This document shows, one piece after another, positions 1-64,000 of a stretch of DNA of 64,000 bases. Source of the stretch: Deltaproteobacteria bacterium (lineage in GTDB: Bacteria > Desulfobacterota > GWC2-55-46 > DRQE01). The stretch spans positions 13,418 through 77,417 of the forward strand of contig WGFM01000006.1 of assembly GCA_015492245.1 (NCBI GenBank), read 5' to 3'. Numbering within the stretch: position 1 is the stretch's first letter; the number at the start of each line of letters is the position of its first letter. Below the pieces are notes generated by a model. The model was not told the origin of the DNA, made no database searches, and saw only the letters and a program-made list of their open reading frames with translations. Made by a program: the position numbers and the translations under genes.

Positions 1-316
1 GGGGATCATTCTGCCCATCTCCGTCGAGGGTTGCCACCACTTTGCCCCTTACATGCCTGAAGCCTGCCATAAGGGCTGTGGACTGTCCATAGTTACGATC
101 AAGTGAGATAAACTGATGCCTCTCATCCAGCGCATGAAGGCTTTCGAGAAGAGACAGGGTAGAGTCCGTGGAGCCATCATCCACCCATATACACTCCCAG
201 CTGCCTTCCCATTTGTCGAGCACACCGGTAATCTCACTGGCGAGAGGTTCTATATTTGCCTCTTCATCCTTGACCGGAACAACTATGCTGAGGTATGTAT
301 CGCCACGGATTACCAT
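1..316 (-). CDS. GT2 family glycosyltransferase (polyprenyl-phosphate sugar synthase, DPM1/ArnC/GtrB-like), N-terminal part; continues past the window start
   Basis: Hand translation of the minus strand from ATG (+314..316) leftward gives MVIRGDTYLSIVVPVKDEEANIEPLASEITGVLDKWEGSWECIWVDDGSTDSTLSLLESLHALDERHQFISLDRNYGQSTALMAGFRHVRGKVVATLDGDGQNDP with no stop before position 1. It carries the SIVVPV..E, DDGS.D and D.D.Q.DP motifs typical of GT2. The ORF track misses it because there is no in-window stop. Confidence 0.6.
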   Translation of the reverse strand, partial: MVIRGDTYLSIVVPVKDEEANIEPLASEITGVLDKWEGSWECIWVDDGSTDSTLSLLESLHALDERHQFISLDRNYGQSTALMAGFRHVRGKVVATLDGDGQNDP

Positions 317-444
317 ATCATCTGCTAACAGACATCCTTATGCGTAAAATATCCTTTTGGATATATCATATTATTTTACCCTTTAAAAGTCTACATTTGC
401 AAGGAAAAACCCCCACCATGGAGGCCAAATACATGAAAAAAACT

Positions 445-2193
445 CTACCCCTTGTGGCCTATCTCGTAGAGGCTGAACCCCCGTGCACTGTAGAGCATTG
501 TAAGGTGATCTCTAAAGAGGCCTGAAAGAAGGGCAAGCCCTCTGACATCGAAGTTGTCATAGGAGAACTTCTCGAAAAGATGGTTGTTTATGAATATATG
601 CGTGAATCCCTTTCTGGACAGCTTATCCCTTAGTTCATCTGATGTCCTGCTCCCCATTACAAGCCTTATAAGGTTTTCTCCAAGCCTTCCTTCGTAGTAG
701 TAATCTCTCTGCCAGTAGTAACCCCTCTCGCCTGTAAAGAAGAATATGACCCTTGCATCTTCTGGAAGATTTCTGTTTGCCCACAGGACAACCTCATAGT
801 CGGGCAGCACCCTCAAAAGGTAGGCATCCCTGGTCTCCCTGCCGGTAACATATCCCAGAGGTCTGTACCTCTCATACAATCCATATACATAAGAGAGGTT
901 GAACAGAAACATGGCTGCCAGAAGCAGGACCACCACATGCCTTGCATACCTCCTTTCAAGTCCCTCCTTTATGGCAAGGGCAACCAATATGATGAAAACG
1001 GCAAGGGCAGGCAGTACATATCTTGTGACGAGATCTGTAGTGAAAAAGGCTACATAAAGGTATAAAAAACAAAAACACACAAGATAGCCGAACCACCCCT
1101 TCTTTTTTCCTACCAGAAACATCAGGGGGATGAAGGCAACAAACACAGGGTTGAGCACCCCATCGAAGTGCTGCATGCTTGAATCCCTTCCCTCGAGAAA
1201 GATCCTGAAAGGCACAAGGAGTATGTCCAGTGTATTCTCTCCATACAGGATATACCTCTTCTCAACAGGTGAGAGTGCCTCACCTATATAAAGCCTGTCT
1301 ACACCCTTTATCATGCCACCCATCAGGGGATGGAAGGGGTTGCCCACCCATATATAATTTCTTATAAGATATGGCAGAAACAACAGAGCAGGCACAAGAG
1401 AGTAAAGAGAAAACTCCTTGATACCAGTGAGCAGGCCCTTTTTTCTCGTGGAATACCAGAGCACAAAGACCGAAAGGATAAAGACCGTTACCGCCCCGTT
1501 ATACTTTACCCCCACGGCAAACCCACCGGCCATGGCAGAAAACAGTAGATACCTCTTTCTATCCTCATCCATCCACTTAAGCAGAGCCACCACAGAGAGG
1601 GTCGAGTAGAATGTAACTCCGAGATCAACATAGGCACTTGCAGATAGCTTCACCACCACAGGGGTGGAGAGAAAGACGAGGGCAGCCACAAGCCCATAGA
1701 AGGTGGACACCTTCTCTCTTATATAGTCGTATATGAGCAATGCCGTAAGAAGGGCGAATCCAAAGTGTATATACCTGGCAGCTGTGTCTATACCCAGGTA
1801 GAGGGGTATGATATAGAGGTAGTCCAGATTCATGGGCAGGTAAGAAAAACCCATGAATGGTATCTCGTAGATACCGCCTGCCTCAAGATATAGCTCTGGG
1901 ACGGCAAGGTGGTGTATGAGGGCATCCCTTGAGACAGGTGGCGTGGATACAAGGGGCAAGATGAGAAGAATCACCCCCACTATAGAGGCTGAAAGTGCGG
2001 CCTCCCTTGCACCCGATCCTCTGAAGTATGAAGGCAGGCCACCAGATAGCACTGCTATTGCGGCAATCACTGCCAGCCCTGGCAGAACAACGAACCCACC
2101 CCGCAGAATACCCAGATGCCCTACAAGGAAGACATACATGCTTGCAAGCCACAGAAAAGAACCAGTGGCGAAGAGTCTATGGAAAAGCGACAT
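445..2193 (-). CDS. GT-C fold membrane glycosyltransferase (GT39/GT83 ArnT/PMT-like), polytopic with a C-terminal soluble domain
   Basis: 582 aa with about 11-13 hydrophobic segments. The first loop has an R-D-A-L-I-H-H acidic/His motif, and a ~150-aa hydrophilic domain sits at the C-terminus. It lies directly upstream (same strand) of the GT2 gene. Confidence 0.5.
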   Translation of the reverse strand: MSLFHRLFATGSFLWLASMYVFLVGHLGILRGGFVVLPGLAVIAAIAVLSGGLPSYFRGSGAREAALSASIVGVILLILPLVSTPPVSRDALIHHLAVPELYLEAGGIYEIPFMGFSYLPMNLDYLYIIPLYLGIDTAARYIHFGFALLTALLIYDYIREKVSTFYGLVAALVFLSTPVVVKLSASAYVDLGVTFYSTLSVVALLKWMDEDRKRYLLFSAMAGGFAVGVKYNGAVTVFILSVFVLWYSTRKKGLLTGIKEFSLYSLVPALLFLPYLIRNYIWVGNPFHPLMGGMIKGVDRLYIGEALSPVEKRYILYGENTLDILLVPFRIFLEGRDSSMQHFDGVLNPVFVAFIPLMFLVGKKKGWFGYLVCFCFLYLYVAFFTTDLVTRYVLPALAVFIILVALAIKEGLERRYARHVVVLLLAAMFLFNLSYVYGLYERYRPLGYVTGRETRDAYLLRVLPDYEVVLWANRNLPEDARVIFFFTGERGYYWQRDYYYEGRLGENLIRLVMGSRTSDELRDKLSRKGFTHIFINNHLFEKFSYDNFDVRGLALLSGLFRDHLTMLYSARGFSLYEIGHKG

Positions 2194-2259
2194 GGATGCA
2201 CCTGCTCATCATTGTGTGCACACAGAAAGATGGGGCTTACAGTGCCTGTTGGGGTCGGG

Positions 2260-2448
2260 TCAGGCCATCTTTCCCTGTCTTGCCAGAAAATCCCCCACTG
2301 CCAGCCTCACCATGGCACTAACGCTCCAGCGCTGTCCGAGCCTTCTGGTATACTCGCTGGCAAGTTCCCTGAGAAGTGCGAGCTGGTCTTCCTCTATGTT
2401 CACACTTATCTTTACGAGTTTCTCTTCGTGATGGTGGTGTTCTTTCAT
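2260..2448 (-). CDS. Ribbon-helix-helix (CopG/Arc family) DNA-binding protein with His-rich N-terminus
   Basis: 62 aa. MKEHHHHEEK, then an RHH-like beta-strand/helix pattern (KISVNIEEDQLALLRELASEY..). It overlaps the upstream gene by 4 nt. Confidence 0.45.
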   Translation of the reverse strand: MKEHHHHEEKLVKISVNIEEDQLALLRELASEYTRRLGQRWSVSAMVRLAVGDFLARQGKMA

Positions 2449-2843
2449 CTTTCCTCCGCCTTGAGTAGTTTAAGCCCCCTTCTGGCATCCTCTGCAAGTG
2501 GACTTTCGGGATACTCCCTGAGGAGTCTCTCCATATTCTCTATGGCCTTCTTCCTCTCTCCTTTTTCGATGTGCTCCAGGGCATCCTCCATGAGGGTGAG
2601 TTCCTCCTTGCTTATGCTGATGTCCTTCCAGTAAAGCCCTTCGTCCACATTCTGTTCCGCTCCCTTGACTCCTGCTATGGCCTCTCTGTTCTCCTTCTTA
2701 TCATCCTTGCCCTTGGTAACCATCTTTAGTTTGTGGGACACATTCTTGAGCCACACACTCAGTGCATCCTTAATACCTTCAGAAGCCATTGCCCCGGCCG
2801 AAAGAAAAAGCATAAGGATTGCAAACACGACTAACCTTTTCAT
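2445..2843 (-). CDS. Secreted hypothetical protein (signal peptide, Lys/Glu-rich helical)
   Basis: The N-terminus MKRLVVFAILMLFLSAGAMA is a type I signal. No recognisable domain. Confidence 0.4.
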   Translation of the reverse strand: MKRLVVFAILMLFLSAGAMASEGIKDALSVWLKNVSHKLKMVTKGKDDKKENREAIAGVKGAEQNVDEGLYWKDISISKEELTLMEDALEHIEKGERKKAIENMERLLREYPESPLAEDARRGLKLLKAEER

Positions 2844-2861
2844 CCCTGCAAACCTCCTTCT

Positions 2862-5327
2862 TTAACCATTTATATCTGTATACAGTGTTATGTATCTGTC
2901 TTTCAGTTTTCCGTCTATCTCAACAGCCTTCATAAAATAATACTTTGCCATCTTGCGGTTGCCAAGCCTCATGTAGGCCCGTGCAATGTTTACAAGTATG
3001 TTGCCATCCTCCTTGTCCAGATTATGTGCCATCTTGTAGTACTTGATGGCCCTTTCGTATCTTCTTTTAAGGTAGTATATATTGCCCATGTTGTTCAACA
3101 GTGCTGGCTTTCTATCAAGTTCCGGAATGCTTCTTGCCACTTTCAGCGCTTCGTCGAGCATTTCCTCCATGGCATAGAATCTTACCAGTCTAACAAGCCC
3201 CGGGGTTCCGAGCCCTTCGAGTTCTTTCCTTACATGTTGAAGCCTCTTTTTGCGGAACCTTTCGAGTTGCCTGGAAAGTCTCTTCTCTACAGCTCCTCTG
3301 TCCAGCTTTACAACAGCTGTTCTTGCTGGCAGGTTGGGGGCAAGGTAGAGGGCGCGTGCCTTTTCAAACTCCATTATCCTGGGCTTGTTGCTCAACCTCC
3401 TGTAGTTTTCCACACCTTTCTTCCATGCCTCGGTAAAGGATGCTCCCACAACTGTTGTCTCCACAGGTATCCATATGGCACCCCCATAGGGCACATAGCT
3501 TTCTTCTGGAAAGCCGAAGTATATGCTTTCATCTTCTGATACACCGGTATCAAACATGACGAACACATGGCCTGGCACATCCACAATGGCTGTCCTTATG
3601 CCCACGGCCTCGAGCAATGAGGAATAAAGGCTTGTAAGGTCATCGCAGTCGCCAACCTTTCTTACGATGGTCTCCCGTGGAAACTGCACAAAATCAACCA
3701 CCCCCTTGAGTCCAGATACAACGCTGTAGGGTGAATTCGGGTCCTCCATGTAGGATATGCCAAGAACCCCCATGGCCTCAAAGAGGGCGGCTGCCTTGAC
3801 GAGATTACGGCCGAGCCCTCTATCGCTGTAACCTACCACGGCATCTGTAGCAATATCAACTACAACAGGGTCCCTCGGTGTTATAAAAGAGGCTATCTTC
3901 CCCTTGTCATCCCACAGGAGGGCATGTTTCTCATACACATATATGGGACTGTTGAGAGTAACCACACCTCTCTTTCCCCTGTCCATATAGGTTACCTTTA
4001 TCTCGGACTGTATGAATGTGTTGTCTGTTATGTCGAGTATCTTGCTGTTGAAGACTATGTTCAGGGTTTTCTTTACAGTCTTTCCGGGTGGAAGCTTGCC
4101 TACGGTTATCCTTGTGGGATAGTCTATATACTTTTTGACAGCTATGGATATGGTTACATCACCCAGGGGGTTAGATGTTGTATTCTTAAGTACTATCGTT
4201 CCTGCAGGATGAATTGCATAGTATTTGTAGTTACTGGAGAAGACCTTATCGAAACTGACCTCTACTTTAAGTGGTGGCTCTGCACCCCCATGTTCTGAAA
4301 GCCGTTTCTTTACAGAGCCCATGGTGGTATGAAATCTATCGAACAGTTTCGCATAGGAGTTCTTTATGGCTGTCTTCCTGCCCATCGCATCGTCCACATG
4401 GATTATTCTGGTTCTGTCCCTGAGATGGGCAAGTGGTTTGAAGGGGTGCACACTGTAGAGGGTCATCTCAACCCTACCATCAAACTCCTTGAAGTTACCA
4501 CCGAGCACCTGCTCGCCTATCTTTATATCCTCTACAAGTTCCACAGCCACATCCACAGCCTTAAGTTTATCCTGTATCTTGTAGAACTCTCCCCTGCCAA
4601 GGTCCTCCACCCTGTATCCATGTGAGGCAAGCTCTTTTATAAAGTCCTTTCTATATCTATCGCTTCCCCTGTGGGTTATAACCCCTATCCTCAACCCCTT
4701 CTTTTCTGTTCTTGAGTCCACCTTCTCCTTGAGTCTTCCCGTATCAACAAACATCATGTAGATGGCACCATCTTCTGTCTGATGGATGGTCTCTCCTGTA
4801 AGCACATAGTCGGGGATATGTGGAAGCACCTTTTCTCTGAACAGTCTTATCTCCTCTGTGGTGGGCTCTTTTATGAGTTCATAGAAGGCCTGCTTGAGTG
4901 CCTTCATTTCCACCACCTTTGATACCACACCAAGACTTGTGCCACCTTTAGGCCTGTTCTCTACGAATACCACGGCCACCCCTCCAGGAGGCTTTTTGAG
5001 AAAAGGCAGCCTCACCCCTGATGAGCCTTTTATGGCAGCCATGGTAAGAAGGCTTATATGTTCACTTCTACCCTTGAGTCTTTCAATGGCTTCCATCTTT
5101 CTGCCTGTTCTGAAAAGTGAATAGGCGAGCGTAGCATTCAGAGCCGGGTTATCCTTCTCTTTGAGCAACTCTGTGGCAGAATCTGCTGCCTGCGCCCAGT
5201 TTCCGTCGAGAAGGGCTCTGGCAAATCTATCCTTTGTGTCTGTATCAGGGCTGGCTGGTATTGCCTGGGTTGTCCAGATAACGAGGAGAAAGGTTAAAGG
5301 GATTAGAAGCCCCCTTATTCCATGCAT
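2862..5327 (-). CDS. Secreted transglutaminase-like cysteine protease domain protein with C-terminal TPR repeats
   Basis: 821 aa with a signal peptide. The motif GDCDDLTSLYSSLLEAVGIRTAIVDVPGHVFVMFD is the Cys-His-Asp transglutaminase-like core. The C-terminus has TPR-like repeats (GNIYYLKRRYERAIKYYKMA..ARAYMRLGNRKMAKYYF). Confidence 0.6.
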   Translation of the reverse strand: MHGIRGLLIPLTFLLVIWTTQAIPASPDTDTKDRFARALLDGNWAQAADSATELLKEKDNPALNATLAYSLFRTGRKMEAIERLKGRSEHISLLTMAAIKGSSGVRLPFLKKPPGGVAVVFVENRPKGGTSLGVVSKVVEMKALKQAFYELIKEPTTEEIRLFREKVLPHIPDYVLTGETIHQTEDGAIYMMFVDTGRLKEKVDSRTEKKGLRIGVITHRGSDRYRKDFIKELASHGYRVEDLGRGEFYKIQDKLKAVDVAVELVEDIKIGEQVLGGNFKEFDGRVEMTLYSVHPFKPLAHLRDRTRIIHVDDAMGRKTAIKNSYAKLFDRFHTTMGSVKKRLSEHGGAEPPLKVEVSFDKVFSSNYKYYAIHPAGTIVLKNTTSNPLGDVTISIAVKKYIDYPTRITVGKLPPGKTVKKTLNIVFNSKILDITDNTFIQSEIKVTYMDRGKRGVVTLNSPIYVYEKHALLWDDKGKIASFITPRDPVVVDIATDAVVGYSDRGLGRNLVKAAALFEAMGVLGISYMEDPNSPYSVVSGLKGVVDFVQFPRETIVRKVGDCDDLTSLYSSLLEAVGIRTAIVDVPGHVFVMFDTGVSEDESIYFGFPEESYVPYGGAIWIPVETTVVGASFTEAWKKGVENYRRLSNKPRIMEFEKARALYLAPNLPARTAVVKLDRGAVEKRLSRQLERFRKKRLQHVRKELEGLGTPGLVRLVRFYAMEEMLDEALKVARSIPELDRKPALLNNMGNIYYLKRRYERAIKYYKMAHNLDKEDGNILVNIARAYMRLGNRKMAKYYFMKAVEIDGKLKDRYITLYTDING

Positions 5328-5328
5328 A

Positions 5329-7320
5329 TTATATTACACCTTCTGCCAGTATTTTCTGCATCTGCCGTTTTATTTGTGTGGCATCCACACCCTTGTTTTC
5401 TGCTATAAAGCGTGCCCTTACCAGCTCTATCAGGGATTTTCTAAGGTTGCCACTTTCTTCAAGTCTCAAGGCCTTCTGGAACAGTCGCTTTTCCGCTTCT
5501 GAGAAGATGGCCTTAAGCTTTCCTCCCATCTCTCTTACCACTTCGTCTTCGACGGTTTTAAGGAGTTCCGAGTCGGCAGGTAGATTTGGCAGCCTCTCCT
5601 CTATGTTTATGTCTCCTATGCTGACGCCCTCTCTTCCCTCAGAGGTTCTGGCCTCCTTCTTCTCCACCACATCCACATATATGATGTTACCGTTCGAGTC
5701 CACTACCCTCCATCCAACCGACACGCTGGCCACCTTTTTGTAGTGTGTAATCCTGTATTTCACATTTTCGAACACTGGTTCATCAATATACTTTGGTGGC
5801 TCACTGCCTGTCCTTCCCTTTGCGGCCCATTCCTCGTATGCAGGATTAAGTGCTTTTCTGGTGCCCACCTTTGCCCTCATGGTCTTGAAGTTGTTGAGAA
5901 CAGAGTTCTCCACCCTGTAATCCGTAACACTTCCTATGATCAGATAATCAGCCCCTATGAGTTTCAGTATATCCCTTCTCAGCTCTCCTCCCTGCAGTGC
6001 CTTCACCTCTTTCTCCTTTATTATTGCCTCCATGGCACTTCTCTCGAGTATCTTCACATCCTTTCCCAGTTCATTGTATACATAATAGAGTATCCGTGTT
6101 GCGAGCATATTGCCTGCGTCCACATTGTAGGAGGGTCCGCTGAAGGGTATTATCGCAAGGGTTGGATGGGAATATCTTTCGAGCTCTTCCTTCCAGCCAT
6201 CCTTGAGGGCTATTATCTCTGGATAATCGGGCTCTATCATTGAGACAACATCGACATAGAGGTATGCTATCTCCTTTTCACCATTCTGCCACTCCTCTTT
6301 TGCCCGCACAAACATCTCGTCAACCACCCTTTTTATCTCTCCTGCTGGCACGGAGACATGTCTTCTCTTCTCGTAGGGCAATCTCTTGATCAGGGATATG
6401 GCCTTAAGGAATGTTGCACCAGAAGAGAGCAGGAGGTCCTCTCTTGAGAACTCCATCCCTGCCCTTAGAAGCCTTTCTGCCCACATCTGCAGTGTGGTAT
6501 TTATCAATTCTGTTGCCTCTTTCGTATCGCTGTAGGCAATGGAAAGTTCGGCAAACCTCAAGGCGCGCTCGAAGTCTTCCTTCCTGAAGGCCCTCTTTGC
6601 CTCTTCAATGTGATACCTGTAGGAGTCCCTGTCTTTTGTCAATGCCAGTTCTTCTTTTACATCCCTGAAGGCAGGGTCTATCTCGTAGATGGTGCCGAAG
6701 ATCCTGTGTGCAACCTGCCATCTCTCTTCTTTCCTTGCCCTTAGACCCTCTTCATAGAGTGTGCTGAGAGTTCTTGCCCTGTATTCCTCAACAACTGTCT
6801 GCCTCGATGGATCAAGCCTTACAGCCTTCTCAAAAAGGACAAATGCCTCCTTAATCCTCTTTGCTTTCTCCTCTGTGTAGGCCTTTTCCATGAGGTCTCT
6901 TACTGTCTTAATGGTATTCTCTCTCTTCTTCTCTATCAGGGCTTTCACCCCTGTAATATCCACAGAGGGGTTTATCTTTACAACCTCATCAAGCTCTTTT
7001 TCGAACTGTGCGAGCCTTTCCATTGGCACGGGCTCTGGGGTATCTTCTACAGCCATCGTCAATGTCCTGAGCCTCTGGCCTGCGTACTTGCGGCTTGTCT
7101 CTTCCATCTTGTTGCAGAGAAAATCCGAAGGATTCTTTGCACAGAGCTCTTTGAGTATTCCATATGCGTCTGCGTATCTACCCTGCTTGATGGCACTGTA
7201 GTAGTCTTCCCTCTGTTTGAGCGCCACACAACTGTAGAGGAATGCCACAAGGGTTATAAGTATGATACCTCTCACCATGCTTTCTTCTATAAGCCCCCTG
7301 TCTCCTTTATATATATTCAT
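5329..7320 (-). CDS. Lipoprotein with long helical (TPR-like) N-terminal region and C-terminal CsgG/LpoB-fold domain
   Basis: 663 aa. Lipobox-like LVAFLYSC. The C-terminal half reads LAIIPFSG..NMLATRI..ADYLIIGSVTDY..VSVGWRVVD, which resembles the CsgG family. A 2-nt gap separates it from the downstream transglutaminase-like gene. Confidence 0.5.
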   Translation of the reverse strand: MNIYKGDRGLIEESMVRGIILITLVAFLYSCVALKQREDYYSAIKQGRYADAYGILKELCAKNPSDFLCNKMEETSRKYAGQRLRTLTMAVEDTPEPVPMERLAQFEKELDEVVKINPSVDITGVKALIEKKRENTIKTVRDLMEKAYTEEKAKRIKEAFVLFEKAVRLDPSRQTVVEEYRARTLSTLYEEGLRARKEERWQVAHRIFGTIYEIDPAFRDVKEELALTKDRDSYRYHIEEAKRAFRKEDFERALRFAELSIAYSDTKEATELINTTLQMWAERLLRAGMEFSREDLLLSSGATFLKAISLIKRLPYEKRRHVSVPAGEIKRVVDEMFVRAKEEWQNGEKEIAYLYVDVVSMIEPDYPEIIALKDGWKEELERYSHPTLAIIPFSGPSYNVDAGNMLATRILYYVYNELGKDVKILERSAMEAIIKEKEVKALQGGELRRDILKLIGADYLIIGSVTDYRVENSVLNNFKTMRAKVGTRKALNPAYEEWAAKGRTGSEPPKYIDEPVFENVKYRITHYKKVASVSVGWRVVDSNGNIIYVDVVEKKEARTSEGREGVSIGDINIEERLPNLPADSELLKTVEDEVVREMGGKLKAIFSEAEKRLFQKALRLEESGNLRKSLIELVRARFIAENKGVDATQIKRQMQKILAEGVI

Positions 7321-8006
7321 TTCTTCTCAAACTTCTTCCTAATATCCTCTTTCCAGTCTCTGTGCTTGTTCATTATTCTGAGCACCTCAAGGGGATCGTC
7401 TGTAACCTTTATTATATTGAGCTCTTCCCTGTCTATGGTACCATATTTTAGCATAGTATTTTCCATGAAGTCGAGTATAGGTGCCCAGTACTCTATACCG
7501 AACAGTATGAGAGGGAATGGATATATCTTGTGTGTCTGTATGAGTGTCAGTGCCTCGAAGAACTCATCGAGGGTTCCGAACCCACCTGGCATACACACAT
7601 ATCCCATGGCATATTTTACGAACATCACCTTTCTTGCAAAGAAGTATCTGAAGTGGAGGGATCTGTTCTGGTAGGGATTTGGTTTCTGTTCTTTTGGCAG
7701 TGTTATGTTGAGTCCGACAGATAGCCCTCCACCGAGCATGGCACCCCTGTTTGCGGCCTCCATGAGGCCAGGGCCTCCACCTGTTATGATCGTATAGCCA
7801 TTTTCTGCAAGTATTTTTGCAACCTCAACGGTCTTCCTGTAGAACTTGTTCCTTGGCTTGAACCTTGCAGAACCAAATATGCTCACCGCTGGTCCTATGT
7901 CTGCAAGCTCTTCGAAGCCTTCTACGAACTCACTCAGTATACGAAAGAGCCGCCATGTTTCTTTCCCCTTAAGGTCATCTATGGTTGCCATTCCATCTAC
8001 TCCCAC
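7317..8006 (-). CDS. LOG family protein (cytokinin riboside 5'-monophosphate phosphoribohydrolase-like / nucleotide nucleosidase)
   Basis: Has the GGGPGLMEA and PGGFGTLDE motifs characteristic of the LOG/TIGR00730 family. Confidence 0.8.
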
Positions 8007-9547
8007 TCTATGGTGCTTGGTGGTTTTGAGCTTATGTCGTATACCACCCTGTTGATGCCTCTTGCCTCGTTTATAACCCTTGATGATATGCGCTCGAGCA
8101 CATCATACGGCACCCTTGTCCAGTCTGCGGTCATGCCATCCACACTGTCGACTATCCTTACGGCAAGGGTATTCTCGTAGGTTCTCTCATCTCCCATAAC
8201 ACCCACTGTCTTTACAGGAAGGAGCACCGCAAATGCCTGCCACACCTTTCCATAAAGGCCTGCCTTCTTTATCTCCTCGAGCACTATTGCATCTGCCTTG
8301 CGCAGTATGGCGCACTTTCTTGGGGTAACCTCTCCGATTATCCTTATGGCAAGCCCAGGGCCTGGGAAGGGATGCCTCTCTACAAGCTCTGCTGGAAGGC
8401 CAAGTTCTCTACCAAGCACCCTCACCTCGTCCTTGAACAGCTCCCTCAGTGGTTCCACAAGCTCAAGACACATCCTCTTTAGAAGTCCTCCCACATTGTG
8501 GTGGCTCTTTATGGTGGCAGAGGGTCCCTTGTGGGACACACTCTCTATCACATCGGGATAGAGGGTGCCCTGTGCAAGGAACTTGACCCTCTTTATCTTT
8601 CGTGCCTCCTCTTCGAACACCCTTATGAACTCGTTGCCTATGAGCTTGCGTTTTCTCTCGGGGTCTACGACACCCCGGAGTTTTTCGAAGAACCTCTTTC
8701 TGGCGTTTATCCTCTTTATTCGCATGTGGAAGTTCTCTCTCAGTGTTGAGTATACCTTCTCTGGCTCACCCTTTCTCAGAACCCCGTTATCCACGAATAT
8801 GCAGGTAAGCCTGTCTCCCACCGCCCTGTGCACAAGGGCGGCGGTAACCGCAGAGTCCACCCCACCACTTATTCCACATACCACCCTGTGGCCATCCACC
8901 TGCTCTCTTATCCCTTCCACCGCATTCTCTATGAAAGAGCCCATGGTCCACAGTGGCCTGCAGCCACATATCCTGAAAAGAAAGTTCTTCAGTATCTTCT
9001 TACCCTTCGGGGTATGCACCACCTCTGGATGAAACTGCACACCAAAGAACCTTCTTTTTTTATCCTTCATGGCCCCTATTACACCCCTTTCGGTATGTGC
9101 AATGGCCGTAAATCCAGCTGGAAGCCTCTCAACCCCATCGCCATGGCTCATCCACACCTTTATGGGTTCATCCCTGAACCCACTGAAGAGGTCTTCTGTG
9201 TCTTCTATGGTGAGATAGGCCGGGCCGTACTCTCGCCTCTCACTTCTTTCCACCTTTCCGCCAAAGAGCCTTGCCGTAAACTGCATGCCGTAGCATATAC
9301 CGAGCACAGGTATGCCGAGATCAAAGAGTACCTTTGAGACCTTCGGGGCACCCCTATCGTGCACACTCGATGGCCCGCCTGAAAGGATTATCCCCTTTGG
9401 ATTAAACCTTTTTATAGCAGACAGTGGTTTGTTGTATGGGTGTATCTCGCAGTATACATGGGCCTCCCTCACCCTTCTTGCTATGAGCTGGGTATACTGG
9501 GAGCCGAAGTCAAGTATAAGTATTCTGTGCCGGTGTATGTCCTTCAT
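7997..9547 (-). CDS. guaA: GMP synthase (glutamine-hydrolysing)
   Basis: 516 aa. N-terminal class I glutamine amidotransferase ([17 protein letters not shown]), a central ATP-PPase with the SGGVDS P-loop, and a C-terminal dimerisation domain ending ..IEWE. Confidence 0.95.
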
Positions 9548-9548
9548 C

Positions 9549-11012
<1,464 letters not shown>

Positions 11013-11972
11013 TTAACCCACACCCCCTTTTCTGTAATATTCTTTTTTCAATGCATCTATTATTATCCCTTCCAGAAGCCCCGCATCGCTTACCTTCATG
11101 GTATAGATGCCAAAGGCCTCCATGCAGGCAAGCACTATGGCTGTGCCCGGGATTATAAGGTCCTCCCTGCCCTTCTCAAGGGAGAGTATCTTATTTCTCT
11201 CCGAGAGTCTCATGCTGGAAAGCCTCTTGTATATATCCTCAACACCCTCATGGGTCAGGATATGGTTGTTTATCCTTTCTGGCTGGTAGACCTCGAGGCC
11301 CTGGGCTATACTTGCAAGTGTGGTTACAGTGCCAGCGGTGCCACAGAGCTCACACCTTTCGGCCGAAAAAAAACCTGAAAGGGCCTCCTTCACCCCCTGC
11401 ACAAACCCCTCTACTTTCTTCTCCAGCCCTTCAAGCTCCTCCCTATCCGGTGGGTCAGACCTCATGAACCCTTCTGTAAGGTGCACCACCCCCATATTCT
11501 CGATACTGATCGATTTCAGTATCCTCTTTTTTCTACAGTATACAAACTCTGTGCTTCCCCCGCCTATATCCACCACAAGGATGTCCTCTTTCTCGCTGGA
11601 TACAACAGAGAGCACCCCCTCTACCGAAAGATGGGCCTCCTCTGTGCCATCTATCACCCTTGCATCTATACCTGTCTCTTCTTTGACCCTTCCAAGGAAT
11701 GCCTCCCTGTTCTTTGCCCTCCTTACCACACTCGTTGCAACCGAGAGTATTTGGTCTGCACCATTTCTGTCTGCGATGGCTTTGAACTCCTTGAGGGCTA
11801 CGATGGTTCTTGTGATGGCATCCTCTGTGAGCCCTTCCTTTTCTGTAAACCCGCCACCGAGCCTTGTTATCCTGCGGCCACGGGCGACATCCTTTGTTCT
11901 TCCTTCATGGTCCACCTCTGCAACCAGCAGCCTCAATGTATTGGAGCCTATGTCTATGGAGGCAAGCCTCAC
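11013..11972 (-). CDS. Ppx/GppA family exopolyphosphatase / guanosine pentaphosphate phosphohydrolase
   Basis: It has the [21 protein letters not shown]-terminal actin-like ATPase motif. The likely start is a GTG preceded by GGAGAAGAAAAG, overlapping the TGA of the upstream gene (GTGA). The longer ORF-track start is probably spurious. Confidence 0.75.
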
Positions 11973-12484
11973 CTTTTCTTCTCCATATAGTCCTTTGCGT
12001 ATTCCACATAGTTTCCTGCAGAGCGCACTATTCTCTCCACCTCTTCGTCCTCGAGCCTTCTTACAACCCTTGCAGGAACTCCAAGTGCAAGGCTTCTGGG
12101 AGGAATCCTTGCACCCTCTGTTACTATGGCACCTGCCCCTATTATGGAGCACTCGCCTATATGGGCATTATCGAGCACAATGGCACCCATGCCCACAAGT
12201 ATCCTGTCCTCAAGGGTGCATCCGTGGAGTATCACGCCATGGCCTATGGTAACCTCACTGCCTACTATGAGTGGGTATATCTCTTTGGTTACATGGAGGG
12301 TGGAGTTGTCCTGCACATTGGTCTTCTCGCCTATCCTTATGTAGTTTACATCCCCCCTTATCACCACATTGAACCACACACTGGAAAAGTCTCCAACCCT
12401 TACATCACCTACAACCCTTGCACTCTCTTCTATGAAGACAGATTCTCCGAGCTCCGGGTATACCCCTCTGTATGGAAATATCAT
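11969..12484 (-). CDS. Gamma-class carbonic anhydrase family / hexapeptide-repeat protein (YrdA/PaaY-like)
   Basis: 171 aa with left-handed beta-helix hexapeptide repeats (VGDVRVGDFSSVWFNVVIRGDVNYIRIGEKTNVQDNSTLHV) and conserved His residues. Confidence 0.8.
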   Translation of the reverse strand: MIFPYRGVYPELGESVFIEESARVVGDVRVGDFSSVWFNVVIRGDVNYIRIGEKTNVQDNSTLHVTKEIYPLIVGSEVTIGHGVILHGCTLEDRILVGMGAIVLDNAHIGECSIIGAGAIVTEGARIPPRSLALGVPARVVRRLEDEEVERIVRSAGNYVEYAKDYMEKKR

Positions 12485-12641
12485 AAGGTGGCCTCCCTTG
12501 AAAGAAACCCATTAAACTATTAAAATTTATCAGAATAGCCACTTTTATGCAACGAGATTATGGAACAGGCGAGAAGGCACGGAATATATAATATGGGTGA
12601 AATCCGGCTTAAATAAAAACAACAGTTGACCCCCACAGAGT

Positions 12642-14027
12642 TTATGGCCTGTCCTCCCTGAGGAGTTCTATCCTCAACACCTTTCTTGTATCGTCCCTTA
12701 CCCTGAACTCCTCGGACTGCCTCATACCTGCAACCCAGATTATCCTTCCATCTGCCACAACAACGGGTATCCTTCTTCTCTCCTCAAGGGGGAGCTTCTC
12801 GTCTATGAAGAGCTCCTTAAGCTTCTTTGTGCCATCCATACCAAGTGGATGGATTCTGTCGCCTGGCCTGAAGGTTCTTACCACAAGGTGGCTGGGAAGA
12901 TGTTCATGATCGAAGTATGCCACATTCCTTCCTTCATTCAGCCTTTCGGGCCTTGCCACAACCTCTGTTTTGAGCAGATAGCCTGTCCCCTCGATGGTTG
13001 TAACCCCTGGCACCTTCAGCATGGTCTCCTCGGGCACCGGTGTTCCTGATGGCCTGCCCATTGAAACTACAATCTCACCATACACCCTTTTAAGATATAG
13101 CCCTCCGCCGAGTGATACAGTAAGGTTGGGTCTTTCTGTCCTGAGTGCCCATAGAAACTCTTCTACCTGTGGTGTCTCCATAAGGTCTCTTCTGTGGCAG
13201 AGTGTCTCCACCGCCTTCAGAAAGAGCCTTGCAAGAAGGGCCTCGTCCACACAGAGAAGCTCTCTCCTTCTAAAGCGCACCTCCTCTTTGTTAACTGTTG
13301 CAAGCCTTTCGAAAAGCTCTGTGGCCTGGCCTTCCATATAGTGGGCATCCCTTCTGAGAAGTCCTGAAATCCTCGAGAGGGTCTCCACTATAGAGGGGTT
13401 GTAGTGTGCCTTGAGATAAGGCAGGAGCTCAAGCCTTATCCTGTTTCTAAGGTATCTTGTCGAACGATTCGTTGAGTCCTCCACATACTCTATGGAGTGG
13501 CCTCTTGCGAACTCCTCTATCTCCTCTCTACGCACCTCTATGAGGGGTCTTACAAATGGACCTCTTACAGGCTCGATACCCTTGAGCCCCTCAAGGGATG
13601 TCCCCCTTATAAGCCTCATAAGGATTGTCTCTGCGTTGTCGTCCATGTTGTGTCCCAGGGCCATTCTGTGGAGTGCGTGTTTCTTGATGGTCTCATGGAA
13701 GAACCCGAGCCTTTCCCCTCTTGCCCAGCTCTGGGTTGATACACCAGGGGGCATTGTTCCCTGCCTGAGGGTTCTGGATACAAGCTTAAGTCCCAGCCTT
13801 TCTGCCACCCTCTTTACAAAGTGGGCATCCCGCAGGGATTCCTCACCCCTCAGGTTGTGGTTAAGGTGGCATACTGTAAGCTCAAGCCCCCACCTTCTGG
13901 CAAGTTCTGTGAGTATGTGCAGAACCACCATGGAGTCCACCCCACCCGAGACTGCCACACCAACCCTCTGGCCTGCAGATAGCATGGCGTATCTCTCAAT
14001 CGTCTTTTCAACCTTTTCAAGAAGCAT
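12642..14027 (-). CDS. tilS: tRNA(Ile)-lysidine synthetase
   Basis: PP-loop SGGVDSMVVLHIL and a C-terminal TilS domain. The likely start is the internal Met (MLLEKVEK..) rather than the long ORF-track start. Confidence 0.8.
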   Translation of the reverse strand: MLLEKVEKTIERYAMLSAGQRVGVAVSGGVDSMVVLHILTELARRWGLELTVCHLNHNLRGEESLRDAHFVKRVAERLGLKLVSRTLRQGTMPPGVSTQSWARGERLGFFHETIKKHALHRMALGHNMDDNAETILMRLIRGTSLEGLKGIEPVRGPFVRPLIEVRREEIEEFARGHSIEYVEDSTNRSTRYLRNRIRLELLPYLKAHYNPSIVETLSRISGLLRRDAHYMEGQATELFERLATVNKEEVRFRRRELLCVDEALLARLFLKAVETLCHRRDLMETPQVEEFLWALRTERPNLTVSLGGGLYLKRVYGEIVVSMGRPSGTPVPEETMLKVPGVTTIEGTGYLLKTEVVARPERLNEGRNVAYFDHEHLPSHLVVRTFRPGDRIHPLGMDGTKKLKELFIDEKLPLEERRRIPVVVADGRIIWVAGMRQSEEFRVRDDTRKVLRIELLREDRP

Positions 14028-14117
14028 GCCCTCTATTTTACCCCATAACCACCCTGAAAACCAACCCCCCATGGTGGCCTTTATATGTTCGGGGATATAT
14101 GCTAAAATCCATACTGT

Positions 14118-15575
14118 ATGGGTAATACAGGAAGCATAACAAAAAGGGTTCTTCTTGCCACGGCACTGATCCTCTATCTTACAGGCCCATCTTACGGTAA
14201 GGACATGTTTGATGACATACCCCTTGCCGCCCATCTCAAGGAGCGATATGCCCATGACCTTCCCGAGCTTGTAAAGAGAAGACACATAAGGGTTCTTACC
14301 ACCTTCAACAGGACCAACTTCTTTATAGCCAACTCACGCACATACGGGTTTGAGTACTCACTGCTCAGGGATTACGAGAAGTTCATAAATCGTGGCATAA
14401 AGAGGCAGGAGTTAAGGATAACCCTTGAGTTCATACCCGTAAGCAGGGACCGCCTCATACCACTTCTTCTCGAAGGCTATGGGGATATAGCTGCCGCAGG
14501 GCTCACCATAACGGCAGAAAGGCTCAAGAAGGTGGCCTTTACGACCCCCTATCTTACCAGTGTGGACGAGGTGGTGGTGGTGCACCGTTCGGTGAAGGAC
14601 ATAAAGAAGGCAGAGGACCTTTCTGGAAAGAGTGTGTATGTAAGGCGCACGAGCAGTTACCATGAGAGCCTCAAGCTCCTGAACAGCAAACTCACCCTTA
14701 TGGGGCTCAAACCTGTAAGGGTAGTTGCAGCTGATGGGAGCCTTGAGACGGAAGACATCCTCGAGATGGTGAACACAGGTGCCATAAAGATAACCATAGC
14801 AGATAGCCACATGGCCCGCATATGGTCGAAGGTCTTCAAGAACATCCGTGTACTCGAGGATGCTACCATAAGAGAAGGTGGCAAGATAGCCTGGATGGTG
14901 AGAAAAGACAGCCCCCTACTCAAAGAGAGTCTCAACAGGTTTATAAAGAGCCATCGCAAGGGCACCCGCATAGGCAACATATATTTCAACAGATACTTTG
15001 AGAACACCCGCTGGATAAAGAACCCCCTGGATAAGGATATTGCAAGAAAGCCCTATGTAAGGCTCTTCAAGAAGTATGGCAAGAAATACGGTTTCGACTG
15101 GCTCTTTCTCATGGCCGTTGCCTACCAGGAATCGGGCCTCGACCAGAAGAAACGAAGCCCCTCTGGGGCCATAGGTATCATGCAGGTCAGGCCTGCCACC
15201 GCAAGGGATAGAAACATAAGGATAAAGCGGATCCACCTTCTTGAGAACAACATCCATGCGGGCACAAAGTATCTTGCCTTCTTGAGGGACCGTTACTTTT
15301 CAGACCCCTCGCTCAAAGAGAGAGACCGCCTGAGGCTTACCCTTGCAGCCTACAACGCAGGCCCTGTCAAGATAAGGAAGGCCCGCCTTGCGGCCAAAAA
15401 GATGGGGCTTGCCCCAAACAGATGGTTCCGCAATGTGGAGATAGCCGTGCTCAAGACCATAGGGCAGGAAACGGTTCAGTATGTGAGCAACATAAACAAA
15501 TACTACATACTCTACAAACTGCACTTCGAGAATGTGGAAAAAAGAAAGGCCATTAAAAAGCAGGCCGTAAAATAG
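14118..15575 (+). CDS. mltF: Membrane-bound lytic murein transglycosylase F-like (periplasmic solute-binding-like domain plus SLT domain)
   Basis: Signal peptide. The N-terminal domain resembles an amino-acid ABC substrate-binding fold. The C-terminal FDWLFLMAVAYQESGLDQ..GAIGIMQV is the SLT catalytic motif. Confidence 0.7.
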   Translation: MGNTGSITKRVLLATALILYLTGPSYGKDMFDDIPLAAHLKERYAHDLPELVKRRHIRVLTTFNRTNFFIANSRTYGFEYSLLRDYEKFINRGIKRQELRITLEFIPVSRDRLIPLLLEGYGDIAAAGLTITAERLKKVAFTTPYLTSVDEVVVVHRSVKDIKKAEDLSGKSVYVRRTSSYHESLKLLNSKLTLMGLKPVRVVAADGSLETEDILEMVNTGAIKITIADSHMARIWSKVFKNIRVLEDATIREGGKIAWMVRKDSPLLKESLNRFIKSHRKGTRIGNIYFNRYFENTRWIKNPLDKDIARKPYVRLFKKYGKKYGFDWLFLMAVAYQESGLDQKKRSPSGAIGIMQVRPATARDRNIRIKRIHLLENNIHAGTKYLAFLRDRYFSDPSLKERDRLRLTLAAYNAGPVKIRKARLAAKKMGLAPNRWFRNVEIAVLKTIGQETVQYVSNINKYYILYKLHFENVEKRKAIKKQAVK

Positions 15576-15582
15576 GTGGGTG

Positions 15583-15981
15583 TTACTGCTGTGCCTCTTC
15601 TATGAGCCTTTTTAGTATAGAGCGGTGGCAGAGGGCCTCATCCCTGCAGTAGCAACCTATGGCAAGGGGCACCCTTCTTGCCATCTCTTTCAGCAGGTAG
15701 AGCACAGCCCTTGCATCCCTGCTGGCAAGGATTTCCCTTTCGTAGCTTCTTCTAAACTCCTTCCACCTTGTGGCAGGCTCTTTTCTCAGCTCCTTCACAA
15801 GCTCACTGCGAGGCGCAAGAAGGGGCAGCCATACATCGAAGTAGCCTTTGTCCTGGTAGTCCTCCTTCTTGACCCCTCTTGGCAGGAACCTTACGGCACC
15901 TATCCTCAAGGCATCCTTGAGGGTGCCGCCCTCTTCTCCAAATCTGTATGTGGTAAGCCTGATCTTTTCAGAACCTGCCAT
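15583..15981 (-). CDS. DUF488 family protein
   Basis: About 130 aa from the internal Met (MAGSEKIRLTTYRF..). It has the W..F...Y pattern and the C-terminal CYC..C.R motif typical of DUF488. Confidence 0.55.
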   Translation of the reverse strand: MAGSEKIRLTTYRFGEEGGTLKDALRIGAVRFLPRGVKKEDYQDKGYFDVWLPLLAPRSELVKELRKEPATRWKEFRRSYEREILASRDARAVLYLLKEMARRVPLAIGCYCRDEALCHRSILKRLIEEAQQ

Positions 15982-16675
15982 GGCACTTCTTGTATTTCTT
16001 CCCGCTTCCACAGAAACAGGGCTCATTTCTGCCAGGACTCTTCTCTATCCTTCGGGGGTTCAGTTGTGGCAGTTTTTCCCTTGCAAGCCTTCTTATCTCC
16101 GGGATGAGCTCTTCTACTGCCTCTTCCACTGTCCCGAAGCCCCTCTGAAAGTGTGAATCATTCACCTTCCTTTCGATCTCCACAGCCTTCTTTATCTTTT
16201 CCATGTCCATATCTGATGAGACCGCGGTATCCACTATCCTGCAGAACCCTTCATGGCCCGGCTTCCGCCCGGGGGTGCCAAGCTCCCTGCACCAGCGGGG
16301 CCTTATATCCACACCCTTTATAGCAGGGTGTATCAGGCAGAACCCCTCTTCTCCCTCGAAGGCACACCTGAATGCAAACATGGCACGAAGCCTTATGTTG
16401 AGAAAGCCCTGCCCCTGGGCCACATCCTCCACATGGAGGCATATCCTTTCCGGCCTTGCAAAAAGTCGGCGTGGGGTGGGCTCTGTGGTTACATAATTGG
16501 TTACCACCCTGTCTATCCTCTCACGAACACTTCGGGCTATGGTCTTTTTGATGTCCCCAAGCCCTGAAATCCCACCATTTTTCCTGAGGGTATAGACTAT
16601 GATGGCCCACCAGGGCCTGCAACATATACCACCACAGAGTTCCGTGCATACCCTGATCACATCATTTGAAACCAT
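15968..16675 (-). CDS. YkgJ/UPF0153-like Cys-cluster (CxxxCGxCC) protein with C-terminal SEC-C zinc-binding motif
   Basis: The N-terminus has VCTELCGGICC. The C-terminus has PCFCGSGKKYKKCHG (SEC-C motif). Confidence 0.5.
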   Translation of the reverse strand: MVSNDVIRVCTELCGGICCRPWWAIIVYTLRKNGGISGLGDIKKTIARSVRERIDRVVTNYVTTEPTPRRLFARPERICLHVEDVAQGQGFLNIRLRAMFAFRCAFEGEEGFCLIHPAIKGVDIRPRWCRELGTPGRKPGHEGFCRIVDTAVSSDMDMEKIKKAVEIERKVNDSHFQRGFGTVEEAVEELIPEIRRLAREKLPQLNPRRIEKSPGRNEPCFCGSGKKYKKCHGRF

Positions 16676-16733
16676 GATGATAATGTAACATTTCTTCCCT
16701 CTCATTTACAAGAAGTGCTGAGAAGCAGGAGAT

Positions 16734-16757
16734 ATTGACTCATCAGGACATGTCAAT
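16734..16757. promoter_or_regulatory. Inverted repeat ATTGAC-N12-GTCAAT immediately upstream of a -35-like TTGACA (16767..16772) in a divergent promoter region
   Basis: A perfect 6-bp inverted repeat, read directly. TTGACA, a 16-nt spacer and TAAACT (16789..16794) lie downstream, facing the FmdE-like gene. Confidence 0.35.
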
Positions 16758-16832
16758 ATCTTTCCCTTGACATTTATTTTCGGTCTGTTAAACTTGAACG
16801 GTTATATCTTTCTGAAATGGGGGGGTAATATT

Positions 16833-17489
16833 GTGGAAGAACAGACACGCTGGAAACACGGTTTTTACAGGGATGTGGAGCCCATACGGCTCAAGGACCC
16901 GCTTGCCTATATCCTTGGTGCACTCGATGAGGGTGAGCCCTTTGTGTTCACCTATGGAGATGCGGTAAAGCTTGCAGGACATTCCTGTCCTGCAGTGGCA
17001 GGTGCCTATAAACTTACTGCAAAGGCACTCGAGTTCCTTTATGGAGAAGAGTTGCCTGTAAGGGGAGAGATAAGGGTGCTCATAAAGGGAGATCCCACAC
17101 AGCTTTCCTATGGCCCGCAGTCGCAGGTAATCTCGCTTATAACAGGTGCCTCTGGGGTTACAGGGTTCAAGGGGCTTGGCGGAAGATACAGCAGATACAA
17201 CAAGCTTCTCTTCGATAGCGAGGACTTCCATTACAGCACCTTCATATTCCAGCGCGAGGATACAGAAGAGACGGTGAAGGTGGTATACGACCCTGGTGTC
17301 ATAGAGCAACCGAAAGAGCTGACCGAGCTCGCCCCAAAGGTTATCGGCCTGCTTGCAACAGAAGAGGAGAAAGAAAGGTTCATAACCCTGTGGCAGGAAA
17401 GGGTAAGAAAGATACTCCTTGAAGACGAGAGCTACCCCGGGCTCTTCAAACTGGAAGAACTGGAGGGTTTTGTTTTTCCTTCTGAGTAA
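16833..17489 (+). CDS. FmdE/FwdE family protein (formylmethanofuran dehydrogenase subunit E-like)
   Basis: The motif AGHSCPAVAGAYKLTAKALEFL matches the FmdE G-H-x-C-P-G signature. The likely start is a GTG at 16833 preceded by a GGGGGG RBS. The ORF-track start at 16767 would lie inside the promoter. Confidence 0.5.
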   Translation: MEEQTRWKHGFYRDVEPIRLKDPLAYILGALDEGEPFVFTYGDAVKLAGHSCPAVAGAYKLTAKALEFLYGEELPVRGEIRVLIKGDPTQLSYGPQSQVISLITGASGVTGFKGLGGRYSRYNKLLFDSEDFHYSTFIFQREDTEETVKVVYDPGVIEQPKELTELAPKVIGLLATEEEKERFITLWQERVRKILLEDESYPGLFKLEELEGFVFPSE

Positions 17490-17513
17490 AGGCCTTTCTG
17501 GCAACCATTTTTT

Positions 17514-18191
17514 ATGACCCTTAAGGAGCTTGCAAACTCTATAGATCTTTCCCTGTTGAGGCCAGATACCAAAGAGGAAGAACTCTGCTCTATCATAGAG
17601 ACGGCACGCCACCATCCCTTTGCGGGTATATGCGTGCCACCCATCTATACGGCCACGGCAAAAAACCTCCTTGAAGAAACAGGAATACATGTTATAACCG
17701 TTATAGGGTTTCCCCTTGGCTACCAGAAGCCCGAGGTAAAGCTTAAAGAGGCAGAAGAGGCGCTCAAGGATGGAGCCTGTGAGGTGGACATGGTGCTGAA
17801 CATATCTGCGCTGAAGTCCCGTAGGCTTGAGGCCATAAGAGAAGAGATAGGCGGCACAGTATCCCTGGGGCAGGGGCTTGTGGTAAAGGTGATAATCGAG
17901 TGCTGTTACCTGTCGCAGGAAGAGAAACTCCTCTCTCTACGGCTGATTGAAGAATGTGGGGCACACTTTGTAAAAACATCCACAGGGTTTGCCCCACAGG
18001 GTGCAACCATAGAGGATGCAAGGCTCCTGAAGGAACACACACAGTGGCTGAAGGTGAAGGCAGCCGGAGGCATAAAGGGGCTCGATGAGGCACTGAGGTT
18101 TCTCGAAGCTGGTGCAGACAGAATCGGCACAAGCTCGGGGCTTGAAATACTCAAGGAGTTTGAAGAAAGATATGGAGATAAAAGAGTCTGA
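17514..18191 (+). CDS. deoC: Deoxyribose-phosphate aldolase
   Basis: 225 aa. HFVKTSTGF carries the Schiff-base Lys motif, in a TIM-barrel-sized protein. Confidence 0.85.
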   Translation: MTLKELANSIDLSLLRPDTKEEELCSIIETARHHPFAGICVPPIYTATAKNLLEETGIHVITVIGFPLGYQKPEVKLKEAEEALKDGACEVDMVLNISALKSRRLEAIREEIGGTVSLGQGLVVKVIIECCYLSQEEKLLSLRLIEECGAHFVKTSTGFAPQGATIEDARLLKEHTQWLKVKAAGGIKGLDEALRFLEAGADRIGTSSGLEILKEFEERYGDKRV

Positions 18192-20316
18192 CATACTGGA
18201 ATTTATGAACACAGGTGCCCACAGGCCCCTTTCGGTAAAGGAGCTTATGAAGGCACTGGATGTCCCACAGCAGGAGAGGAGAACATTCCTAAGGCTCCTC
18301 AAGGAGATGGTCCTGCGTGGAGAACTTGTGCGCATAAGGGGTGGTAGATACGGGCTTCCCTCGAGGATGAACCTTGTTGCAGGCGAGCTCACATGCCATC
18401 CCGATGGATTCGGCTTCGTAACACCGGATGAGGGTGGAGCCGATATATTCATCCCCCCGAGAAGGCTCAATGGAGCCATGCATGGCGACAGGGTGGTGGT
18501 AAGGATAGAGGCGAGGAGAAGGGGTGGGGAAAAGAGAGAGGGCTCCATAATAAGGGTTCTCTCGAGGGCACACAAACGGATTGTGGGAAGGTTTGTTAGG
18601 CTCAAGGGGGTGAGGTTTGTCATACCATCCAACGAGAGGATACTGGAACGCATAATAATACCGCCTGGAAAGAGCGACAGGGCAAAGGACGGCGAGATTG
18701 TGGAAGCTGAAATCACAAAATGGCCCACCAGCTGGCAGGCCCCGCTGGGCAGAGTCGTAGAGATACTGGGCGATAGCACAGACCCTGATGTGGAAATAGA
18801 TATTATCGCAAGGAAGTATGATCTTCCAAGAAGGTTTCCACGCCAGGTCATAAAAGAGGCAAAGAAGATTCCTCCAGAGCCACTTCCAGAGGATTTGGCT
18901 GGAAGGGTGGATCTACGCCCACTCAACATATGCACCATAGATGGAGAAAAGGCAAGGGACTTCGACGATGCCGTTGCCATAGAGAAGAAGGATGGGCACT
19001 ACCTCCTCTATGTATCCATAGCAGATGTGAGCCACTATGTGAAGGAGGACTCCCCCCTCGACAAGGAGGCATATCTTCGGGGCACAAGTGTCTACTTTCC
19101 CGACAGGTGTATCCCCATGCTTCCAGAAAACCTGTCAAACGGCATATGCAGCCTCAACCCGGGCGAAGACCGCCTTACCCTGACCGTGGAGATAGGGTTC
19201 TCAAAAAGAGGGGTGCCTGTTGATGTGAAGTTTTACGAAAGTGTCATAAGGAGCCGCCACAGGCTCACCTACACCGAGGTAACCGAGATGCTCGAGAACA
19301 GGAACACCTCGGTCATAGAGAAGTATTCCTCCATATACGAGGAGCTGAAGCTCATGGAGGAGCTTGCCAGAAAACTCAACCGAGAGCGAATAAAACTTGG
19401 CTCCATAGACTTCGACCTTCCTGAGCCAGAGATAATCATAGACATAGAGGGCAGACCCCAGGACATAGTGAAGGCTCCGCGCACCATAGCCCACAGGATA
19501 GTTGAGGAGTTCATGCTCGCTGCGAACAGAAAGGTGGCAGAGCTGTTCGAGAAGGGTAATTACCCCGCCCTTTACAGGGTGCATGAGACCCCGGCACCTG
19601 AAAAGATCGATGCCCTCAGGGAGTTCCTTTCAGGCTTTGGCTACACCATTGACAGGAAGGTTACCCCCCGCACCTTCCAGAAGCTCCTTGATTCTGTAAA
19701 GGGTAGGCCCGAGGAGCAGCTTATAAACCATGTCATGCTACGGGCCATGCAGCAGGCCGTATACTCTGATGAGAATATCGGCCACTTCGGGCTCGCCTTT
19801 CCCACATATACCCATTTTACCTCTCCCATAAGGAGGTATCCTGACCTTGTGGTGCACAGGCTGCTCAAAAGGCTCCTTCACAAAAGATACACCCCCAAGG
19901 AACAGCGCCGTATGGCAAGACTTCTTCCACAGATAGCAGACAACTCTTCAAGGTGCGAACGCCGTGCCATGGAGGCCGAAAGAGAATGTGTGGACCTCAA
20001 GAAGGCCCAATTCATGCAGGACAAGATCGGCGAGGTCTTCGAAGGTCTCATATCAGGGGTGGAAAGCTTTGGCTTCTTCGTTGAGCTCAAAGATTACTTC
20101 GTTGAGGGCCTTGTGCACATTACAACCCTGCGGGATGACTTCTACCTGTTCGATGAAAGACGGCATGCCCTCATCGGCGAGAACACGAGGAAGAGATACT
20201 ACATCGGCAAAGAGGTGCTCGTAAGGGTTAGAGATGTGGACATAGAGCGCAGGAGGATAGAGCTTGAGCCTGTGGAAAGACGAAGCAGGAAGAGAAAGAA
20301 CAAACCTGTAATATGA
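18172..20316 (+). CDS. rnr: Ribonuclease R
   Basis: RNB catalytic domain and C-terminal S1 domain (KIGEVFEGLISGVESFGFFVEL). The likely start is the internal Met MEIKESD. Confidence 0.85.
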   Translation: MEIKESDILEFMNTGAHRPLSVKELMKALDVPQQERRTFLRLLKEMVLRGELVRIRGGRYGLPSRMNLVAGELTCHPDGFGFVTPDEGGADIFIPPRRLNGAMHGDRVVVRIEARRRGGEKREGSIIRVLSRAHKRIVGRFVRLKGVRFVIPSNERILERIIIPPGKSDRAKDGEIVEAEITKWPTSWQAPLGRVVEILGDSTDPDVEIDIIARKYDLPRRFPRQVIKEAKKIPPEPLPEDLAGRVDLRPLNICTIDGEKARDFDDAVAIEKKDGHYLLYVSIADVSHYVKEDSPLDKEAYLRGTSVYFPDRCIPMLPENLSNGICSLNPGEDRLTLTVEIGFSKRGVPVDVKFYESVIRSRHRLTYTEVTEMLENRNTSVIEKYSSIYEELKLMEELARKLNRERIKLGSIDFDLPEPEIIIDIEGRPQDIVKAPRTIAHRIVEEFMLAANRKVAELFEKGNYPALYRVHETPAPEKIDALREFLSGFGYTIDRKVTPRTFQKLLDSVKGRPEEQLINHVMLRAMQQAVYSDENIGHFGLAFPTYTHFTSPIRRYPDLVVHRLLKRLLHKRYTPKEQRRMARLLPQIADNSSRCERRAMEAERECVDLKKAQFMQDKIGEVFEGLISGVESFGFFVELKDYFVEGLVHITTLRDDFYLFDERRHALIGENTRKRYYIGKEVLVRVRDVDIERRRIELEPVERRSRKRKNKPVI

Positions 20317-21230
20317 AGGTAGTAAGAACCCCTGAAGAGATAGACGGCCCGGGTGGTGTAGTGCTTACCCTTGGCAACTTCGACGGCATACACCTTGGGC
20401 ACCAGGAGATACTCAGAACCCTCTCTGAAAGGGCAAAGAAGAGGGGACTGCCCTCTGTCGTCTACACCTTCGAGCCTCATCCCCGCAAGGTGGTCTCCCC
20501 CGAGAAGAGCCCACCACTTATAATCACACAGGAAGAGAAGATAGCACTTATAGGTGGTTTTGGCATAGACTATCTGCTCATAGCCAGTTTTACAAAGGAA
20601 TTTGCAGCAACCCACCCACGCGAGTTTGTGGAAAAAATACTGGCAGGAAGGCTTGGGGTGAAGGAGGTGTGGGTGGGACACGACTATTCCTTCGGCAGGG
20701 GCAGAGAGGGAAGTGTAGAGTATCTCGAAGAGATGGCAGAAAGACTTGGCTTTAAGGTGGGTATCATACCTGCCTTCAGGAAAGAGGGGATAGTTGTAAG
20801 TAGCTCACTTATAAGAAGACTCGTAAAAGAGGGCGATGTTAAAAGGACTGCCACCTTCCTTGGAAGACCCTTTGCCCTTACAGGCAAGGTGGTCAGGGGT
20901 GAGGACAGGGGCACAGGACTGGGTTTTCCAACGGCAAACATAGAGGTAAGAGAAGAACTCCTCCCGAAAGAAGGCGTGTATGCAGGGTTCTCCACCATGG
21001 AAGGGAAAGAGTATCCATCTGTCATAAACATAGGCAGGGCGCCCACATTCAACAGGGAAAAGACCATGGTGGAGACACATATACTTGACTTTTCAGGTAT
21101 CATCTATGGTAAAGATATAAGGGTAACCCTTGTGGATCGAATACGGGACGAGAAGAGATTCTCTACAGCCCGGGAGCTTGCAGACCAGATAGAAAAAGAC
21201 ACCATTATGGCGAGAAGGCTTCTTAGATGA
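20313..21230 (+). CDS. ribF: Bifunctional riboflavin kinase / FMN adenylyltransferase
   Basis: VLTLGNFDGIHLGHQ N-terminal FAD synthetase motif, then a C-terminal riboflavin kinase domain. The start overlaps the rnr stop (ATGA). Confidence 0.9.
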   Translation: MKVVRTPEEIDGPGGVVLTLGNFDGIHLGHQEILRTLSERAKKRGLPSVVYTFEPHPRKVVSPEKSPPLIITQEEKIALIGGFGIDYLLIASFTKEFAATHPREFVEKILAGRLGVKEVWVGHDYSFGRGREGSVEYLEEMAERLGFKVGIIPAFRKEGIVVSSSLIRRLVKEGDVKRTATFLGRPFALTGKVVRGEDRGTGLGFPTANIEVREELLPKEGVYAGFSTMEGKEYPSVINIGRAPTFNREKTMVETHILDFSGIIYGKDIRVTLVDRIRDEKRFSTARELADQIEKDTIMARRLLR

Positions 21231-22084
21231 AGATAACAGGACGGACCAAGGTTGTGGGTATCTTTGGAGACCCTGTGGAACACTCCATATCTCCCTATGT
21301 ACACAATGCCTCTTTTGAGGCCATGGGCCTGGATTATGTCTATGTGCCATTCCGTGTAAAAAGGGAGATGCTCTCACACTGTGTGGTGGCCATAAGGGCC
21401 CTCCATATAAGAGGGATGAATGTAACCATACCCCACAAGGAGACCATCATGGCATTCCTTGACGAGCTGGATGAAGAGGCGGAAGAGATAGGGGCCATAA
21501 ACACTATCGTAAATACAGAGGGAAGGCTCAAGGGCTACAACACCGATAGCCTGGGCTATCTCAACAGCCTTACCGAGGAGATGGGGTTCGAACCCTCGGG
21601 AAAGAACATAATAGTGATAGGTGCAGGGGGTGCAGGAAGGGCTGTGGTATACGGGCTTGTCAAAAGGAGACCCCGCAATATCACAATAGCCAACAGGACA
21701 TGTGAGCGGGCTGTGGCACTTGCCGAAGAGGTGGGCGGAAAATACCGGTCTACAAGGCTTGTTGCTACAGGTCTTGACATAAAAGAGCATGTTAGAGACT
21801 GTCATCTCCTTGTCAACACCACATCCGTGGGTATGCAGGGTGCAAAAGGTGGGCTGGTGGTATCCATAGATGGATTGCCACGGGATGCCATAGTGTCGGA
21901 CATAGTCTACAGGCCCCTGGACACCCCCCTCATAAAAGAGGCCGAAAGGCTTGGGCTCAGGGTCCACAGGGGACTGGGCATGCTCGTCCATCAGGCAGCA
22001 CTCAGCTTCGAGCTATGGACAGGCAAAAAACCATCCATCGATGCCATGAGGTTTACAGCAGTCCAGTCGATGGAGGCACCATGA
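21227..22084 (+). CDS. aroE: Shikimate dehydrogenase
   Basis: VVGIFGDPVEHSISP and NTDSLG motifs, and a GAGGAGRA NADP-binding loop. Confidence 0.9.
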   Translation: MKITGRTKVVGIFGDPVEHSISPYVHNASFEAMGLDYVYVPFRVKREMLSHCVVAIRALHIRGMNVTIPHKETIMAFLDELDEEAEEIGAINTIVNTEGRLKGYNTDSLGYLNSLTEEMGFEPSGKNIIVIGAGGAGRAVVYGLVKRRPRNITIANRTCERAVALAEEVGGKYRSTRLVATGLDIKEHVRDCHLLVNTTSVGMQGAKGGLVVSIDGLPRDAIVSDIVYRPLDTPLIKEAERLGLRVHRGLGMLVHQAALSFELWTGKKPSIDAMRFTAVQSMEAP

Positions 22085-22797
22085 GGATAGTCTTCGTTGC
22101 AGATGCACATCTTCGTGGCATGGAGGATGAAAACCAGAGAAGGCTCGTGGAGTTTCTTGACTGGCTTGCCACCTATAGGCCCCACAAGCTCATAATCCTT
22201 GGAGACCTCTTCGAGTTCTGGACAGGACTAAACGGCGTCATCTACTCACACTATTTTCCCGTGCTGAAGGGCTTTGAACACCTCAAAGAGGGTGGCACAG
22301 AGATAATCTACCTTGAAGGCAACCACGATTTCTCCCTTGGCCAGTTCTTCACAGGCTTTCTGGGGGCAAAGGTGTATCGTGATTCCGCAACACTTGAGCT
22401 CGATGGCAAGAGGTTCTACCTCGCCCATGGAGATATTGCGGACCCAAGCCCTGGCTACAACCTCTGGAGATGGTTCCTGCGTAGCCCGCTTTTCAGGTTC
22501 ATCCTCATGGTGTTGCATCCATCGCTGGTGTGGAAGATAGCCCTGAGGCTTTCGGAAAGGGGCAGGCTCTATCCCGAGAGGGCATCCACAATAGAACGAC
22601 GCCACAGGGAGTTTGCAAAAAGAAGGATACTGAGCGGTTACGATGTGGTGGTGCTCGCCCACTCCCACATTCAGGGCATGGAAAGACTCGCCACACCCAG
22701 AAAAGAGGGCCTATATGCCAACCCGGGTGGCTGGAGAGAAGAGTTCAACTACATGGTCTACGAGGATGGACAATTTCTACTAAAAAAATACTCTTGA
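22081..22797 (+). CDS. lpxH: UDP-2,3-diacylglucosamine hydrolase-like metallophosphoesterase
   Basis: MRIVFVADAHL..ILGDLFEFW and GNHD motifs of calcineurin-like phosphoesterases, at LpxH length. The start overlaps the aroE stop. Confidence 0.65.
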   Translation: MRIVFVADAHLRGMEDENQRRLVEFLDWLATYRPHKLIILGDLFEFWTGLNGVIYSHYFPVLKGFEHLKEGGTEIIYLEGNHDFSLGQFFTGFLGAKVYRDSATLELDGKRFYLAHGDIADPSPGYNLWRWFLRSPLFRFILMVLHPSLVWKIALRLSERGRLYPERASTIERRHREFAKRRILSGYDVVVLAHSHIQGMERLATPRKEGLYANPGGWREEFNYMVYEDGQFLLKKYS

Positions 22798-22815
22798 AAG
22801 GAGGTATACCGCACT

Positions 22816-23190
22816 ATGAAGTTTGTAACCGCAATAAACTGCATGGATGGAAGAACACAGTTACCGGTCTCAGAACATCTTAAGACAAAATATGGTGCAA
22901 CCTATGTGGATACCATAACAGAGCCTGGTGTGGACAGGATAGTTGCTGAAGAGCCAGAAGATAGCCCTGTTATAGAGGCATTGAAGAAGAAGTGCAACAT
23001 ATCCATAGAACACCACAAATCTGACCTCATAGCCCTGGTTGGCCACCATGGTTGCGCGGGAAACCCTGTTGAGAAGGCCGAACACCTGGAGCACATAAAA
23101 AAGGCGGTTGAAAGGCTCAAGGGCTGGTACCCGCAGCTCAGGGTAATAGGCATATGGGTGGATGAAGAGTGGAAGGCAAATGAACTTTAA
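22816..23190 (+). CDS. Small (124 aa) protein with beta-carbonic-anhydrase-like zinc-ligand motifs (C-x-D-x-R ... H-x-x-C)
   Basis: NCMDGRTQ near the N-terminus and GHHGCAGN about 65 aa later. It is shorter than canonical beta-CAs (about 170-220 aa). Confidence 0.4.
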   Translation: MKFVTAINCMDGRTQLPVSEHLKTKYGATYVDTITEPGVDRIVAEEPEDSPVIEALKKKCNISIEHHKSDLIALVGHHGCAGNPVEKAEHLEHIKKAVERLKGWYPQLRVIGIWVDEEWKANEL

Positions 23191-23205
23191 AAGACAGGGG
23201 GAGTC

Positions 23206-23520
23206 ATGAAGGGCTTTAAGGCCATCTGTGGGATTGCGGCCTTTGTTCTCTCTTCAAGTGTTGCCGTGGCAGGGGATATATCCTTCAGAACCATAGAGGA
23301 GAAGGTGCTTGCAGCTGACAGGCGGTGCACCGCCTGTCATGGCACCGAAGGCCCAGAGGTGGAACTAACCTATGAGGCCATGAAGGGTTATCTCGAGGAT
23401 GCCACGGAAGAGGAAATCTTAAACGACGAGTGGTTTCCCATGACATACTGTAACGGCCCACTGGATGAGGCAGGTAAAGACCTCATTATCCAGTGGCACA
23501 GGGCAGGGCTTCCACAGTAA
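23206..23520 (+). CDS. Small secreted monoheme c-type cytochrome
   Basis: Signal peptide, then a single CTACH (CxxCH) heme-binding motif. Confidence 0.6.
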   Translation: MKGFKAICGIAAFVLSSSVAVAGDISFRTIEEKVLAADRRCTACHGTEGPEVELTYEAMKGYLEDATEEEILNDEWFPMTYCNGPLDEAGKDLIIQWHRAGLPQ

Positions 23521-23525
23521 CGGCC

Positions 23526-24005
23526 TTAGACCCGGTGGTCCTTCTTTATCACCATTGTGGCTGCAAGTCTGTCTCCTATTCGCATGCCATGATCATCCTC
23601 ATACATGGTGTAGACCTCGAGAAGGACCACCACGACCCCTGCCACCGCCACAAGGAGAATGCCCACATAGGGTATCCATCCCACCACCACACACAGGACA
23701 AAGGGGACGGCAAAGAGTGAGTTGCGCTTTATGGACTCAAGGAAATCACAGGCACTGCCATCCCTCAGGAGGCTTATGGTCATAAGCCCTGCAAGCCTTT
23801 TGCCCACACTCTGGCCGCCACTGAATCCATCGGATATCAGGATGTAGGTAACAGCTGCCACAGGGCCTGTAATTGCTGTGAGCTCAAAGAGAAATCCAGC
23901 AATGATGAAGTCCATAAGCTTTGCAAGGGCTCTGTCCAGTGGAGGAACCTTGCTGTAGGGTAGCTCACCGAATCCTTCTTCCAGTATGTCCTCTTCCATA
24001 ATCAC
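23526..24005 (-). CDS. RDD family membrane protein
   Basis: Three TM segments and a GQSVGKRLAGL motif typical of the RDD family. Confidence 0.55.
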   Translation of the reverse strand: MIMEEDILEEGFGELPYSKVPPLDRALAKLMDFIIAGFLFELTAITGPVAAVTYILISDGFSGGQSVGKRLAGLMTISLLRDGSACDFLESIKRNSLFAVPFVLCVVVGWIPYVGILLVAVAGVVVVLLEVYTMYEDDHGMRIGDRLAATMVIKKDHRV

Positions 24006-24205
24006 CCGTCCGTGTCGTCCACCTCTTTTGTGAATAGTATGAAGGCCATGGCAGGCCTTTTAGATGCCTCACGCATGGCAAAGTGTATACCATCGAGTGT
24101 CCAGCCATCCTGAATGGTGGTGTTTATGGCCTCTTCGAGGTCCCTGTCTGTAACGGTGGATAGCTCCACCACCCTGTACTCGAGTCTCTTGTTTTTTTTC
24201 ACCAT
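24002..24205 (-). CDS. DUF4177-like small protein
   Basis: 67 aa. The K..EYRVVEL start is typical of DUF4177. It overlaps the downstream RDD gene by 4 nt. Confidence 0.45.
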   Translation of the reverse strand: MVKKNKRLEYRVVELSTVTDRDLEEAINTTIQDGWTLDGIHFAMREASKRPAMAFILFTKEVDDTDG

Positions 24206-24225
24206 GGTGTCTGTTGTATCGGTCT

Positions 24226-25374
24226 TTACTCACCCGAGGCCTTCTTCTTTCTCAGCTGGTGGGCGCGTTTGGCCTCTTCACTGGGCTGGTATGTGCAGAA
24301 GGGCTCTTCCTCCATGTAGTCTCCTGTGAAGGCATAGGCCCTTGCCCTGCAACCACCGCAGACACTACGGAACTCGCAGTAGCCGCATCTACCCTTGTAG
24401 TCGTCCCATGCACGCATCTCCTGGAAGACCTTCGAGGTGTGCCATATCCTGCTGAAGGGCTCCTTCCTTATATCTCCACACTCGACCTCCAGGAATCCAC
24501 ATATCTGCACCTTTCCCATATGGGACAGGAAGGCAAAGGTCTGCCCACCCATGCAGCCCTTGCTCATGGCATCGAGCCCATGGGTCTGCTTTGTAACGGT
24601 TCGGCCCTTCTTCTTCTCCCCCTGGCGAAATATCCTGTAATAATGTGGTGCACAGGTGGGTTTGAACTGTATGGGCACCTTCTCACGCATCTGGTAGAAC
24701 CACTCGAGGGTACGCTCGTACTCTTCAGGGGGTATCTCAAGGTGTTTCAGGTTTGCTCCCCTGCCAGTGGGCACAAGCAGGAAGGGATGATGTGCCTTTG
24801 CACCGAGTCTTATCACAAGCTCGAGTATCTCGGGCAGCTCATCTATGTTGTGCTTCGATATGGTTGTGTTCACCTGGAACTCAAGGCCCACCTTCTTGCA
24901 GTTCTCGATGGCCTTTATGACACTGTCGAAAGAGCCTGGCACCCGGCGGAAGTTGTCATGGGTCTCGGCTGTGGCGCCATCTATGGAGAAGCTCACCCGT
25001 TTTATGCCCACCTCGAGCATCTTTCTTGCGGCCTCCTCTGTTACAAGAAAACCGCATGGTGCCATGACCATCCTGAGACCGAGCTCTGTACCGTGGCGGG
25101 CTATATCCCATATGTCCTCTCTCAACATGGGCTCACCGCCGGTCATTATGATTATTGGGCTTGAAAATGATGCCACATCGTCGAGAAATTCAAGACACTC
25201 CTCTGTGGTGAGCTCATTGGGGTATGGACCAAAGCGTGCCGCCGCACGGCAGTGTATGCAATCGAGGTTACAGGAGCGTGTTAGCTCCCATGCTATGAGC
25301 CTTGGAAGCCATACTTTTCTACCTTCCTGCCCACCGTGGCCTCCATGTGTATGTTCAGCCTGTTTTTTGGTCAT
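24226..25374 (-). CDS. ahbD: Radical SAM/SPASM protein, AhbD/NirJ family (candidate heme synthase of the alternative heme pathway)
   Basis: CNLDCIHC radical SAM triad and a C-terminal SPASM Cys cluster (CGYCEFRSVCGGCRARAY). It is the last gene of a hemA-hemC-hemD-hemB operon that also has sirC. Confidence 0.55.
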   Translation of the reverse strand: MTKKQAEHTHGGHGGQEGRKVWLPRLIAWELTRSCNLDCIHCRAAARFGPYPNELTTEECLEFLDDVASFSSPIIIMTGGEPMLREDIWDIARHGTELGLRMVMAPCGFLVTEEAARKMLEVGIKRVSFSIDGATAETHDNFRRVPGSFDSVIKAIENCKKVGLEFQVNTTISKHNIDELPEILELVIRLGAKAHHPFLLVPTGRGANLKHLEIPPEEYERTLEWFYQMREKVPIQFKPTCAPHYYRIFRQGEKKKGRTVTKQTHGLDAMSKGCMGGQTFAFLSHMGKVQICGFLEVECGDIRKEPFSRIWHTSKVFQEMRAWDDYKGRCGYCEFRSVCGGCRARAYAFTGDYMEEEPFCTYQPSEEAKRAHQLRKKKASGE

Positions 25375-25390
25375 GGTTTCTGACTCCTCT

Positions 25391-26365
25391 TTAACCGTTG
25401 AGTATCTTTGCAGCATCCTCTGCAAAGTATGTGAGTATGAGCCCCGCACCTGCCCTCTTTATGGAAATAAGGGTCTCCATCATGACCTTCTCTTCGTCTA
25501 TCCAGCCCTTCTGGGCTGCGGCCTTTATCATGGAGTATTCCCCGCTTACATTGTATGCGGCCACAGGATAACCCGTCTCTTCCTTGACCCTTCTTATTAT
25601 GTCAAGATAGGGCAGTGCAGGCTTTACCATCACTATATCTGCACCTTCCTCTATATCGAGCATGACCTCCCTTAGGGCCTCTTCACTGTTGGGAGGGTCC
25701 ATCTGATAGCCCTTTCTGTCCCCGAACCCCGGGGTGGACCCGGCTGCCTCCCTGAAGGGCCCATAGAAGGCACTTGCATATTTGGCAGAGTAACTCATTA
25801 TGGGTATGTGGCTGTAACCACTCTCATCGAGCACACCCCTTATGGCAGCCACCCTTCCATCCATCATGTCCGAGGGGGATACCATATCACAACCTGCCCT
25901 TGCATGGGACAGGGCCATCTCGCGCAGGACCTCAAGGGTGGCATCGTTGTCCACATCCCTTCCCTTTATGATACCACAATGGCCATGCGTTGTATACTCG
26001 CAGAGGCATACATCGGTTATGACCACCATGTCTGGTGCCTTGTCCTTTATCTCTTTTATTGCAAGCTGCACAGGGCCAGAGGGATCGAGGGCGGAACTGC
26101 CCACCTCGTCCTTGCGCTCTGGTATGCCGAAAAGCATTACCCCCGGGATACCGAGCCCTCTGGCCTCAAGCGCCCTTGAGGCTGCAAGCTCAGGGGAAAG
26201 CTGTGAATGGCCTGGCATGGAGGGAATGGGGTTTTCAACCCCTCTGCCGTATATGACAAAAAGGGGCAGTATGAAATCCCTGGGGGTGAGCACAGTTTCT
26301 GCAACCATCTCTCTTATGACCTTGTTCCTTCTCAACCTTCTCGGTCTGTACATGGGAAAACGCAT
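25391..26365 (-). CDS. hemB: Porphobilinogen synthase (delta-aminolevulinic acid dehydratase)
   Basis: 324 aa. YRPRRLRRN start, a Cys-rich metal site ([14 protein letters not shown]) and an active-site Lys region. Confidence 0.95.
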
Positions 26366-26367
26366 GT

Positions 26368-27918
26368 CTAACTGCCCTCCTTTCTTCTTGCATCTGTTCC
26401 GAAATACTCTGCTATGGCCCCTGCAAATGCAGGTATGGTGTATTCCCGTGGTACTATGTGAACCTCAAGCCCGAGGGAGCGTGCCCTCTCTTCTGTTATA
26501 GGGCCTATGCAGGCTATCTTCGTGTCTTCAAGTAGTTCTGTGAGTTCTCCCTTTCTGAATGCGGCAACGAAGTTGCTTACCGTTGAAGAGGATGTGAATG
26601 TTACGACATCCACCCTCTCTTTCCTGAGGAACTCCCTAAGTGAGGCCGCCTCCTTGCGTGGCCTCACCGTTCTATAGACAGGCACCACATCGATGCTTCC
26701 GCCAAGGTGTCTTATCTCCTCAGGCAGCACCTCTCTTGCCTTCTCTGCCCTGGGCAGAAGAAACCTCTTGCCCCCTATCCTCCTTCTACCCAGTGCCTCG
26801 AGGATGCCCTCTGCCCTGTACTCTTCTGGCACCACATCCACATTGAACCCCCTTTCTACGAGGGCACCCTCTGTGGCAGGCCCTATGGCACAGAGTTTCG
26901 CACAACCCAGTCTTCTTACATCGTAACCAAGTTTATAGAGCCTTTCGAAGAAAAACCTCACCCCGTTAACGCTGGTGAATATGATGTAGTCATAGACGGA
27001 AAGCCTTTTTATGGCCCTATCGAGGGGCTTCCATGTAACAGGTGCTGCCATCTTTATGGTGGGAAAGGTTATGACATCTGCGCCCATCTCCTCAAGAAGA
27101 CGGGAGAAGCGGCCTGCCTGCTCCTGGGTGCGTGTTACAACAATCCTTCTTCCAAAAAGGGGCCTTCTCTCATACCAGTTTAGTTTCTCTCTGAGCCCCA
27201 CTATCTCTCCCACAACTATTATGACAGGTGGTTTTATACCCTCTCTTTCCACCCTCTCTGCAATATCCTCAAGGCTTCCCGCTATACAACGCTGTTTTGC
27301 AAGGGTGCCCCACCTTATGACAGCAACAGGCGTGGCAGCGGGTCTGCCTTCTTCGATGAGTTTTTTCGTTATCTCCCCGAGTCTCTTCCACCCCATAAGG
27401 ATCACAAGGGTGCCATCCTTTATGGAAAGGCTCTCCCACAGCCTCTTTACGGCCCTCTTGCCCTCGCCTTCCTGTCCGGTAAGGAATGTAACAGAGGATG
27501 CATAGTCTCTGTGTGTAAGGGGTATCCCTGCATAGGCTGGCACAGATATGGCAGAGGTAACCCCTGGTACCACCTCGAAGGTTATGCCTTCTTCTACAAG
27601 TGCCAGGGCCTCCTCTGCCCCACGGCCGAATACGAAGGGGTCGCCACCCTTAAGCCTTACAACCCTCCTACCCCTCTTTGCATGGTCTATCATGAGCCCT
27701 GTTATCTCGTCCTGCTGGATGTGGCGGAACCTTCCCTTCTTGCCCACATATATCTTCTCTGTCCCCTTTCTTGCATATTCCAGCAGACGCTCGTTCGCAA
27801 GAAAGTCGTATATAACCACATCTGCCCTGCCAAGGGCCTCGATCCCCTTTAGAGTTATAAGCCCTGCATCTCCAGGGCCTGCACCTACAAGGTATACCTG
27901 TGGAGTATTCATAAACAT
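26368..27918 (-). CDS. cobA/hemD: Bifunctional uroporphyrinogen-III C-methyltransferase / uroporphyrinogen-III synthase
   Basis: The N-terminus [18 protein letters not shown] is a SUMT motif, and the C-terminal ~240 aa is HemD-like. Confidence 0.9.
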
Positions 27919-27927
27919 CTATATTAT

Positions 27928-29265
27928 CTACTCGCCTCCTTCTGGTTCCATGCGGAATGTCATCCTTAATCCACCAACCTCTATTGTGTCGCCATCCTGG
28001 AGGACCTTCTCGGCGAGCTTCTCTCCGTTTATCTTAAGGGAGCTGAGCCCACCTTTTCTTATAATCTTGTAAACATCTCTACCCTTTATTATTACGGCAT
28101 GCCTTCTGGCAACCAGTATGCCCTCCACCCTTATGTCTGCCTCTTCATCCTTGCCTATGGTGGTGATGCTGCCAAGCCTGTGGGTGGAGCCATCCTCAAA
28201 CTCGAGGTATGCCCTGCTGTATGCCTTCGATTCCTTTACCTCGAGAGCGGGCTCGAGCTCGAGCACATCTGTGCCGGATGGGCTCTGAGAGGTGGAAGAA
28301 CCCGCCTCTTCGGGATCCTCTTTCTTCTCTGGCATATGAAATCTCAGCGTGTAGCGCCTTATCTTTATCTCGTCTCCATCGAAGAGTTCCTTCGTCTCTA
28401 TCCTTATGCCCTTGAAGTATGTGCCGTTGGCACTGTCAAGGTCTTTTATCATGTATCTGTCCCCCTTCTTCTCTATTGTGGCATGTTCTCTCGAGACCCC
28501 TGCCTCCTCGAGCACAATGGCGTTGGTGGTCTCCCTTCCTATGGTGAGCCCTTCTCCCACAGGGAAACTTCCCCTCACAGCACCTTCCTCCAAAACATCC
28601 ACCCAGGCTCCTTCCATGCCTTCATCTTCCCTGTCTTTATAATAGGATGTAAGGCCACTATCGTTCAGCAGTATGGAGTCCTCTGCGGGCCTGACCTTTA
28701 TGTCTCTATATACCTCAACGGAGAGGGGTCTTCCAAGGGACTCCACATAAAGAAGAAGCCTTTCAAGGGGTGAACCCTCTGTGCCCACATCCTCTGGCAG
28801 AAAGAGGGATACAGGCTTACCCTTTATGAATATGACAAAGGATAGCCTGCCCTCTGCAAGAAGGCTCATTATAACATCCTCTTCCCCCTGCTCTATCCTC
28901 TTTACCATGTCTTCAAGTGCCACCTTGTCTGTGGAGAAACCCTCCGAGGGGGTGCGGCTGAGCATGACGAGGAAACAGAGGAGGAGCTTTTTATCTGCAG
29001 TGTAGAGGCTTACATCAGCCCTCTCTGCTTCTTTATACCACTGGAAGAACTCCTTTACCGATGTGGGCAGTCTGGTCCCGGCCTCTACAAGGGCTCCACA
29101 GTAGAGCCTCTCTGCTATAACGAAGAGGTAGCGCCTTTCTCTGTCCCTTCTTGCGAGCACATAGCCATCGGCAACATCCTGCCCGAGCCTCTCAATCAGT
29201 TCATCTATTCTCGAGAAGGGATAATCCTCTTCAGAAAACATCTTTTTTATGTAAGAGCCTTCCAT
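27928..29265 (-). CDS. Double FHA-domain protein with uncharacterised N-terminal domain
   Basis: Two FHA cores (GRETTNAIVLEEAGVSREHATIEKKGDRYMIKDLDSANGTY and IGKDEEADIRVEGILVARRHAVIIKGRDVYKIIRKGGLSSLKING). The ~220-aa N-terminal domain is unassigned. Confidence 0.65.
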   Translation of the reverse strand: MEGSYIKKMFSEEDYPFSRIDELIERLGQDVADGYVLARRDRERRYLFVIAERLYCGALVEAGTRLPTSVKEFFQWYKEAERADVSLYTADKKLLLCFLVMLSRTPSEGFSTDKVALEDMVKRIEQGEEDVIMSLLAEGRLSFVIFIKGKPVSLFLPEDVGTEGSPLERLLLYVESLGRPLSVEVYRDIKVRPAEDSILLNDSGLTSYYKDREDEGMEGAWVDVLEEGAVRGSFPVGEGLTIGRETTNAIVLEEAGVSREHATIEKKGDRYMIKDLDSANGTYFKGIRIETKELFDGDEIKIRRYTLRFHMPEKKEDPEEAGSSTSQSPSGTDVLELEPALEVKESKAYSRAYLEFEDGSTHRLGSITTIGKDEEADIRVEGILVARRHAVIIKGRDVYKIIRKGGLSSLKINGEKLAEKVLQDGDTIEVGGLRMTFRMEPEGGE

Positions 29266-29292
29266 AGCGTATCCTCTCTCCTTGCAATGCCA

Positions 29293-30237
29293 CTATCCTG
29301 CCCCTTCACTGCCATAGAGTTCTTCGAGGACCCTGTCTGCTCCCATACTGAGGAGCCTTTCTGCAAGCTCCATGCCGAGCCCTTCTGCCCCATCAAGACT
29401 ACCCTCCGTGGAATCCTTATAGATCGTCCTGCCATCCACAGTGCCAACAAGGCCTGAAAGCCTGATTCTGCCTTCTTCTACCGTGGCATGGGCAGCTATT
29501 GGCACCTGGCATCCACCCTCGAGCCTTTCGAGAAAGGCCCTCTCAGCCCTTACACTTACAGAGGTCTCCCTGTGGTCAAGGAATGTCACAAGCTCGTTTA
29601 TGAACCCATCTGACACCCTTGTCTCTATACCCAGTGCACCCTGGCCTATGGCAGGCAGCATAACATCTTTCGGTATGTATTCGGTTACATGGTCCTCGAA
29701 GCCGAGCCTTTTCATGCCTGCACCTGCAAGAACTATTGCATCGTAGAGTCCCTGACGGAGCTTTCTTAAGCGGGTGTCCAGGTTTCCCCTGAGGGTTGAG
29801 ATTTTAAGATCCCTCCTTATGTGCCAGAGCTGACACTGCCTTCTGAGGCTTGATGTGCCTATATGTGCACCCTCTGGAAGCTCCTTAAGGGTGGTTCCAT
29901 CCTTTGATACAAGCACATCCCGTGGGTCCTCCCTCTCTGTTATGGCCTTAAGATGAAGCCCTGCTGGAAGGGCTGTGGGCACATCCTTCATGGAGTGGAC
30001 TGCAAGGTCAACCATTCCTGAGAGCAATGCCTCCTCTATCTCCTTTACAAAAAGCCCCTTTCCACCTATCTTTGCAAGGGGAGAATCGAGAATCTTGTCC
30101 CCCGTGGTCTTTATCTTCACGAGCTCAACACTGAGTTGGGGGTATCTTTTTTCAAGCTCTCTCTTCACCCATTCTGCCTGCCAGAGGGCGAGCTTGCTAC
30201 TCCGTGTGCCTATCCTTACAGTCTTTTCAGTTTCCAC
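29293..30237 (-). CDS. hemC: Hydroxymethylbilane synthase (porphobilinogen deaminase)
   Basis: 314 aa. VRIGTRSSKLALWQAEWV N-terminal motif and a dipyrromethane cofactor Cys region. Confidence 0.95.
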   Translation of the reverse strand: METEKTVRIGTRSSKLALWQAEWVKRELEKRYPQLSVELVKIKTTGDKILDSPLAKIGGKGLFVKEIEEALLSGMVDLAVHSMKDVPTALPAGLHLKAITEREDPRDVLVSKDGTTLKELPEGAHIGTSSLRRQCQLWHIRRDLKISTLRGNLDTRLRKLRQGLYDAIVLAGAGMKRLGFEDHVTEYIPKDVMLPAIGQGALGIETRVSDGFINELVTFLDHRETSVSVRAERAFLERLEGGCQVPIAAHATVEEGRIRLSGLVGTVDGRTIYKDSTEGSLDGAEGLGMELAERLLSMGADRVLEELYGSEGAG

Positions 30238-31531
30238 CAGCTTCCCTCGCCTTCTTTATTATTTCTTCCTCTTCAAGACCGAAGAGTTTGATGGCCGCCT
30301 CTATGAAGGTATCGCCTTCCACAGAGTGCGCCTCCTGCTTTATGCAGGTAACAGGGTTGTGGAGTATCTTCTTTACCATGGCCTGCGTCATGGCATCGAG
30401 GACCTTTCTTTCCCTGTCTGAAAGGTTCTTAAGTTGCGAGAGTGCCCTTTCAAGCTCTGCCTTTCTTATGCCCTCAAGCCTCTGCTGGAGTGCTATTATC
30501 GTGGGCACCACATCGAGGGACCTGACCCATCGGTATAGACCATCTATCTCTTCTGTCACTATGAGTTCTGCCTGCTCGGCCTCCTTGAGCCTTTCTTTAA
30601 GGTTTGCCTCCACCACGCCCTGAAGGTCGTCTATATCGAACACATAGGCATTGTCTATGTTGTTTACCAGCGGGTCTATGTTCCTCGGCACAGCAATATC
30701 TATGAAGAACATGGGGCAGTGCTTTCTTTCTTTCATCACGCCTGCCACATCCTCGGGCCTTATTATGAACTTTGGTGAGCCTGTGGATGCTATAACTATG
30801 TCTGTGTACTTCAGGTAATGGGAAAACTCTCTGAACATTATGGCCCTTCCCCTGAACTCTTTTGCAAGCTCCACCGCTCTCTCGTATGTCCTGTTGGCTA
30901 TTATGATTTCCTTTACCCCTGCCCCAAGAAGGCTCCGTGCCGAGAGCTCTGCCATCTCACCAGCACCTATGAGCATAACGGTTCTGCCTGTAAGCTCACC
31001 GAATATCTTCTTTGCAAGCTCCACTGCAACGGAGCTTACAGAAACGCTGGATGCACCTATGCGGGTCTCTGTTCTCACCCTTTTTGCAACAGAGAATGCC
31101 TTGTGGAAGAGCTTGTTTATGACCGTGCCTGCCGTATTGCTCTGGACAGCCATACCATAGGCATCTTTCACCTGCCCCAGTATCTGTGGCTCACCCATAA
31201 CCATGGAATCGAGCCCGCAGGCAACCCTGAAAAGATGCCTTGCACAGTCCTCACCTGCATGCACATAAAGATGGTCCTTTATATCATCATAGGGTATGTC
31301 GTGGTATTCGGAAAGAAACTTCTTTACCTCCCACACACCCTTTTCCATATCGTGCACCACACCTATGACCTCTACCCTGTTGCAGGTGGATATGATAACC
31401 GCCTCGTTTATGTTGTAATGGTTAACAAGCCTCCTGAGTGCACGAGGAAGCTCTTCTTCTCTGAAGGCAAACTGCTCCCTTATCTCAACAGGGGCTGTTC
31501 TGTGGTTGAGTCCTACAGTTACTATATTCAT
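30227..31531 (-). CDS. hemA: Glutamyl-tRNA reductase
   Basis: 434 aa. VGLNHRTAPVEIRE start, a catalytic Cys (STCNRVE) and an NADPH-binding GAGEMA. Confidence 0.95.
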   Translation of the reverse strand: MNIVTVGLNHRTAPVEIREQFAFREEELPRALRRLVNHYNINEAVIISTCNRVEVIGVVHDMEKGVWEVKKFLSEYHDIPYDDIKDHLYVHAGEDCARHLFRVACGLDSMVMGEPQILGQVKDAYGMAVQSNTAGTVINKLFHKAFSVAKRVRTETRIGASSVSVSSVAVELAKKIFGELTGRTVMLIGAGEMAELSARSLLGAGVKEIIIANRTYERAVELAKEFRGRAIMFREFSHYLKYTDIVIASTGSPKFIIRPEDVAGVMKERKHCPMFFIDIAVPRNIDPLVNNIDNAYVFDIDDLQGVVEANLKERLKEAEQAELIVTEEIDGLYRWVRSLDVVPTIIALQQRLEGIRKAELERALSQLKNLSDRERKVLDAMTQAMVKKILHNPVTCIKQEAHSVEGDTFIEAAIKLFGLEEEEIIKKAREAGGN

Positions 31532-31540
31532 CTCAAGCCC

Positions 31541-32359
31541 TCATCCCAGGAGCCCATGGGCTCCTCCTATCAAAAAATTTATAAAAAGAAACGAGCCGAG
31601 CAGCACCACAAAGGCTGCCACAGAGAATATGGCGGACTTTCTACCCCTCCATCCCGTGGTAAGTCTTCCATGCAGAAGTGCTGCATATAGAAACCATGTT
31701 ATAAGCGACCATATCTGCCTTGCCCCCCAGAACCAGTAGGTTCCAAAGGCATACTCAGACCATATTGCACCTGTTATTATTGCAAGTGTGAGAAGAGGAA
31801 ATCCATAGGTAAGACACCTGTAGTTGAGCTCATCGAGAATCTCAAGAGATGGTAGCACAAAATAAAGCCCTCTTATTTTGCGGCTTTTAAGGTAGCGTTC
31901 CTGTATAAGATACATTATGCCAAATATACATGCCATGGCAAAGAAGGCATTACCGAGGAACGCAAGCCCCACATGCACCGGCAACCAGTAGCTTTCGAGC
32001 ACCGGTGCAAGGGGCACAATCTCTTTGGGAAGGAAAGAGGCGGTTATAAGAAGAAACAATGCAAAGGGCGCCACAAACGCACCGAGCACCATCACCCTGT
32101 ACCTGTAGGAGAGCACTATGTAAAGAAGTATGGAGAGCCAGGCAAACAGTGTGAGGGACTCGTGCATGGTGGCGGCAGGAGTTCTGCCCGCCTCGAACCA
32201 TCGGCTGATGATGGTTATGCTATGGGCAACGAACCCACCATATACCATATACCCACCTGCCCTTGCAAACCCCTCACGATGAGTAAGTAGATATATTATG
32301 TAGATGATGGTTGCAAAAAAATAGAATGCCGCGGTTATATGGAAAAACAGAATGTCCAC
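31541..32359 (-). CDS. hemX: CcsA-like cytochrome c assembly family membrane protein (HemX-type, as in hemAXCDB operons)
   Basis: 272 aa with 8 TM segments and a Trp-rich WFWGARQIWSLITW segment of the CcsA/CcmC family. Confidence 0.65.
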   Translation of the reverse strand: MDILFFHITAAFYFFATIIYIIYLLTHREGFARAGGYMVYGGFVAHSITIISRWFEAGRTPAATMHESLTLFAWLSILLYIVLSYRYRVMVLGAFVAPFALFLLITASFLPKEIVPLAPVLESYWLPVHVGLAFLGNAFFAMACIFGIMYLIQERYLKSRKIRGLYFVLPSLEILDELNYRCLTYGFPLLTLAIITGAIWSEYAFGTYWFWGARQIWSLITWFLYAALLHGRLTTGWRGRKSAIFSVAAFVVLLGSFLFINFLIGGAHGLLG

Positions 32360-32363
32360 CGAT

Positions 32364-33038
32364 TTATGGCTTTCTTTCCTCTATCTTTATGCCCAGTTTT
32401 GAAAGGGTCATGTCAAGCCCTGTAACCTCTCTTAAAAGAGCGTTTATGTTTCTTCTGTCTCCTCGCCTTATGTATTCCAGCAATGGCGATTCCAGAAGCT
32501 GCTTGAATATCCTTAACTTTTTATCATCATTCGGTTTTTCTTTCAACATCATCTTTCTCACTGCCCCCACAATCTCCACAACCTTTGCGAACTCTTCTGG
32601 CAGAAACTCCTCGATCCTTTCACGAAGCCACCTTGCGGTGTAAGGGCTGCTGCCAGATGTGGATATTGCTATGGTTACATCGCCTCTCCTTACAACAGAG
32701 GGAACTATGAAGTTGCAGAGCCCGGGCCTGTCAACAACATTTATAAGCAGCCCCTCCTTTTCTGCCTCACCGAAAACCTTCTCGTTGAGCGATTGAGAAT
32801 CCGTGGCACTCACAACCAGGAAGGCACCCTCAAGGTCTCCACCACGGTATCTTCTGTTTATATGCTCTACAAGCCCCTTTCTTTTGAGCCCCTTAAGGCG
32901 CTCCGTAAGGGCAGGGCTTACAACCACCACATCCGCACCACACTCAAGTAGTGCCAGCACCTTCCTTTCGGCAACCCTTCCGCCACCAACCACCACACAT
33001 CTTTTGCCCTCTATATTGATGAAAACAGGATAAAACTT
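32364..33038 (-). CDS. sirC: Precorrin-2 dehydrogenase / sirohydrochlorin ferrochelatase (siroheme synthase N-terminal domain type)
   Basis: VVVGGGRVAERKVLALLECGADVVVVSP Rossmann motif, at CysG-N/Met8 family length. The likely start is the internal Met MKFYPVF. Confidence 0.8.
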   Translation of the reverse strand, partial: KFYPVFINIEGKRCVVVGGGRVAERKVLALLECGADVVVVSPALTERLKGLKRKGLVEHINRRYRGGDLEGAFLVVSATDSQSLNEKVFGEAEKEGLLINVVDRPGLCNFIVPSVVRRGDVTIAISTSGSSPYTARWLRERIEEFLPEEFAKVVEIVGAVRKMMLKEKPNDDKKLRIFKQLLESPLLEYIRRGDRRNINALLREVTGLDMTLSKLGIKIEERKP

Positions 33039-33230
33039 CATATCAACTAAGATTATAACCTTCTTATATATCAAAAACCATTAATTTCTTATTAAAAGGG
33101 CTTAAAGCACAAAATATCCTTTTTTCGAGGACAAACAGGCAGCTTCTGTCTCCATATATGGCCTGCCAAACATCCTTGACCACCTTCTGGTTAACTGTTA
33201 GAATTAGAAAAACTATTCATTTCTTTTACG

Positions 33231-34949
33231 GTGTGGAAGGGGATGGAGAAGCGCTGGAAGATTAGTCCTGCCAACGATGTGGTCAAGAAGAGGTTAGAAG
33301 ATGAGCTTAACATCCTTCCTGTAACCGCAGAGCTTCTGGTAAAAAGAGGTATGGCAGAGCCCGAAAGGGCATATTCCTTCCTCTCACCTGATCTCAAGGA
33401 CCTGTATGACCCTTTCTCCATGAAGGACATGGACAGGGCGGTAGAGCGTATCCTCCGTGCCATCCAGAGGGGGGAGAAGATATGCATCTGGGGAGACTAC
33501 GATGTGGATGGCACCACGGGCACCGCACTCTTCTACCTGTTCTTCAGAGAACTGGGCATAGATACAGGCTGCCATATACCCCACAGGCTGAAAGATGGCT
33601 ATGGACTCAATGCAGAGGGGGTAAAAAAACTCCATGCAGATGGTGTGAACCTTGTCATAACGGTTGATTGTGGTATATCCAGCCATGAGGAGATAGGGCT
33701 TGCCCGCTCCCTGGGTATGGACTGCATAGTGGTGGACCACCATGAGGTTCCACCCCGCATACCCCCTGCATGTGCGGTGCTGAACCCCAAGCAGAAAGAC
33801 TGCGACTATCCCTTCAAGGCCCTTGCAGGCGTTGGGGTTGCCTTCAACCTTGTAATAGCCATAAGGGCAAGGTTGCGCAAGCTTGGCTGGCACATGGAGC
33901 TACCGAACCTCAAGCGCTATCTCGATGTGGTAGCCATAGGGACCGTTGCAGATGTGGTGCCCCTCGTGGATCAGAACAGGATCCTTGTAAGCTACGGGCT
34001 CAAGGAGCTTGCATCAACCAGAAGGGTGGGGCTGGCAAGCCTCATGGATGTGGCAGGCATAAGCGGGCTCAAACCCACTGCAGAACAGATCGCCTTCCAG
34101 CTTGCACCCCGGATAAACGCCTCCGGCAGGATGGACAGTGCAGACACGGCTCTCAGGCTTCTTGTAACCCGGGACCCACAGGAGGCAAGAAAACTTGCAG
34201 GGCTTCTCAACAGAGAGAATTCGAAACGCCAGAGTGTGGAAGAAAGGATTCTGCGGGAAGCCGTCTCGATGGTAGAAGAACCCCTTGAAGACAGGGCCAT
34301 GGTGCTTGCCCGTGAAGGCTGGCACCCGGGTGTCATAGGTATAGTCGCCTCGCGCCTGATGGAAAGGTTTACAAGGCCTGCCATACTTCTCTCCATAGAT
34401 GGTAATACCGTGAAGGGCTCTGCACGGGGAACCGCTGGTTGCAATATCATAGATACACTCCATAGATGCGAGGCATACCTTGAAAAATACGGGGGACACC
34501 GCTCGGCAGCTGGCCTCACGCTCAAAAGAGAGAACCTCGATGCATTCAGAAAAGAATTCATAGGGCTTGTGAACTCCACCCTTACCGCTGAAGACCTGGT
34601 TCCACTGGTAGAGCTGGATGCACAGGTTACACTGGATGAACTCAAGCCACGCCTTGTGGATGAGATAGAAAGGCTGTCTCCCTTTGGCCACAAGAACGAA
34701 AGGCCGCTTCTCTGTATTATGGGGGCAAACATACTCCATACCGAAGTGGTGAAGGACAGACACCTGCGGGTGATGATAAAACACAACGGCACACTGCAAA
34801 ACGGCATAGCCTTCGACATGGCAGGATACCATCCCATAAGGGAGGGGCTTTTCGACATAGCATTCTACCCTTACATAGATGACTGGCAGGGGCTCAGAAA
34901 AGTAAGGCTTCGTATAGAAGAGCTGAAACCTTCCTTGCAAACATCTTGA
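33231..34949 (+). CDS. recJ: Single-stranded-DNA-specific exonuclease RecJ
   Basis: DHH motifs (IWGDYDVDGTTG, DHH) and a DHHA1 domain. Confidence 0.9.
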   Translation: MWKGMEKRWKISPANDVVKKRLEDELNILPVTAELLVKRGMAEPERAYSFLSPDLKDLYDPFSMKDMDRAVERILRAIQRGEKICIWGDYDVDGTTGTALFYLFFRELGIDTGCHIPHRLKDGYGLNAEGVKKLHADGVNLVITVDCGISSHEEIGLARSLGMDCIVVDHHEVPPRIPPACAVLNPKQKDCDYPFKALAGVGVAFNLVIAIRARLRKLGWHMELPNLKRYLDVVAIGTVADVVPLVDQNRILVSYGLKELASTRRVGLASLMDVAGISGLKPTAEQIAFQLAPRINASGRMDSADTALRLLVTRDPQEARKLAGLLNRENSKRQSVEERILREAVSMVEEPLEDRAMVLAREGWHPGVIGIVASRLMERFTRPAILLSIDGNTVKGSARGTAGCNIIDTLHRCEAYLEKYGGHRSAAGLTLKRENLDAFRKEFIGLVNSTLTAEDLVPLVELDAQVTLDELKPRLVDEIERLSPFGHKNERPLLCIMGANILHTEVVKDRHLRVMIKHNGTLQNGIAFDMAGYHPIREGLFDIAFYPYIDDWQGLRKVRLRIEELKPSLQTS

Positions 34950-34975
34950 CACAAAGGGTTTGAAACATATATATT
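34946..34975 (+). promoter_or_regulatory. Sigma70-like promoter (TTGACA, 17-18 nt, TATATT) for the polyamine/ATP-grasp operon
   Basis: TTGACA overlaps the recJ stop. An AT-rich -10 sits at 34969..34975. Confidence 0.4.
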
Positions 34976-35080
34976 AGTTTGTTGCATCGTCTTCGAGTTC
35001 AAAAAAGACAGATGGGGGGCAGACAGCCATGTGCAGGCTGTGTCCAGCATCTTCAAAAAACTTAATTGAGGAGGCTTAAG

Positions 35081-36136
35081 TTGGCAAAAGAAGTTTTTGA
35101 CATGGAAAAGAGGAAGAAGTTTATAAAAAGACCTGTCAGGCCCATACCCATAGAGCCAAAGGCGAGCATATCAGAGCTTGTCGAAAGGATGGGCCATACG
35201 GCCTTCCAGGCAAAGAACCTCTCCCATGCAGCAGATATATGGGAGGAGATGATTCGTGGCCGGACAACCATATTCTTTGGTTTCGCAGGTGCCATGATAC
35301 CAGCCGGTATGCGTGAGCTCATGGTCTTCCTCATAAAGAACAGATACATCGATTGTCTCGTGTCCACCGGGGCGAACCTCTTCCACGATATACACGAGAC
35401 CCTTGGCTGGAAACACTGGCAGGGTAGCCACATGGTAAACGACAGGGATCTGCGTAGCGCCGGGGTGGACAGAATATACGATGTGTTCGCCATAGAAGAG
35501 GAGTTCAACTCATCGGATGAATACATCTACAACTTCTCATACACACTGGAAGAACGCCCGTACACCACGAGGGAGTTTTTCCATCTCATGGGCAAAGACC
35601 TTGCAGGACGCACAAGAAACGAGGGCATACTCACCGCGGCATACAGGGCTGGTGTTCATGTCTACTGCCCTGCCCTTGGAGACTCATCGATAGGAATAGC
35701 CCTCGCATTGAGGGATGGCGATGACAACTTCATGTTCGACATAATAGCCGATGTTAAAGAGACTGCATATCTTACGGCAAGGGCAAAGAACTCGGGCATC
35801 GTGTTCATAGGCGGTGGGGTGCCGAAGAACTTCATACAGCAGTCAGAGGTAACGGCAAACATGATGTGCAAGAGAACCCCTGGGCACAAGTATGCACTGC
35901 AGATTACGACCGACTCTCCACACTGGGGCGGGCTCAGCGGCTGCACCTTCGAGGAGGCCCAGAGCTGGGGCAAGATAGCGAGAAGGTCAAAGAGGGTAAC
36001 TGTGAACTGTGAGTCCACAATAGCACTACCACTTATAGTGAGTGCACTGGCACAGAGGCTCAAGGGGTTCAGGAGAACGCTGCCAGAGCTTTCGGTAAAG
36101 GGTGCGCAGAGGGTAAAAAAGAGGATATGGGATTGA
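35081..36136 (+). CDS. Deoxyhypusine synthase-like protein (candidate homospermidine synthase)
   Basis: DHS family motifs (IFFGFAGAMIPAGMRELMVFLIKNRYIDCLVSTGANL). Start ambiguous: TTG at 35081 follows GAGGAGG by 6 nt, ATG at 35102 is an alternative, and the ORF track uses TTG 35066. Confidence 0.7.
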   Translation: MAKEVFDMEKRKKFIKRPVRPIPIEPKASISELVERMGHTAFQAKNLSHAADIWEEMIRGRTTIFFGFAGAMIPAGMRELMVFLIKNRYIDCLVSTGANLFHDIHETLGWKHWQGSHMVNDRDLRSAGVDRIYDVFAIEEEFNSSDEYIYNFSYTLEERPYTTREFFHLMGKDLAGRTRNEGILTAAYRAGVHVYCPALGDSSIGIALALRDGDDNFMFDIIADVKETAYLTARAKNSGIVFIGGGVPKNFIQQSEVTANMMCKRTPGHKYALQITTDSPHWGGLSGCTFEEAQSWGKIARRSKRVTVNCESTIALPLIVSALAQRLKGFRRTLPELSVKGAQRVKKRIWD

Positions 36137-37041
36137 TCCAGAGAGAAGAGGGCAGTTTCAGCTTCGGTGGCATAGGCAAAGAGGGGGTGGCTAAAAGCCC
36201 GCTCTTTTCCGTGTTGCCTGTGCCCTATGACCTTACCACCTCCTACATGGGTGGGGCAAGAAGGGGGGCCTATGCCATAATAGATGCATCGATGAACATG
36301 GAACTGTACGATGAAGAGCTTTGTTGCGAGCCCTGGAAGGCAGGCATAGAAACACTCACACCACTTGAGGCAACCACCCTGGGGCCAGAGAGGATGGTCG
36401 AAAGGGTTGAGGAGGCCTGTGGGGAAATCCTGGGACTCGGTAGAATCCCGGTTGTGCTCGGTGGAGAACACAGCATAACAACAGGCACAGTGAGGGCACT
36501 CGAGAAGAGGTATCCCGGGCTTTCGGTCCTCCAGCTCGATGCACACGCGGACATGCGTAACTCCTACCAGGAAAGCCCCTACAACCACGCATGTGTTGCA
36601 AGAAGAATCAGTGAGATATGTGGGCTCGTGCAGGTCGGTACAAGAAGCCTGAGTGCCGAGGAGGCAGAGTTCCTCGACACTACGGATACGGTCAGGACAC
36701 ACTTTGCAAAGGATATTGTGGAAAGAGGCATGCCCTGTGAGGACATCCTCCGTAATCTTACAGGGGATGTATTCATAACCATAGACCTGGATGTGTTCGA
36801 TCCGGCCATAATGCCATCCACAGGCACGCCTGAGCCAGGTGGGCTCGGCTGGTATGATGTTACAGGGCTTCTCAAGTATATAGCAGAAGGCAGAAACATC
36901 GTTGGCTTCGATGTGGTGGAGCTGAGCCCCGTGGCTGGTAATGTAGCGCCCGACTTTCTTGCCGCAAGACTTGTATACAAGCTCATGGGGTATATAATAA
37001 AAAACAGGCAGAAGGGAATGAGCAGTGCTGTATGTTCCTAA
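36127..37041 (+). CDS. speB: Agmatinase (arginase family)
   Basis: [16 protein letters not shown] and IDLDVFDP Mn-binding motifs. It overlaps the upstream gene by 10 nt. Confidence 0.85.
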
Positions 37042-37573
37042 GAGGATATTCTTTACAAAGGGTGTGGGCTGCCACAAGGAAGAACTGCACTCCTTTGAGC
37101 TCGCCCTGCGAGACGCAGGAATAGAGAAGTTCAACCTCGTGCAGGTCTCGAGCATATTCCCTCCGGGCTGCAGGATAATACCTCGAAGCCAGGGGGTAAA
37201 AAGACTCGCCCCGGGGCAGATAACCTTCTGTGTTATGAGTAAACTCTCGAGCAACGAGCCACGCCGCCTCATAGCTGCAAGCGTGGGCTGTGCCATACCG
37301 ATGGACAAAAAACTCTATGGATACCTGAGCGAGCATCATGCCTACGGGCAGACCGAGGCAATCGCAGGTGATTACGCAGAAGACCTTGCAGCGGCAATGC
37401 TTGCCTCCACACTGGGTATAGAGCTCGATGAAAATCTGGGATGGGATGAAAAAAAAGAGATATACAGAATAAGTGATAAGATAGTGAAAACCTCGAATGT
37501 TACGCAGTCTGCCATAGTCAAGGGTGATGGCAAATACACCACAGTGGTTGCAGCGGCAGTGCTTCTGTTCTGA
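37025..37573 (+). CDS. pdaD: Pyruvoyl-dependent arginine decarboxylase (archaeal type)
   Basis: FFTKGVG...VSS self-cleavage region. 182 aa, the typical PdaD size. Confidence 0.8.
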
Positions 37574-37599
37574 AACAGAAAATCCCGTCTCAAGAAACC

Positions 37600-38604
37600 A
37601 TGAAGATAGCCATAACATGCAACATAAAGGCAGAGGTTCCGCCTCATCTCGAAGAATGCTATGCCGAATGGGACGACCAGGAGACCATAGAGAGTGTCAG
37701 AGAGGCACTGCTTGAAAGATGCCAGGAGGTCTTCATCGTAGAGGCAGACCAGCATGCCCCCGCAAGGCTTCAGGGTCTCATGCCCAATATGGTCTTCAAC
37801 ATGGCCGAAGGTATGGGCGGAGACAGCAGGGAATCATTCATCCCGGCAATCCTCGAGGTTCTGGGAATACCCTATACAGGCTCACCACCACTCACCCTGG
37901 GGCTGTGTCTCAATAAACTGAGGACAAAACAGATACTCTCCTGCTACGGGATACCAACGCCACGCTGTTTCGTGGTAGAAAGTGAATACAGGGGTATGGA
38001 AGGAGGGCTTGAGTTTCCCCTGATAGTCAAGCCTGTCCACGAGGGCTCGAGCAAGGGGATAAGGGATGACTCCCTTGTCCGTAGTGAAGAGGAACTTGTC
38101 GAGAGGATACACAGGGTCATTGACACCTACGGGCAGCCCGCCCTTGTGGAGGAATACCTCGATGGAAGGGAGTTCACCGTGGCCATTCTTGGCAACGCAG
38201 ATGATATAAGGGTCTTGCCCATAGTGGAGATAGACTACTCCACCATACCAGAGGGGGCAAACCCCATATACTCCTATGAGGCCAAATGGATCTTCGATCG
38301 GCCTGAGGACCCGCTCGACATATTCCGCTGTCCCGCACCGATAGACAAGGAGCTTGAAAGGGCGGTATCAAACATGGCACTGGACTCTTTCCGTGCCCTT
38401 GGTGTGAGAGACTGGTGCAGAATAGACATAAGATGCGACTCTCGGGGCAGACCCCATGTGCTGGAGCTCAATCCCCTGCCCGGAATCCTGCCTGCTCCAC
38501 AATGTAACTCCTGCTTTCCCAAGGCCGCAAGGGCTGCGGGGCTTACTTTCAGCGAGCTTGTAAACACCGTGGTTGATATTGCAAGAAAAAGGCATGGAAT
38601 ATGA
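37600..38604 (+). CDS. ATP-grasp ligase, D-alanine-D-alanine ligase-like (paralog 1)
   Basis: N-terminal Ddl-type domain (KIAITCNIK..), a central ATP-grasp (PLIVKPVHEGSSKGI, EEYLDGREFTV) and C-terminal ELNPLPG. Confidence 0.7.
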   Translation: MKIAITCNIKAEVPPHLEECYAEWDDQETIESVREALLERCQEVFIVEADQHAPARLQGLMPNMVFNMAEGMGGDSRESFIPAILEVLGIPYTGSPPLTLGLCLNKLRTKQILSCYGIPTPRCFVVESEYRGMEGGLEFPLIVKPVHEGSSKGIRDDSLVRSEEELVERIHRVIDTYGQPALVEEYLDGREFTVAILGNADDIRVLPIVEIDYSTIPEGANPIYSYEAKWIFDRPEDPLDIFRCPAPIDKELERAVSNMALDSFRALGVRDWCRIDIRCDSRGRPHVLELNPLPGILPAPQCNSCFPKAARAAGLTFSELVNTVVDIARKRHGI

Positions 38605-39617
38605 GTGTAGATACCATAAGGATAATATTCAACGACGAAGGGGCCGACACATTCGTGGTGGACGACGAAGAGATAGAATACGGCGATATAAGGGAGAGCG
38701 TGGAGGATATAGGGGAGTGTCTCGAAAGGCTGGGGTATCGCACCATACTGACACCCCTGACACAGGAAGGGTTCGATGGGTTCCTCAAAGAACTCACCGA
38801 TGGCAGGGCTGAGCTTGTGTTCAACCTCTGTGAAGGTGCCTTCCTCAACAGCAAGTTCGAGATGAACATTGCAGCCCTCCTCGAGCTCTATGGCATAAGG
38901 TTCACCGGAAACACCTCTATAACACTTGGGGTGGCGCTGAACAAGGGATGGACAAAGGACATCCTCAAAGGGGCTGGAATAAAGACCCCTGCCCACTTCG
39001 TAACAGATGAGCCAGGCACATGGCTCCCAGAGGGACTTGAGTTCCCACTCATAGTGAAGCCACTCTCAGAGGATGCAAGCCTTGGCATAGAGACAGACTC
39101 TGTGGTATATACCGCAGGTGAGCTCTCGAAAAGGATAGAGCACATACTGGAGGAGTATTCTCACCAGGCCCTTGTGGAAAGATTCATAGATGGCCGTGAG
39201 TTCAACATATCCATAATGGGTAACGATGATGCGGTGGTGGTGCTTCCACCTTCAGAGATAGACTTCTCCGAGTACCCGGAAGAACTGCCACGAATATGCT
39301 CCTACGAGGCAAAATGGATAGAGATAAGCCCCCTGTATCGCAAGACCCTTCCTGTGTGCCCTGCCCCTGTATCAGAGGAGCTTAAAAAGGGGCTCGAGGC
39401 AACTGCCATCAGGGCATACAGGGCGCTCTCCTGCAGGGACTATGCACGGGTCGATATGAGACTCGACCAGGAAGACAACCTCTGGGTGCTCGAGGTAAAT
39501 CCGAATCCCGACATATCGAAAGATGCGGGCTTTGCAAGGGCAGCCAGGGCGGCAGGAATGGAGTATCACCAGTTCATAGGAGAACTCGTAAGTATTGCGG
39601 CAAAAAGATACGACTAA
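38601..39617 (+). CDS. ATP-grasp ligase, D-alanine-D-alanine ligase-like (paralog 2)
   Basis: Same architecture as paralog 1 (PLIVKPLSEDASLGI, ERFIDGREFNI, LEVNPNPD). Its start overlaps the paralog 1 stop (ATGA). Confidence 0.7.
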   Translation: MSVDTIRIIFNDEGADTFVVDDEEIEYGDIRESVEDIGECLERLGYRTILTPLTQEGFDGFLKELTDGRAELVFNLCEGAFLNSKFEMNIAALLELYGIRFTGNTSITLGVALNKGWTKDILKGAGIKTPAHFVTDEPGTWLPEGLEFPLIVKPLSEDASLGIETDSVVYTAGELSKRIEHILEEYSHQALVERFIDGREFNISIMGNDDAVVVLPPSEIDFSEYPEELPRICSYEAKWIEISPLYRKTLPVCPAPVSEELKKGLEATAIRAYRALSCRDYARVDMRLDQEDNLWVLEVNPNPDISKDAGFARAARAAGMEYHQFIGELVSIAAKRYD

Positions 39618-40089
39618 ACCCATCATACGCAGCACCACCAGAGAGGACAGGGAACACTTCCTCTCCATACTCAAGGGGTTCGAACACTTTACAGATGAAG
39701 AAAAGGATTGTGCCATAGAGCTACTTGATATATACTTAAAAGAGCCGTTTGAATATCTATGGCTTACAGCCCTTGTGGAAGGTCAACCCGTGGGCTTCGC
39801 CTGCTATGGAGAGGCAGCCCTTTCCTACGGAGCATACGATATATACTGGATAATGGTAGAGCCCGCCTGGCATCACCGCGGGGTAGGTAAACGCCTTATG
39901 GAACAGGTGGAAGAAGAGGCCCTCAAGGCAGGTGGAAGGAAGCTCATAATAGAGACCTCAAGCCTTCCCCTTTATGCAGGAGCAAGGCGTTTCTACAGAG
40001 TCTGTGGCTTCACAGAAGAGGCAAAAATAAGAGATTACTACAGACCAGGAGACCACAAGCTCATATACACGAAAACCCTGAGGAGGTAA
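39595..40089 (+). CDS. GNAT family N-acetyltransferase
   Basis: Acetyl-CoA binding motif HHRGVGKRLMEQVEEEA. Confidence 0.65.
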   Translation: MRQKDTTKPIIRSTTREDREHFLSILKGFEHFTDEEKDCAIELLDIYLKEPFEYLWLTALVEGQPVGFACYGEAALSYGAYDIYWIMVEPAWHHRGVGKRLMEQVEEEALKAGGRKLIIETSSLPLYAGARRFYRVCGFTEEAKIRDYYRPGDHKLIYTKTLRR

Positions 40090-40095
40090 GAAACC

Positions 40096-40713
40096 TTGGA
40101 AATAGAAGCAGTAAAGAAGATATACAATGGTTATTCCAGTGTATACGAGGCCCTGTTCAAACGGTTCTTCTACCCCAGGATAAAACATGCCATACAGTCC
40201 ATGAATATACAGCCCGGGGAATGGGTGCTCGATGTGGGGATAGGTACAGGGCTTTCGCTGAATGTATTTCCAGGGCACTGCAAGATAGTTGGCATAGATC
40301 TGTCAAGGGAGATGCTCAAAAAGGCCCAGGAGAAGGTAAGAATCCTTGGACTCCACAATGTACAGCTGTTCGAGATGGATGCCATGAACCTCAACTTTGC
40401 AGACGATAGCTTCGATAAGGTCTTTATCTCCCATGTGGTGAGTGTGGTGCCAGACCCCTACAGGGTGATGAACGAGGTAAAGAGGGTCTGCAAAAAGGGT
40501 GGCAGGATAGTCATAGTGAATCACTTCCGCAGCAGCAACAAACTCATAGGGAATCTCGAAAAGTTCATAACACCACTCAGTAAAAGGATGGGCTGGCGGA
40601 GTGATCTTGCCATGGATGAGTTCATAGCGAAGAGCGACATCAGGGTTGAAAAAAAATTCAAGCTCAAGAAGATAGACTTCTGGCACCTTATATTTGCAAC
40701 CAACGAAAAATAA
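40096..40713 (+). CDS. Class I SAM-dependent methyltransferase
   Basis: VLDVGIGTG glycine-rich motif I. D at the end of the IVGIDLS strand. Confidence 0.7.
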   Translation: MEIEAVKKIYNGYSSVYEALFKRFFYPRIKHAIQSMNIQPGEWVLDVGIGTGLSLNVFPGHCKIVGIDLSREMLKKAQEKVRILGLHNVQLFEMDAMNLNFADDSFDKVFISHVVSVVPDPYRVMNEVKRVCKKGGRIVIVNHFRSSNKLIGNLEKFITPLSKRMGWRSDLAMDEFIAKSDIRVEKKFKLKKIDFWHLIFATNEK

Positions 40714-40727
40714 AACCGGTACAAGAC

Positions 40728-41225
40728 TTGCATGCAACGGACAGACAGAGGCCCCTCTCTGTAAGGATCCTTCCCATGAGCGAGGAAGACATGGACGAAG
40801 TGATAAGGATCGAAGGGCTCTCTTTTCCCAACCCCTGGCGGCGGGAGTTCTTCGAGCGGGAGCTCAAAAACCCTGTATCCTACGCCTTTGTTGAGAAGAT
40901 AGAAGAACGGGGCAGACCAAGGCTTGTTGCATACATTGTCTTCTGGATAGTTACAGGAGAGGCACATATACTCAACATAGCCGTTGACCCGGAGCTGCGC
41001 AGGCAGGGCCTTGCAAGAAGACTCCTTGCAACGGCACTGGCCTTCATGGAAGAACGGGGGGTGGAAGTGGTCCACCTCGAGGTAAGGAGGTCCAACAGGG
41101 CAGCGATAAGCCTTTACAGAAAGTTCGGCTTCGAAGAGGTATACATAAGAGAAAACTACTACGGCAACGAAGATGCCATAGTGATGAGGCTTGTCTTCAG
41201 ATACAAAAGCCGTATCATCCCATAA
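40728..41225 (+). CDS. GNAT acetyltransferase, RimI-like (ribosomal-protein-alanine N-acetyltransferase family)
   Basis: IRIEGLSFPNPW and HILNIAVDPELRRQGLARRLL RimI-like motifs. The real start may be the internal Met at about 40776. Confidence 0.65.
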   Translation: MHATDRQRPLSVRILPMSEEDMDEVIRIEGLSFPNPWRREFFERELKNPVSYAFVEKIEERGRPRLVAYIVFWIVTGEAHILNIAVDPELRRQGLARRLLATALAFMEERGVEVVHLEVRRSNRAAISLYRKFGFEEVYIRENYYGNEDAIVMRLVFRYKSRIIP

Positions 41226-41234
41226 GAGAGCTTT

Positions 41235-41993
41235 ATGACCACCATCAGTATAACGGAGACCGTAGAGGTAATATCCAACATAGCCATATCCCCGGGTTAC
41301 CACAGGATAACCCTGGGCTGGACCCCCCTTGAGGTAAGGCCTGGCCAGTTCGTGATGCTCAAGACAAGCCCCACCATGGACCCACTTCTCAGAAGACCCT
41401 TTGCCATATACAACATCCATGACGATGGGACGGAGATACTCTACAGGGTGGTTGGTAGAGGCACCGCCCTTCTGTCCAGACTCAAAAGAGGAGACAGGCT
41501 TGATGTGCTCGGCCCCCTTGGCAAGGGGTTCGAGCTACCAGAGGACAGGGAGACCATCATGGTTGCAGGTGGTATGGGCATCGTGCCATTCTACATGGTG
41601 GCAAAGGAACTCCTTAAGATGGGCAAGACCACGCAGCTCATCTACGGTGTACGAAGGGAAGAAGAGTTGATACTTGCAGATGATATAATAGGGCTCGGCA
41701 CAGAGGCACACCTTGTGGTAGAGGAAAGGGACAACATGCTGCCCACAGACATACTGGAAGAGATGACCATAGGCGACAGAAGAGTGCTTGCATGTGGGCC
41801 AGGGGGGATGCTCAAGAAGGTGGCCTCCCTGTGTGAGGCCAGGGGTGCAGAGTGTATGGTATCTGTCGAGACCAGCATGGCCTGTGGCATGGGTGTGTGC
41901 ATGGGATGTGCAGTGAAGACCACAGATGGATACAGGATGGTATGTGCCGATGGGCCTGTCTTCGATGCGAAGGAGCTTGGATGGAAGGGCTGA
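41235..41993 (+). CDS. pyrK: Dihydroorotate dehydrogenase electron transfer subunit
   Basis: FAD/NAD-binding FNR-like fold and a C-terminal 2Fe-2S Cys cluster (CGMGVCMGCAVK). Confidence 0.9.
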   Translation: MTTISITETVEVISNIAISPGYHRITLGWTPLEVRPGQFVMLKTSPTMDPLLRRPFAIYNIHDDGTEILYRVVGRGTALLSRLKRGDRLDVLGPLGKGFELPEDRETIMVAGGMGIVPFYMVAKELLKMGKTTQLIYGVRREEELILADDIIGLGTEAHLVVEERDNMLPTDILEEMTIGDRRVLACGPGGMLKKVASLCEARGAECMVSVETSMACGMGVCMGCAVKTTDGYRMVCADGPVFDAKELGWKG

Positions 41994-42910
41994 ACACCAC
42001 GGTCCAGATAGCAGGGGGGTTCGTGCTCAAGAACCCGGTGATGGTCGCCTCGGGCACCTTTGGTTACGGGCTTGAGTTCGCAGGGCTCATGGACATCTCC
42101 CTGCTCGGGGCTGTCGTTGTAAAGGGGCTCAGCCTCAGGCCCAGGGAGGGAAACCCTCCACCCCGTATCATCGAGACCCCCGCAGGTCTCATAAACGCCA
42201 TAGGGTTACAGAACATAGGGGTGGAACGCTTCCTGAAGGACAAACTCCCAGAGATTAAAAGGCTCGGTGCCACCGTTGTGGCGAACATCTTTGGCGAGTC
42301 CATAGATGAATACAGTGAGGTTGCCCGCCTGCTCAGCGGGGCAGAGGGCGTAAGTGCCATAGAGATAAACATATCCTGCCCGAATGTGAAAAAGGGGGGG
42401 CTCAGGTTCGGTCAGGACCCTGCCTCTGCCAGAGAGGTGGTGGAGGCCGTAAGAAAATCCACAGAGCTACCGATTATAACCAAGCTCTCTCCGGATGCAC
42501 CTGATCTCAAGGCGATGGTAGAGGCGGTGGAGTCTGCAGGCACGGATGCCATATCCCTCATAAACACCATACCTGCCATGGCCATAGATGTGGAAAGAAG
42601 GCGCCCCGTCTTATCGACCATGACAGGGGGACTATCAGGGCCTGCCATAAAGCCCATAGCCTTGAGGCTTGTGTGGCAGGTTGCAGGATTCGCGAAGGTG
42701 CCTGTAATAGGCATGGGCGGGATAATGACAGGCCGTGATGCCCTTGAGTTCATAATTGCAGGGGCCTGCGCCATTCAGGTGGGAACCCTCAACCTCGTAG
42801 AGCCAGATGGTGCACTCAGGGTGATAAGGGAGATGGAGGCCTACATGCACAAGAAGGGCATCAGAAGTATCGGAGAGCTTACTGGCTCGCTTGTCCTGCC
42901 AGAGAGATGA
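41981..42910 (+). CDS. pyrD: Dihydroorotate dehydrogenase catalytic subunit (class 1B)
   Basis: LKNPVMVASGTFGYG start and FMN-binding motifs. It overlaps the pyrK stop. Confidence 0.9.
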   Translation: MEGLNTTVQIAGGFVLKNPVMVASGTFGYGLEFAGLMDISLLGAVVVKGLSLRPREGNPPPRIIETPAGLINAIGLQNIGVERFLKDKLPEIKRLGATVVANIFGESIDEYSEVARLLSGAEGVSAIEINISCPNVKKGGLRFGQDPASAREVVEAVRKSTELPIITKLSPDAPDLKAMVEAVESAGTDAISLINTIPAMAIDVERRRPVLSTMTGGLSGPAIKPIALRLVWQVAGFAKVPVIGMGGIMTGRDALEFIIAGACAIQVGTLNLVEPDGALRVIREMEAYMHKKGIRSIGELTGSLVLPER

Positions 42911-43952
42911 CGCTTATCTTTCCGGCCACCTTCTTTGCAATCTCCATGAACGCCTTTGCCTGTGGAGAGTCTGGAAGGCCCTCCACAACCGGAATCCCCT
43001 TATCGCCACCTTCTCTTATGGATGGGTCTATCGGTATTGTGCCCAGAAGTTCCACGCCGTATCTTTCGGCCGTCTTTTCTCCTCCGCCGTGGCTGAATAT
43101 CTCTGTCTTCTCGCCACAGTGGAGACATACGAAACAGCTCATGTTTTCCACTATACCCAGTATGGGCACATTCACCTCTTTGAACATCCTTATGGCACGC
43201 CTTGCATCTATGAGGGCCACATCCTGCGGGGTGGTTACAACGACTGAACCTGTAAGTGGTATCGTCTGCACAAGGGTCAGCTGTGCATCACCTGTGCCTG
43301 GTGGAAGGTCTATAACGAGGTAGTCCAGCTCTCCCCATGCCACACCCTTGAGGAACTGCTGGACCAGCTGCATCACAAGGGGGCCTCTCCATATAAGTGG
43401 TGTCTCTTCATCGAGCATGAACCCCACGCTCATGAGCTTTACCTCATGGCTCTCCACGGGGATGAGCTTTTTATCCTCTGTGGTGTGCACCTCCTTGTGG
43501 ACACCCATCATCATGGGCACACTTGGCCCGTAGAGGTCTGTATCGAGAAGACCCACCTTCGCCCCTGTCTTTGCAAGAGACAGTGCGAGGTTTACCGAAA
43601 CGGTGGATTTTCCAACCCCACCCTTTCCACTTGCCACTGCTATGGTATTCTTTACCCCTTCTATGGGCTCTTTCTGTGGCACCCTCTTCGCCTTCGGCAC
43701 CTCTGAGGACACATCCACCGTAACCTCCTCCACCCCTGGCAGGGCCTCAACGGCCTTTCTTGCGCCCTCTTCGAGCTCCTTTTTGAGCGGACATGCAGGG
43801 GTTGTGAGCACAAGGCTGAACCTTACTTTACCGCCATCTATCCTTATGTTTCTTATCATGTTAAGCGTTACAAGATCCTTGCCCAGCTCAGGGTCCATAA
43901 CCTTCTTGAGTGCATCGAGCACCTGGGACTGTGTAACAGCAGGTCTTTCCAT
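42879..43952 (-). CDS. apbC: Mrp/NBP35 (ApbC) family Fe-S cluster carrier ATPase with N-terminal DUF59/MIP18 domain
   Basis: VASGKGGVGKST Walker A and the CxxC motif (CFVCLHC). It overlaps the convergent pyrD 3' end by about 30 nt. Confidence 0.9.
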   Translation of the reverse strand: MERPAVTQSQVLDALKKVMDPELGKDLVTLNMIRNIRIDGGKVRFSLVLTTPACPLKKELEEGARKAVEALPGVEEVTVDVSSEVPKAKRVPQKEPIEGVKNTIAVASGKGGVGKSTVSVNLALSLAKTGAKVGLLDTDLYGPSVPMMMGVHKEVHTTEDKKLIPVESHEVKLMSVGFMLDEETPLIWRGPLVMQLVQQFLKGVAWGELDYLVIDLPPGTGDAQLTLVQTIPLTGSVVVTTPQDVALIDARRAIRMFKEVNVPILGIVENMSCFVCLHCGEKTEIFSHGGGEKTAERYGVELLGTIPIDPSIREGGDKGIPVVEGLPDSPQAKAFMEIAKKVAGKISVISLAGQASQ

Positions 43953-43956
43953 CTTT

Positions 43957-44634
43957 CTATTCTCCTTTGGTCTTTAGCCATCTATCCTCGCAAAGTGTGT
44001 CTCCCTTTACAAGGCTCTTTGTCTTCACATGTTTTATGCCATCTATTGCATCACAGAAGCCATCCACCCATCTTGATAGATACTCGCACATGAGTCTTTC
44101 GTCAACATGTACATTCTGCCAGTATCTTCGATGCAGGCACCTTCTGTGTCTTTCTATGAATTCTCTGTTTGGCCTCTGCTCGATCTCTATTACATCATCA
44201 GAGGGCATACCATCGAGGAAGAAGTTTCTCAATATGGTATAGACCCTCTCTGGCAGGGGGTTACTAATCTCGTATTCTTCAGTTGCTTTTCTTCCTTTTG
44301 TTCTGCCGTGCCGGTATGCCACCTTCAGAACAAACTTTTCTGCCCTGTTGCCGAATTCTTCTATAAGGGCCTTTATTATGGCCGCCTCCCTGGTCTCCAC
44401 CCGTTCCACCGAATCTACAAGGAACTCCTGTACAGGCATGTTTGCCACCAGTCTTTCCAGAGGTTCATCAAGGTATCTGCCGTATTTTCTGGCCATCTCA
44501 GCCACCACACCGGTAGCCCTGTTGCCAAACCTCTCTGTGAATTCTCTGCGCAAGAACCTTTCCCTCTCTTCCACTATGAGTATCTTTCCAAACAGCCACT
44601 GATGAACAGGCCCCAGAAAAAGACTCATCGGCAA
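43957..44634 (-). CDS. Hypothetical Cys-rich protein (four C-terminal Cys, C-x16-C-x10-C-x20-C)
   Basis: 225 aa. No confident family assignment. It ends 4 nt before apbC. Confidence 0.35.
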   Translation of the reverse strand: MPMSLFLGPVHQWLFGKILIVEERERFLRREFTERFGNRATGVVAEMARKYGRYLDEPLERLVANMPVQEFLVDSVERVETREAAIIKALIEEFGNRAEKFVLKVAYRHGRTKGRKATEEYEISNPLPERVYTILRNFFLDGMPSDDVIEIEQRPNREFIERHRRCLHRRYWQNVHVDERLMCEYLSRWVDGFCDAIDGIKHVKTKSLVKGDTLCEDRWLKTKGE

Positions 44635-44702
44635 TGCTCCTTACTGTGGTATTGCCAGGGCTTCGTGTCTGTATTTGGTAGGGTAAGGTAGACGGTTCCC
44701 TC

Positions 44703-44909
44703 TCAAGATATCTCTTCTGATGCAACCCTGTTGAGTTCTTCTAAGAGTTCCTCGAGGGGGGCCCCGTCTCTACGGGCTGCCTCTTCGAGGGTTGCCATGC
44801 CTCCACAGCACGAATCTATGTTGAACCTGGTAAACACCCCTATGGTTTTAGGATGGTCCCTTATCACATCGTTGACTATCCTGTCTTTGGTTATCTTTGC
44901 AACCTTCAT
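44703..44909 (-). CDS. DUF1858 (hybrid-cluster-protein-associated redox disulfide domain) protein
   Basis: 68 aa. IGVFTRFNIDSCCGGMATLEEAA matches the DUF1858 pattern. Confidence 0.55.
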   Translation of the reverse strand: MKVAKITKDRIVNDVIRDHPKTIGVFTRFNIDSCCGGMATLEEAARRDGAPLEELLEELNRVASEEIS

Positions 44910-45124
44910 TGTGCCTCTTCACTCTCCTCTGCCACTTCGTTCAGTTCTTTGAGTATCTCCTCCACATCCACCCCGTGCATCGTTGCACCAAAGGCTATGT
45001 CTTCTGTTTTTGCTCCCGGGCATGTAAAACATCCTGCCCCGAAGTACTTCATAAATACCTTCTCTGTTGCAGGATATTTTTCGAGCACCTCACCTATGCT
45101 CATCTCTTTTGTTATCTTCGACAT
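44906..45124 (-). CDS. DUF1858 family protein with CxxC (CFTCPG)
   Basis: 72 aa. IGEVLEKYPATEKVFMKYFGAGCFTCPG..MHGVDVEEILKELN is typical of DUF1858. It overlaps its paralog by 4 nt. Confidence 0.55.
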   Translation of the reverse strand: MSKITKEMSIGEVLEKYPATEKVFMKYFGAGCFTCPGAKTEDIAFGATMHGVDVEEILKELNEVAEESEEAQ

Positions 45125-45147
45125 ATCTTTAAACCTCCTTTAAATTT

Positions 45148-45561
45148 TTATTGCGGTTTTCTGAAGGCCGGTGCTGGTTTTATGGTCATGAACATGTTCA
45201 ACACAAACAACACGACAGACACCCCCTCGATGAGTGCGAACACATGAAGCACCGTTATTCCTCCATTACCTGTTCCCATTATAATCCAGCCCAGCGCCAT
45301 GCCTACAAGGCCTATGTTCGCCGTCCATAGCTGAACCATTGCGAGCCTGTCGCTCCACAGCGGTGTTCCGCTGAACCTTGGCAGTATATGGTAGCCCACA
45401 CCATATATCATCATGCTCATCCATCCAAGCAGATTGAAGTGTGTATGTATGGGCCTCATGGGATACACCGGGCCAGAGATGGTCATGTATATACCCATCA
45501 ACATGGCTATCACAAAGTATACCATTGCACATTTTATGAACCATACCGTAACCTTGCTCAT
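45148..45561 (-). CDS. Four-TM membrane protein with conserved His motifs (H-T-H, G-Y-H)
   Basis: 137 aa. HTHFNLLGWMSMMIYGVGYHILPRFSG. Confidence 0.4.
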   Translation of the reverse strand: MSKVTVWFIKCAMVYFVIAMLMGIYMTISGPVYPMRPIHTHFNLLGWMSMMIYGVGYHILPRFSGTPLWSDRLAMVQLWTANIGLVGMALGWIIMGTGNGGITVLHVFALIEGVSVVLFVLNMFMTIKPAPAFRKPQ

Positions 45562-45582
45562 GGTAATTCTCCACCTTCTATG

Positions 45583-45774
45583 TTATTTTGCTCCTTCTGC
45601 CTTTTCGGGCATGGGCATACAGGCTTCCACCGGACATACCTCTGCACAGGCACCACACTCGGTACATAGAGAAGGGTCTATCCTGTATGGACTACCCTCT
45701 GTTATGGCACCTTCGGGACACTCGTTCATACAGGCACCACACTCGATGCAGTTATCCAGAATATAGTAAGCCAT
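45583..45774 (-). CDS. 2[4Fe-4S] ferredoxin
   Basis: Two CxxCxxCxxxCP motifs (CIECGACMNECP, CTECGACAEVCP). A strong AAGGAGGG RBS. Confidence 0.85.
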   Translation of the reverse strand: MAYYILDNCIECGACMNECPEGAITEGSPYRIDPSLCTECGACAEVCPVEACMPMPEKAEGAK

Positions 45775-45831
45775 CTACCCTCCTTGCAAGGGAATTCTTA
45801 ATATATACTCCTTATATCCATACTCAACGAG

Positions 45832-46059
45832 TTATACAGAGAGGACCTCTTTTATCTCAGGCACCCTCTCCTTTATCGCCCTTTCAACGCCCATAACCAG
45901 TGTTATCTGGGCACTGGGACAACCTGCACAGGCCCCCTGAAGCTGAACCTTTACGATACCATTCTCCTCGTCCACATCCACAAGGCTCACATCGCCTCCA
46001 TCCGCCTGGAGCGCAGGACGAATACTGTTAAGTGCCTCTTCTACCCTCTCTCTCAACAT
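45832..46059 (-). CDS. NifU-like (Nfu-type) Fe-S cluster scaffold domain protein
   Basis: 75 aa. GGDVSLVDV..GACAGCPSA motif of NifU C-terminal domains. Confidence 0.8.
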   Translation of the reverse strand: MLRERVEEALNSIRPALQADGGDVSLVDVDEENGIVKVQLQGACAGCPSAQITLVMGVERAIKERVPEIKEVLSV

Positions 46060-46288
46060 ATTGTATGTACCTCCTTGTTTATTACAAAAGTGTTCGATTA
46101 TTATAACAAATTATATCTCCCTTTCAACCACTAAAAAATGATACATGTCAAAATTCGAAAGATTTTCCGTCCCAACCCTGTGGCAGACAGTCTTCCCTTG
46201 CATATGTACTTCATTATTTTTTGTGGTAAATACAGGGTATTATGTGCTATCATCTGGAATTATTCCTTTGTAAAAGGAGGAATTTTCC

Positions 46289-47647
46289 GTGGCAACTCTC
46301 GATTCTTCAAAGAGGCTTGCCTATGGCTGGCTCGCCTATGCGGTGGGTTCATTGATATTTGCGGGCATATTCGCCCTTATGGTTGCACTGGCAAGGACAC
46401 CCTACATAAAGGACATGCTGCCGGGGGGGGATTACTTCTACATAGCCCTTGTGGGGCATGTCATACTTGCGGTGGTCATATGGTTTCTTGCCTTCGAGGG
46501 GTTTTTGTGGCTACTTACCTCTGCCATGGATACATCCACCCCTGTGATAAGCCCTCTTGTTGGCTGGTTCTCGCTTGTGCTTTCGGCAGGGGGGACAACC
46601 CTCATAGTAATATGCGCACTTTTGGGGCTTGGCTATCCAGAGCTTGCAAACTATGTGCCTGTCATAATCCATCCACTGTTTTTCACAGGGCTTTCTCTGT
46701 TTACAGCAGGCATTATACTTATCCTTTTGAATACCTTTCTCACCCTTGGGAGCGCACTCGGAAGGGGTGCATCATTTCCCATCGTAACCCGTGGTATGGC
46801 CGTGGCAGCGGTTACCGTTACAGTCGCCCTCGTCTGTTTTTTCCTTGCAGGTTACCTGCAGTATACTCGCAAGGGGTTCTTCGACTTCGAAAGGTTCTTC
46901 TGGGGTGGTGGGCACATACTGCAGTTTGCAAATACCATGGCGATGGTCGTCAGCTGGCTCTATCTGGTAAAGATAGTCTTTAGAAAAGATGCCATAGGAT
47001 TGAGGCTGGGCACCGGGGCCTTTCTGTTCTATCTTGTCTTTGTGCTACCCGCACCGGTTATATACTTCCTGTACGATACAGCCTCATACGAATACAAGAC
47101 CGCCTTCACCATGCTCATGCAATGGGGCATAGGGCCTCCAACGGCATTCTTCCTAATAGCCATACTGTATCTTCTCTACCGATACAGGAACAAGGGGCTG
47201 CCCTGGGCAAGGCCGGGGTTTTCTTCCCTTGTGCTCTCGGTCGCCATATTCCTTCTTGGCGGGCTTATAGCACTGGATATAAGCGGGGTGAACACCAAGA
47301 TTCCAGCGCACTACCACTGTGCAATAGGGGCTGTAACAATAGCATTCATGGGGCTTTTCTACGAGGTGGTTCCCTTCTTCGGGCTTCGTATATACAGTGA
47401 GAAGATGGCCCGCATCCAGCCCTACCTCTACGGGCTGGGTATACTGCTATTTGCCATGGGACTCTACATAGCAGGCTGGTATGGTGCCATGCGAAAGGTC
47501 TATGGACAGGACCAGGCCTTCGAAAGCGTGGGAGAACTCGTGGGAATGGGTATAATGGGGGTGGGCGGGCTCGTTGCCATAGCAGGTGGAATATACTTCG
47601 TCCTGAATGCACTGCTCACATTCCTTGGGGGCAGAAGGAATACTTGA
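46289..47647 (+). CDS. 12-TM membrane protein with heme-copper-oxidase subunit I-like His motifs (incomplete ligand set)
   Basis: GTG start with AAGGAGG 8 nt upstream. Motifs VGHVIL (helix II-like His), FWGGGHIL (W..GH as in HCO helix VI) and HYHCAIGAVTIAFMGLFY (compare COX1 helix X H-x-H..GAV..MGGF). No adjacent H-H pair is present. Confidence 0.45.
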   Translation: MATLDSSKRLAYGWLAYAVGSLIFAGIFALMVALARTPYIKDMLPGGDYFYIALVGHVILAVVIWFLAFEGFLWLLTSAMDTSTPVISPLVGWFSLVLSAGGTTLIVICALLGLGYPELANYVPVIIHPLFFTGLSLFTAGIILILLNTFLTLGSALGRGASFPIVTRGMAVAAVTVTVALVCFFLAGYLQYTRKGFFDFERFFWGGGHILQFANTMAMVVSWLYLVKIVFRKDAIGLRLGTGAFLFYLVFVLPAPVIYFLYDTASYEYKTAFTMLMQWGIGPPTAFFLIAILYLLYRYRNKGLPWARPGFSSLVLSVAIFLLGGLIALDISGVNTKIPAHYHCAIGAVTIAFMGLFYEVVPFFGLRIYSEKMARIQPYLYGLGILLFAMGLYIAGWYGAMRKVYGQDQAFESVGELVGMGIMGVGGLVAIAGGIYFVLNALLTFLGGRRNT

Positions 47648-47659
47648 CAATTTTAATAG

Positions 47660-47679
47660 GGTATATTAAATTATATACC
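47660..47679. promoter_or_regulatory. Palindromic operator candidate GGTATAT-TAAATT-ATATACC upstream of the rrf2/iscR-like gene
   Basis: A perfect 7-bp inverted repeat with a 6-bp AT spacer, about 45 nt upstream of the Rrf2 ATG. A TTGACA lies at 47644..47649. Confidence 0.4.
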
Positions 47680-47725
47680 ATATCTTCCTGCTGTGGTGGC
47701 TCAGAAAAGGGGAAAGAACCATACC

Positions 47726-48214
47726 ATGAGGCTTACAACAAGAGGTCAATATGCCGTAAGGGCCATGGTGAACCTTGCCGCTCATCCGGATGGCAAGCCT
47801 GTGGCATTGAGGGATATATCGACTGAAGAGGGCATATCCCTCGCCTACCTGGAGCAACTGTTTGTCAAGCTCAGAAGGGGCAAGATGGTAAGAAGCGTGC
47901 GTGGGCCAGGCGGTGGATATGTGCTTGCAAAGAACCCCGCATCGATCAGTGTGGGAGAGGTAATATCTGTTGTGGAAGAACCGCTAAACCCGGTTGCCTG
48001 TCTCGATGAGGACTCCAAGGGCTGCGAGAGGGCAGAAAACTGCATAACACAGAAGGTATGGAAGGGCCTTGGTGAGAGGATAAAAGAGTTTCTCGGCTCG
48101 ATAACACTGAAGGACCTTGTGGAGGAACTCCACTCCATAAAAGACAGAGAGGATTCCCACAGGTGCGATATGAATAAACCCAGAGGAGGTAGTCTTGAAA
48201 AGAGTATACTTTGA
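47726..48214 (+). CDS. iscR: Rrf2 family transcriptional regulator (IscR-like)
   Basis: MRLTTRGQYAVRAM winged-helix N-terminus, a Cys ligand (CLDEDSKGC) and a position directly before iscS. Confidence 0.8.
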   Translation: MRLTTRGQYAVRAMVNLAAHPDGKPVALRDISTEEGISLAYLEQLFVKLRRGKMVRSVRGPGGGYVLAKNPASISVGEVISVVEEPLNPVACLDEDSKGCERAENCITQKVWKGLGERIKEFLGSITLKDLVEELHSIKDREDSHRCDMNKPRGGSLEKSIL

Positions 48215-49394
48215 TCATAATGCAACCACACCGGTGCACCCTGAGGTGCTCGATGCACTCCTGCCGTATCTGAAGGATGCCTGGGGCAACCCATCGAGTA
48301 TACACTGGGCTGGCAGAGACCCGAGGAAGGCCATCGATGGGGCAAGAGAACAGGTTGCACAGTTTCTGGGCTGCTCGCCTGTAGAGATAGTGTTCACAAG
48401 CTCTGGCTCAGAGAGTGATAACTTCGCCATAAAGGGTACAGCACTTGCAAAAAGGTCCAGGGGCAACCACATCATAACCACCCAGGTGGAGCACCCTGCT
48501 GTGCTGAATACCTGCAGGTATCTCGAAAAAGAGGGGTTCAGGGTTACATACCTTGGTGTGGACCAGTCCGGTACGATAGACCTTGAAGAGCTCGAAGAGG
48601 CCATAACAGACGAGACAATCCTCATGACCATGATGTATGCCAACAACGAGACAGGTGTCATCTTCCCTGTAGAAGAGATAGGCAGGATTGCCAGACAGAG
48701 GGGCATAACATTCCACACAGATGCGGTGCAGGCCGCAGGAAAACTGCCCCTCGATGTTACAAAACTCAACTGCGACCTTCTGAGTATTTCAGGGCACAAG
48801 ATATATGCACCAAAGGGTGTGGGTGCATTGTATATAAGAAGGGGGGTGAGGGTTGTTCCCCTCATCCATGGTGGACACCACGAGCGAAACCGCCGCGCAG
48901 GCACAGAGAATGTGGCAGGTATCGTGGGGCTTGGCAAGGCATGCGAGATAGCCATGCGTGATATGGACACAGAGGTGGCTCACATCAGAAGCCTGCGGGA
49001 TAGACTCGAGAAAGGACTCATGGAAAAGATACCACATGTGAGGCTCAACGGACATCCTGAAAAAAGGATACCCAACACCACAAACCTGGGGTTCGATTTT
49101 GTGGAAGGAGAATCGCTTCTTTTGAACCTGGACATGCTGGGTATAGCTGCCTCAAGTGGTTCTGCCTGCACATCCGGTAGCCTCGAGCCCTCCCATGTGC
49201 TCGTTGCCATGGGCATACCCCCAGAGCTATCACATGGCTCGGTAAGGTTCAGCCTCGGTAGATTCAATACCGAAGAGGATGTGGACTATCTTCTAGAAAA
49301 CATGCCACCCATAGTGGAGAGGATGCGCAGCATGTCGCCACTGTGGAACGAGGCAGAGAAAAAGGGTATGTTCATGGCCCTGGAAGAGAAATAA
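48195..49394 (+). CDS. iscS: Cysteine desulfurase (IscS/NifS family)
   Basis: PLP-binding SGHKIYAPKG and active-site SSGSACTSG. Confidence 0.9.
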   Translation: MKRVYFDHNATTPVHPEVLDALLPYLKDAWGNPSSIHWAGRDPRKAIDGAREQVAQFLGCSPVEIVFTSSGSESDNFAIKGTALAKRSRGNHIITTQVEHPAVLNTCRYLEKEGFRVTYLGVDQSGTIDLEELEEAITDETILMTMMYANNETGVIFPVEEIGRIARQRGITFHTDAVQAAGKLPLDVTKLNCDLLSISGHKIYAPKGVGALYIRRGVRVVPLIHGGHHERNRRAGTENVAGIVGLGKACEIAMRDMDTEVAHIRSLRDRLEKGLMEKIPHVRLNGHPEKRIPNTTNLGFDFVEGESLLLNLDMLGIAASSGSACTSGSLEPSHVLVAMGIPPELSHGSVRFSLGRFNTEEDVDYLLENMPPIVERMRSMSPLWNEAEKKGMFMALEEK

Positions 49395-49421
49395 GTAAAA
49401 CAGGAGAGGAGAACAGACACC

Positions 49422-49802
49422 ATGTACAGTGAGAAGGTTATGGATCACTTTACAAACCCTCGGAATGTGGGTGAAATAGAAGATGCCAATGGCGTGGGCA
49501 TGGTGGGCAACCCTGCATGCGGGGATATAATGAAGCTCACCATAAAAGTGGTGGAAGGAGTCATAAGGGACATAAAGTTCAAGACCTTCGGCTGTGGAGC
49601 AGCCATTGCAACGAGTTCCATGGTTACAGAGCTGGTGAAGGGCAAACCACTCGATGAGGCAGAAAAGATAACCAACAAGACCGTTGCAGAGGCCCTCGAT
49701 GGACTGCCTCCTGTAAAGATGCATTGCTCCAACCTTGCAGCAGACGCCCTCCATGCAGCCATAGAGGACTACAAAAAACGCCTTAAAGAGAAACAACAGT
49801 AA
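49422..49802 (+). CDS. iscU: Fe-S cluster assembly scaffold (IscU/NifU N-terminal type)
   Basis: Conserved Cys ligands in GNPACGD, FKTFGCGAAIA and a later HC. Confidence 0.9.
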   Translation: MYSEKVMDHFTNPRNVGEIEDANGVGMVGNPACGDIMKLTIKVVEGVIRDIKFKTFGCGAAIATSSMVTELVKGKPLDEAEKITNKTVAEALDGLPPVKMHCSNLAADALHAAIEDYKKRLKEKQQ

Positions 49803-49844
49803 GACCGAAACATAAAAAAACCTGATACAAACAAAAGACCTTAT

Positions 49845-49872
49845 GCGGGCTCCGTGCCCGCACATCTTTTTT
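49845..49872 (+). terminator. Rho-independent terminator after iscU
   Basis: GCGGGC-tccgt-GCCCGC hairpin followed by ACATCTTTTTTG. Confidence 0.7.
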
Positions 49873-49883
49873 GTTTGAAAGCC

Positions 49884-51050
49884 ATGAAGAACAGACGCGT
49901 AATTGTGGCAATGAGCGGAGGGGTGGACTCCTCGGTGGCAGCCATCCTTCTGAAAAGGGCTGGCCACGAGGTGATAGGCATATCCATGCAGTTGTGGGAC
50001 TACTCGGAAAAGGAAGACCTGTCAGCAACCAGGGGTAGCTGCTGCTCACTTGAGGACATATGGGATGCCAGAAGGGTGGCCGAGACCATCGGCATACCAT
50101 TCTATGTGCTCAACATGGAGAAGGTCTTCTCCAAAGAGGTGGTGGACTACTTCGTGAAGAGCTACCTTACAGGTGAAACCCCAAACCCGTGTGTAAAGTG
50201 CAACTCGGAGATAAAGTTCAACATCCTCTTAAGAAAGGCATTTGAGCTCGGTGCAGAATATGTTGCAACAGGCCACTATGCAAGGATAGTAAAGGATGCA
50301 TCCGGCAGGTACCACCTCTTAAGTGGCGTGGACAGGACAAAAGACCAGTCCTACTTTCTGTTCAGCCTCACCCAGAATACCATGGCGCATGTGCTATTCC
50401 CTCTGGGAGAGCTGACAAAGACAGAGGTAAGAAAGATAGCAAAAGAGGCAGGGCTCAAGGTCTCAGAGAAGGGCGAAAGCCAGGAGATATGCTTCGTAGA
50501 AGATGGCAACTACCGTAACCTCCTTGCAGAGCGGGCAGGCACAAGGGAAGGCAGAATTGTGGACACCAGTGGCACTCTTCTGGGCCACCACACAGGGCTC
50601 TTTGGATACACCATAGGCCAGAGAAGAGGGCTCAACATAAAAGACGGCAAGGGGCCATACTATGTGGTCTCTATGGATACAGAGAGAAACGAGCTCATTG
50701 TGGGCAGAAAGGAAGAACTCCTTTCCTGTGGGCTTTATGCACGGGAGCTCAACTGGATAAAAGAGCCACCAGCGGCACCTCTTACCGTTGAGGCCAGGAT
50801 TCGCTACCGCCACAGCCCTGTGGATGCCATCGTTACACCACGCACCGACGGTGGGGCCGTGGTCAGGTTCTTGAGCCCACAGGGGGCTGTAACCCCGGGG
50901 CAGGCTGTGGTATTCTACAGGGATGAGGAGGTCCTCGGGGGCGGATGGATAGAAAGGGCCATAAGGGAGTCTGATGAAAAGGATGCAGAAGAGCTTTGCA
51001 ATCAAGACCCTCGGGTGCAGGGCAAACCAGTACGATTCCACAGCCCTTGA
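49884..51050 (+). CDS. mnmA: tRNA 2-thiouridine(34) synthase
   Basis: [15 protein letters not shown]-loop and catalytic Cys residues. The start is taken downstream of the terminator; the ORF-track start at 49854 lies inside the hairpin. Confidence 0.9.
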
Positions 51051-52329
51051 GGACATGCTCAAGGACCAGGGGCTTGAGAAGGTGGAGCTTCACGAAAGAG
51101 CGGATGTATACATAGTGAACACCTGCACCGTAACATCGAAGACAGACAGCGAGGCACGCCAGCTCATACGCAGGTTAAGGCGCACAGGCCCTGGCTCTGT
51201 CATAATAGTTACAGGCTGCTATGCACAGGTATATCCCGAGAGGATAAAGGAGCTGGGCTGTGTGGACTACATCCTCGGCAACCCTGACAAGGCACGAATC
51301 ATCGAGTGCATAAGGGCTGGTAGGACATCGGAAGGCCGCCTCATTGTGAGCGACTTCGAGGGGGGCACCCCCCTAACACTCCGTATAAGAAGACCCTCTG
51401 CAAGGACAAGGGTGAACCTCAAGGTGCAGGATGGATGCAACAGGAGTTGCTCCTACTGTATAATACCGAGGGCAAGGGGGAAATCGAAGAGCCTTCCCAT
51501 CGCAGATGTGCTGGAGGAGATAGAGACACTCATCGAGCAGGGAGTAAAGGAGTTTGTCCTTACGGGCATACACCTGGGGGGCTACGGGCCTGACCTTACC
51601 CCACCGATGGACATAACAGGGCTTGTGAGGACCATAGAGGAGCGTGGCTATCCTGCAAGGTTCAGGATAAGCTCCTTGGACCCAGATGAGCTTACAGACG
51701 AACTCATAGAGGTCCTCTCATCTGCAAGGACCATATGCCCCCATCTGCACCTGCCCCTTCAGAGCGGGGATGATAAAATACTGAGGCTTATGCGTAGACC
51801 CTATACAGCAGGTCTCTTCAGACAGAAGGTCTCAAGCCTTCTCGAAAGCGTAAGGGATATTGCCATAGGGGTGGACATCATGGTGGGTTTCCCGGGGGAA
51901 GGGGAAAGAGAGTTCCTTACCAGCGTAAGGCTCTTAGAAGAGCTGCCCATATCCTACATGCACATCTTTCCCTACTCAAAGCGGTCTGGAACAGTGGCAA
52001 CAAACCTTCCAGGCCAGGTAGACGGAAAAACAGTAAGGCAGAGGGTGGCACGGCTTAAAGAGCTTGACAGAGAAAAACGGCTCTCCTTCTGCAGGGCATC
52101 TGTAGGGTCCGTAAGAAAGGTCATAGTCGAGTCCACAAGGGACAAGAAGACCGGGCTTCTCTGTGGCAGGACGGAAAACTACATACCCACCCTGCTCGAT
52201 GGCGACGATACGCTTATGGGAAAGGAGGTAATGGTACGGCTCACAGGACCTGCCCCATCGGGCATGAGAGGCATGGTGTATGAGAAGACAGAGGCTTTTA
52301 AAGAGACTTCAAGAGAGGCTGCAGGTTGA
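50983..52329 (+). CDS. mtaB: Radical SAM methylthiotransferase, MtaB-like (tRNA t6A37 methylthiotransferase)
   Basis: MTTase N-terminal Cys triad (C..C..C in [16 protein letters not shown]), radical SAM CSYCIIP and a C-terminal TRAM-like domain. Confidence 0.75.
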
Positions 52330-52993
52330 GTTCAAAGACAGGGCTCTGCTTGAAGGTGTGTTTGTGCACAGCTCCTATGCAAACGAGAGGAAAGAGGATG
52401 GCCTGGAGTCGAACGAGCGGCTTGAGTTCCTGGGAGATGCCATACTCTCTGCAGTCATAAGTGATATGGTCTACAGGGCCTTTCCCCATCTTGACGAAGG
52501 CAGACTCACACGAATACGGGCACGGGTGGTCAACCGAAAGGTGCTGGCAGGTGTTTCAACAGGGCTTGGCCTGGGTGAACTGCTTCTACTCGGCAGGGGC
52601 GAGGAGAAGGCAGGCGGCAGGAAGAATGCAGCCATACTGGCCGACACACTTGAGGCACTCTTTGCAGCAATATATCTCCACAGGGGATACAGAAAGACCT
52701 GCCAGACCATAAAGAGGCTCTTTTCACCCCTTGTGGCCCTGTATTCAGAAAAAGAGGTCTACTTCGACTTCAAACCCATACTGCAGGAGATGGCACAGAA
52801 ACACTTCAAAGAGGCACCCACCTACAGGGTGGTAAAGGAAGAGGGGCCGTCTCACAGAAGGATATTCTCCGTGGAGGTGCTCCTTAAGGGCAGGGTGCTG
52901 GGCAGGGCAAGGGCAGGCAGAAAGAAGACTGCAGAGCAGCTTTCCGCACGCTCTGCCATAGAGGTTCTGAAAAAAGAGGGCTACACACTTTAG
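52280..52993 (+). CDS. rnc: Ribonuclease III
   Basis: ERLEFLGDAIL catalytic signature and a C-terminal dsRBD. Confidence 0.9.
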   Translation: MRRQRLLKRLQERLQVEFKDRALLEGVFVHSSYANERKEDGLESNERLEFLGDAILSAVISDMVYRAFPHLDEGRLTRIRARVVNRKVLAGVSTGLGLGELLLLGRGEEKAGGRKNAAILADTLEALFAAIYLHRGYRKTCQTIKRLFSPLVALYSEKEVYFDFKPILQEMAQKHFKEAPTYRVVKEEGPSHRRIFSVEVLLKGRVLGRARAGRKKTAEQLSARSAIEVLKKEGYTL

Positions 52994-53001
52994 ACTCTAC
53001 C

Positions 53002-53859
53002 ATGGCTCGAAAGAAACAACTCATAATACCCGTGTTCATACCCTTTGCAGGGTGCCCCCACAGGTGTATCTACTGCAACCAGCAAAAGATTACCTCAACC
53101 AGCGGACTGCCAGCCATAGAAGAGGTGGAAGAGATGGTATGGCGCTATCTTTCCACATGGAAGGGCAGCGGCAGGAAGGAGCTCGCCTTCTATGGTGGCA
53201 CATTCACAGCCCTGCCACATGTAGTGCAACAAGGCTATCTCGAGTGTGCCAGAAGACTCATGGAAAGAGGGGCTGTAGACTCTGTGCGCATCTCCACAAG
53301 GCCCGATTGTGTGGACAAGGGGACAGTCGAGTCTCTATGCTCCTATGGGGTGGAGACCGTGGAGCTTGGGGCACAGTCCATGGTGGATGAGGTGCTCAGG
53401 CTTATAGAGCGGGGCCATAGTGGCGCAGATACCATAGAGGCCGTTAAGGTGCTGAAAGCAGCGGACATGACCGTGGGCATACAGATTATGCCAGGGCTTC
53501 CAGGGGACACAGAAGATACGGTCCTCGAGACGGCACAAAAGGTTATGGCCCTGAGCCCCCAGCTTGTGAGGATATACCCTGCGCTGGTTATAAAGGATAC
53601 ACCCCTTGAAAGGCTGTTCAGAGAGGGCAGCTACACACCCTGGCCGCTTGAGAAGATGGTGCGTCTCTGTGCCCGCCTTTACAGGCTCTTTACGGCAGAG
53701 GGTATAAGGGTCATAAGGATGGGGCTGCAGCCCACAGAAGGGCTCCTAAGGAGCCTTATCTCTGGCCCATTCCATCCTGCCTTCGGTGGGCTCGTAAGAA
53801 AAAGGGCAGCATCAATGGCCTCCACCCCTTCTGTGCCATCTGTAGAGTATGGGAAGTAG
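53002..53859 (+). CDS. Radical SAM protein, ELP3-like family (no acetyltransferase domain)
   Basis: VFIPFAGCPHRCIYCNQ Cys triad near the N-terminus, about 285 aa. Confidence 0.5.
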   Translation: MARKKQLIIPVFIPFAGCPHRCIYCNQQKITSTSGLPAIEEVEEMVWRYLSTWKGSGRKELAFYGGTFTALPHVVQQGYLECARRLMERGAVDSVRISTRPDCVDKGTVESLCSYGVETVELGAQSMVDEVLRLIERGHSGADTIEAVKVLKAADMTVGIQIMPGLPGDTEDTVLETAQKVMALSPQLVRIYPALVIKDTPLERLFREGSYTPWPLEKMVRLCARLYRLFTAEGIRVIRMGLQPTEGLLRSLISGPFHPAFGGLVRKRAASMASTPSVPSVEYGK

Positions 53860-54480
53860 CGAGACAAGGGCCACAAGCCCGAGACCTGCCAGGAACTCCC
53901 ACCGCACCTCGCCCTCCACAAGCAGTGCAAAGAAGGAGTCTGAAAACACCACATATGCCACAACCCCTGGCAGCATGAATATGAATGATGCCACCACATA
54001 GTGGCTCAACCTTATACCTGTAAGCCCGAAGGCATAGTTAAGAAGGTTGAAAGGGAAGAGGGGTATGAGCCTTGTAAATGCCACCACCTTCCAGCCCTGT
54101 CTTTCCACCTCTCTGTCGAGCCCCTCAAGGTGGGTGCCCCTTATCTTCTCTTCCACCCATTCTCTTCCAAGGTGTCTTGCAACGAGGAACGCCACAGTTG
54201 CCCCCATGGTAGCCCCAATGGAGGCATAGACCACACCCCAGAGGGGACCAAACAGTATACCACCTGTAACGGTAAGTGGCAGCCCCGGGCTCATAAGGGC
54301 AGGGGCAACAGAGTATATGAGTATGTATATTAGGGGGCCCCACATGCCGTATCCCTCTATCCACCCCTTGAGGCCTTCTTCATCGAGGTATCCGCTGGCA
54401 CCAAGCCATCGCACAAAGAGCGCACCACCTATCGCAAGGGTTGCAAGTGCCATGAACTTAAGCCCTGCCCTGTTCATCAT
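53812..54480 (-). CDS. TVP38/TMEM64 (DedA-related) family membrane protein
   Basis: About 5 TM segments and the G..Y.....P motif region of the TVP38/YdjX family. Confidence 0.65.
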   Translation of the reverse strand: MMNRAGLKFMALATLAIGGALFVRWLGASGYLDEEGLKGWIEGYGMWGPLIYILIYSVAPALMSPGLPLTVTGGILFGPLWGVVYASIGATMGATVAFLVARHLGREWVEEKIRGTHLEGLDREVERQGWKVVAFTRLIPLFPFNLLNYAFGLTGIRLSHYVVASFIFMLPGVVAYVVFSDSFFALLVEGEVRWEFLAGLGLVALVSLLPILYRWHRRGGGH

Positions 54481-54609
54481 GGCAGACCCCTATTTATAAG
54501 CCATCTGGGCGGCCAGTCGCTGAAAAGTCTCTCCATACGATACTACTCCAGCCCTGCAATCTCTGTGCTGGTGTGGACAGAATATGCCAGACCAATTATA
54601 CCAGGCTGT

Positions 54610-55527
54610 TCAGGGCTTGTGTGGCTTTGCCGTCTCCATAAACCGGAGGGTCTCTTCCAGCGTGGGTATCCCCTTTCTGCCGGTAAGACTTCTGCACTTA
54701 AGGGCTGCAAAGGCAGAGGCAAACCTCAGGACTCTTTCCATCTCCCAGCCCATGAGTAACCCATAGATGTAACCACCATGGAACACATCGCCTGCCCCTG
54801 TGGTGTCCACCACATCCTCCACCATGTAGGCAGGCTGTTCTATGAGCCTGCCCCTGTAGAGGGTAATGCTTCCTCTCAAGCCAATGGTTATGGTTATGGC
54901 ACAGGAGTCTGGATATTTGCGCGAAAGCCTCTCGGCTGCCTTTACAGGGTCTGGCTCCACCTGACAGGCAAAGTCCTCTGAGCCCACAATATAGTCCACA
55001 AGGGGAAGGAGCTCTTCCATACCTGGATACATCCTGTCTGCATCTATCATGGCGGGTATGCCCTCTCTTCTTGCAATCCCGAGGGCCTTTAGGATTGCCT
55101 CCTTCATGTAGCCATCTGCAAGTAGAAAGCCAACCCCACAGAAGGCCTCTTCTTTTACATCCTCACTTGAGAGCACACCCACCGTTGGCCTCTGCCACAG
55201 GATCGTTCTTGTGCCGTTCTGCCTGTTTACTATTATGAAGGAACGCTGTGAGACGCCGCCATCTCTTACCACCATGAACTCTGTTGATACCCCTTCTTTC
55301 CTGAACCGCTCTATTATCTCAGAGCCATCCCTGTCGGCGGCAACTATACCGATCATCCTTGTGTTCACACCAAGCCTTGCAAGGCTTACAAGGGCCGTTG
55401 CAACCTGCCCACCACCTTCGATCGCAAGCTCTATGGCCTCCCTTTTCGTATTCTCATCGGGGAAGCCATCGGAAAGGGCAAAGTAGTCCATACAGCATTG
55501 TCCAACCCCGAGCACAACCTTTTCCAC
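54610..55527 (-). CDS. PfkB family carbohydrate/nucleoside kinase (ribokinase-like)
   Basis: N-terminal GG dipeptide motif and C-terminal DTTGAGDVFHGG. Confidence 0.75.
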   Translation of the reverse strand: MEKVVLGVGQCCMDYFALSDGFPDENTKREAIELAIEGGGQVATALVSLARLGVNTRMIGIVAADRDGSEIIERFRKEGVSTEFMVVRDGGVSQRSFIIVNRQNGTRTILWQRPTVGVLSSEDVKEEAFCGVGFLLADGYMKEAILKALGIARREGIPAMIDADRMYPGMEELLPLVDYIVGSEDFACQVEPDPVKAAERLSRKYPDSCAITITIGLRGSITLYRGRLIEQPAYMVEDVVDTTGAGDVFHGGYIYGLLMGWEMERVLRFASAFAALKCRSLTGRKGIPTLEETLRFMETAKPHKP

Positions 55528-55530
55528 AGG

Positions 55531-55956
55531 TTATTCTCCCACAAGCTGCACTACTATGCGTCTCTTTCTGGGACGGTTGTCGAAGTCCATGAAGACTATC
55601 TGCTGCCATGTGCCGAGAAGGAGTGCTCTGTCCAGAAAGGGGATGGTAATGCCGGGCTTGAGAAGGGCTGCACGCACATGGGAGAACCCGTTGCCATCGT
55701 GCCAGCGCTCATCATGGCGATAGGCCACATCAGAGGGCACAAGCCTCTCTATGGCCTGCCTCAGGTCCTCTATGACACCCTCTTCGTACTCTATGGTGGT
55801 TACAGAGGCGGTTGAGCCTGGCACAAAGACAGAGAGAAGCCCCTCTGTGAGCCCGCTCTCAAGAAGAGCCCTTCTCACACTCTCTGTTATGTCCACAATG
55901 TGGGTGAACCCACGGGAGCTCAGCTCTATGAAAGCTGTGTGAACCATGGTATTCAT
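55531..55956 (-). CDS. YjbQ family protein (UPF0047, secondary thiamine-phosphate synthase enzyme)
   Basis: 141 aa. The H.R..L.....IP pattern typical of the YjbQ family. Confidence 0.75.
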   Translation of the reverse strand: MNTMVHTAFIELSSRGFTHIVDITESVRRALLESGLTEGLLSVFVPGSTASVTTIEYEEGVIEDLRQAIERLVPSDVAYRHDERWHDGNGFSHVRAALLKPGITIPFLDRALLLGTWQQIVFMDFDNRPRKRRIVVQLVGE

Positions 55957-56060
55957 ATAGATAGCACATAGCCCACCATTTAATCAACAATTGTCTTGCC
56001 TTTGTGGGGCAGTCTCTATTATGATAGAAAATATCCTGCAGTAAAGGAGGTGTTCCTGCC

Positions 56061-56792
56061 ATGAAGAAGGTGGCATTGTTGACCATCCTGCTGTGCACTA
56101 TTGTGTCTACAGAGCTACTTGCAGGCATGTATATCAAAAAGGAGGTTGGCAGAGACCAGACCGAAGAACTGTTCCTTGAAGGCGGCAGGATGAAGATAGT
56201 GCTTGGTTATGCCGGTATGGGCCCCATACAGGTAAGTATTGTTGACACCCGAAAGGAGCGGTTCGTCCTCGTCCAGCCGGCAAGGAAGGTGTATCTTGTT
56301 ACCACATTCGAGGAATACATGAAATTTCTTAAAGACATGCAGAAGCAGATGAAGATGCCCAATCCCTCTGAGATACCCTTTGCAGCCGGGGAGGATGAAG
56401 AAAAAAGAAGCTACAGGGGCAAGGGCGAGACCATTGCAGGATACTCGACCAGGGTGCTCGTAGTAGAGAAAGGGGGCAGGGAGATAGAGCGCAGATGGGT
56501 ATCTGAGAAGTTCATAAGGGACATGTTGAAAGAGATAGACTTCGAAAGACTTGGCACCCTGGGTGCTTCGGCCGGCACACTGGCAGACATATCGAAGGCA
56601 GAGAGCATAAAGGCCATGGCAGAAGAGATGCCACTTAAGGAGGTAAACCTTCTTAACAGAATGGCCACCACCGTTGTAAAGGTGGAACACAAGAGCCTGC
56701 CTGCCTCCACATTCAATCCCCCGAAGGGATACAAAAAGGTTGGCATGAAGGAATACTTCTTCCCCGGTGGAAATATGCCCTTTGGGCACTGA
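56061..56792 (+). CDS. Secreted hypothetical protein (signal peptide, possible DUF4412-like)
   Basis: MKKVALLTILLCTIVSTELLA signal. An AAAGGAGGTG RBS. Confidence 0.4.
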   Translation: MKKVALLTILLCTIVSTELLAGMYIKKEVGRDQTEELFLEGGRMKIVLGYAGMGPIQVSIVDTRKERFVLVQPARKVYLVTTFEEYMKFLKDMQKQMKMPNPSEIPFAAGEDEEKRSYRGKGETIAGYSTRVLVVEKGGREIERRWVSEKFIRDMLKEIDFERLGTLGASAGTLADISKAESIKAMAEEMPLKEVNLLNRMATTVVKVEHKSLPASTFNPPKGYKKVGMKEYFFPGGNMPFGH

Positions 56793-56920
56793 TTATTCGA
56801 ACCTTGCGAACTCATCCACATCCATGCGAAATGTCCGTGGCAGAGGCTCCGTGCCCTTTTTCAGGTAGCCCACTGCATCTGAAATACGGCAGGTGTCAAG
56901 AAATCGTGCCAGAGATTTTG

Positions 56921-56929
56921 TGGTATAAT
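56921..56929 (+). promoter_or_regulatory. Extended -10 promoter element TGgTATAAT upstream of the rhomboid gene
   Basis: Consensus TATAAT at 56924..56929 with TG at -15/-14, 14 nt upstream of the ATG. Confidence 0.45.
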
Positions 56930-56943
56930 CTGAATCAGAAGAG

Positions 56944-57606
56944 ATGATACCACTTAAAGATGACAATCCAACCTACAGCTATCCCTATGTTACTGTAGGA
57001 CTCATTACAATGAACACCCTCATATTCCTGTTCCAGCTCCTTCTCGGCCCCGAGCGCTTTGCCATATTTGTGCTCATAACGGGTGCCATACCCTATGAGA
57101 TTGTCAACCTTGTTGACATCTATCCAGAAGACCTTGTGCCCCCGCCCTTTACCCTTCTTACTGCCATGTTTGTTCACGGAGGCCTGTTTCATCTTCTTGG
57201 CAACATGCTTTATCTGTGGATATTTGGCGACAACATAGAGGACAGGCTGGGACACTTGAGGTTTCTCATCTTCTATCTCTTTACAGGTGTTATGGCAAGC
57301 CTTGCACATATACTCATCAACCCTGGCTCCACGGTGCCGATGATAGGCGCCAGTGGTGCCATAGCAGGCATACTGGGGGCCTATTTTGTGCTCTTTCCCA
57401 GGGCAGGTGTCATAACGCTGCTGTGGTTCTTCTTCTTTATAGAGATAGTAAGGATACCGGCCCTGGTCTTCCTGGGACTGTGGTTCGCATTCCAGCTTTT
57501 GAGCTCAGGACTTGGCGGTGGAATAGCCTGGTATGCACACATAGGCGGGTTCATAGTAGGGGCCATACTCATCCTTCTTGTCAGGCCACGACGAGGCAGA
57601 AGATAA
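56944..57606 (+). CDS. Rhomboid family intramembrane serine protease
   Basis: GASGAIAGILGAYF catalytic Ser motif and a downstream AHIGG catalytic His. Confidence 0.8.
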   Translation: MIPLKDDNPTYSYPYVTVGLITMNTLIFLFQLLLGPERFAIFVLITGAIPYEIVNLVDIYPEDLVPPPFTLLTAMFVHGGLFHLLGNMLYLWIFGDNIEDRLGHLRFLIFYLFTGVMASLAHILINPGSTVPMIGASGAIAGILGAYFVLFPRAGVITLLWFFFFIEIVRIPALVFLGLWFAFQLLSSGLGGGIAWYAHIGGFIVGAILILLVRPRRGRR

Positions 57607-57674
57607 AAAGGGCTTGACAGCCTTCTCTTTTTGAATTAGAATTGTTCAAAAGTTGGAATCGTTCTAAACAGTCG

Positions 57675-58100
57675 ATGCAAAAACAGATAGAGAAATACAG
57701 GAAGAAGGGGATGAAACTCACCCCCCAGAGGCTTGCCATACTCGAATACCTCGATGGCAACACAGCGCATCCCACTGCGGAGGACATCTACAGGGCTGTA
57801 AAGAAAAAACACCCCACCCTGTCCTTTGCAACTGTATACAACACCCTGCAGGCACTCGTAAACATGGGCGAGGTCATGGAGCTTACCATAGACCCTGAAC
57901 GCAAACACTTTGACCCAGACACCACACCACATCATCATGTCATATGCACCAGATGTGGCAGGATAGGCGATGTGTTCGTCGACTACTCGAGGAGGCTCGA
58001 ACTTCCAGAGGAGGTAACCAGGAGCTTCACCGTAACATCAAACCATATAGACTTCTATGGAGTATGTAAGAACTGTGAAAGAAAAAGGAGGACAAAATGA
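57675..58100 (+). CDS. perR: Fur family transcriptional regulator (PerR-like)
   Basis: LTPQRLAILEYL DNA-binding helix, HHHVIC, and CxxC..CxxC Zn sites (CTRCG, CKNCERK). It precedes a peroxidase operon. Confidence 0.75.
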   Translation: MQKQIEKYRKKGMKLTPQRLAILEYLDGNTAHPTAEDIYRAVKKKHPTLSFATVYNTLQALVNMGEVMELTIDPERKHFDPDTTPHHHVICTRCGRIGDVFVDYSRRLELPEEVTRSFTVTSNHIDFYGVCKNCERKRRTK

Positions 58101-59101
58101 TTCGCAAAGGCATCGAAACAGTGGCAATACTTGTTTTCATACTTGCTCCATATCTACCTTTACAGGCAGAGGACATCACAGAGATGTTCGCCCCCCTTCC
58201 AGAGATTGCACAGAGCAGGGAAAACCCTGTAACCCCGGAGAAGGTGGAACTTGGCAAACTCCTTTACTTCGAGCCAAGGCTCTCAAAAAGCGCTCTTATA
58301 AGTTGCAACAGCTGCCACAGCCTCACAACGGCCGGGGTGGACAACCTTCCAACCTCTGTTGGCCATGGCTGGCAGATAGGTGGACGCAATGCACCTACTG
58401 TGCTCAATGCAGCGGTGCTGGGCAGCCAGTTCTGGGATGGAAGAGCGAAGACGGTAGAGGAACAGGCAAAGGGACCAATAACCAACCCCATAGAGATGGC
58501 AGCCACAGAAGAGCTTGTGGTGAAAAGACTGAAGTCCATACCAGAGTATGTGGCCCTTTTCAAAAAAGTATTTCCCCAGGAAAAGGACCCCATAACACTG
58601 GACAACATGGCAAGGGCCATTGCCGCCTTCGAGAGAACCCTTATGACCCCCTCGCCTTTCGATGCCTATCTTAAAGGCGATAAAGAGGCACTCACAGAGG
58701 ATGCCAGAAAGGGGCTCAAGCTCTTTGTAAAAAAGGGTTGTGTCTTCTGTCATAACGGGGTTGGTGTGGGGGGCGATAGCTTTCAGAAGTTCGACTACGG
58801 CACAGACCAGGGTAGATACACCGTTACAAAGGACGAAAAGGATAAAAAGGTCTTCAGGGTGGCATCCCTCAGGAATGTGGCCATCACATACCCCTACTTC
58901 CATGATGGCAGCGTATGGAGCCTCGAAGAGGCGGTGAAGATAATGGCAAGAAAACAACTGGGCGTAAGGCTTGAAGACAGAGAGGTCAAATACATGGTGG
59001 CATTCCTTGAATCCCTTACAGGCAAGAGGCCAGATATAATTGTGCCAGTGCTTCCACCATCCACAGCCGAAACACCGAGACCAGATGTGAGCACAAACTA
59101 A
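58097..59101 (+). CDS. ccp: Di-heme cytochrome c peroxidase (CcpA/MauG family)
   Basis: Signal peptide and two CxxCH motifs (CNSCH, CVFCH). Conserved PFDAYLKGD region. Confidence 0.85.
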   Translation: MIRKGIETVAILVFILAPYLPLQAEDITEMFAPLPEIAQSRENPVTPEKVELGKLLYFEPRLSKSALISCNSCHSLTTAGVDNLPTSVGHGWQIGGRNAPTVLNAAVLGSQFWDGRAKTVEEQAKGPITNPIEMAATEELVVKRLKSIPEYVALFKKVFPQEKDPITLDNMARAIAAFERTLMTPSPFDAYLKGDKEALTEDARKGLKLFVKKGCVFCHNGVGVGGDSFQKFDYGTDQGRYTVTKDEKDKKVFRVASLRNVAITYPYFHDGSVWSLEEAVKIMARKQLGVRLEDREVKYMVAFLESLTGKRPDIIVPVLPPSTAETPRPDVSTN

Positions 59102-59121
59102 AACTATATCAAAGGAGGTAG

Positions 59122-59721
59122 TTGACCATGTCAGAAACAGCGGTACAGAAACCAGCACCAGACTTTACGGCACAGGCCGTGATGCCAGAGGGCTCTATAA
59201 AAGAGCTCAAGCTCTCTGACTACAGGGGCAATTATGTGGTCTTGTTTTTCTATCCCCTTGATTTCACCTTTGTATGTCCAACAGAAATCATCGCCTTCAG
59301 CGACAGGATAGAGGAGTTCAAAGAGCGCAACACAGAGGTCATCGGTGTGTCTGTGGACAGTGTCTACACCCATACAGCCTGGCGCAATACACCAAGAAAA
59401 AAGGGAGGCATAGGCGAGATAACCTACCCGCTTGTGGCAGACCTCAACAAGAGGATAGCCAGGAGCTACGGAGTCCTCCTTGAAGAGGCAGGCATAGCGC
59501 TTCGTGGACTCTTTGTGCTCGACCGTGATGGGGTGGTCAGACACATAACGGTAAACGACCTCCCGATAGGTAGGAATGTGGACGAGGTATTGAGAGTCAT
59601 AGATGCCGTACAGTTCTACGAGAAACATGGCGAGGTGTGTCCCGCAAACTGGGAGAAAGGAAAAGAAGGCATGAAGCCAGACCCAGAAGGACTTGAAGAG
59701 TATGCTAAATCACACTTCTAA
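59122..59721 (+). CDS. ahpC: Peroxiredoxin (typical 2-Cys, AhpC/Prx1 family)
   Basis: FTFVCPTEI peroxidatic Cys motif and a resolving Cys near the C-terminus (VCPANW). Confidence 0.9.
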
Positions 59722-59753
59722 AACATGAAACAATCCAAGGAGGTAACAGGAAG

Positions 59754-59855
59754 ATGGCTCTATGGAAGTGTCAGAAATGCGGATACTCCAAGGAATCCAG
59801 GTGCAAACCGAGAAAGTGCCCCGAGTGCGAGGGCAGAGAGTTTGCCAAGGACTAA
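59754..59855 (+). CDS. 33-aa Cys4 (CxxC-x10-CxxC) rubredoxin/zinc-ribbon-like small protein
   Basis: ATG 7 nt after AAGGAGGT. Translation MALWKCQKCGYSKESRCKPRKCPECEGREFAKD*. It is not in the ORF track because it is under 60 aa. Confidence 0.5.
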   Translation: MALWKCQKCGYSKESRCKPRKCPECEGREFAKD

Positions 59856-59908
59856 AAGGGTCAGCTAACCAGGGCTGACATCAACTCAACCAAAACCCCT
59901 CAGCCCAT

Positions 59909-59968
59909 GGGGACGGCTTCCCAGAAATCCCGCCTTATCGAAAGTGGCCGTCCCCGCCGCTCTTTTTG
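59909..59968 (+). terminator. Terminator-like long stem (GGGGACGGC ... GCCGTCCCC) followed by CTCTTTTTG
   Basis: A 9-bp GC-rich inverted repeat with a 29-nt loop, then a T-run. A second 6-bp hairpin (GTCAGC/GCTGAC) lies at 59860..59879. Confidence 0.4.
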
Positions 59969-60001
59969 CCTGAACTTGCCCTGTGTGGCAAAAATAAATG
60001 G

Positions 60002-60030
60002 TTGACATTTCTCTACAAAAAGGGTAATAA
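60002..60030 (+). promoter_or_regulatory. Sigma70-like promoter TTGACA-17-TAATAA upstream of the 60042 gene
   Basis: Read directly. The ATG is at 60042 with a GTAGGAA RBS. Confidence 0.35.
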
Positions 60031-60041
60031 AAAGTAGGAAA

Positions 60042-60440
60042 ATGCAAAGAGTGGCCTTCATAACAGCGATGATAATGATGCTCCCTCTTGTGGTGCAGGC
60101 AGAGGTGATAAGTGAATCCCTGGTACCTGTAAAGAGGGTCGTGATCCTATCGGGCGAGACCATCCCACTGATAGGACCAAACACAACCCAGCTCGTATTC
60201 TCAACAGCAGGTGGTATAGGGCTTAAGAATCTTGAAAGGCTGGACATAGTCGTAGACAGATACGAGCAGGTTCAGGGCATAAGGGTTACCTACAGAACAG
60301 GCGCAACCCTTCTGCGCAGCCTGTATATTACAAACATAAAAACCATTGTGCTTGAAAAGGCTTCGACCCAGGTAGGTGCAAAAAGGGATACTGTACATAT
60401 AAGAGTTGTTACAGCCGATGAACTGACAGAACCATGGTAA
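60042..60440 (+). CDS. Small secreted beta-rich hypothetical protein
   Basis: Signal MQRVAFITAMIMMLPLVVQA. It lies immediately upstream of, and is probably co-transcribed with, the CsgG-like gene. Confidence 0.4.
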   Translation: MQRVAFITAMIMMLPLVVQAEVISESLVPVKRVVILSGETIPLIGPNTTQLVFSTAGGIGLKNLERLDIVVDRYEQVQGIRVTYRTGATLLRSLYITNIKTIVLEKASTQVGAKRDTVHIRVVTADELTEPW

Positions 60441-60457
60441 AGGAGGTATTCTGGATT

Positions 60458-61873
60458 ATGAACATAGAAATACGCAATTTCATCCCTGTCGTCTTTCTAC
60501 TCATTGTGGGGCTCTCCCTTTCCTCATGTGTAACACCTGTAACCACAGAGGTAAAGGGTGGGGGGCCATCGGTCCAGCAGGTTACTGCCTACACAGGGCC
60601 AAAGGCACGAATATCGGTTGCACGGATAAAGTGTAAGGCAGCAAAATGCTCGGGTGCGATAGGCAATGGCTTGAGGGACATACTCATAAGCGGGCTGTTC
60701 AAGACAAACAAGTTCATAGTGCTCGGTGGGAAAGAAGAGATGCAGGAGATGATGGAAGAGCTTGATCTTTCAGCCAGTGGCTATGTAAAAGAGAAGAGCG
60801 CAATCCAGGCCGGCGGCTGGGAGGCAGCAGACCTTATAATATTCGGCTCTGTAACAGCCTTCGAGCCCGATGCCGGTGGCATGGATGTCGGTGGCGGAGG
60901 ACTCGTGCCGGGTCTCCTCGGGGGAGTAAAGTTCGGCAAGAAGGAGGCTTACATATCGATGGACCTAAGACTCGTGGATGTTAGAACCAGAAGGATTGTG
61001 AACACCACCACCGTGGAGGGCAAGGCCTCTTCCTTCAATGTTGGTGGGCTCGGAGTGGGATGGGGTGCAGCAGGAATACTCGGTGGAGGGCTCGGTGTCT
61101 ACAAGAACACACCAATGGAAAAGGCCGTAAGGGTGCTCATAGAGAATGCGGTAAACTATGTGGCAAGCCAGACACCGGAGAACTACTTCAGATACACACC
61201 TGAAGGCACAGAAGTATCCCCAGAAGGGGTTAAAAAGGTCTCCAGCGGACTAAAAAGGACCGGCGGCCCAGCAGGTGGTGGAGGACTCAAAAGGCTTTCA
61301 ACAGGTTTTGAGCCCGGCTCAGAGGTGCTCTTTGCAGAGGACTTCTCAGAGTGCACAGAGAAACCGAAGACCCTCAGAATAGTAAATGGCAACGCAGAGT
61401 GTGTAGATTACGACGACAGGCGCTGGCTTGTGAACATAACGCCACAGTCAACTCTGAAAAGAAAACTGGACCTCAAAGGAGACTTTGCGATAGAGTTCGA
61501 TGTATACCTTAACTGCAAGACCGTCGGCTGTTTCCTTGGTACAGGCTTCAGCCTCACCCTTGGACAGGCCGGAAAAGGCGAACAGGTGCTGCTGACAGGA
61601 AATTATGGTAACAATGGGAAGTTTTTCAATCTATACTTCCCAACCAAATCGAAACACATAAAGGTGCTGGCGAACAAGAGCTTCTACAAGTTCGCCATAC
61701 AGCAAAAGGATGGAAAGATACGGTTGTTCCTCGATGGCAAAAGGATAGCAACCGAAGAGCCCCATCCCTTCAAGGCAGGCAAAAACAGAAACGGCTTTCA
61801 TGTATGGCAGAAGGGCAACCTGGATGAAGAAAACTATGTGCTCATAACAAACATAAGGGTTACAAAGTATTGA
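60458..61873 (+). CDS. CsgG family lipoprotein with ~200-aa C-terminal extension
   Basis: Lipobox LSLSSC. CsgG-like motifs ISVARIKCKAA..GNGLRDILISGLFKTNKFIVLGG, ADLIIFGSVTAFE and YISMDLRLVDVRTRRIV. Gly-rich linkers, then an extra C-terminal beta-rich domain. AAGGAGG RBS. Confidence 0.6.
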   Translation: MNIEIRNFIPVVFLLIVGLSLSSCVTPVTTEVKGGGPSVQQVTAYTGPKARISVARIKCKAAKCSGAIGNGLRDILISGLFKTNKFIVLGGKEEMQEMMEELDLSASGYVKEKSAIQAGGWEAADLIIFGSVTAFEPDAGGMDVGGGGLVPGLLGGVKFGKKEAYISMDLRLVDVRTRRIVNTTTVEGKASSFNVGGLGVGWGAAGILGGGLGVYKNTPMEKAVRVLIENAVNYVASQTPENYFRYTPEGTEVSPEGVKKVSSGLKRTGGPAGGGGLKRLSTGFEPGSEVLFAEDFSECTEKPKTLRIVNGNAECVDYDDRRWLVNITPQSTLKRKLDLKGDFAIEFDVYLNCKTVGCFLGTGFSLTLGQAGKGEQVLLTGNYGNNGKFFNLYFPTKSKHIKVLANKSFYKFAIQQKDGKIRLFLDGKRIATEEPHPFKAGKNRNGFHVWQKGNLDEENYVLITNIRVTKY

Positions 61874-61928
61874 TCGAGTGCTTCTGAGCCCGAGACCGCA
61901 CTTGCAAAAAATGATGGAGGTTACATAG

Positions 61929-62255
61929 ATGGCTGAAAATGTCATAGAGGTTACAGATGCAAACTTCGAATCTGTAGTGCTCAAGTCCGAACTACCCGCA
62001 CTCGTTGACTTCTGGGCAGAATGGTGCGCACCATGCAGGGCGATCGCACCGCTCGTGGAAGAGATAGCGCAGGAGTATGCAGGGAAGATGAAAGTGGCAA
62101 AACTGAATGTGGATGAAAACCCCTCCACACCAGGGAAATACGGTGTAAGGGGTATCCCCACCCTCATACTCTTCAAAGGAGGCCAGGTGGTCGACCAGAT
62201 CGTGGGGGCAGTTCCAAAAGACCAGATAAAGGCCCTCGTTGACAGGGCACTGTAG
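61929..62255 (+). CDS. trxA: Thioredoxin
   Basis: WCAPCR active site, 108 aa. Confidence 0.9.
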
Positions 62256-62310
62256 TGTGGCCCATGTTATCCTCTGAATACGATGAGTGTATGAGACAAT
62301 TCCCTTCAAA

Positions 62311-62338
62311 AAAGCCCTTTACCTGAAGGGCTTTTTTT
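62311..62338 (+). terminator. Rho-independent terminator after trxA
   Basis: AAAGCCCTT-tacctg-AAGGGCTTT hairpin followed by TTTTTTATT. Confidence 0.75.
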
Positions 62339-62410
62339 ATTCTCCAGAGGGTTTGCACAGGGAAAGAAAGCCTGTTAAAATCTCTTTAAGACCTTATCGA
62401 GAAACTTTTT

Positions 62411-62926
62411 ATGGATGTAATGCAGGCTATCAGGCAGAGAAGGTCCATCAGAAGGTTCAGGCCACGGGCGATAGAGCCCGAGAAGATAGATGTTCTCAAG
62501 GATGCCCTTATATGGGCACCCAGTGCCGGTAACCTTCAGAGCAGGCGCTTCTACTTCGTGTACAACCAGAAGCTGAAAGACAGCCTCGTCTTTGCAGCCC
62601 TGGGACAGGGCTTTATAAGCGAGGCACCACTTGTGATTGTGGGCTGTGGGGACCTGAGGATATACCGCTATTACAGGGAAAGGGGGGTGGAACTCTACTC
62701 CATACAGGATGTGGCATGCAGCATGGAAAACCTGATGCTTGCAGCATACTCTGAAGGGCTTGGCACCGTGTGGGTAGGGGCATTCGATGAGGCCAGGGTC
62801 TCCACCATATTGAAACTCGACGACTATCTGCGCCCCCTCGCCATAGTGCCCGTTGGTTATCCCGATGAAAAACCTCTGCCACCCCAGAGGATACCACCCT
62901 CTGAGGCGATAGTTGAGCTCCCCTAG
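62411..62926 (+). CDS. Nitroreductase family protein
   Basis: IRQRRSIRRF FMN-binding N-terminal motif, 171 aa. Confidence 0.8.
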   Translation: MDVMQAIRQRRSIRRFRPRAIEPEKIDVLKDALIWAPSAGNLQSRRFYFVYNQKLKDSLVFAALGQGFISEAPLVIVGCGDLRIYRYYRERGVELYSIQDVACSMENLMLAAYSEGLGTVWVGAFDEARVSTILKLDDYLRPLAIVPVGYPDEKPLPPQRIPPSEAIVELP

Positions 62927-62944
62927 CACCTGTGGAGGAATGGT

Positions 62945-64000
62945 ATGAAACCCCGATTGAACGAAAATGCGATGACAGTGCTTGAACGACGATACCTGAA
63001 ACGAGACGAACAAGGCAACCTGACAGAAACCCCTGAGGAGATGTTCCAAAGGGTTGCAAAAAACATTGCCAGCGCAGAAGAACTCTACGGAAGTGAGCCT
63101 GAAGAGTACGAAGAACGATTCTTCGAGCTTATGAGCACACTCAGGTTCCTGCCAAACTCACCAACCCTCATGAACGCAGGAAGAAGGCTGCAGCAACTTT
63201 CGGCATGCTTCGTCCTGCCTGTAGAGGACTCCATAGAGAGCATATTCGAGGCGGTAAAGAACACCGCCATAATACACCAGTCAGGTGGGGGCACAGGGTT
63301 CTCCTTCTCAAGGCTTCGGCCTGCAAACGATATAGTGGCATCCACCGGCGGGCTGGCAAGTGGGCCTGTCTCGTTCATGAGGGTGTTCAACGCAGCAACA
63401 GAGGCGATAAAACAGGGAGGAACCCGCAGGGGTGCCAACATGGGTGTCCTCAGGGTGGACCACCCCGACATAATGGAGTTCATAAAGGCAAAGGAAGACC
63501 CCGAAGAGTTCACAAACTTCAACATATCCGTGGCACTTACGGATGCCTTCATGGAAGCCCTCCAGGAAGACAGAGAGTATCCTCTCATAAACCCACGCAC
63601 AGGCCGTATAACCGAAAAGAAACGGGCGAAAGAGGTCTTCCAGCTCATGGTGGAATGTGCATGGAAGGGTGGAGAGCCTGGCATACTCTTTATAGACAGG
63701 ATGAACCGCCACAACCCCACCCCGCTTCTTGGCCTCATAGAGGCCACAAACCCATGCGGAGAGCAACCGCTCCTGCCCTATGAGTCCTGCAACCTGGGGT
63801 CTGTAAACCTCAACATGGTGCTGCGCAAAAGCCCACAGGGAGGATACTCCATAGATTATGATGAGCTTGCAAACACCATAAGGCTTGCCGTAAGGTTCCT
63901 CGATAATGTCATAGACATGAACCGCTTTCCACTGCCAGAGATAGAGAAGATGACAAAGAACACAAGAAAGATAGGGCTCGGCATCATGGGCTTTGCAGAC
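62945..64000 (+). CDS. nrdJ: Ribonucleotide reductase, class II (adenosylcobalamin-dependent), 5' part; continues beyond the window end
   Basis: GGAGG RBS, then ATG. Translation [22 protein letters not shown].. and the class II signatures [17 protein letters not shown] and [18 protein letters not shown]. There is no stop in the window, so the ORF track does not list it. Confidence 0.85.

Follow-up and report, generated by a model that had tools for sequence, protein, structure and literature searches.

A conserved four-gene cell-envelope operon encoding an outer-membrane lipoprotein, a transglutaminase-fold protein and a small secreted partner

In a 64,000-nucleotide stretch of contig WGFM01000006.1 from a Deltaproteobacteria bacterium (the window), three tightly packed open reading frames on the minus strand code for a 663-aa outer-membrane lipoprotein, an 821-aa secreted multidomain protein and a 132-aa secreted protein. 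In an initial annotation, the set was regarded as an uncharacterised envelope module and a candidate assembly or secretion system. This raised the question of whether the operon encodes a curli-type secretion channel, or whether the exported proteins have another task in the periplasm.

Gene organization and conservation of the operon

The genes for the 663-aa protein (5329..7320; first ATG at 7320, alternative start Met15 at 7278), the 821-aa protein (2862..5327) and the 132-aa protein (2445..2843) were identified as ORFs on the minus strand where the initial annotation had placed them, except that the gap between the first two is 1 nt (TAA T ATG) and not 2 nt. The triad described there is real, but a fourth gene had been overlooked. 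It is located at 2260..2448 on the same strand, overlaps the stop of the 132-aa gene by ATGA, and codes for a cytoplasmic His-rich ribbon-helix-helix (RHH)-like protein of 62 aa. Together, the four genes form a real, conserved and unnamed cell-envelope operon; in public records, its proteins are named merely "hypothetical" or "TPR". These ORFs are genuine genes and not chance ORFs; homologues with 29-91% identity retain the same length and order.

Among related loci with sequence on both sides of the module, the 663/821/132 triad was adjacent in 19 of 19, representing about 15 distinct lineages with 29-70% identity, so that the gene order is conserved as the initial annotation had asked to be checked. 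The flanks vary by lineage and include guaBA-LOG, a DEAD helicase, dCTP deaminase and Lgt, and in L089 and L090 the triad lies between unrelated opposite-strand genes. Across the related loci no second conserved candidate substrate gene was identified in the module, and no flagellar, pilus or secretin gene was found next to it in the about 15 lineages.

The 62-aa gene is retained at 12 of these 19 loci (seven distinct relatives); its homologues are located behind the gene for the small protein in L001-L009, L011 and L091. Its assignment is based on these homologues, alignment A6 and weak Pfam matches, with RHH_1 in four and RHH_3 in two of eight family members. The protein may be a cytoplasmic regulator, possibly metal-responsive, that would be translationally coupled to the operon. 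Further downstream, a 582-aa GT-C (PMT_2/ArnT-like) membrane glycosyltransferase (445..2193, minus strand; Pfam PMT_2 and PMT) is probably encoded by the last gene of the transcript. Besides the window, it was found downstream only in L001-L003, L005, L006 and L009, which represent three distinct lineages. Between 7320 and the window start, the sole non-coding terminator-like site on the minus strand is a hairpin with a T-run at 408..426, identified by pattern match only, while one weak 6-pair match lies within the 821-aa gene (5025..5011). Directly upstream of the lipoprotein gene, a LOG/TIGR00730-family gene (7317..8006, minus strand, by family match) was identified, the stop of which overlaps the lipoprotein start by ATGA. 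It is a lineage-specific neighbour outside the module and is missing upstream in L010, L013-L017 and L089.

The 663-aa lipoprotein

The lipoprotein belongs to a family of 127 clusters (E ≤ 1e-30), with members mostly of about 650 aa. Its initial designation as a lipoprotein was confirmed by the lipobox Cys31 (codon 7228-7230, minus strand, positions checked), which is kept in 98% of 119 family representatives and is invariant in alignment A1. The long helical N-terminal region that had been described is also present: residues ~40-385 (6166..7203, minus strand) form a TPR-like solenoid consisting entirely of helices (pLDDT mostly >90; AF2 model m9359a8f394fa), with Pfam matches to TPR_2 and TPR_19 and Foldseek matches to the SPY/OGT TPR superhelices. 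For the α/β domain in the C-terminal half (residues 387-606; 5503..6162, minus strand), a CsgG/LpoB-type fold had been proposed, and structure prediction placed it in the CsgG/PelC/GNA1162/TolB-N-like class. Foldseek matches with a probability of 1.0 were obtained for HpaA, CsgG (4uv3, 6l7a), GNA1162 (4hrv), PelC (5t10, 5t0z) and FlgT. As both the predicted fold and the conserved synteny agree with it, the description as an uncharacterised envelope module is supported.

Like CsgG (PF03783), the protein is an outer-membrane lipoprotein with an α/β core from which extended β-strands emerge, here at residues 459-491, 511-541 and 546-564 of the AF2 model. The Pfam CsgG match of 32.4 bits exceeds the gathering score of 20.8, but is limited to residues 423-471, corresponding to profile positions 55-104 of 210, or about a quarter of the profile. 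The target-normalised TM-scores to CsgG (0.39-0.42) are lower than those to the non-pore lipoproteins GNA1162 (0.67) and PelC (0.44-0.57), which were the best obtained. The extended β-hairpin at residues 471-530 (5731-5910, minus strand; AF2, hydropathy and conservation), with N492, P493, W498 and P508 conserved at its tip, is hydrophilic on both faces, with family averages on the Kyte-Doolittle scale of -0.8/-1.5 and -1.7/+0.5, and in the window protein 19 of its 60 residues are charged. A CsgG-like membrane pore is therefore unlikely. A further difference to CsgG is the 350-residue TPR solenoid fused at the N-terminus.

The same fold class includes two small lipoproteins of the outer membrane, GNA1162/DUF799 and PelC, which forms a dodecameric ring in Pel export. 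PelC works with the TPR scaffold PelB, whereas the 663-aa protein unites TPR and ring-type domain in one polypeptide and has a long hairpin and C-terminal helices in addition. Also in contrast to these systems, the module contains no polysaccharide synthase or porin gene.

The 821-aa protein and its small partner

For the 821-aa protein, the initial description as a secreted, TPR-bearing, transglutaminase-like protein was borne out by the ORF, alignment A3 and AF2 model m704b0eb12def (pLDDT 77, pTM 0.43; residues 528-560 before Cys561 of low confidence). A signal peptide (residues 1-22, cleaved after TQA) is followed by TPRs, two α/β domains, a β-sandwich, a transglutaminase-fold domain and a second TPR domain. 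The α/β domains (residues 117-200 and 213-345; 4293..4979, minus strand) were assigned by secondary structure and Foldseek, with FlgT (3w1e; E 1.9e-7, 417 columns) as the top non-TPR match of the protein and 8z5n LPHT ring chain 0 as the second. [quoted passage not shown] A profile of the α/β region matched partner proteins of distant 663-family lipoproteins, namely a neighbouring 961-aa protein in L085 (E 4e-16), the C-terminus of which is homologous to residues ~200-345, and a FlgT_N protein in L088 (20.9 bits). Pfam FlgT_N proteins adjoin distant 663-family lipoproteins in L088 and L093; family members with no visible partner also exist, for example, in L086 and L092.

The β-sandwich (residues 353-466; 3930..4271, minus strand; AF2 strands and a weak Alpha_adaptinC2 match) is the first part of a widely conserved core, since Gallionellaceae-type proteins align from residue ~350 on. 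It is followed by the transglutaminase-fold (papain-like) domain (residues 487-660; 3348..3869, minus strand), identified by alignments, Pfam and AF2. Pfam Transglut_core was matched in 12 of 12 diverse relatives, with a best E of 7e-5 and all scores below the gathering score; in the 821-aa protein this weak match lies at the cysteine motif. Cys561 (codon 3645-3647) lies in the motif G-D-C-D-D at the N-terminus of the AF2 helix 561-574 and, like His587 (3567-3569), Trp619, Pro621 and Glu623 (3459-3461), is invariant both in A3 and in the cross-phylum core alignment A4, as is the block QFPRET..RK.G.CDD across phyla. Of the Cys-His-Asp core proposed initially, the Cys and His were thus recovered, but at the canonical W..D-p-T position the conserved acidic residue is Glu623 (WIPVETT), and the candidate triad is therefore Cys-His-Glu. 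Neither a Peptidase_C93/BTLCP profile match nor a PDB sequence match was found for the enzyme domain. The C-terminal TPR domain (residues 677-820; 2868..3299, minus strand; Pfam TPR_1, TPR_12 and TPR_19) matches consensus TPRs in the PDB and has a pLDDT of ~90.

The 132-aa protein carries a signal peptide, as annotated before, which is cleaved after AMA, followed by a helix containing Trp31, a Lys-rich linker, the motif A55-I-A-G-V-K-G61…Y71-W-K73 (2625-2681, minus strand) and a C-terminal helical hairpin. The last ~40 residues match the 'yP.S.l..dA' hairpin of BamD/YfiO and YbgF(CpoB) with 22-24 bits, below the cut-offs. The 132-aa protein differs from them in several respects: it is no lipoprotein, it contains a single hairpin, and the conserved motif in its N-terminal part occurs in neither BamD nor YbgF. 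In a census of 77 distinct small proteins, the motif A-x-x-G-V-[RK]-G…YWK was near-invariant, with A in 75, G and V in 76 each, [RK] and the last G in all 77, and Y-W-K in 76-77 sequences. Trp31 is the second conserved Trp and Lys73 is invariant, while no conserved Gln was found among the 77 sequences. By sequence, the motif resembles the LapG cleavage site [T/A/P]AAG; TAAG is literally present in 26 of the 77 proteins, and the clade of the window reads A-I-A-G or A-V-A-G, not A-A-G.

The half of the 821-aa protein comprising β-sandwich, transglutaminase-fold domain and TPRs recurs as a pair with the small protein in Gallionellaceae, Elusimicrobia and other groups, including more than 60 loci devoid of any 663 homologue. 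Of 84 loci from Thermodesulfobacteriota, Gallionellaceae, Elusimicrobia and others, 80 have a homologous ORF of ~130 aa immediately after the transglutaminase-fold gene. In the wider, Gallionellaceae-type pair, the 821-type half is fused to NHL/fn3 domains, and in Gallionellaceae a CHASE2 cyclase precedes the pair. Judged by these gene neighbourhoods, the small protein travels with the transglutaminase-fold gene and not with the lipoprotein. The operon can thus be described as two sub-modules joined by the 821-aa protein. Neither this two-part nature nor the FlgT-like domains had been recognised in the initial annotation.

Possible function of the module

The operon appears more likely to encode an anchored protease together with the substrate of that protease than a curli-type secretion channel. 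As a tentative model, to which we assign a probability of about 0.4, an outer-membrane scaffold would dock a transglutaminase-fold protease acting on the small protein. The module would be an autonomous periplasmic unit, in which the 663-aa protein is anchored at the outer membrane, its CsgG/PelC/GNA1162-type domain with the protruding hydrophilic hairpin probably oligomerises to a ring or lattice beneath the membrane, and its solenoid extends into the periplasm. The 821-aa protein, linking the two sub-modules, may dock on the lipoprotein via its FlgT-like α/β domains, as suggested by fold and gene neighbourhood. The docking logic would be that of the Vibrio H-ring, where the lipoproteins FlgP and FlgO bind FlgT rings (bioRxiv 10.64898/2025.12.02.691832), and would place the β-sandwich, the Cys561-His587-Glu623 domain and the C-terminal TPRs beside the outer membrane. 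In the most speculative step, the transglutaminase-fold domain would act as a cysteine protease on the 132-aa protein, recognising A-x-x-G-V-[RK]-G…YWK between the N-terminal amphipathic helix and the C-terminal TPR-like hairpin.

This cleavage would be comparable to that by LapG/DvhG (BTLCP, Peptidase C93), whose substrates carry [T/A/P]AAG behind a targeting helix (PMC13090378). In this family, acidic residues flank the catalytic Cys in a D-C-E calcium/catalytic motif (PMC13090378), which D-C-D in the 821-aa protein resembles. LapG/DvhG and the 821-aa protein are both periplasmic transglutaminase-fold cysteine enzymes with a co-encoded protein partner, the small protein likewise has a helix before a small-residue motif, and in Gallionellaceae a transmembrane cyclic-nucleotide enzyme is associated with the pair. 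However, the 821-aa protein has no PF06035 match, its third triad residue is Glu instead of Asp, and the enzyme domain is part of multidomain proteins of 820-1300 aa. Neither LapD nor a type I secretion adhesin belongs to the module, the enzyme is paired with a soluble protein of 130 aa, and the signalling protein associated with the pair is not a c-di-GMP receptor but a CHASE2 cyclase.

With the same scaffold, the transglutaminase-fold domain could instead be a cross-linking transglutaminase, isopeptidase or amidase with a different target in the envelope, either a polymer or a protein, for example, matrix, glycoproteins or proteins linked to peptidoglycan. The 132-aa protein would then serve it as an adaptor, as a regulator that sequesters it or as a pseudosubstrate inhibitor. 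The binding of LapD to LapG is mediated by a strictly conserved GWxQ loop (PMC4359373), and the invariant YWK and conserved Trp31 could hold the enzyme as this Trp loop in the periplasmic domain of LapD holds LapG. Because GV[RK]G…YWK is conserved beyond the needs of a simple scissile site, a docking or inhibitory segment fits equally well; Lys73 could serve as acyl acceptor, and the position of the pair behind a CHASE2 cyclase in Gallionellaceae points to a role in regulation rather than in degradation. The neighbouring glycosyltransferase, shared with six related loci, would also be in line with this, but is absent from many loci, and the lack of a conserved Gln and of a second candidate substrate gene makes such a role somewhat unlikely.

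The remaining readings are less probable. That oligomers of the lipoprotein export the 132-aa or 821-aa protein to the surface, with the hairpins forming a transmembrane β-barrel, would be consistent with the Pfam score, the Foldseek matches to membrane-inserted CsgG (4uv3, 255-280 columns) and the CsgFG complex (6l7a), the two or three strands of ~30 residues and the small secreted protein in the operon. The hydrophilic hairpin, the TM-scores, the short profile match and the pairing of the small protein at loci devoid of the lipoprotein argue against it; moreover, the small protein has no amyloid-type repeats, and no CsgA, CsgB, CsgE or CsgF partner was found among scanned neighbours or syntenic loci, as initially observed. 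A secretion system, proposed at first, is thus improbable. Even less credence is given to the idea that the module supplies an accessory ring to a larger machine spanning the envelope, for example, a disc resembling the flagellar H-ring or the collar of a pilus or secretin, with core genes elsewhere in the genome. The matches of the 821-aa protein to FlgT and 8z5n, those of the lipoprotein to HpaA and FlgT, and the FlgT_N neighbours of distant family members point in this direction. In addition, as in the Vibrio H-ring (3w1e, 8z5n), where FlgT is combined with FlgO/FlgP, a secreted protein of successive α/β domains and a β-sandwich occurs together with a small-α/β-fold lipoprotein of the outer membrane. 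However, the about 15 lineages offer no such machine beside the module, and FlgT is not matched by sequence. In the 821-aa protein, an enzyme domain and TPRs are joined to the FlgT-like part, the lipoprotein exceeds FlgO or FlgP in size about fourfold, and the enzyme domain and small partner have no H-ring counterpart. Finally, the NCBIfam model 'anti-phage protein ProA' (NF058533) matched residues 376-682 of the 821-aa protein (E 2.4e-15 over ~310 residues), corresponding to model positions 13-328 of 1903. Membership in this anti-phage family is effectively refuted by the score, which at 55 bits falls short of the cut-off of 1500, by the absence of any PADLOC hit and by the export signals on the 663-, 821- and 132-aa proteins, which are encoded outside defence islands. 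The stable synteny with housekeeping genes points to vertical inheritance rather than to a defence island, and, judged by the score, what the 821-aa protein has in common with the 1903-residue ProA is limited to the unit of β-sandwich and transglutaminase fold.

Organization and conservation of the gene module

An unbroken run of genes on the minus strand leads from a hexapeptide-repeat gene to a GT-C glycosyltransferase gene (12484 to 445), comprising ten co-directional genes (445-12484) whose stops and starts overlap or nearly touch. It begins with the genes for the hexapeptide-repeat protein (12484..11969), Ppx/GppA (12152..11013), GuaB (11012..9549), GuaA (9547..7997) and a LOG/TIGR00730 protein (8006..7317). 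These are followed by the genes for the 663-aa lipoprotein (7320..5329), the 821-aa protein (5327..2862) and the 132-aa small protein (2843..2445), referred to here as the triad, by a 62-aa gene (2448..2260) and by the gene for the PMT_2-type GT-C glycosyltransferase (2193..445). For Ppx/GppA, a GTG start is listed at 12152; this reading frame shares 184 nt with the hexapeptide gene, so the true start probably lies further downstream.

The three open reading frames of the initial annotation were present as described there, but the 62-aa gene had been overlooked as the fourth gene of the module. Its ATG overlaps the stop codon of the 132-aa gene (ATGA), and the LOG stop overlaps the start of the lipoprotein gene in the same manner (ATGA). 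The spacing between the 663-aa and 821-aa genes is as tight as had been claimed, but consists of one base (TAA-T-ATG) rather than 2 nt. The 132-aa gene starts 18 nt 3' of the 821-aa gene and has the ribosome-binding site GAAGGAGG. On the minus strand 3' of 7320, the sole terminator-like site, barring a weak one within the 821 coding sequence, is a hairpin past the glycosyltransferase gene (426..408, minus strand), identified by pattern match only. Sigma-70-type promoter matches were not more frequent than in shuffled sequence, and Rfam and tRNA scans of the whole 64-kb window gave no tRNA, rRNA or Rfam-family match. A homologue of hemA, coding for glutamyl-tRNA reductase, is located at 30263-31531 (minus strand).

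A word-indexed protein search identified five relatives of the 663-aa protein and 12 of the 821-aa protein, and a further homologue search with a profile from the 663 alignment (A1) returned nothing beyond these five. By exhaustive profile search, the lipoprotein was assigned to a family whose members are about 650 aa long; it comprises 127 clusters at E<=1e-30 and 305 at E<=1e-10. Searching 185,579 species genomes with an 821 profile gave 147 loci, 80 of which were retrieved. When loci from the genome scan and from exact protein look-up were pooled, a full 663 homologue (more than 500 aligned residues) was present in 19 loci of about 15 distinct lineages, all of them Thermodesulfobacteriota or 'Deltaproteobacteria' MAGs. 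In 19/19 of these, the homologues of the 663-, 821- and 132-aa proteins are encoded side by side in an unchanged order, as expected if the gene order noticed initially is conserved, with identities of 29-70%, 32-69% and 34-72%, respectively. The three proteins diverge in a correlated fashion (r 0.90-0.98), which indicates co-inheritance only and was not counted as evidence of physical interaction.

The flanks vary between lineages. One subset of loci carries guaA-LOG upstream, L089 and L090 are flanked by a divergent DEAD helicase gene and a convergent PEP-CTERM gene, L010 and L014 contain a dCTP deaminase gene downstream, and in L016 the gene for Lgt (prolipoprotein diacylglyceryl transferase) is located just upstream of the triad. 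The triad is therefore the conserved unit, while the guaBA/LOG synteny is lineage-specific, and a functional tie of the module to guaBA/LOG was rejected on this ground. A GT-C glycosyltransferase gene lies downstream of the module in six related loci, and the flanks of the Elusimicrobia, Spirochaetales and other loci revealed no consistent additional conserved partner. In L016 (3711-10463), from a 'Proteobacteria bacterium' MAG, the triad includes an enzyme protein of 1452 aa, with about 750 additional N-terminal residues that have no Pfam match. In several relatives, the RHH gene (the 62-aa gene) is followed 3' by the gene for a 357-aa protein lacking annotation, by that for an NfeD/S49-type peptidase, or by both, either ahead of the glycosyltransferase gene or in its place (L001 11188-16445, L091 12164-14235, L004 9364-10437); L003 contains an additional GT2, a LAB_N and a second PMT_2 gene.

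The 62-aa gene itself is conserved 3' of the triad in 12 related loci (7 distinct relatives); by locus, it was identified in L001-L009, L011 and L091 only. Its product starts with a His-rich stretch (MKEHHHH…) and continues with a ribbon-helix-helix-like (RHH-like) pattern of β-strand, helix and helix that is visible in the alignment of the 62-aa proteins (A6), and its relatives have variable His/Gly/Asp-rich heads. Among eight members, RHH profiles matched four for RHH_1 (best E 0.004), two for RHH_3 and one for MetJ, with no match for the window copy; a PDB sequence search with A6 gave TPR or chance matches only. Being His-rich, RHH-like and devoid of an export signal, the 62-aa protein is probably a cytoplasmic regulator.

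Fold of the lipoprotein and architecture of the 821-aa protein

For the 663-aa protein, Cys31 is located in an L-x-[SGA]-C lipobox and is invariant in A1 and 98% conserved among 119 full-length representatives. The AF2 model (mean pLDDT 84), built from an alignment of five sequences only, predicted a helical solenoid at about 40-385, an α/β domain at 387-606, three of whose strands are unusually long (459-491, 511-541 and 546-564), and four C-terminal helices. The Pfam CsgG profile PF03783 matched with 32.4 bits against a cut-off of 20.8, covering residues 423-471 and only profile positions 55-104 of 210. With TPR proteins excluded, the Foldseek matches were all outer-membrane-associated α/β proteins of one fold class (probability 1.0, E 3e-3 to 2e-2). 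The target-normalised TM-scores were 0.67 for GNA1162 (4hrv), 0.44-0.57 for PelC (5t10, 5t11, 5t0z), 0.41 for HpaA (8t8d), 0.39-0.42 for CsgG (4uv3, 6l7a) and 0.26 for FlgT (3w1e). The α/β core fold is thus shared with the ring lipoproteins PelC and GNA1162, and the CsgG-type fold proposed initially holds at the superfamily level. A PDB sequence search with the 663-aa protein gave TPR or chance matches only.

The initial annotation had further considered a secretion system. In CsgG, amphipathic transmembrane β-hairpins expose a hydrophobic face to the lipid, whereas the hairpin at 471-530 of the 663-aa protein is hydrophilic on both faces (family-mean Kyte-Doolittle values of -0.8/-1.5 and -1.7/+0.5) and about one in three of the hairpin residues carries a charge. 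Conservation is strong at the tip, with N492 at 97%, P493 at 82%, W498 at 91% and P508 at 96%. This hairpin looks like a soluble interaction element rather than a lipid-facing barrel strand, so that a CsgG-like channel does not hold well. In line with the initial annotation, neither CsgE/CsgF nor CsgA/CsgB was identified among the scanned window neighbours or in the syntenic loci.

For the 821-aa protein, the AF2 model (mean pLDDT 77, pTM 0.43, 13-sequence alignment) predicted, in this order, a signal peptide, TPR-like helices at 31-100, α/β domains at 117-200 and 213-345, a β-sandwich at 353-466, a mixed α/β domain at 487-660 and TPRs at 677-820. FlgT, the H-ring protein of the Vibrio flagellar motor, has N and M α/β domains and then a C-terminal β-sandwich, and FlgT 3w1e was the top non-TPR Foldseek match (E 1.9e-7, 417 columns, TMt 0.26, rmsd 19 Å); chain 0 of the LPHT ring 8z5n also matched. 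No Pfam FlgT_N, FlgT_M or FlgT_C match was obtained for 11 members of the 821 family at E<=10, and in all loci examined the module was free of flanking flagellar genes. Independent support for the resemblance comes from gene context: Pfam FlgT_N proteins are direct neighbours of distant 663-family members in L088 and L093, and the C-terminal domain of a downstream 961-aa protein in L085 is homologous to about residues 200-345 of the 821-aa protein (BLASTP 3e-9; 4e-16 in a seven-sequence search with A5, the profile of the 821 N-terminal domains). Taken together, the fold match and the context in these three loci suggest that residues 117-345 bind the lipoprotein. In Vibrio, rings of the lipoproteins FlgP and FlgO hold the FlgT rings under the outer membrane (bioRxiv 10.64898/2025.12.02.691832), a two-component logic like the one proposed here for the 821-aa and 663-aa proteins.

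Whole-chain Foldseek of the 821-aa protein returned no transglutaminase-fold structure among the top 50, because TPR matches swamped the search. A BFVD fold search gave TPR and Ig-like viral matches only, and PDB sequence searches with the 821-aa protein and A5 gave TPR or chance matches only. In L088 (2560-12272), the distant lipoprotein has 765 aa and is encoded between the FlgT_N protein and a 753-aa fn3 protein; about 1 kb downstream, past two small opposite-strand reading frames, a 989-aa protein with multihaem-cytochrome (MtrC/MtrF-like) matches is encoded.

The transglutaminase-like core and its small partner

The most conserved part of the 821-aa protein is the block VDFVQFPRET..RK.GDCDDL…PGH…W.P.ETT. 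Here, C561, H587, W619, P621 and E623 are invariant both in the clade alignment (A3) and in a cross-phylum alignment of the core (A4; 12 sequences from Thermodesulfobacteriota, Gallionellaceae, Elusimicrobia and Spirochaetales). In the model, Cys561 opens a helix (561-574) and His587 opens the next long strand; residues 528-560, just before Cys561, have low model confidence. We take W-I-P-V-E-T-T to correspond to the canonical 'W..D-p-T' of transglutaminase-like domains, on our reading of the Pfam consensus. The hallmarks of PF01841 are thus present and conserved: a Cys opens a helix, a His lies downstream of it, and the 'W…D/E-p-T' strand contributes an acidic residue. The Transglut_core profile PF01841 gave 15.7-17.7 bits for the window protein, below the cut-off of 23, and matched weakly at the Cys motif in 12/12 diverse members (best E 7e-5, below the gathering score). 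The transglutaminase-like core recognized initially therefore stands, but with Glu623 in place of the Asp, which makes Cys-His-Glu the candidate triad; the Cys motif is G-[DQ]-C-D-D. Peptidase_C93 (PF06035) was absent from the Pfam matches of 12 diverse members at E<=1, and no LapG chain was obtained in a PDB profile search with A4 at E<=10, which gave TPR or chance matches only.

Residues 376-682 also matched positions 13-328 of the 1903-aa NCBIfam model ProA (NF058533; E 2.4e-15). Membership in this anti-phage family was rejected, since the score was 55 bits against a cut-off of 1500 bits and PADLOC, which found nothing meaningful, was negative. No paper describing the NCBIfam ProA family was found in the literature. 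The match indicates only that the β-sandwich and the transglutaminase-fold unit form a reusable module.

The conserved core also occurs outside the triad. In 67 of the 80 retrieved genome loci, only about residues 350-815 of the 821-aa protein are conserved (33-39% identity). There, they terminate proteins of about 1250 aa that begin with NHL β-propeller repeats and fn3 domains. These loci are mostly from Gallionellaceae (Sideroxydans, Gallionella, Ferrigenium, Sideroxyarcus) and otherwise from Chromatiales, Thiohalomonadaceae, Elusimicrobia and Spirochaetales, and no 663 homologue was identified in any of the 67. Directly 3' of the transglutaminase-fold gene, a reading frame of about 130 aa homologous to the 132-aa protein is present in 80/84 loci. 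Since the core and the small protein recur as a pair in the absence of the lipoprotein, the 821-aa protein can be read as two fused halves, one FlgT-like and binding the lipoprotein, the other an enzyme, the latter having, by gene neighbourhood, its own dedicated small partner.

Proteins of this small family begin with a signal peptide and a helix in which one Trp is almost invariant, and continue through a Lys-rich linker and a motif to a hairpin. In 77 distinct sequences, the motif reads A(75/77)-[VAI]-[GA]-G(76)-V(76)-[RK](77)-G(77), followed eight residues further on by [VL]-Y-W-K. Its start is TAAG in 26/77 sequences; the window protein has AIAG, and its clade has AVAG or AVVG. The C-terminus of the 132-aa protein resembles the 'yP.S.L..DA' hairpin of BamD/YbgF. 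However, BamD/YfiO is a lipoprotein with five TPRs, whereas the 132-aa protein has an SPase I-type signal peptide and a single matching hairpin; BamD/YfiO membership was rejected at 22.3 bits versus 25 for Pfam and 24 versus 81 for NCBIfam.

Proposed mode of action and association with CHASE2 cyclases

Among periplasmic transglutaminase-fold enzymes that have a protein partner of their own, LapG/DvhG is the nearest functional precedent. LapG/DvhG is a Cys-His-Asp protease in which the residues flanking the Cys form a calcium site (D316-C317-E318 in DvhG), and it cuts adhesins at [T/A/P]AAG following a 'targeting helix' (PMC13090378). In the 821-aa protein, the Cys is flanked by D and D-D (G-D-C-D-D), and the candidate triad has Glu at the position of the Asp. 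In LapG substrates, the helix is followed by [T/A/P]AAG; the 132-aa family has a helix, a linker and A-[VAI]-[GA]-G. In the preferred model, which draws on this analogy, the lipoprotein would form an oligomeric scaffold anchored in the outer membrane, the 821-aa protein would dock on it, and the Cys-His-Glu domain would cleave the small protein within its conserved motif. The main rival, no less compatible with the evidence, retains this scaffold, but there the small protein would regulate the enzyme or act as a pseudosubstrate, and the actual target would be another envelope component. For LapG, the periplasmic domain of LapD sequesters the protease via a conserved GWxQ loop (PMC4359373), and the small protein has an invariant YWK, near-invariant by count (Y 76/77, W 77/77, K 76/77).

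The component folds are already known, namely the CsgG/PelC superfamily, FlgT-like domains, the transglutaminase fold, TPR and RHH. In the libraries and papers searched, no description was found of the 650-aa TPR-CsgG-type lipoprotein family, of the enzyme/small-protein pair with its invariant motif, or of the fusion of both sub-modules in one operon, and Pfam and NCBIfam contain no family for the whole lipoprotein, the enzyme core or the small protein. In public records, the proteins carry no functional name beyond 'hypothetical protein' or 'tetratricopeptide repeat protein', in agreement with the initial description of the module as uncharacterised. That observation is upheld with small corrections, while its interpretation as a secretion system is the less likely reading. 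Even if the cleavage model fails, the enzyme and its small partner are a well-defined, widely conserved envelope gene pair worth a family name. If it is true, LapG would be joined by a second family of periplasmic transglutaminase-fold proteases that have their own substrate or regulator, and the ring principle of FlgT plus lipoprotein would have a use outside flagella.

Directly 5' of the NHL-fn3-transglutaminase-TPR gene, a membrane protein with CHASE2 and guanylate/adenylate-cyclase domains is encoded in 54 Gallionellaceae-type loci (within L018-L083; for example, L019 3440-5644). In L092 (2623-4725), a CHASE2 cyclase with 34% identity is encoded immediately 5' of a distant lipoprotein of the 663 family. 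In other lineages, each half of the module is thus found on its own next to a sensor cyclase of this kind, which hints at a signalling role for the module. Neither the window nor the Thermodesulfobacteriota-type loci contained a CHASE2 cyclase.

In a joint reading, to which we give a probability of roughly one in five, the enzyme and its partner of about 130 aa would be a new periplasmic proteolytic signalling pair of several phyla, grafted onto an outer-membrane ring in Thermodesulfobacteriota. That ring would consist of the FlgT-like protein and the CsgG-like lipoprotein, and would be located under the outer membrane without being flagellar. If this is true, the ring-grafted pair represents a new kind of outer-membrane-anchored protease platform. 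In Gallionellaceae, the pair would be wired to the CHASE2 cyclase and so could generate or gate the CHASE2 input, the reverse direction of LapD-LapG inside-out signalling. With CHASE2 cyclases linked to the pair in iron oxidisers that are in culture (Sideroxydans, Ferrigenium), the CHASE2 signal becomes accessible to experiment.

Follow-up and report, generated by a model that had tools for sequence, protein, structure and literature searches.

A gene coding for a phospho-signaling adaptor with FHA domains is lodged in the heme-biosynthesis operon of the 64,000-nucleotide stretch of DNA analyzed here (hereinafter the window) and, in several relatives, stands there alongside genes for a Ser/Thr kinase and a PP2C phosphatase, which suggests that the synthesis of heme precursors is controlled by phosphorylation. 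By analogy with GarA and OdhI, its product is most likely a phospho-switchable regulator or scaffold of tetrapyrrole enzymes, with the enzyme targeted being presumptive. [quoted passage not shown] The operon runs in the order sirC-ccsB/hemX-like-hemA-hemC-FHA-cobA/hemD-hemB-ahbD, and its genes, together with the divergent recJ, are placed as follows:

33231-34949, plus strand: recJ, divergent, upstream of sirC.
32364..33074, minus strand: sirC, a CysG N-terminal-type precorrin-2 dehydrogenase, the first gene of the operon (Pfam NAD_binding_7 and Sirohm_synth_M; NCBIfam cysG_Nterm).
31541..32359, minus strand: CcsB/ResC-like membrane protein in a HemX-like operon position (Pfam Cytochrom_C_asm; NCBIfam ccsB at 214 bits, cut-off 187.6).
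30227..31531, minus strand: hemA, glutamyl-tRNA reductase, overlapping the start of hemC (Pfam GlutR_N, Shikimate_DH and GlutR_dimer).
29293..30237, minus strand: hemC, porphobilinogen deaminase, directly upstream of the FHA gene (Pfam Porphobil_deam, E 1.3e-88).
27928..29265, minus strand: FHA gene, an ORF with an ATG start and a 445-aa product composed of an N-terminal domain (hereinafter N-domain), FHA1, a linker and FHA2 (Pfam FHA twice).
26368..27918, minus strand: cobA/hemD, a fusion of uroporphyrinogen-III C-methyltransferase and uroporphyrinogen-III synthase, directly downstream of the FHA gene (Pfam TP_methylase and HEM4; NCBIfam cobA_cysG_Cterm at 308 bits, cut-off 185).
25391..26365, minus strand: hemB, porphobilinogen synthase (Pfam ALAD, E 7.8e-151).
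24226..25374, minus strand: ahbD, heme b synthase of the radical SAM/SPASM type (NCBIfam TIGR04545 at 524 bits, cut-off 500).

As read from these genes, the operon serves the siroheme-dependent (Ahb) heme route, with ahbD as its marker alongside the CobA and SirC-type genes; ahbA, ahbB and ahbC did not turn up in the parts that were examined. The neighboring genes of the operon nearly abut or overlap, with the ATG of ahbD at 25374 lying 16 nt past the hemB stop and having an AGGAG upstream. The earlier note, made from this DNA alone, had correctly set a 445-aa FHA gene inside a tetrapyrrole operon, while its gaps of 28 and 10 nt were each off by one: there are 27 nt between the hemC stop and the FHA-gene ATG, which has a Shine-Dalgarno-like stretch 5′ of it (AGGAGAGAGGA), and 9 nt between the FHA-gene stop and the cobA/hemD ATG. 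This spacing is compatible with translational coupling. Promoter and terminator scans stayed at background level and placed no such site in either gap, and an Rfam scan of the window found no RNA family.

Full-length homologs of the window protein number about 20, at 40–90% identity, with their loci coming from uncultured, sulfate-reducer-like Thermodesulfobacteriota or “Deltaproteobacteria”, all represented by MAGs. The FHA gene holds its hem-operon position in about 14 independent lineages, with protein identity falling as low as 40%. On contigs that include both flanks, the arrangement is hemC-FHA-cobA/hemD (L001, L003, L004/L026-28, L006, L007, L025 and L030) or has a kinase and a PP2C gene between hemC and the FHA gene with cobA/hemD following (L002 and L037). 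Contigs retaining one flank show cobA/hemD after the FHA gene (L008, L009, L010, L031, L036 and L077) or hemC before it (L005, L031 and L078). Thus, the gene is not a recent insertion, a prospect that the earlier note had raised should relatives lack it at this position. Its whole-gene dN/dS (0.17 against L025 and 0.15 against L001) indicates purifying selection, which extends to every folded domain of the protein. Nevertheless, at least one lineage can do without it, since L020 has only a frameshifted remnant of it; in L005, nadA follows on the opposite strand in place of cobA/hemD. Elsewhere in the hem operon of relatives there are other insertions, among them a toxin-antitoxin pair and a pyrophosphatase.

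The window protein is made up of four parts:

28627..29265, minus strand: N-domain (aa 1-213), an internally duplicated α/β module specific to this family (AF2, hhalign).
28336..28608, minus strand: FHA1 (aa ~220-310), a canonical pThr-binding domain by its residues (residue alignment).
28216..28335, minus strand: disordered linker (aa 311-350), Ser/Thr-rich in the window protein (AF2 pLDDT, constraint).
27946..28215, minus strand: FHA2 (aa ~351-440), an FHA fold whose phosphate-binding site is degenerate (alignment).

The Pfam FHA model (PF00498) matches the protein in two stretches (E 3.1e-29; 101.7 bits, gathering score 20.7). AF2 models both domains of the full-length protein as β-sandwiches (pLDDT about 80–90), which Foldseek superimposes on GarA, OdhI, EmbR and FhaA with TM scores of 0.8–0.88 (target-normalised) and an rmsd of 1.4–2.5 Å. 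FHA1, whose closest solved sequences are the Rv1747 FHA, EmbR and GarA, has all the pThr-binding residues: G242-R243 in the β3-4 loop, S257-R258-E-H260 in β4-5 and S277-x-N279-G280 in β6-7. These are conserved in the family and in the sampled outgroups, except in P0020, which lacks FHA1, and the dN/dS of the domain (0.07–0.10) is the lowest within the protein. FHA2, with GarA and OdhI as its best PDB sequence matches, is likewise highly conserved (dN/dS about 0.10); its site in the window protein reads G-K ... A-R-R-H ... N-G, with GK for GR and Ala for Ser. Across the 20 aligned members, the Ser position is invariably Ala, Gly or Pro and never Ser, and the Arg position is Lys in 17, Arg in two and Asn in one. 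Hence, the two phosphothreonine-binding cores of the earlier note are an overstatement that holds for FHA1 and fails for FHA2, the latter being without the phosphate-binding Ser and mostly without the Arg. FHA2 is kept where FHA1 has been lost (P0020/L030 and P0051/L077), and such lineages still hold the N-domain and FHA2 in the hem operon, which points to these two parts as the pathway-linked effector. The linker between the FHA domains has a pLDDT below 50 over aa 313-348 and is under relaxed constraint (pN 0.14–0.33). An identity as the T3SS YscD or T6SS TagH-Fha protein was considered and dropped: TagH reaches 53.8 bits where the cut-off is 120, the neighborhood contains no secretion genes, and the Pfam Yop-YscD_cpl match reflects generic FHA similarity only.

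In six relatives, the genes directly upstream of the FHA gene code for a CHASE2-Hanks Ser/Thr kinase (about 840 aa) and a PP2C (L002, L005, L037 and L078, plus L008/L009 as far as their contigs reach), and in three of these the pair is seen to follow hemC. The GxGxxGxV, HRDIKPAN, DFG and SPE motifs of the kinase and the DGMGGH motif of the PP2C are intact in L002 and L005, the two loci checked. The linker of the FHA protein carries the motif DLAxQT[IV][YF]AE in all six kinase-adjacent genes as against one of eight others, these being raw counts that ignore kinship. The window departs from this pattern: tblastn with the kinase and PP2C of the relatives found neither in its 64 kb, Pfam found none in 27 further ORFs of the window, including the ten largest unassigned ones, and the motif is absent from the linker of the window protein. 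The link to Ser/Thr phosphorylation suggested earlier thus finds its backing in the relatives with an upstream kinase and PP2C, while the window itself has none of the three elements.

Kinases also accompany the family outside the hem operon. The outgroup locus L032 codes for a CHASE2-kinase, a PP2C, a small FHA protein and an N-domain-FHA protein; in L034 a TPR-kinase gene lies downstream of that for an N-domain-FHA protein; and P0105 is a fusion of a kinase, an N-domain and an FHA domain. Thus, the N-domain/FHA family appears to be a component of kinase pathways that was recruited into the hem operon. The same outgroup contexts would fit a general Hanks-kinase adaptor with targets unrelated to tetrapyrroles, an ancestral kinase-PP2C-FHA cassette having landed between hemC and cobA/hemD and having been kept in place only by the transcription supplied there and by the risk of polar effects upon excision. 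The degraded gene of L020 and the operon broken after the FHA gene in L005 are in keeping with such hitch-hiking, as is the lack of any sequence feature tying the FHA protein to a Hem enzyme across the 100 family members and the HemA, HemC and CobA/HemD sequences examined. However, a neutral passenger should have decayed or relocated more often across such divergence, and the gene has kept its position in those lineages despite the losses of kinase, PP2C and FHA1 and despite other insertions; its tight spacing, with translational coupling possible, is a further point against a mere passenger. We consider this explanation unlikely.

The position of the gene, exactly between those for the enzymes that make and consume hydroxymethylbilane, lends itself to another reading, in which the N-domain and FHA2 would act as a phospho-independent scaffold that ties HemC to CobA/HemD at its HemD half and channels the unstable hydroxymethylbilane to uroporphyrinogen III and then precorrin-2, with FHA1 and the kinase being accessory or vestigial in the window lineage. 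It would account for the persistence of the N-domain and FHA2 after the loss of FHA1, for the strong conservation of an FHA2 devoid of its phosphate-binding Ser, and for a window without kinase or linker motif. It also has a parallel in GarA, which binds its enzyme targets without these being phosphorylated; GarA-KGD complexes are among the Foldseek matches of the FHA domains. Against it, FHA1 of the window protein retains all its pThr-binding residues and is the part with the smallest dN/dS, which speaks for a phospho-input still in use, and uroporphyrinogen III is made without such a scaffold in most organisms, other sulfate reducers included. A scaffold of this kind thus strikes us as improbable.

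The N-domain, left unassigned in the earlier note, indeed has no recognized family: a Pfam search of residues 1-216 gave none (best E 0.21) and a PDB sequence search yielded no relative. Its AF2 model (pLDDT 90.6, pTM 0.86) is built of two helix-plus-three-strand units, and its halves align to one another (hhalign E 5e-5, probability 67%). A profile search recovered 137 cluster representatives, with FHA domains in 88 of the 100 scanned; among these 100 there was no fusion to a tetrapyrrole enzyme, the sole informative fusion being the above kinase protein. The DNA sliding clamp (DnaN/PCNA fold) supplied the top Foldseek PDB matches and was rejected at TM scores of 0.16–0.20 and an rmsd of 14–17 Å; the N-domain and DnaN have in common merely a repeated strand-helix-three-strand motif. 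The DUF4388/PATAN model (PF14332) has no match in the window N-domain at E<=10, and matches weakly in five of the 100 family members, all under the gathering score of 25 bits, at about 22; the two that were located fall one per half of the domain (aa 119-168 of P0074 and aa 37-81 of P0076). We regard kinship with DUF4388/PATAN as a lead rather than an assignment. PATAN is an α/β module fused to a signaling domain with a protein-binding output (bioRxiv 10.1101/2021.06.11.447907), and the N-domain is comparably an α/β module of similar size joined to a signaling domain for which we propose a protein-binding output. However, the known partners of PATAN are REC domains and its known targets lie in the type IV pilus; it is not known in combination with FHA domains or biosynthetic enzymes.

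Invariant residues of the N-domain include Y54, F72-F73, D90, K92, C96, F145, G148, P192 and D195. The invariant Cys96 and aromatic residues, in a heme operon that also codes for a HemX-like membrane protein, raise the idea of a ligand sensor, in which the duplicated N-domain would bind heme or a tetrapyrrole intermediate and signal the status of the pathway either to the kinase/phosphatase pair or to one of the enzymes. PMC6597238 offers a precedent in heme-binding feedback regulators of GluTR, and such a sensor would be a functional analog of the plant GluTR-binding protein. Yet the N-domain has no recognizable heme-binding motif or fold, also occurs in family members outside hem contexts, and has its invariant Cys in a predicted helix (aa 91-102), where it is likely structural. 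We judge a ligand sensor to be very improbable.

Returning to the reading as a phospho-switchable regulator, the nearest known systems are GarA of Mycobacterium and OdhI of Corynebacterium, FHA regulators of 2-oxoglutarate dehydrogenase, GDH and GOGAT that are switched when PknG/PknB phosphorylate them. Among solved FHA proteins they come closest in sequence and structure, and, like them, the FHA protein is small and predicted to be cytoplasmic, would act directly on metabolic enzymes and would receive Hanks kinase input. Moreover, the candidate self-phosphorylation motif of the kinase-linked relatives adjoins the canonical FHA domain in a disordered segment, which suggests the same intramolecular off-switch. 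However, the protein is not an OdhI ortholog, as it scores 76.8 bits with the NCBIfam OdhI model (NF041660) against a cut-off of 200. While GarA and OdhI have a short N-terminal ETTS tail and one FHA domain and belong to a TCA/glutamate context, this protein combines the N-domain, an FHA domain, a linker and a degenerate FHA domain in a tetrapyrrole context, and the candidate phospho-site of the relatives lies between the two FHA domains, with none in the window protein.

The kinase-PP2C-FHA row of the relatives is the same three-component set as PknA/PknB-PstP-FhaA/FhaB of M. tuberculosis and PpkA-PppA-Fha1 of the Pseudomonas T6SS. It differs from these cassettes, which occupy cell-division or secretion loci, in lying inside a siroheme/heme operon and in the CHASE2 sensor of its kinase, and of such a cassette the window has the FHA gene alone. 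Among regulators of tetrapyrrole synthesis, FLU is a plant protein that acts on entry into the pathway. The GluTR-binding protein is another post-translational regulator of entry (PMC6597238). These share with the role proposed for the FHA protein the concept of a dedicated non-enzymatic tuner of tetrapyrrole flux that binds pathway enzymes, but they have unrelated folds (TPR and split-barrel), belong to plastid-bearing eukaryotes and are without a phospho-reader domain. In S. aureus, Stk1 phosphorylates GluTR (GtrR) and Stp1 reverses this (Leasure 2023, reviewed in PMC10991733), and hence Ser/Thr-kinase input into heme synthesis has a precedent as a concept. There, a Ser/Thr kinase and a PP2C provide input, as would be the case here, and do so on the first committed heme enzyme; the HemX that controls GluTR abundance there is matched by the gene for a HemX/CcsB-like membrane protein in the window operon. 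In contrast to our case, the S. aureus system has no FHA adaptor, its kinase is global and encoded elsewhere, and the pathway is coproporphyrin-dependent rather than siroheme-dependent.

Beyond this, we infer an enzyme target, a direction of effect and an intramolecular switch along the following lines. The duplicated N-domain and the degenerate but highly conserved FHA2 would form the effector part and bind at least one enzyme of the pathway. The likeliest targets would be HemC and CobA/HemD, which are encoded on either side and work at the node hydroxymethylbilane -> uroporphyrinogen III -> precorrin-2, with GluTR as another candidate. Comparison of HemA, HemC and CobA/HemD revealed no conspicuous conserved Thr or extension peculiar to the clade, and the conserved Thr residues of these enzymes appear to sit within their folds. 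Some relatives have a HemC C-terminal tail (…ERxNAPEV) that does not correlate with the presence of the kinase. FHA1 would serve as the phospho-input, reading pThr written by the membrane-bound Hanks kinase with its CHASE2 sensor and erased by the PP2C. In relatives with an operon-borne kinase and phosphatase, the Thr of the linker DLAxQTIYAE would be the probable acceptor, and the linker, once phosphorylated, would loop back to FHA1 and so switch the protein, much like the phosphorylated N-terminus of GarA/OdhI. In the window lineage, from whose locus the kinase, PP2C and linker motif would have disappeared, the protein might be either driven by a kinase encoded elsewhere or constitutively active; the former is conceivable given that FHA1 remains canonical and under strong constraint. 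Taking these steps together, we tentatively propose, at somewhat short of an even chance, that the hem operon of this uncultured Thermodesulfobacteriota clade has a built-in transmembrane pathway comprising the CHASE2 kinase, the PP2C and a phospho-switchable N-domain/FHA effector, which would exert signal-dependent post-translational control of flux at the hydroxymethylbilane/uroporphyrinogen III/precorrin-2 node, the window version being a kinase-uncoupled derivative.

The literature searched on FHA with hem, ahb or siroheme contained no description of an FHA gene in a hem/ahb operon, in line with the earlier note's impression of an undescribed arrangement. Bacterial tetrapyrrole synthesis is known to be controlled mainly via GluTR stability, heme feedback and transcription, and, to our knowledge, phosphorylation input to it has been glimpsed only in the Stk1/Stp1-GtrR system of S. 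aureus. If our reading is true, tetrapyrrole synthesis would have its first FHA-mediated regulator, one that uses a previously uncharacterized duplicated effector domain, and the GarA/OdhI principle of an FHA protein as a direct regulator of enzymes would extend to another pathway and another phylum. The FHA protein would also give a first functional handle on the unannotated N-domain family with its 137 cluster representatives, nearly all FHA-fused. Finally, the locus would provide a compact, ready-made genetic system in which to study how Ser/Thr signaling gates the supply of heme, siroheme and B12 precursors in anaerobes reliant on multi-heme cytochromes and siroheme sulfite reductase.

The 445-aa FHA protein is encoded on the minus strand, with the Shine-Dalgarno-like AGGAGAGAGGA ahead of its ATG, as part of a densely packed row of genes that all run in the same direction:

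32364-33074, minus strand: sirC
31541-32359, minus strand: CcsB/HemX-like membrane protein
30227-31531, minus strand: hemA
29293-30237, minus strand: hemC
27928-29265, minus strand: FHA gene (two Pfam FHA matches, E 3.1e-29)
26368-27918, minus strand: cobA/hemD fusion
25391-26365, minus strand: hemB
24226-25374, minus strand: AhbD (heme b synthase), radical SAM/SPASM (NCBIfam 524 bits against a cut-off of 500)

As the last gene codes for AhbD, the role of the operon lies in the siroheme-dependent heme route. The FHA gene is flanked by gaps of 27 nt and 9 nt, neither of which holds a promoter-like or terminator-like site, with the counts of such sites across 10 kb being at the level of shuffled sequence; an Rfam scan of the window found no RNA family. 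The borders of the operon are a divergent recJ upstream and an RDD-family gene (23526-24005) downstream, the latter directly after ahbD, with no Chlor_dismutase-family gene at that spot. Several relatives have such a ChdC/HemQ-like gene after ahbD (loci L026 16148-16867, L028 10497-11216, L030 13262-13987 and L031 6074-6799), and it is unusual for a single operon to pair a radical-SAM heme synthase with a ChdC-like protein. Elsewhere, the window codes for a heme-copper oxidase subunit I-like protein (46289-47647, plus strand; Pfam COX1, E 2.9e-24). The lineage is presumably anaerobic, and this protein may use heme that the operon supplies. It also has a deoxyhypusine synthase-family gene on this bacterial contig (35066-36136, plus strand; Pfam DS, E 2.8e-95), whose product is probably a homospermidine-synthase-type enzyme, and two CsgG-family (curli-type secretion channel) proteins (5329-7320, minus strand; 60434-61873, plus strand), one of which adjoins a large TPR protein (2862-5327).

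As modelled by AF2, the complete protein (pLDDT 80) comprises three folded parts and a disordered linker (aa 313-348). Both FHA domains superpose on GarA, OdhI, EmbR and FhaA (target-normalised TM 0.8-0.88), which are also their top PDB sequence matches. The earlier note had described two phosphothreonine-binding cores; this holds for only one of them. FHA1 (aa ~220-310) has all the canonical phosphothreonine-binding residues (G242-R243, S257-R258-x-H260 and N279-G280), while FHA2 (aa ~351-440) retains the fold but has a degenerate binding site, with Ala for the phosphate-binding Ser. This position is Ala, Gly or Pro in 20 of 20 aligned members, with the Arg replaced by Lys in most, and the degeneracy extends to most of the outgroup proteins in the family at large, the exception being one subgroup with a canonical second FHA.

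Residues 1 to ~216 match no Pfam family and no PDB sequence. Modelled alone, this N-domain (aa 1-213; pLDDT 90.6, pTM 0.86) forms two similar helix-plus-three-strand units, and because these halves align to one another (hhalign E 5e-5, probability 67%) we interpret it as an internal duplication. The top Foldseek matches were to the sliding clamp fold, which we rejected since a TM of ~0.18 is no real global match. A search of 1.84 billion representative proteins with an N-domain profile recovered 137 clusters, 24 with E below 1e-30; where named, these proteins are almost always generic 'FHA domain-containing protein' entries. Among 100 members scanned, 88 have FHA domains, none shows a fusion of the N-domain to a tetrapyrrole enzyme, and five have DUF4388/PATAN matches, all sub-threshold (best whole-protein E 3.9e-5); two of these were located, one in each half of the N-domain, and reach ~22 bits where the gathering score is 25. 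The PATAN case shows that alpha/beta modules of this sort can provide the protein-binding output (bioRxiv 10.1101/2021.06.11.447907), the homology to the N-domain being sub-threshold here. One family protein, P0105 (674 aa), combines a zinc-ribbon, a Hanks kinase, the N-domain (aa 378-553) and an FHA domain in a single fusion, which ties the family to kinase signalling.

To survey the position of the gene, we scanned genomes and metagenomes, looked up exact proteins and ran tblastn with the operon proteins of the window. Absence from close relatives, which the earlier note had named as telling against its reading, is not what we found: at 40-90% identity, homologs still occupy the place in the hem operon. 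All come from MAGs or metagenomes, the informative labels being Deltaproteobacteria or Thermodesulfobacteriota, and the protein of the window belongs to a contig of this type as well. Where both flanks are visible, hemC and cobA/hemD enclose the gene in L001, L003, L004/L026-L028, L006, L007, L025 and L030, and likewise in L002 and L037, with a kinase and PP2C intervening between hemC and the FHA gene. Where one flank is visible, cobA/hemD follows it in L008, L009, L010, L031, L036 and L077, and hemC precedes it in L005, L031 and L078. Changes in the surrounding operon leave the gene undisplaced:

L026 13152-13791, also L027 and L028: HepT/MNT (nucleotidyltransferase/HepT-like toxin-antitoxin) pair between cobA/hemD and hemB
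L026 8695-8877, L027 8141-8323, L028 3044-3226: 60-aa zinc-finger-like ORF between hemA and hemC (Pfam BSD2_CRD, faint Anti-TRAP)
L003 4692-5852: 207-aa ORF and inorganic pyrophosphatase between hemA and hemC

The MNT-HepT insertion indicates that the operon tolerates inserts elsewhere while the FHA gene stays put. The 60-aa ORF, without equivalent in the window, could be another small GluTR/HemC-associated factor, since BSD2/DnaJ-type Cys-rich domains are chaperone-like. There are two exceptions. In L005, nadA on the opposite strand takes the place of cobA/hemD after the FHA gene. In L020, only a frameshifted remnant of the C-terminal FHA2 end is left directly after hemC (3685-4010), which reflects either decay of the gene where a rearrangement broke the operon or an artefact of MAG assembly; a sigma-factor-like gene follows it on the opposite strand. 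The gene is under purifying selection, with a whole-gene dN/dS of 0.17 against L025 and 0.15 against L001 (FHA1 0.07-0.10, FHA2 ~0.10, N-domain ~0.15, linker relaxed). Beside this record of position and selection has to be set the alternative of a hitch-hiking signalling gene without relation to heme.

The proposed link to Ser/Thr phosphorylation is strengthened in relatives, while the window copy has no kinase close by to couple to: neither kinase nor PP2C was detected by tblastn in the window or among the ORFs that were scanned with Pfam. In L002, L005, L037 and L078, the FHA gene comes immediately after the genes for a ~840-aa CHASE2-Hanks kinase and a ~245-aa PP2C, which in the first three directly follow hemC; in L078 a gene for a 728-aa protein without Pfam match (2270-4456), which may be a further cassette component, separates hemC from the kinase. 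L008 and L009 show the same arrangement as far as their contig ends. The kinase motifs GxGxxGxV, HRDIKPAN, DFG and SPE and the PP2C motif DGMGGH are intact in L002 and L005, where they were checked. A HemC C-terminal tail (...E[TS]xxER.NAPEV), conserved in L002, L003, L004 and L020 and absent from the window, does not track kinase presence. Outgroup members outside hem operons also occur in kinase contexts:

L032: CHASE2-kinase, PP2C, small FHA protein, N-domain-FHA protein
L029: PP2C, small FHA protein, N-domain-FHA protein
L034: TPR-kinase after the N-domain-FHA gene

In the simplest scenario, the hem operon took up a kinase-PP2C-FHA cassette between hemC and cobA/hemD; several lineages, the window's among them, would afterwards have lost the kinase and PP2C from this place.

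The otherwise variable linker carries in many members a motif, DLA-x-(Q/E/K)-T-(I/V)-(Y/F)-(A/S)-(E/K), which is missing from the window, L025 and L001 proteins. It is present in 6/6 kinase-adjacent genes as against 1/8 lineages without an adjacent kinase (the L004/L026 group), a hypergeometric probability of about 0.002 at face value; since the lineages are related, we treat this co-occurrence as a lead rather than as a test. By analogy to GarA/OdhI, the operon kinase would place a phosphate on the linker Thr, which FHA1 of the same molecule would then bind. The protein would work like these FHA proteins, yet it falls outside their family (NCBIfam 76.8 bits against 200). FHA1 is wholly lost in two lineages (P0020/L030-31 and P0051/L077, the latter with a long acidic low-complexity insert in its place). 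As both retain the N-domain and FHA2 within the hem operon, this points to these as the pathway-tied part, with FHA1, linker and kinase/PP2C as a removable input. A phospho-independent HemC-HemD scaffold is a rival to consider here.

The reading with the best support makes the FHA protein a regulator or scaffold, itself under phosphorylation control, that acts on enzymes early in the tetrapyrrole pathway; a tetrapyrrole-sensing feedback protein is a further alternative. As candidate targets, HemC and CobA/HemD are favoured by gene position only, and GluTR is favoured by the precedent of Staphylococcus aureus, in which Stk1/Stp1 act on GtrR (PMC10991733). Kinase input into heme synthesis thus has a precedent, which is a correction to the earlier note; the literature searched gave no account of any FHA gene placed within a hem or ahb operon. 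Hanks kinase/PP2C/FHA signalling is of a known kind, and here it would serve a biosynthetic operon by way of a new effector domain. The carriers are without exception uncultured, and the enzyme target has so far been inferred; the feature itself is real, conserved and selected, and the FHA gene lends itself to clear experiments.

Follow-up and report, generated by a model that had tools for sequence, protein, structure and literature searches.

The window (the whole 64 kb stretch of DNA that was analysed) contains eight plus-strand open reading frames that a first-pass annotation had read as one operon for a candidate conjugated-polyamine pathway, and their coordinates and domain assignments were confirmed in Pfam and NCBIfam (Table 1). 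Packing is tight, with junctions from 35,081 to 41,225 of, in order, −4 (the agmatinase-like gene overlapping the SpeY gene), −17, +26 (the largest intergenic gap in the cluster), −4 (ATGA, the overlap of AGa stop and AGb start), −23, +6, and +14 nt, and a sequence scan of the cluster found no terminator-like site between the eight genes. The TTG start of the SpeY gene at 35,081 is preceded by GGAGG at 35,070–35,074 and is shared by the public gene calls on the same contig. The promoter-like site claimed upstream is present (TTGACA-18-TATATT, 11 of 12 positions matching); since a promoter scan of the region returned no more sites than shuffled sequence, it is treated as a motif and not as evidence of function. 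The co-directional run, previously taken to end at 41,225, continues terminator-free through PyrK and PyrD to 42,910, yielding a ten-gene block with a housekeeping right-hand end. PyrD carries PF01180 in the syntenic locus L003 and shows 54–81% identity among the clade loci. The cluster is composite, with homospermidine genes beside a ligase/GNAT module, plus clade-specific and housekeeping genes.

Table 1 Features of the gene block, in window positions (scores in bits against model cutoffs)
Feature	Position	Strand	Basis or remark
Sigma-70-like promoter motif (TTGACA, 18 nt spacer, TATATT)	34946..34975	+	RecJ-SpeY intergenic gap; motif only
SpeY-like deoxyhypusine-synthase homologue	35081..36136	+	PF01916 (DS/DHS fold), 319 bits; TTG start
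Agmatinase-fold ureohydrolase (SpeB-like)	36133..37041	+	PF00491; TIGR01230, 216.8 vs. 174.3
Pyruvoyl-dependent arginine decarboxylase (PvlArgDC, PvlADC)	37025..37573	+	NF009064, 223.9 vs. 207
AGa, Ddl-like ATP-grasp ligase (Dala_Dala_lig_C)	37600..38604	+	Best Ddl model, 190 vs. 243
AGb, paralogous Ddl-like ATP-grasp ligase (Dala_Dala_lig_C)	38601..39617	+	136 vs. 243
GNAT1, small acetyl-CoA-type N-acetyltransferase	39595..40089	+	PF00583; third trio member
MT, PmtA-like class I SAM N-methyltransferase	40096..40713	+	NF045882, 141 vs. 390
RimI, ribosomal protein S18-alanine N-acetyltransferase	40728..41225	+	TIGR01575 (equivalog), 125.2 vs. 86.4
PyrK, dihydroorotate dehydrogenase electron-transfer subunit	41235..41993	+	+9 nt after RimI; housekeeping
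PyrD, dihydroorotate dehydrogenase B catalytic subunit	about 41981..42910	+	Overlaps PyrK; end of co-directional block

The SpeY homologue passes the generic deoxyhypusine synthase model (TIGR00321, 306.1 vs. a cutoff of 304.25 bits), and the PvlArgDC translation shows a VSS processing-type motif. In the agmatine-dependent homospermidine pathway, which consists of an arginine decarboxylase (ADC), the diagmatine synthase SpeY, and a diagmatine ureohydrolase, two agmatines are converted via bis-guanidino-homospermidine (G44G), and putrescine is not on the route (Li et al., J Biol Chem 2026, PMC13625781). In the SpeY-SpeB-pyruvoyl-ArgDC cluster of Caldilinea aerophila, SpeY produced G44G and the associated SpeB, G44G-specific when purified, converted it to homospermidine; SpeY-associated SpeB homologues acted on G44G, not on agmatine (PMC13625781). 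The window shares the three enzyme families in one cluster, and a SpeY-SpeB-pyruvoyl-ArgDC cluster was among the tested examples; it differs in that its SpeY lies below the cutoffs of both SpeY-type NCBIfam models (NF002699, 273 vs. 500; NF001980, 251 vs. 450). That publication makes no mention of ligases. By analogy, we infer that SpeY of the window acts as a diagmatine (bis-guanidino-homospermidine) synthase and the agmatinase-like enzyme as a diagmatine ureohydrolase releasing homospermidine. The earlier proposal that the first three genes make putrescine or homospermidine would consequently hold for homospermidine, as the enzyme families agree, but not for putrescine, as the route runs via G44G.

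Only Ddl-type and generic ATP-grasp models in Pfam and NCBIfam match AGa and AGb. The best PDB match of AGa is Ddl (1.9e-35; AF2 model pLDDT 86.6), and the AF2 model of AGb (pLDDT 88.3) has Ddl structures as top Foldseek matches (TM 0.77–0.84, 22–24% identity). As initially described, they are a paralogous Ddl-like pair. All ATP/Mg catalytic residues are retained in both ligases (K97, K144, E180, E187, K215, R255, D257, E270, and N272 in DdlB numbering), neither comes close to the Ddl family cutoffs, and a neighbour-joining (NJ) tree places them in families of their own, separated by a long branch from E. coli DdlB. Tyr216 is replaced by Trp in both. AGa retains S150, S281, and probably E15 (a poorly aligned column), and so appears to keep the Ddl-type anchors for an amino-acid ammonium group and an amino-acid carboxylate. 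Compared with E. coli DdlB, AGb carries S150A, G276D, S281A, and L282G and therewith an altered nucleophile subsite, as judged from the alignment and from residue roles that we take to be those of Ddl. The A, D, A, and G at these positions occur in 24 of 24 PvlADC-linked loci and in 40–50 of 50 loci linked to KamA (lysine 2,3-aminomutase, a radical SAM enzyme). No residue separating PvlADC-linked from KamA-linked ligases was found in the residue comparison, which suggests that the chemistry is probably the same everywhere.

Related loci were collected with an AGa-specific pattern scan (one genome per species), yielding at least 572 loci in about eight phyla, of which the best 80 were used for neighbourhood comparison. 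The eight genes do not form one conserved unit; only AGa-AGb-GNAT1 is conserved across these 80 loci (Thermodesulfobacteriota, Desulfuromonadales, Ignavibacteriota, Bacteroidota, Chlorobiaceae, Acidobacteriota, Nitrospinota, and Nitrospirota), with GNAT1 following AGb in nearly all and with variable flanks; SpeY and SpeB come and go even within the window's own clade. More distant versions of the module were seen in Desulfovibrio and Planctomycetota, and a third ATP-grasp gene is sometimes present outside the window. The best PDB match of GNAT1 (2R7H, 1.9e-27) comes from an Oleidesulfovibrio alaskensis G20-like genome, where its own gene is part of a KamA-AG-AG-GNAT operon. A literature search found no paper on the AGa-AGb-GNAT1/KamA module and no published pathway for the gene combination, which the first reading had likewise not recognised as a characterised pathway. 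The trio is widespread and uncharacterised and may be a self-contained biosynthetic module.

MT and RimI stand beside the trio only in the window's clade, where MT sits at the position held by KamA in other phyla. MT matches the PE N-methyltransferase structure 8YS9 over its full length (5.7e-32); it is a clade-specific addition whose pathway role is uncertain, and it could simply be a phospholipid N-methyltransferase. The second acetyltransferase, initially described as RimI-like and given a role in the pathway, passes the equivalog cutoff as a bona fide RimI, but is most likely unrelated to the pathway and probably a housekeeping passenger. PyrKD accompanies the trio in the window's clade and is otherwise found upstream of it in two Nitrospinota loci and one Bacteroidota locus; its presence near the module in both the clade and Nitrospinota hints at shared ancestry of the region.

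Outside the window's clade, the usual partner of the trio is KamA and not a polyamine gene. A KamA-family gene adjoins about 50 of the loci fetched with AGa, and four further KamA-adjacent loci were among those fetched with GNAT. Against the lysine 2,3-aminomutase of Clostridium subterminale (PDB 2A5H), the partner reaches 407 bits; its best model is AblA/LAM (468 bits, vs. 235 bits for EpmB), and Asp293 and Asp330, the residues that bind the side chain of lysine, have conserved counterparts in 42–43 of 44 KamA sequences. The prevalence of KamA as partner in most phyla argues that the ligases are not polyamine-specific. Neither the 64 kb window nor the 10 kb around each locus of its clade contains a KamA gene, so that a supply of beta-lysine is an assumption here. 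Fusions and split operons tie the parts of the module together: KamA and AGa-like domains are fused in both orders (P0250, P0292), an AGb-like domain is fused to a GNAT1-like one (P0387), and three ATP-grasp::GNAT proteins were also found. Tandem AG-AG proteins make up 31 of 150 family representatives, and in the 11 with both E.N..P motifs readable, one is Gly-type (AGa-like) and the other non-Gly. In Nitrospinota, PvlADC-AGb-GNAT1 forms a closed three-gene operon in which stop and start codons overlap and behind which lies a convergent rRNA operon (L087), and KamA-AGa stands alone in three loci (L039, L048, L061). Locus L042 carries PvlADC-AGb-GNAT1-KamA-AGa.

In four different arrangements, an ATP-grasp gene directly follows PvlADC. 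This adjacency persists in clade members without SpeY or SpeB (e.g., L003, L014, L029) and in a Syntrophaceae locus whose flanks differ, making PvlADC the only polyamine gene that always stays beside the ligases, with SpeY and SpeB gained and lost around it. If an amine made by these genes is conjugated, the candidate would hence be agmatine and not homospermidine or putrescine. Of the original idea that the ligases conjugate a polyamine made by the first three genes, a link to an arginine-derived amine remains plausible, but not polyamine-specific ligases. The adjacency may have arisen in only one to three events, in lineages that are possibly related, and no arginine decarboxylase lies near most KamA-linked loci, so that agmatine use there would need an ADC encoded elsewhere.

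The explanation we consider best, with about an even prospect of being correct, is a lineage-specific juxtaposition of a homospermidine pathway, the ligase module, and housekeeping passengers, the module making an N-acetylated, beta-lysine-containing amide that is possibly agmatine-capped. We infer its substrates, step order, use of agmatine as a building block, and any role of MT as follows. PvlArgDC would convert arginine to agmatine, SpeY would join two agmatines to N1,N9-bis(guanidino)homospermidine, and the agmatinase-like enzyme would release homospermidine by removing two ureas. AGa, AGb, and GNAT1, elsewhere with KamA, would build a small N-acetylated amide independently of NRPS, beta-lysine being supplied by a KamA that would be encoded elsewhere or missing in this genome. 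AGa, with its Ddl-like sites for two amino-acid-type substrates, would form an acyl-phosphate and the first amide bond involving beta-lysine. AGb would join the resulting carboxylate to a carboxylate-free cationic amine, the best candidate being agmatine from the adjacent PvlArgDC, as suggested by the loss of the carboxylate-binding Ser and Leu of the nucleophile subsite and the gain of an invariant Asp. GNAT1, fused to AGb in other organisms, would acetylate a remaining free amine, and in the window's clade, MT may N-methylate the product. RimI, PyrK, and PyrD would be housekeeping passengers. The first-pass idea is supported in part, and its gene list stands.

A possible, if rather unlikely, alternative is that adjacency merely reflects inherited gene order, with the homospermidine genes and the trio independent and the trio product derived from beta-lysine (KamA elsewhere), never from agmatine or a polyamine. 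Flanks from RecJ to PyrD are syntenic in the window's clade, so that the order is largely vertical, the trio occurs with KamA, and without a polyamine gene within 10 kb, in about 50 loci of other phyla, and both the PyrK-PyrD genes near the module in Nitrospinota and the lack of a residue telling the two ligase groups apart fit this view. What speaks against it is that four different rearrangements, including the closed Nitrospinota operon and the Syntrophaceae locus with unrelated flanks, have left PvlADC immediately ahead of an ATP-grasp gene, and that it never leaves while SpeY and SpeB are gained or lost. We judge improbable the original model, in which the ligases (amino)acylate homospermidine or putrescine before N-acetylation and N-methylation, all eight genes forming one pathway. 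Tight packing, one promoter-like site, the lack of internal terminator-like sites, and the order SpeY, SpeB, PvlADC ahead of AGa-AGb in about ten clade loci and L043 are in its favour, and polyamine-carboxylate ATP-grasp ligases such as glutathionylspermidine synthetase exist; however, many clade members (L003, L011, L012, L014, L016, L020, L029) and all other phyla lack SpeY and/or SpeB beside the ligases, the trio is conserved together with KamA, RimI belongs to the standard housekeeping set, and a SpeY pathway would not be expected to yield putrescine (PMC13625781).

It is also doubtful, and we assign it little probability, that AGa and AGb modify a protein or a cell-envelope precursor with beta-lysine or some other residue, followed by acetylation by GNAT1. 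Precedents are RimK, EF-P beta-lysylation (for which KamA homologues supply beta-lysine in gamma-proteobacteria), and D-aspartate ligase acting on peptidoglycan precursors; the strong conservation of the proteins (50–60% identity across phyla) and the housekeeping neighbours RecG, DnaG, RimI, and RecJ would agree with such a function. Yet no efp, ribosomal-protein, or carrier-protein gene recurs in the 80 loci, gaps of at most 26 nt leave the window's cluster without room for a small substrate ORF, AGa retains Ddl-like small-molecule binding residues, and KamA is nearer to AblA/LAM than to EpmB. Ordinary D-alanine--D-alanine ligase isozymes for the cell wall are very improbable: public annotation gives both proteins this name and Ddl is their best sequence and fold match, but their scores miss the Ddl subfamily cutoff of 243 bits, the NJ tree sets them apart as families of their own, and they always occur as a heterotypic pair, even fused, with GNAT and KamA and not with mur or fts genes, and AGb lacks S150, S281, and L282.

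Compared with known systems, the pair shares with the Ddl/Van family the fold and all ATP/Mg and acyl-phosphate residues, Ddl being the closest solved structure, and differs in scoring below the family cutoffs, in the Trp at Tyr216, in the absence of D-Ala2-binding residues from AGb, in being an obligate heterotypic pair, and in genomic partners (GNAT and KamA or PvlADC, not cell-wall genes). Glutathionylspermidine and trypanothione synthetases use ATP to couple a carboxylate to an amine of a polyamine through an amide bond, as the original model had it for the ligases; no sequence relationship to AGa or AGb was detected in the Pfam and NCBIfam searches, and the module's partner is KamA and not a polyamine pathway. 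In the fungal E-64 pathway, an ATP-grasp enzyme and an amide-bond synthetase are reported to join a carboxylate to an amino acid and then to an amine, e.g., agmatine (Nat Chem Biol 2025, PMC12568646). It likewise has two stand-alone ligases condensing stepwise, but for a eukaryotic secondary metabolite, with a second enzyme that is not an ATP-grasp and without an aminomutase or a GNAT. AblA/AblB make the compatible solute N-epsilon-acetyl-beta-lysine in methanogens and were proposed to do so in Pelobacter carbinolicus (PMC3543383). A lysine 2,3-aminomutase, here best matched by the AblA model, and a GNAT acetyltransferase likewise share one operon, whereas the module has two added ATP-grasp ligases, KamA is absent from the window, and GNAT1 is small (about 160 aa). 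AblB-type enzymes have about 275 aa, and no AblB-type model was among the NCBIfam matches of GNAT1. In N-acetylglutaminylglutamine amide synthesis, Ngg (a GNAT and ATP-grasp fusion) and AsnO make a small N-acetylated, amide-capped peptide without NRPS; in the NCBIfam search, TIGR03103 matched the RimI gene faintly and GNAT1 not at all. The module follows the same logic of GNAT plus ATP-grasp, also found fused and without NRPS, with different ATP-grasp and GNAT subfamilies and different building blocks.

Eight plus-strand open reading frames were found between 35081 and 41225 with the domains proposed in the first-pass annotation (Pfam and NCBIfam scores), together with the promoter-like site that it had placed ahead of them. 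Adjacent genes of the block overlap by 4–23 nt or are separated by gaps of at most 26 nt, and no terminator-like site was seen on the plus strand between them. The TTG start of the SpeY-like gene (35081) is preceded by GGAGG and agrees with public gene calls on the same contig, which belongs to a metagenome-assembled genome (GCA_026999635.1). A candidate Ser-Ser stretch, which we take to be the self-processing site, is visible in the translation of the pyruvoyl arginine decarboxylase (PvlArgDC or PvlADC). The block had been read as an operon ending at 41225; the co-directional run goes on, with PyrK beginning 9 nt past this position and an overlapping PyrD that stops before an opposite-strand gene. 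RimI, PyrK, and PyrD are housekeeping enzymes and probably passengers of the block. The remainder of the window consists of ordinary chromosomal genes, among them a haem/cytochrome c biogenesis cluster and two proteins with CsgG domains (curli-type secretion-channel family), one of which has TPR repeats and adjoins an 821-aa TPR protein. Rfam searches for riboswitches or other RNAs returned nothing in the window, and nothing but rRNA and tRNA in eight related loci.

Features of the window and of related loci (L numbers), with positions on the respective sequence
Feature	Sequence	Positions	Strand	Details
CsgG-domain protein	window	5329-7320	-	
Haem/cytochrome c biogenesis cluster	window	26368-33074	-	just upstream of the block, divergent from RecJ; uroporphyrinogen methylase/HEM4, FHA-domain protein, porphobilinogen deaminase, glutamyl-tRNA reductase, CcsA-like protein, sirohaem-synthase-like NAD-binding protein
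Glutamyl-tRNA reductase	window	30227-31531		
Promoter-like TTGACA-18-TATATT	window	34946-34975		11/12 positions match
SpeY-like, DS/DHS fold	window	35081-36136	+	PF01916, 319 bits, full length
Agmatinase-like (SpeB), arginase fold	window	36133-37041	+	TIGR01230, 216.8 bits (cutoff 174.3)
PvlArgDC	window	37025-37573	+	NF009064, 223.9 bits (equivalog cutoff 207); PF01862, 209.9 bits, end to end
AGa, ATP-grasp	window	37600-38604	+	Dala_Dala_lig_C
AGb, ATP-grasp	window	38601-39617	+	Dala_Dala_lig_C
GNAT1	window	39595-40089	+	
Class I SAM methyltransferase (MT)	window	40096-40713	+	
RimI	window	40728-41225	+	TIGR01575, 125.2 bits (equivalog cutoff 86.4)
PyrK-PyrD	window	41235-42910	+	downstream of the ligase module
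CsgG-domain protein	window	60434-61873	+	
PyrK-PyrD, Nitrospinota	L042; L087	2985-4726; 3860-5654		upstream of the ligase module
PyrK-PyrD, Bacteroidota	L060	2578-4280		upstream of the ligase module
Block of Syntrophaceae MAG	L043	6351-10714		SpeY-SpeB-PvlADC-AGa-AGb, then other genes
DHS-like gene upstream of PvlADC	L023; L027	3528-4502; 90-1064		
Third ATP-grasp directly upstream of AGa	L023; L027; L031; L040; L063	5173-6093; 2077-3015; 7254-8159; 221-1141; 2507-3430		weak ATPgrasp_ST match
Sigma-54-dependent activator	L089; L092	3857-5293; 2874-4310		just upstream of KamA-AG-AG-GNAT
585-aa protein, D. mangrovi (CP104208.1)	L089	9629-11386		directly after KamA-AG-AG-GNAT
167-aa Cys-rich ORF, Thermoguttaceae (Planctomycetota)	L090; L091	234-737; 171-674		ahead of AG-AG-GNAT

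The SpeY-like gene, the agmatinase-like gene, and PvlArgDC belong to the same three families as the cluster of Caldilinea aerophila (SpeY, SpeB, and an archaeal-type pyruvoyl ArgDC), and they form an overlapping cluster of the type described there (PMC13625781). Every bacterial SpeY homologue assayed, from several phyla, joins two agmatines to N1,N9-bis(guanidino)homospermidine (G44G), which a ureohydrolase converts to homospermidine, and the SpeY-linked agmatinase homologues of C. aerophila and Winogradskyella algicola use G44G as their substrate but not agmatine (PMC13625781). Hence, the route from arginine to "putrescine or homospermidine" originally proposed for these genes has to be reworded: homospermidine is retained, putrescine is not expected, and the order becomes arginine, agmatine, G44G, homospermidine (PMC13625781). 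The window SpeY stays under the cutoffs of the SpeY-type NCBIfam models (NF002699, 273 vs. 500 bits; NF001980, 251 vs. 450 bits) and passes the generic deoxyhypusine synthase model alone (TIGR00321, 306.1 vs. 304.25 bits), so that its assignment stands on fold and context. It is predicted to form G44G from two agmatines, and the agmatinase-like enzyme would, judged purely by its association with SpeY, act on G44G rather than agmatine. Genes 1–3 represent an already known pathway. The DHS-like gene upstream of PvlADC in L023 and L027 shares 24% identity with the window SpeY, compared to 62–94% in other loci, and could belong to another type of DHS homologue.

Relatives of AGa were aligned, and AGa-specific peptide patterns were scanned over one genome per species, which yielded at least 572 loci; the best 80 of these were kept, and the window proteins were mapped onto them by tblastn. 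Nearly all of these 80 loci retain the trio of the two paralogous ATP-grasp ligases and the small acetyltransferase (AGa-AGb-GNAT1), in "Deltaproteobacteria"/Thermodesulfobacteriota MAGs, Desulfuromonadales, Geobacteraceae, Ignavibacteriota (including Melioribacter), Kryptonia, Bacteroidota, Chlorobiaceae, Acidobacteriota, Nitrospinota, and Nitrospirota. Among the same 80 loci, SpeY, SpeB, MT, and RimI were limited to the window's own relatives (hereafter the clade) and one Syntrophaceae locus, and PvlADC was found additionally in Nitrospinota. Within the clade, about ten loci carry both SpeY and SpeB, others SpeY without SpeB (L011, L012, L031), SpeB without SpeY (L016, L017, L020), or neither (L003, L014, L029), and PvlADC lies directly upstream of the ligases in all of them. 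The eight genes are not a single conserved unit: the trio alone is broadly kept, and SpeY and SpeB vary even inside the clade.

Several of these loci showed further peculiarities. In three phyla, PyrK-PyrD is found no more than a few kb from the module, downstream of it in the clade and upstream in Nitrospinota (two loci) and Bacteroidota (one locus), which could be due to chance, shared ancestry, or an unrecognised link. In the Syntrophaceae MAG (L043), the ligases are followed, in place of GNAT1, by another methyltransferase, two ORFs that appear glycosyltransferase-like by eye, and a methyltransferase-like ORF; the product there might undergo other decorations or be linked to something. In the ENA copy of one contig (L001), the genes for glutamyl-tRNA reductase and AGb are both broken up, into two ORFs apiece, whereas they are whole in its NCBI copy (L002) and in the window, which looks like an assembly or polishing error in one record.

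Flanking ORFs of the loci were clustered to find recurring neighbours. Outside the clade, a gene of the KamA family (lysine 2,3-aminomutase, radical SAM) was found beside the module in about 50 loci, usually right after GNAT1, and the flanks of this four-gene unit vary from phylum to phylum. The KamA partner aligns to the Clostridium subterminale lysine 2,3-aminomutase 2A5H with 407 bits and has AblA as its best model, but with a score under the AblA cutoff. The lysine side chain in KamA is held by a pair of Asp residues, which are replaced in glutamate 2,3-aminomutase; in the partner proteins, the two residues are kept in 42–43 of 44 sequences. No KamA homologue was detected anywhere in the 64 kb window, nor at a distance of up to 10 kb from the clade loci, in which MT occupies the place that KamA holds in other phyla. 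MT is a full-length homologue of PDB 8YS9 (phosphatidylethanolamine N-methyltransferase, 5.7e-32) and scores 141.4 bits against the PmtA phospholipid N-methyltransferase equivalog NF045882 (cutoff 390).

A more distant KamA-AG-AG-GNAT version behind a sigma-54 activator is present in the complete genome of Desulfovibrio mangrovi and in an Oleidesulfovibrio alaskensis G20-like genome, and PDB entry 2R7H ("putative D-alanine N-acetyltransferase") is the crystal structure of the GNAT from the latter. The position of the activator suggests that the module is under sigma-54 control in both Desulfovibrio-type genomes; its genes are not mentioned in the paper on the Desulfovibrio sigma-54 regulome. 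In the 585-aa protein encoded next to the D. mangrovi module, a region that matches GNAT weakly occurs together with a domain of the histone-deacetylase/acetylpolyamine-amidohydrolase type, and the acetyl group of the product could thereby be cycled on and off. In the two Thermoguttaceae loci, neither KamA nor PvlADC adjoins AG-AG-GNAT; the 167-aa ORF ahead of it, Cys-rich with a CxxCxxCC-like motif, was considered as PvlArgDC and rejected.

When 1.84 billion cluster representatives were searched exhaustively, 1461 relatives were obtained at E ≤ 1e-30, the best 150 of which were examined. Of these 150, 31 are tandem ATP-grasp/ATP-grasp proteins of 560–790 aa (P0244–P0327), and wherever both E.N..P motifs were readable (n = 11), one domain was AGa-like (Gly) and the other was not. 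Among the same 150, KamA is joined to an AGa-like domain in two proteins of opposite domain order (P0250, P0292), an AGb-like domain is joined to a GNAT1-like domain in one (P0387), and three more are ATP-grasp–GNAT fusions; none of the fusion proteins was given a specific family name by NCBIfam. One protein (P0390) joins an L-amino-acid-ligase-type to a Ddl-like ATP-grasp. In Nitrospinota, the genes are ordered PvlADC-AGb-GNAT1-KamA-AGa (L042, L086) or divided into KamA-AGa alone (L039, L048, L061) and, in one of three loci from a metagenome scan with the Nitrospinota AGb (L087), a closed PvlADC-AGb-GNAT1 operon with stop/start overlap and a convergent rRNA operon behind it. Together, the Nitrospinota layouts and the fusions indicate that KamA pairs with AGa, and GNAT1 (and PvlADC where present) with AGb.

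Both ligases were compared with D-Ala-D-Ala ligase (Ddl) by family models, structures, and active-site residues. They fall short of the Ddl family cutoff (NF002378; 190.2 bits for AGa and 135.7 for AGb vs. 243), as they do, by far, of all equivalog models, show no more than about 30% identity to solved Ddl structures, and form families of their own on a neighbour-joining tree, where a long branch separates them from E. coli DdlB. The AF2 models bear out the Ddl fold only (AGb: pLDDT 88.3; Ddl structures matched at TM 0.77–0.84 with 22–24% identity). For the active sites, 74 AGa and 74 AGb sequences were aligned to E. coli DdlB numbering (residues 47–305 of the DdlB sequence used agree with the PDB alignment). 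K97, K144, E180, E187, K215, R255, D257, E270, and N272 are kept in all sequences of both sets, i.e., all nucleotide-, Mg-, and acyl-phosphate-binding residues, and therefore both paralogues are predicted to be active. In Ddl, S150, S281, and E15 anchor the ammonium of the first substrate and the carboxylate of the second. The subsite positions E15, S150, Y216, S281, and L282 read E, S, W, S, and C in AGa and Y (variable), A, W, A, and G in AGb, which also has an invariant Asp at G276, so the full D-Ala subsite set is found in neither. The E15 anchor is probably kept in AGa; in AGb, this position, which lies in a badly aligned N-terminal stretch and was given little weight, carries a hydrophobic residue in the clade, and 39 of the 50 other sequences have Glu there. 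Judged by these residue roles, AGa would join two amino-acid-like substrates, and AGb may take a positively charged nucleophile without a carboxylate. AGa and AGb are hence regarded as Ddl-family proteins, yet not Ddl. No alignment column is fixed differently between PvlADC-linked and KamA-linked sequences of either ligase, so the chemistry is probably alike in all lineages, and the idea that the clade ligases had been re-tooled for polyamines was dropped. No glutathionylspermidine-synthetase-type model was among the Pfam matches of AGa and AGb or the 25 of 41 NCBIfam matches listed for them, and no AblB-type acetyltransferase model was among the NCBIfam matches of GNAT1 at E ≤ 1e-3, where models for rimI (40.7 bits) and AAC(6') are the sole entries.

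The block is read here as homospermidine synthesis, a ligase module, and passengers lying side by side, a reading to which we give about even chances, with lower confidence in the individual substrate assignments within the module. In the proposed mechanism, beta-lysine would be made by KamA, the gene for which, if this genome has one, lies outside the window; AGa would form an amide bond involving beta-lysine, and AGb would join the carboxylate of the product to a cationic amine, for which agmatine from the adjacent PvlArgDC is the leading candidate. A free amine would then be acetylated by GNAT1, and the PmtA-like MT may add N-methyl groups to the product, or else act on lipids and have no link to the module. 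In carriers of the third, unrelated ATP-grasp (a sub-clade and a Nitrospirota locus), the product may contain one more amide bond.

The main rival, that polyamine genes and ligase module are unrelated neighbours, is considered rather unlikely. The flanks of the clade loci are syntenic from RecJ to PyrD, so much of the gene order in the clade is simply inherited. Four arrangements place PvlADC directly ahead of an ATP-grasp gene, namely the two from Nitrospinota, PvlADC-AGa-AGb-GNAT1 in the clade and L043, and PvlADC-third ATP-grasp-AGa-AGb-GNAT1 in L023, L027, L031, and L040, and the PvlADC-linked loci are spread over three or more positions in the AGa tree (rough neighbour-joining trees). Acylation or aminoacylation of a polyamine, as favoured by the first-pass annotation, is now considered improbable, since the ligases can do without SpeY and SpeB beside them and it is KamA that is conserved as a neighbour. 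A protein- or envelope-modifying role of the module is given an equally small chance. True Ddl function of AGa and AGb, to which fold and common annotation point, is highly improbable: a mur/fts cell-wall context was not found in about 90 loci, where the neighbours are GNAT, KamA, or PvlADC.

The module is real, widespread, and systematically misnamed, being everywhere annotated "D-alanine–D-alanine ligase" while clearly something else. Full-text literature searches brought up no work in which a pair of ATP-grasp enzymes is described together with a GNAT and either KamA or PvlArgDC, and within the literature thus covered the module is uncharacterised; the older "Amidoligases" survey of 2009 (Iyer et al.) may have noted it. 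As a tentative and somewhat doubtful extension of the composite reading, AGa-AGb-GNAT with KamA and, in some lineages, also PvlArgDC might constitute a widespread, undescribed, NRPS-free pathway of primary metabolism in anaerobic/microaerophilic bacteria of at least eight phyla, yielding a new class of small cationic N-acetylated pseudopeptide of beta-lysine capped with agmatine that would serve as polyamine surrogate or compatible solute, and that would be merged with homospermidine synthesis and N-methylated in the clade.

The homospermidine part adds little and is now textbook-in-the-making. The module itself is carried by hundreds of species, some of them tractable (Oleidesulfovibrio alaskensis G20, Desulfovibrio mangrovi, Desulfuromonadales, Melioribacter), and lends itself to tests in cultures of Desulfovibrio, relatives of Geobacter, and Melioribacter; an orphan crystal structure (2R7H) already exists for one of its proteins. 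Identification of its product would correct a systematic misannotation, define a new bacterial use of beta-lysine, and might reveal a further fate of agmatine beside polyamine synthesis. The proposed chemistry, NRPS-independent amide synthesis by ATP-grasp enzymes, is of a known kind, and the proposed module resembles three known systems in its logic: the synthesis of N-acetylglutaminylglutamine amide; the two-ligase route to E-64 with its agmatine cap (PMC12568646); and the synthesis of N-acetyl-beta-lysine by AblAB, from which the window cluster differs in having neither a lysine 2,3-aminomutase nor an AblB-type GNAT.
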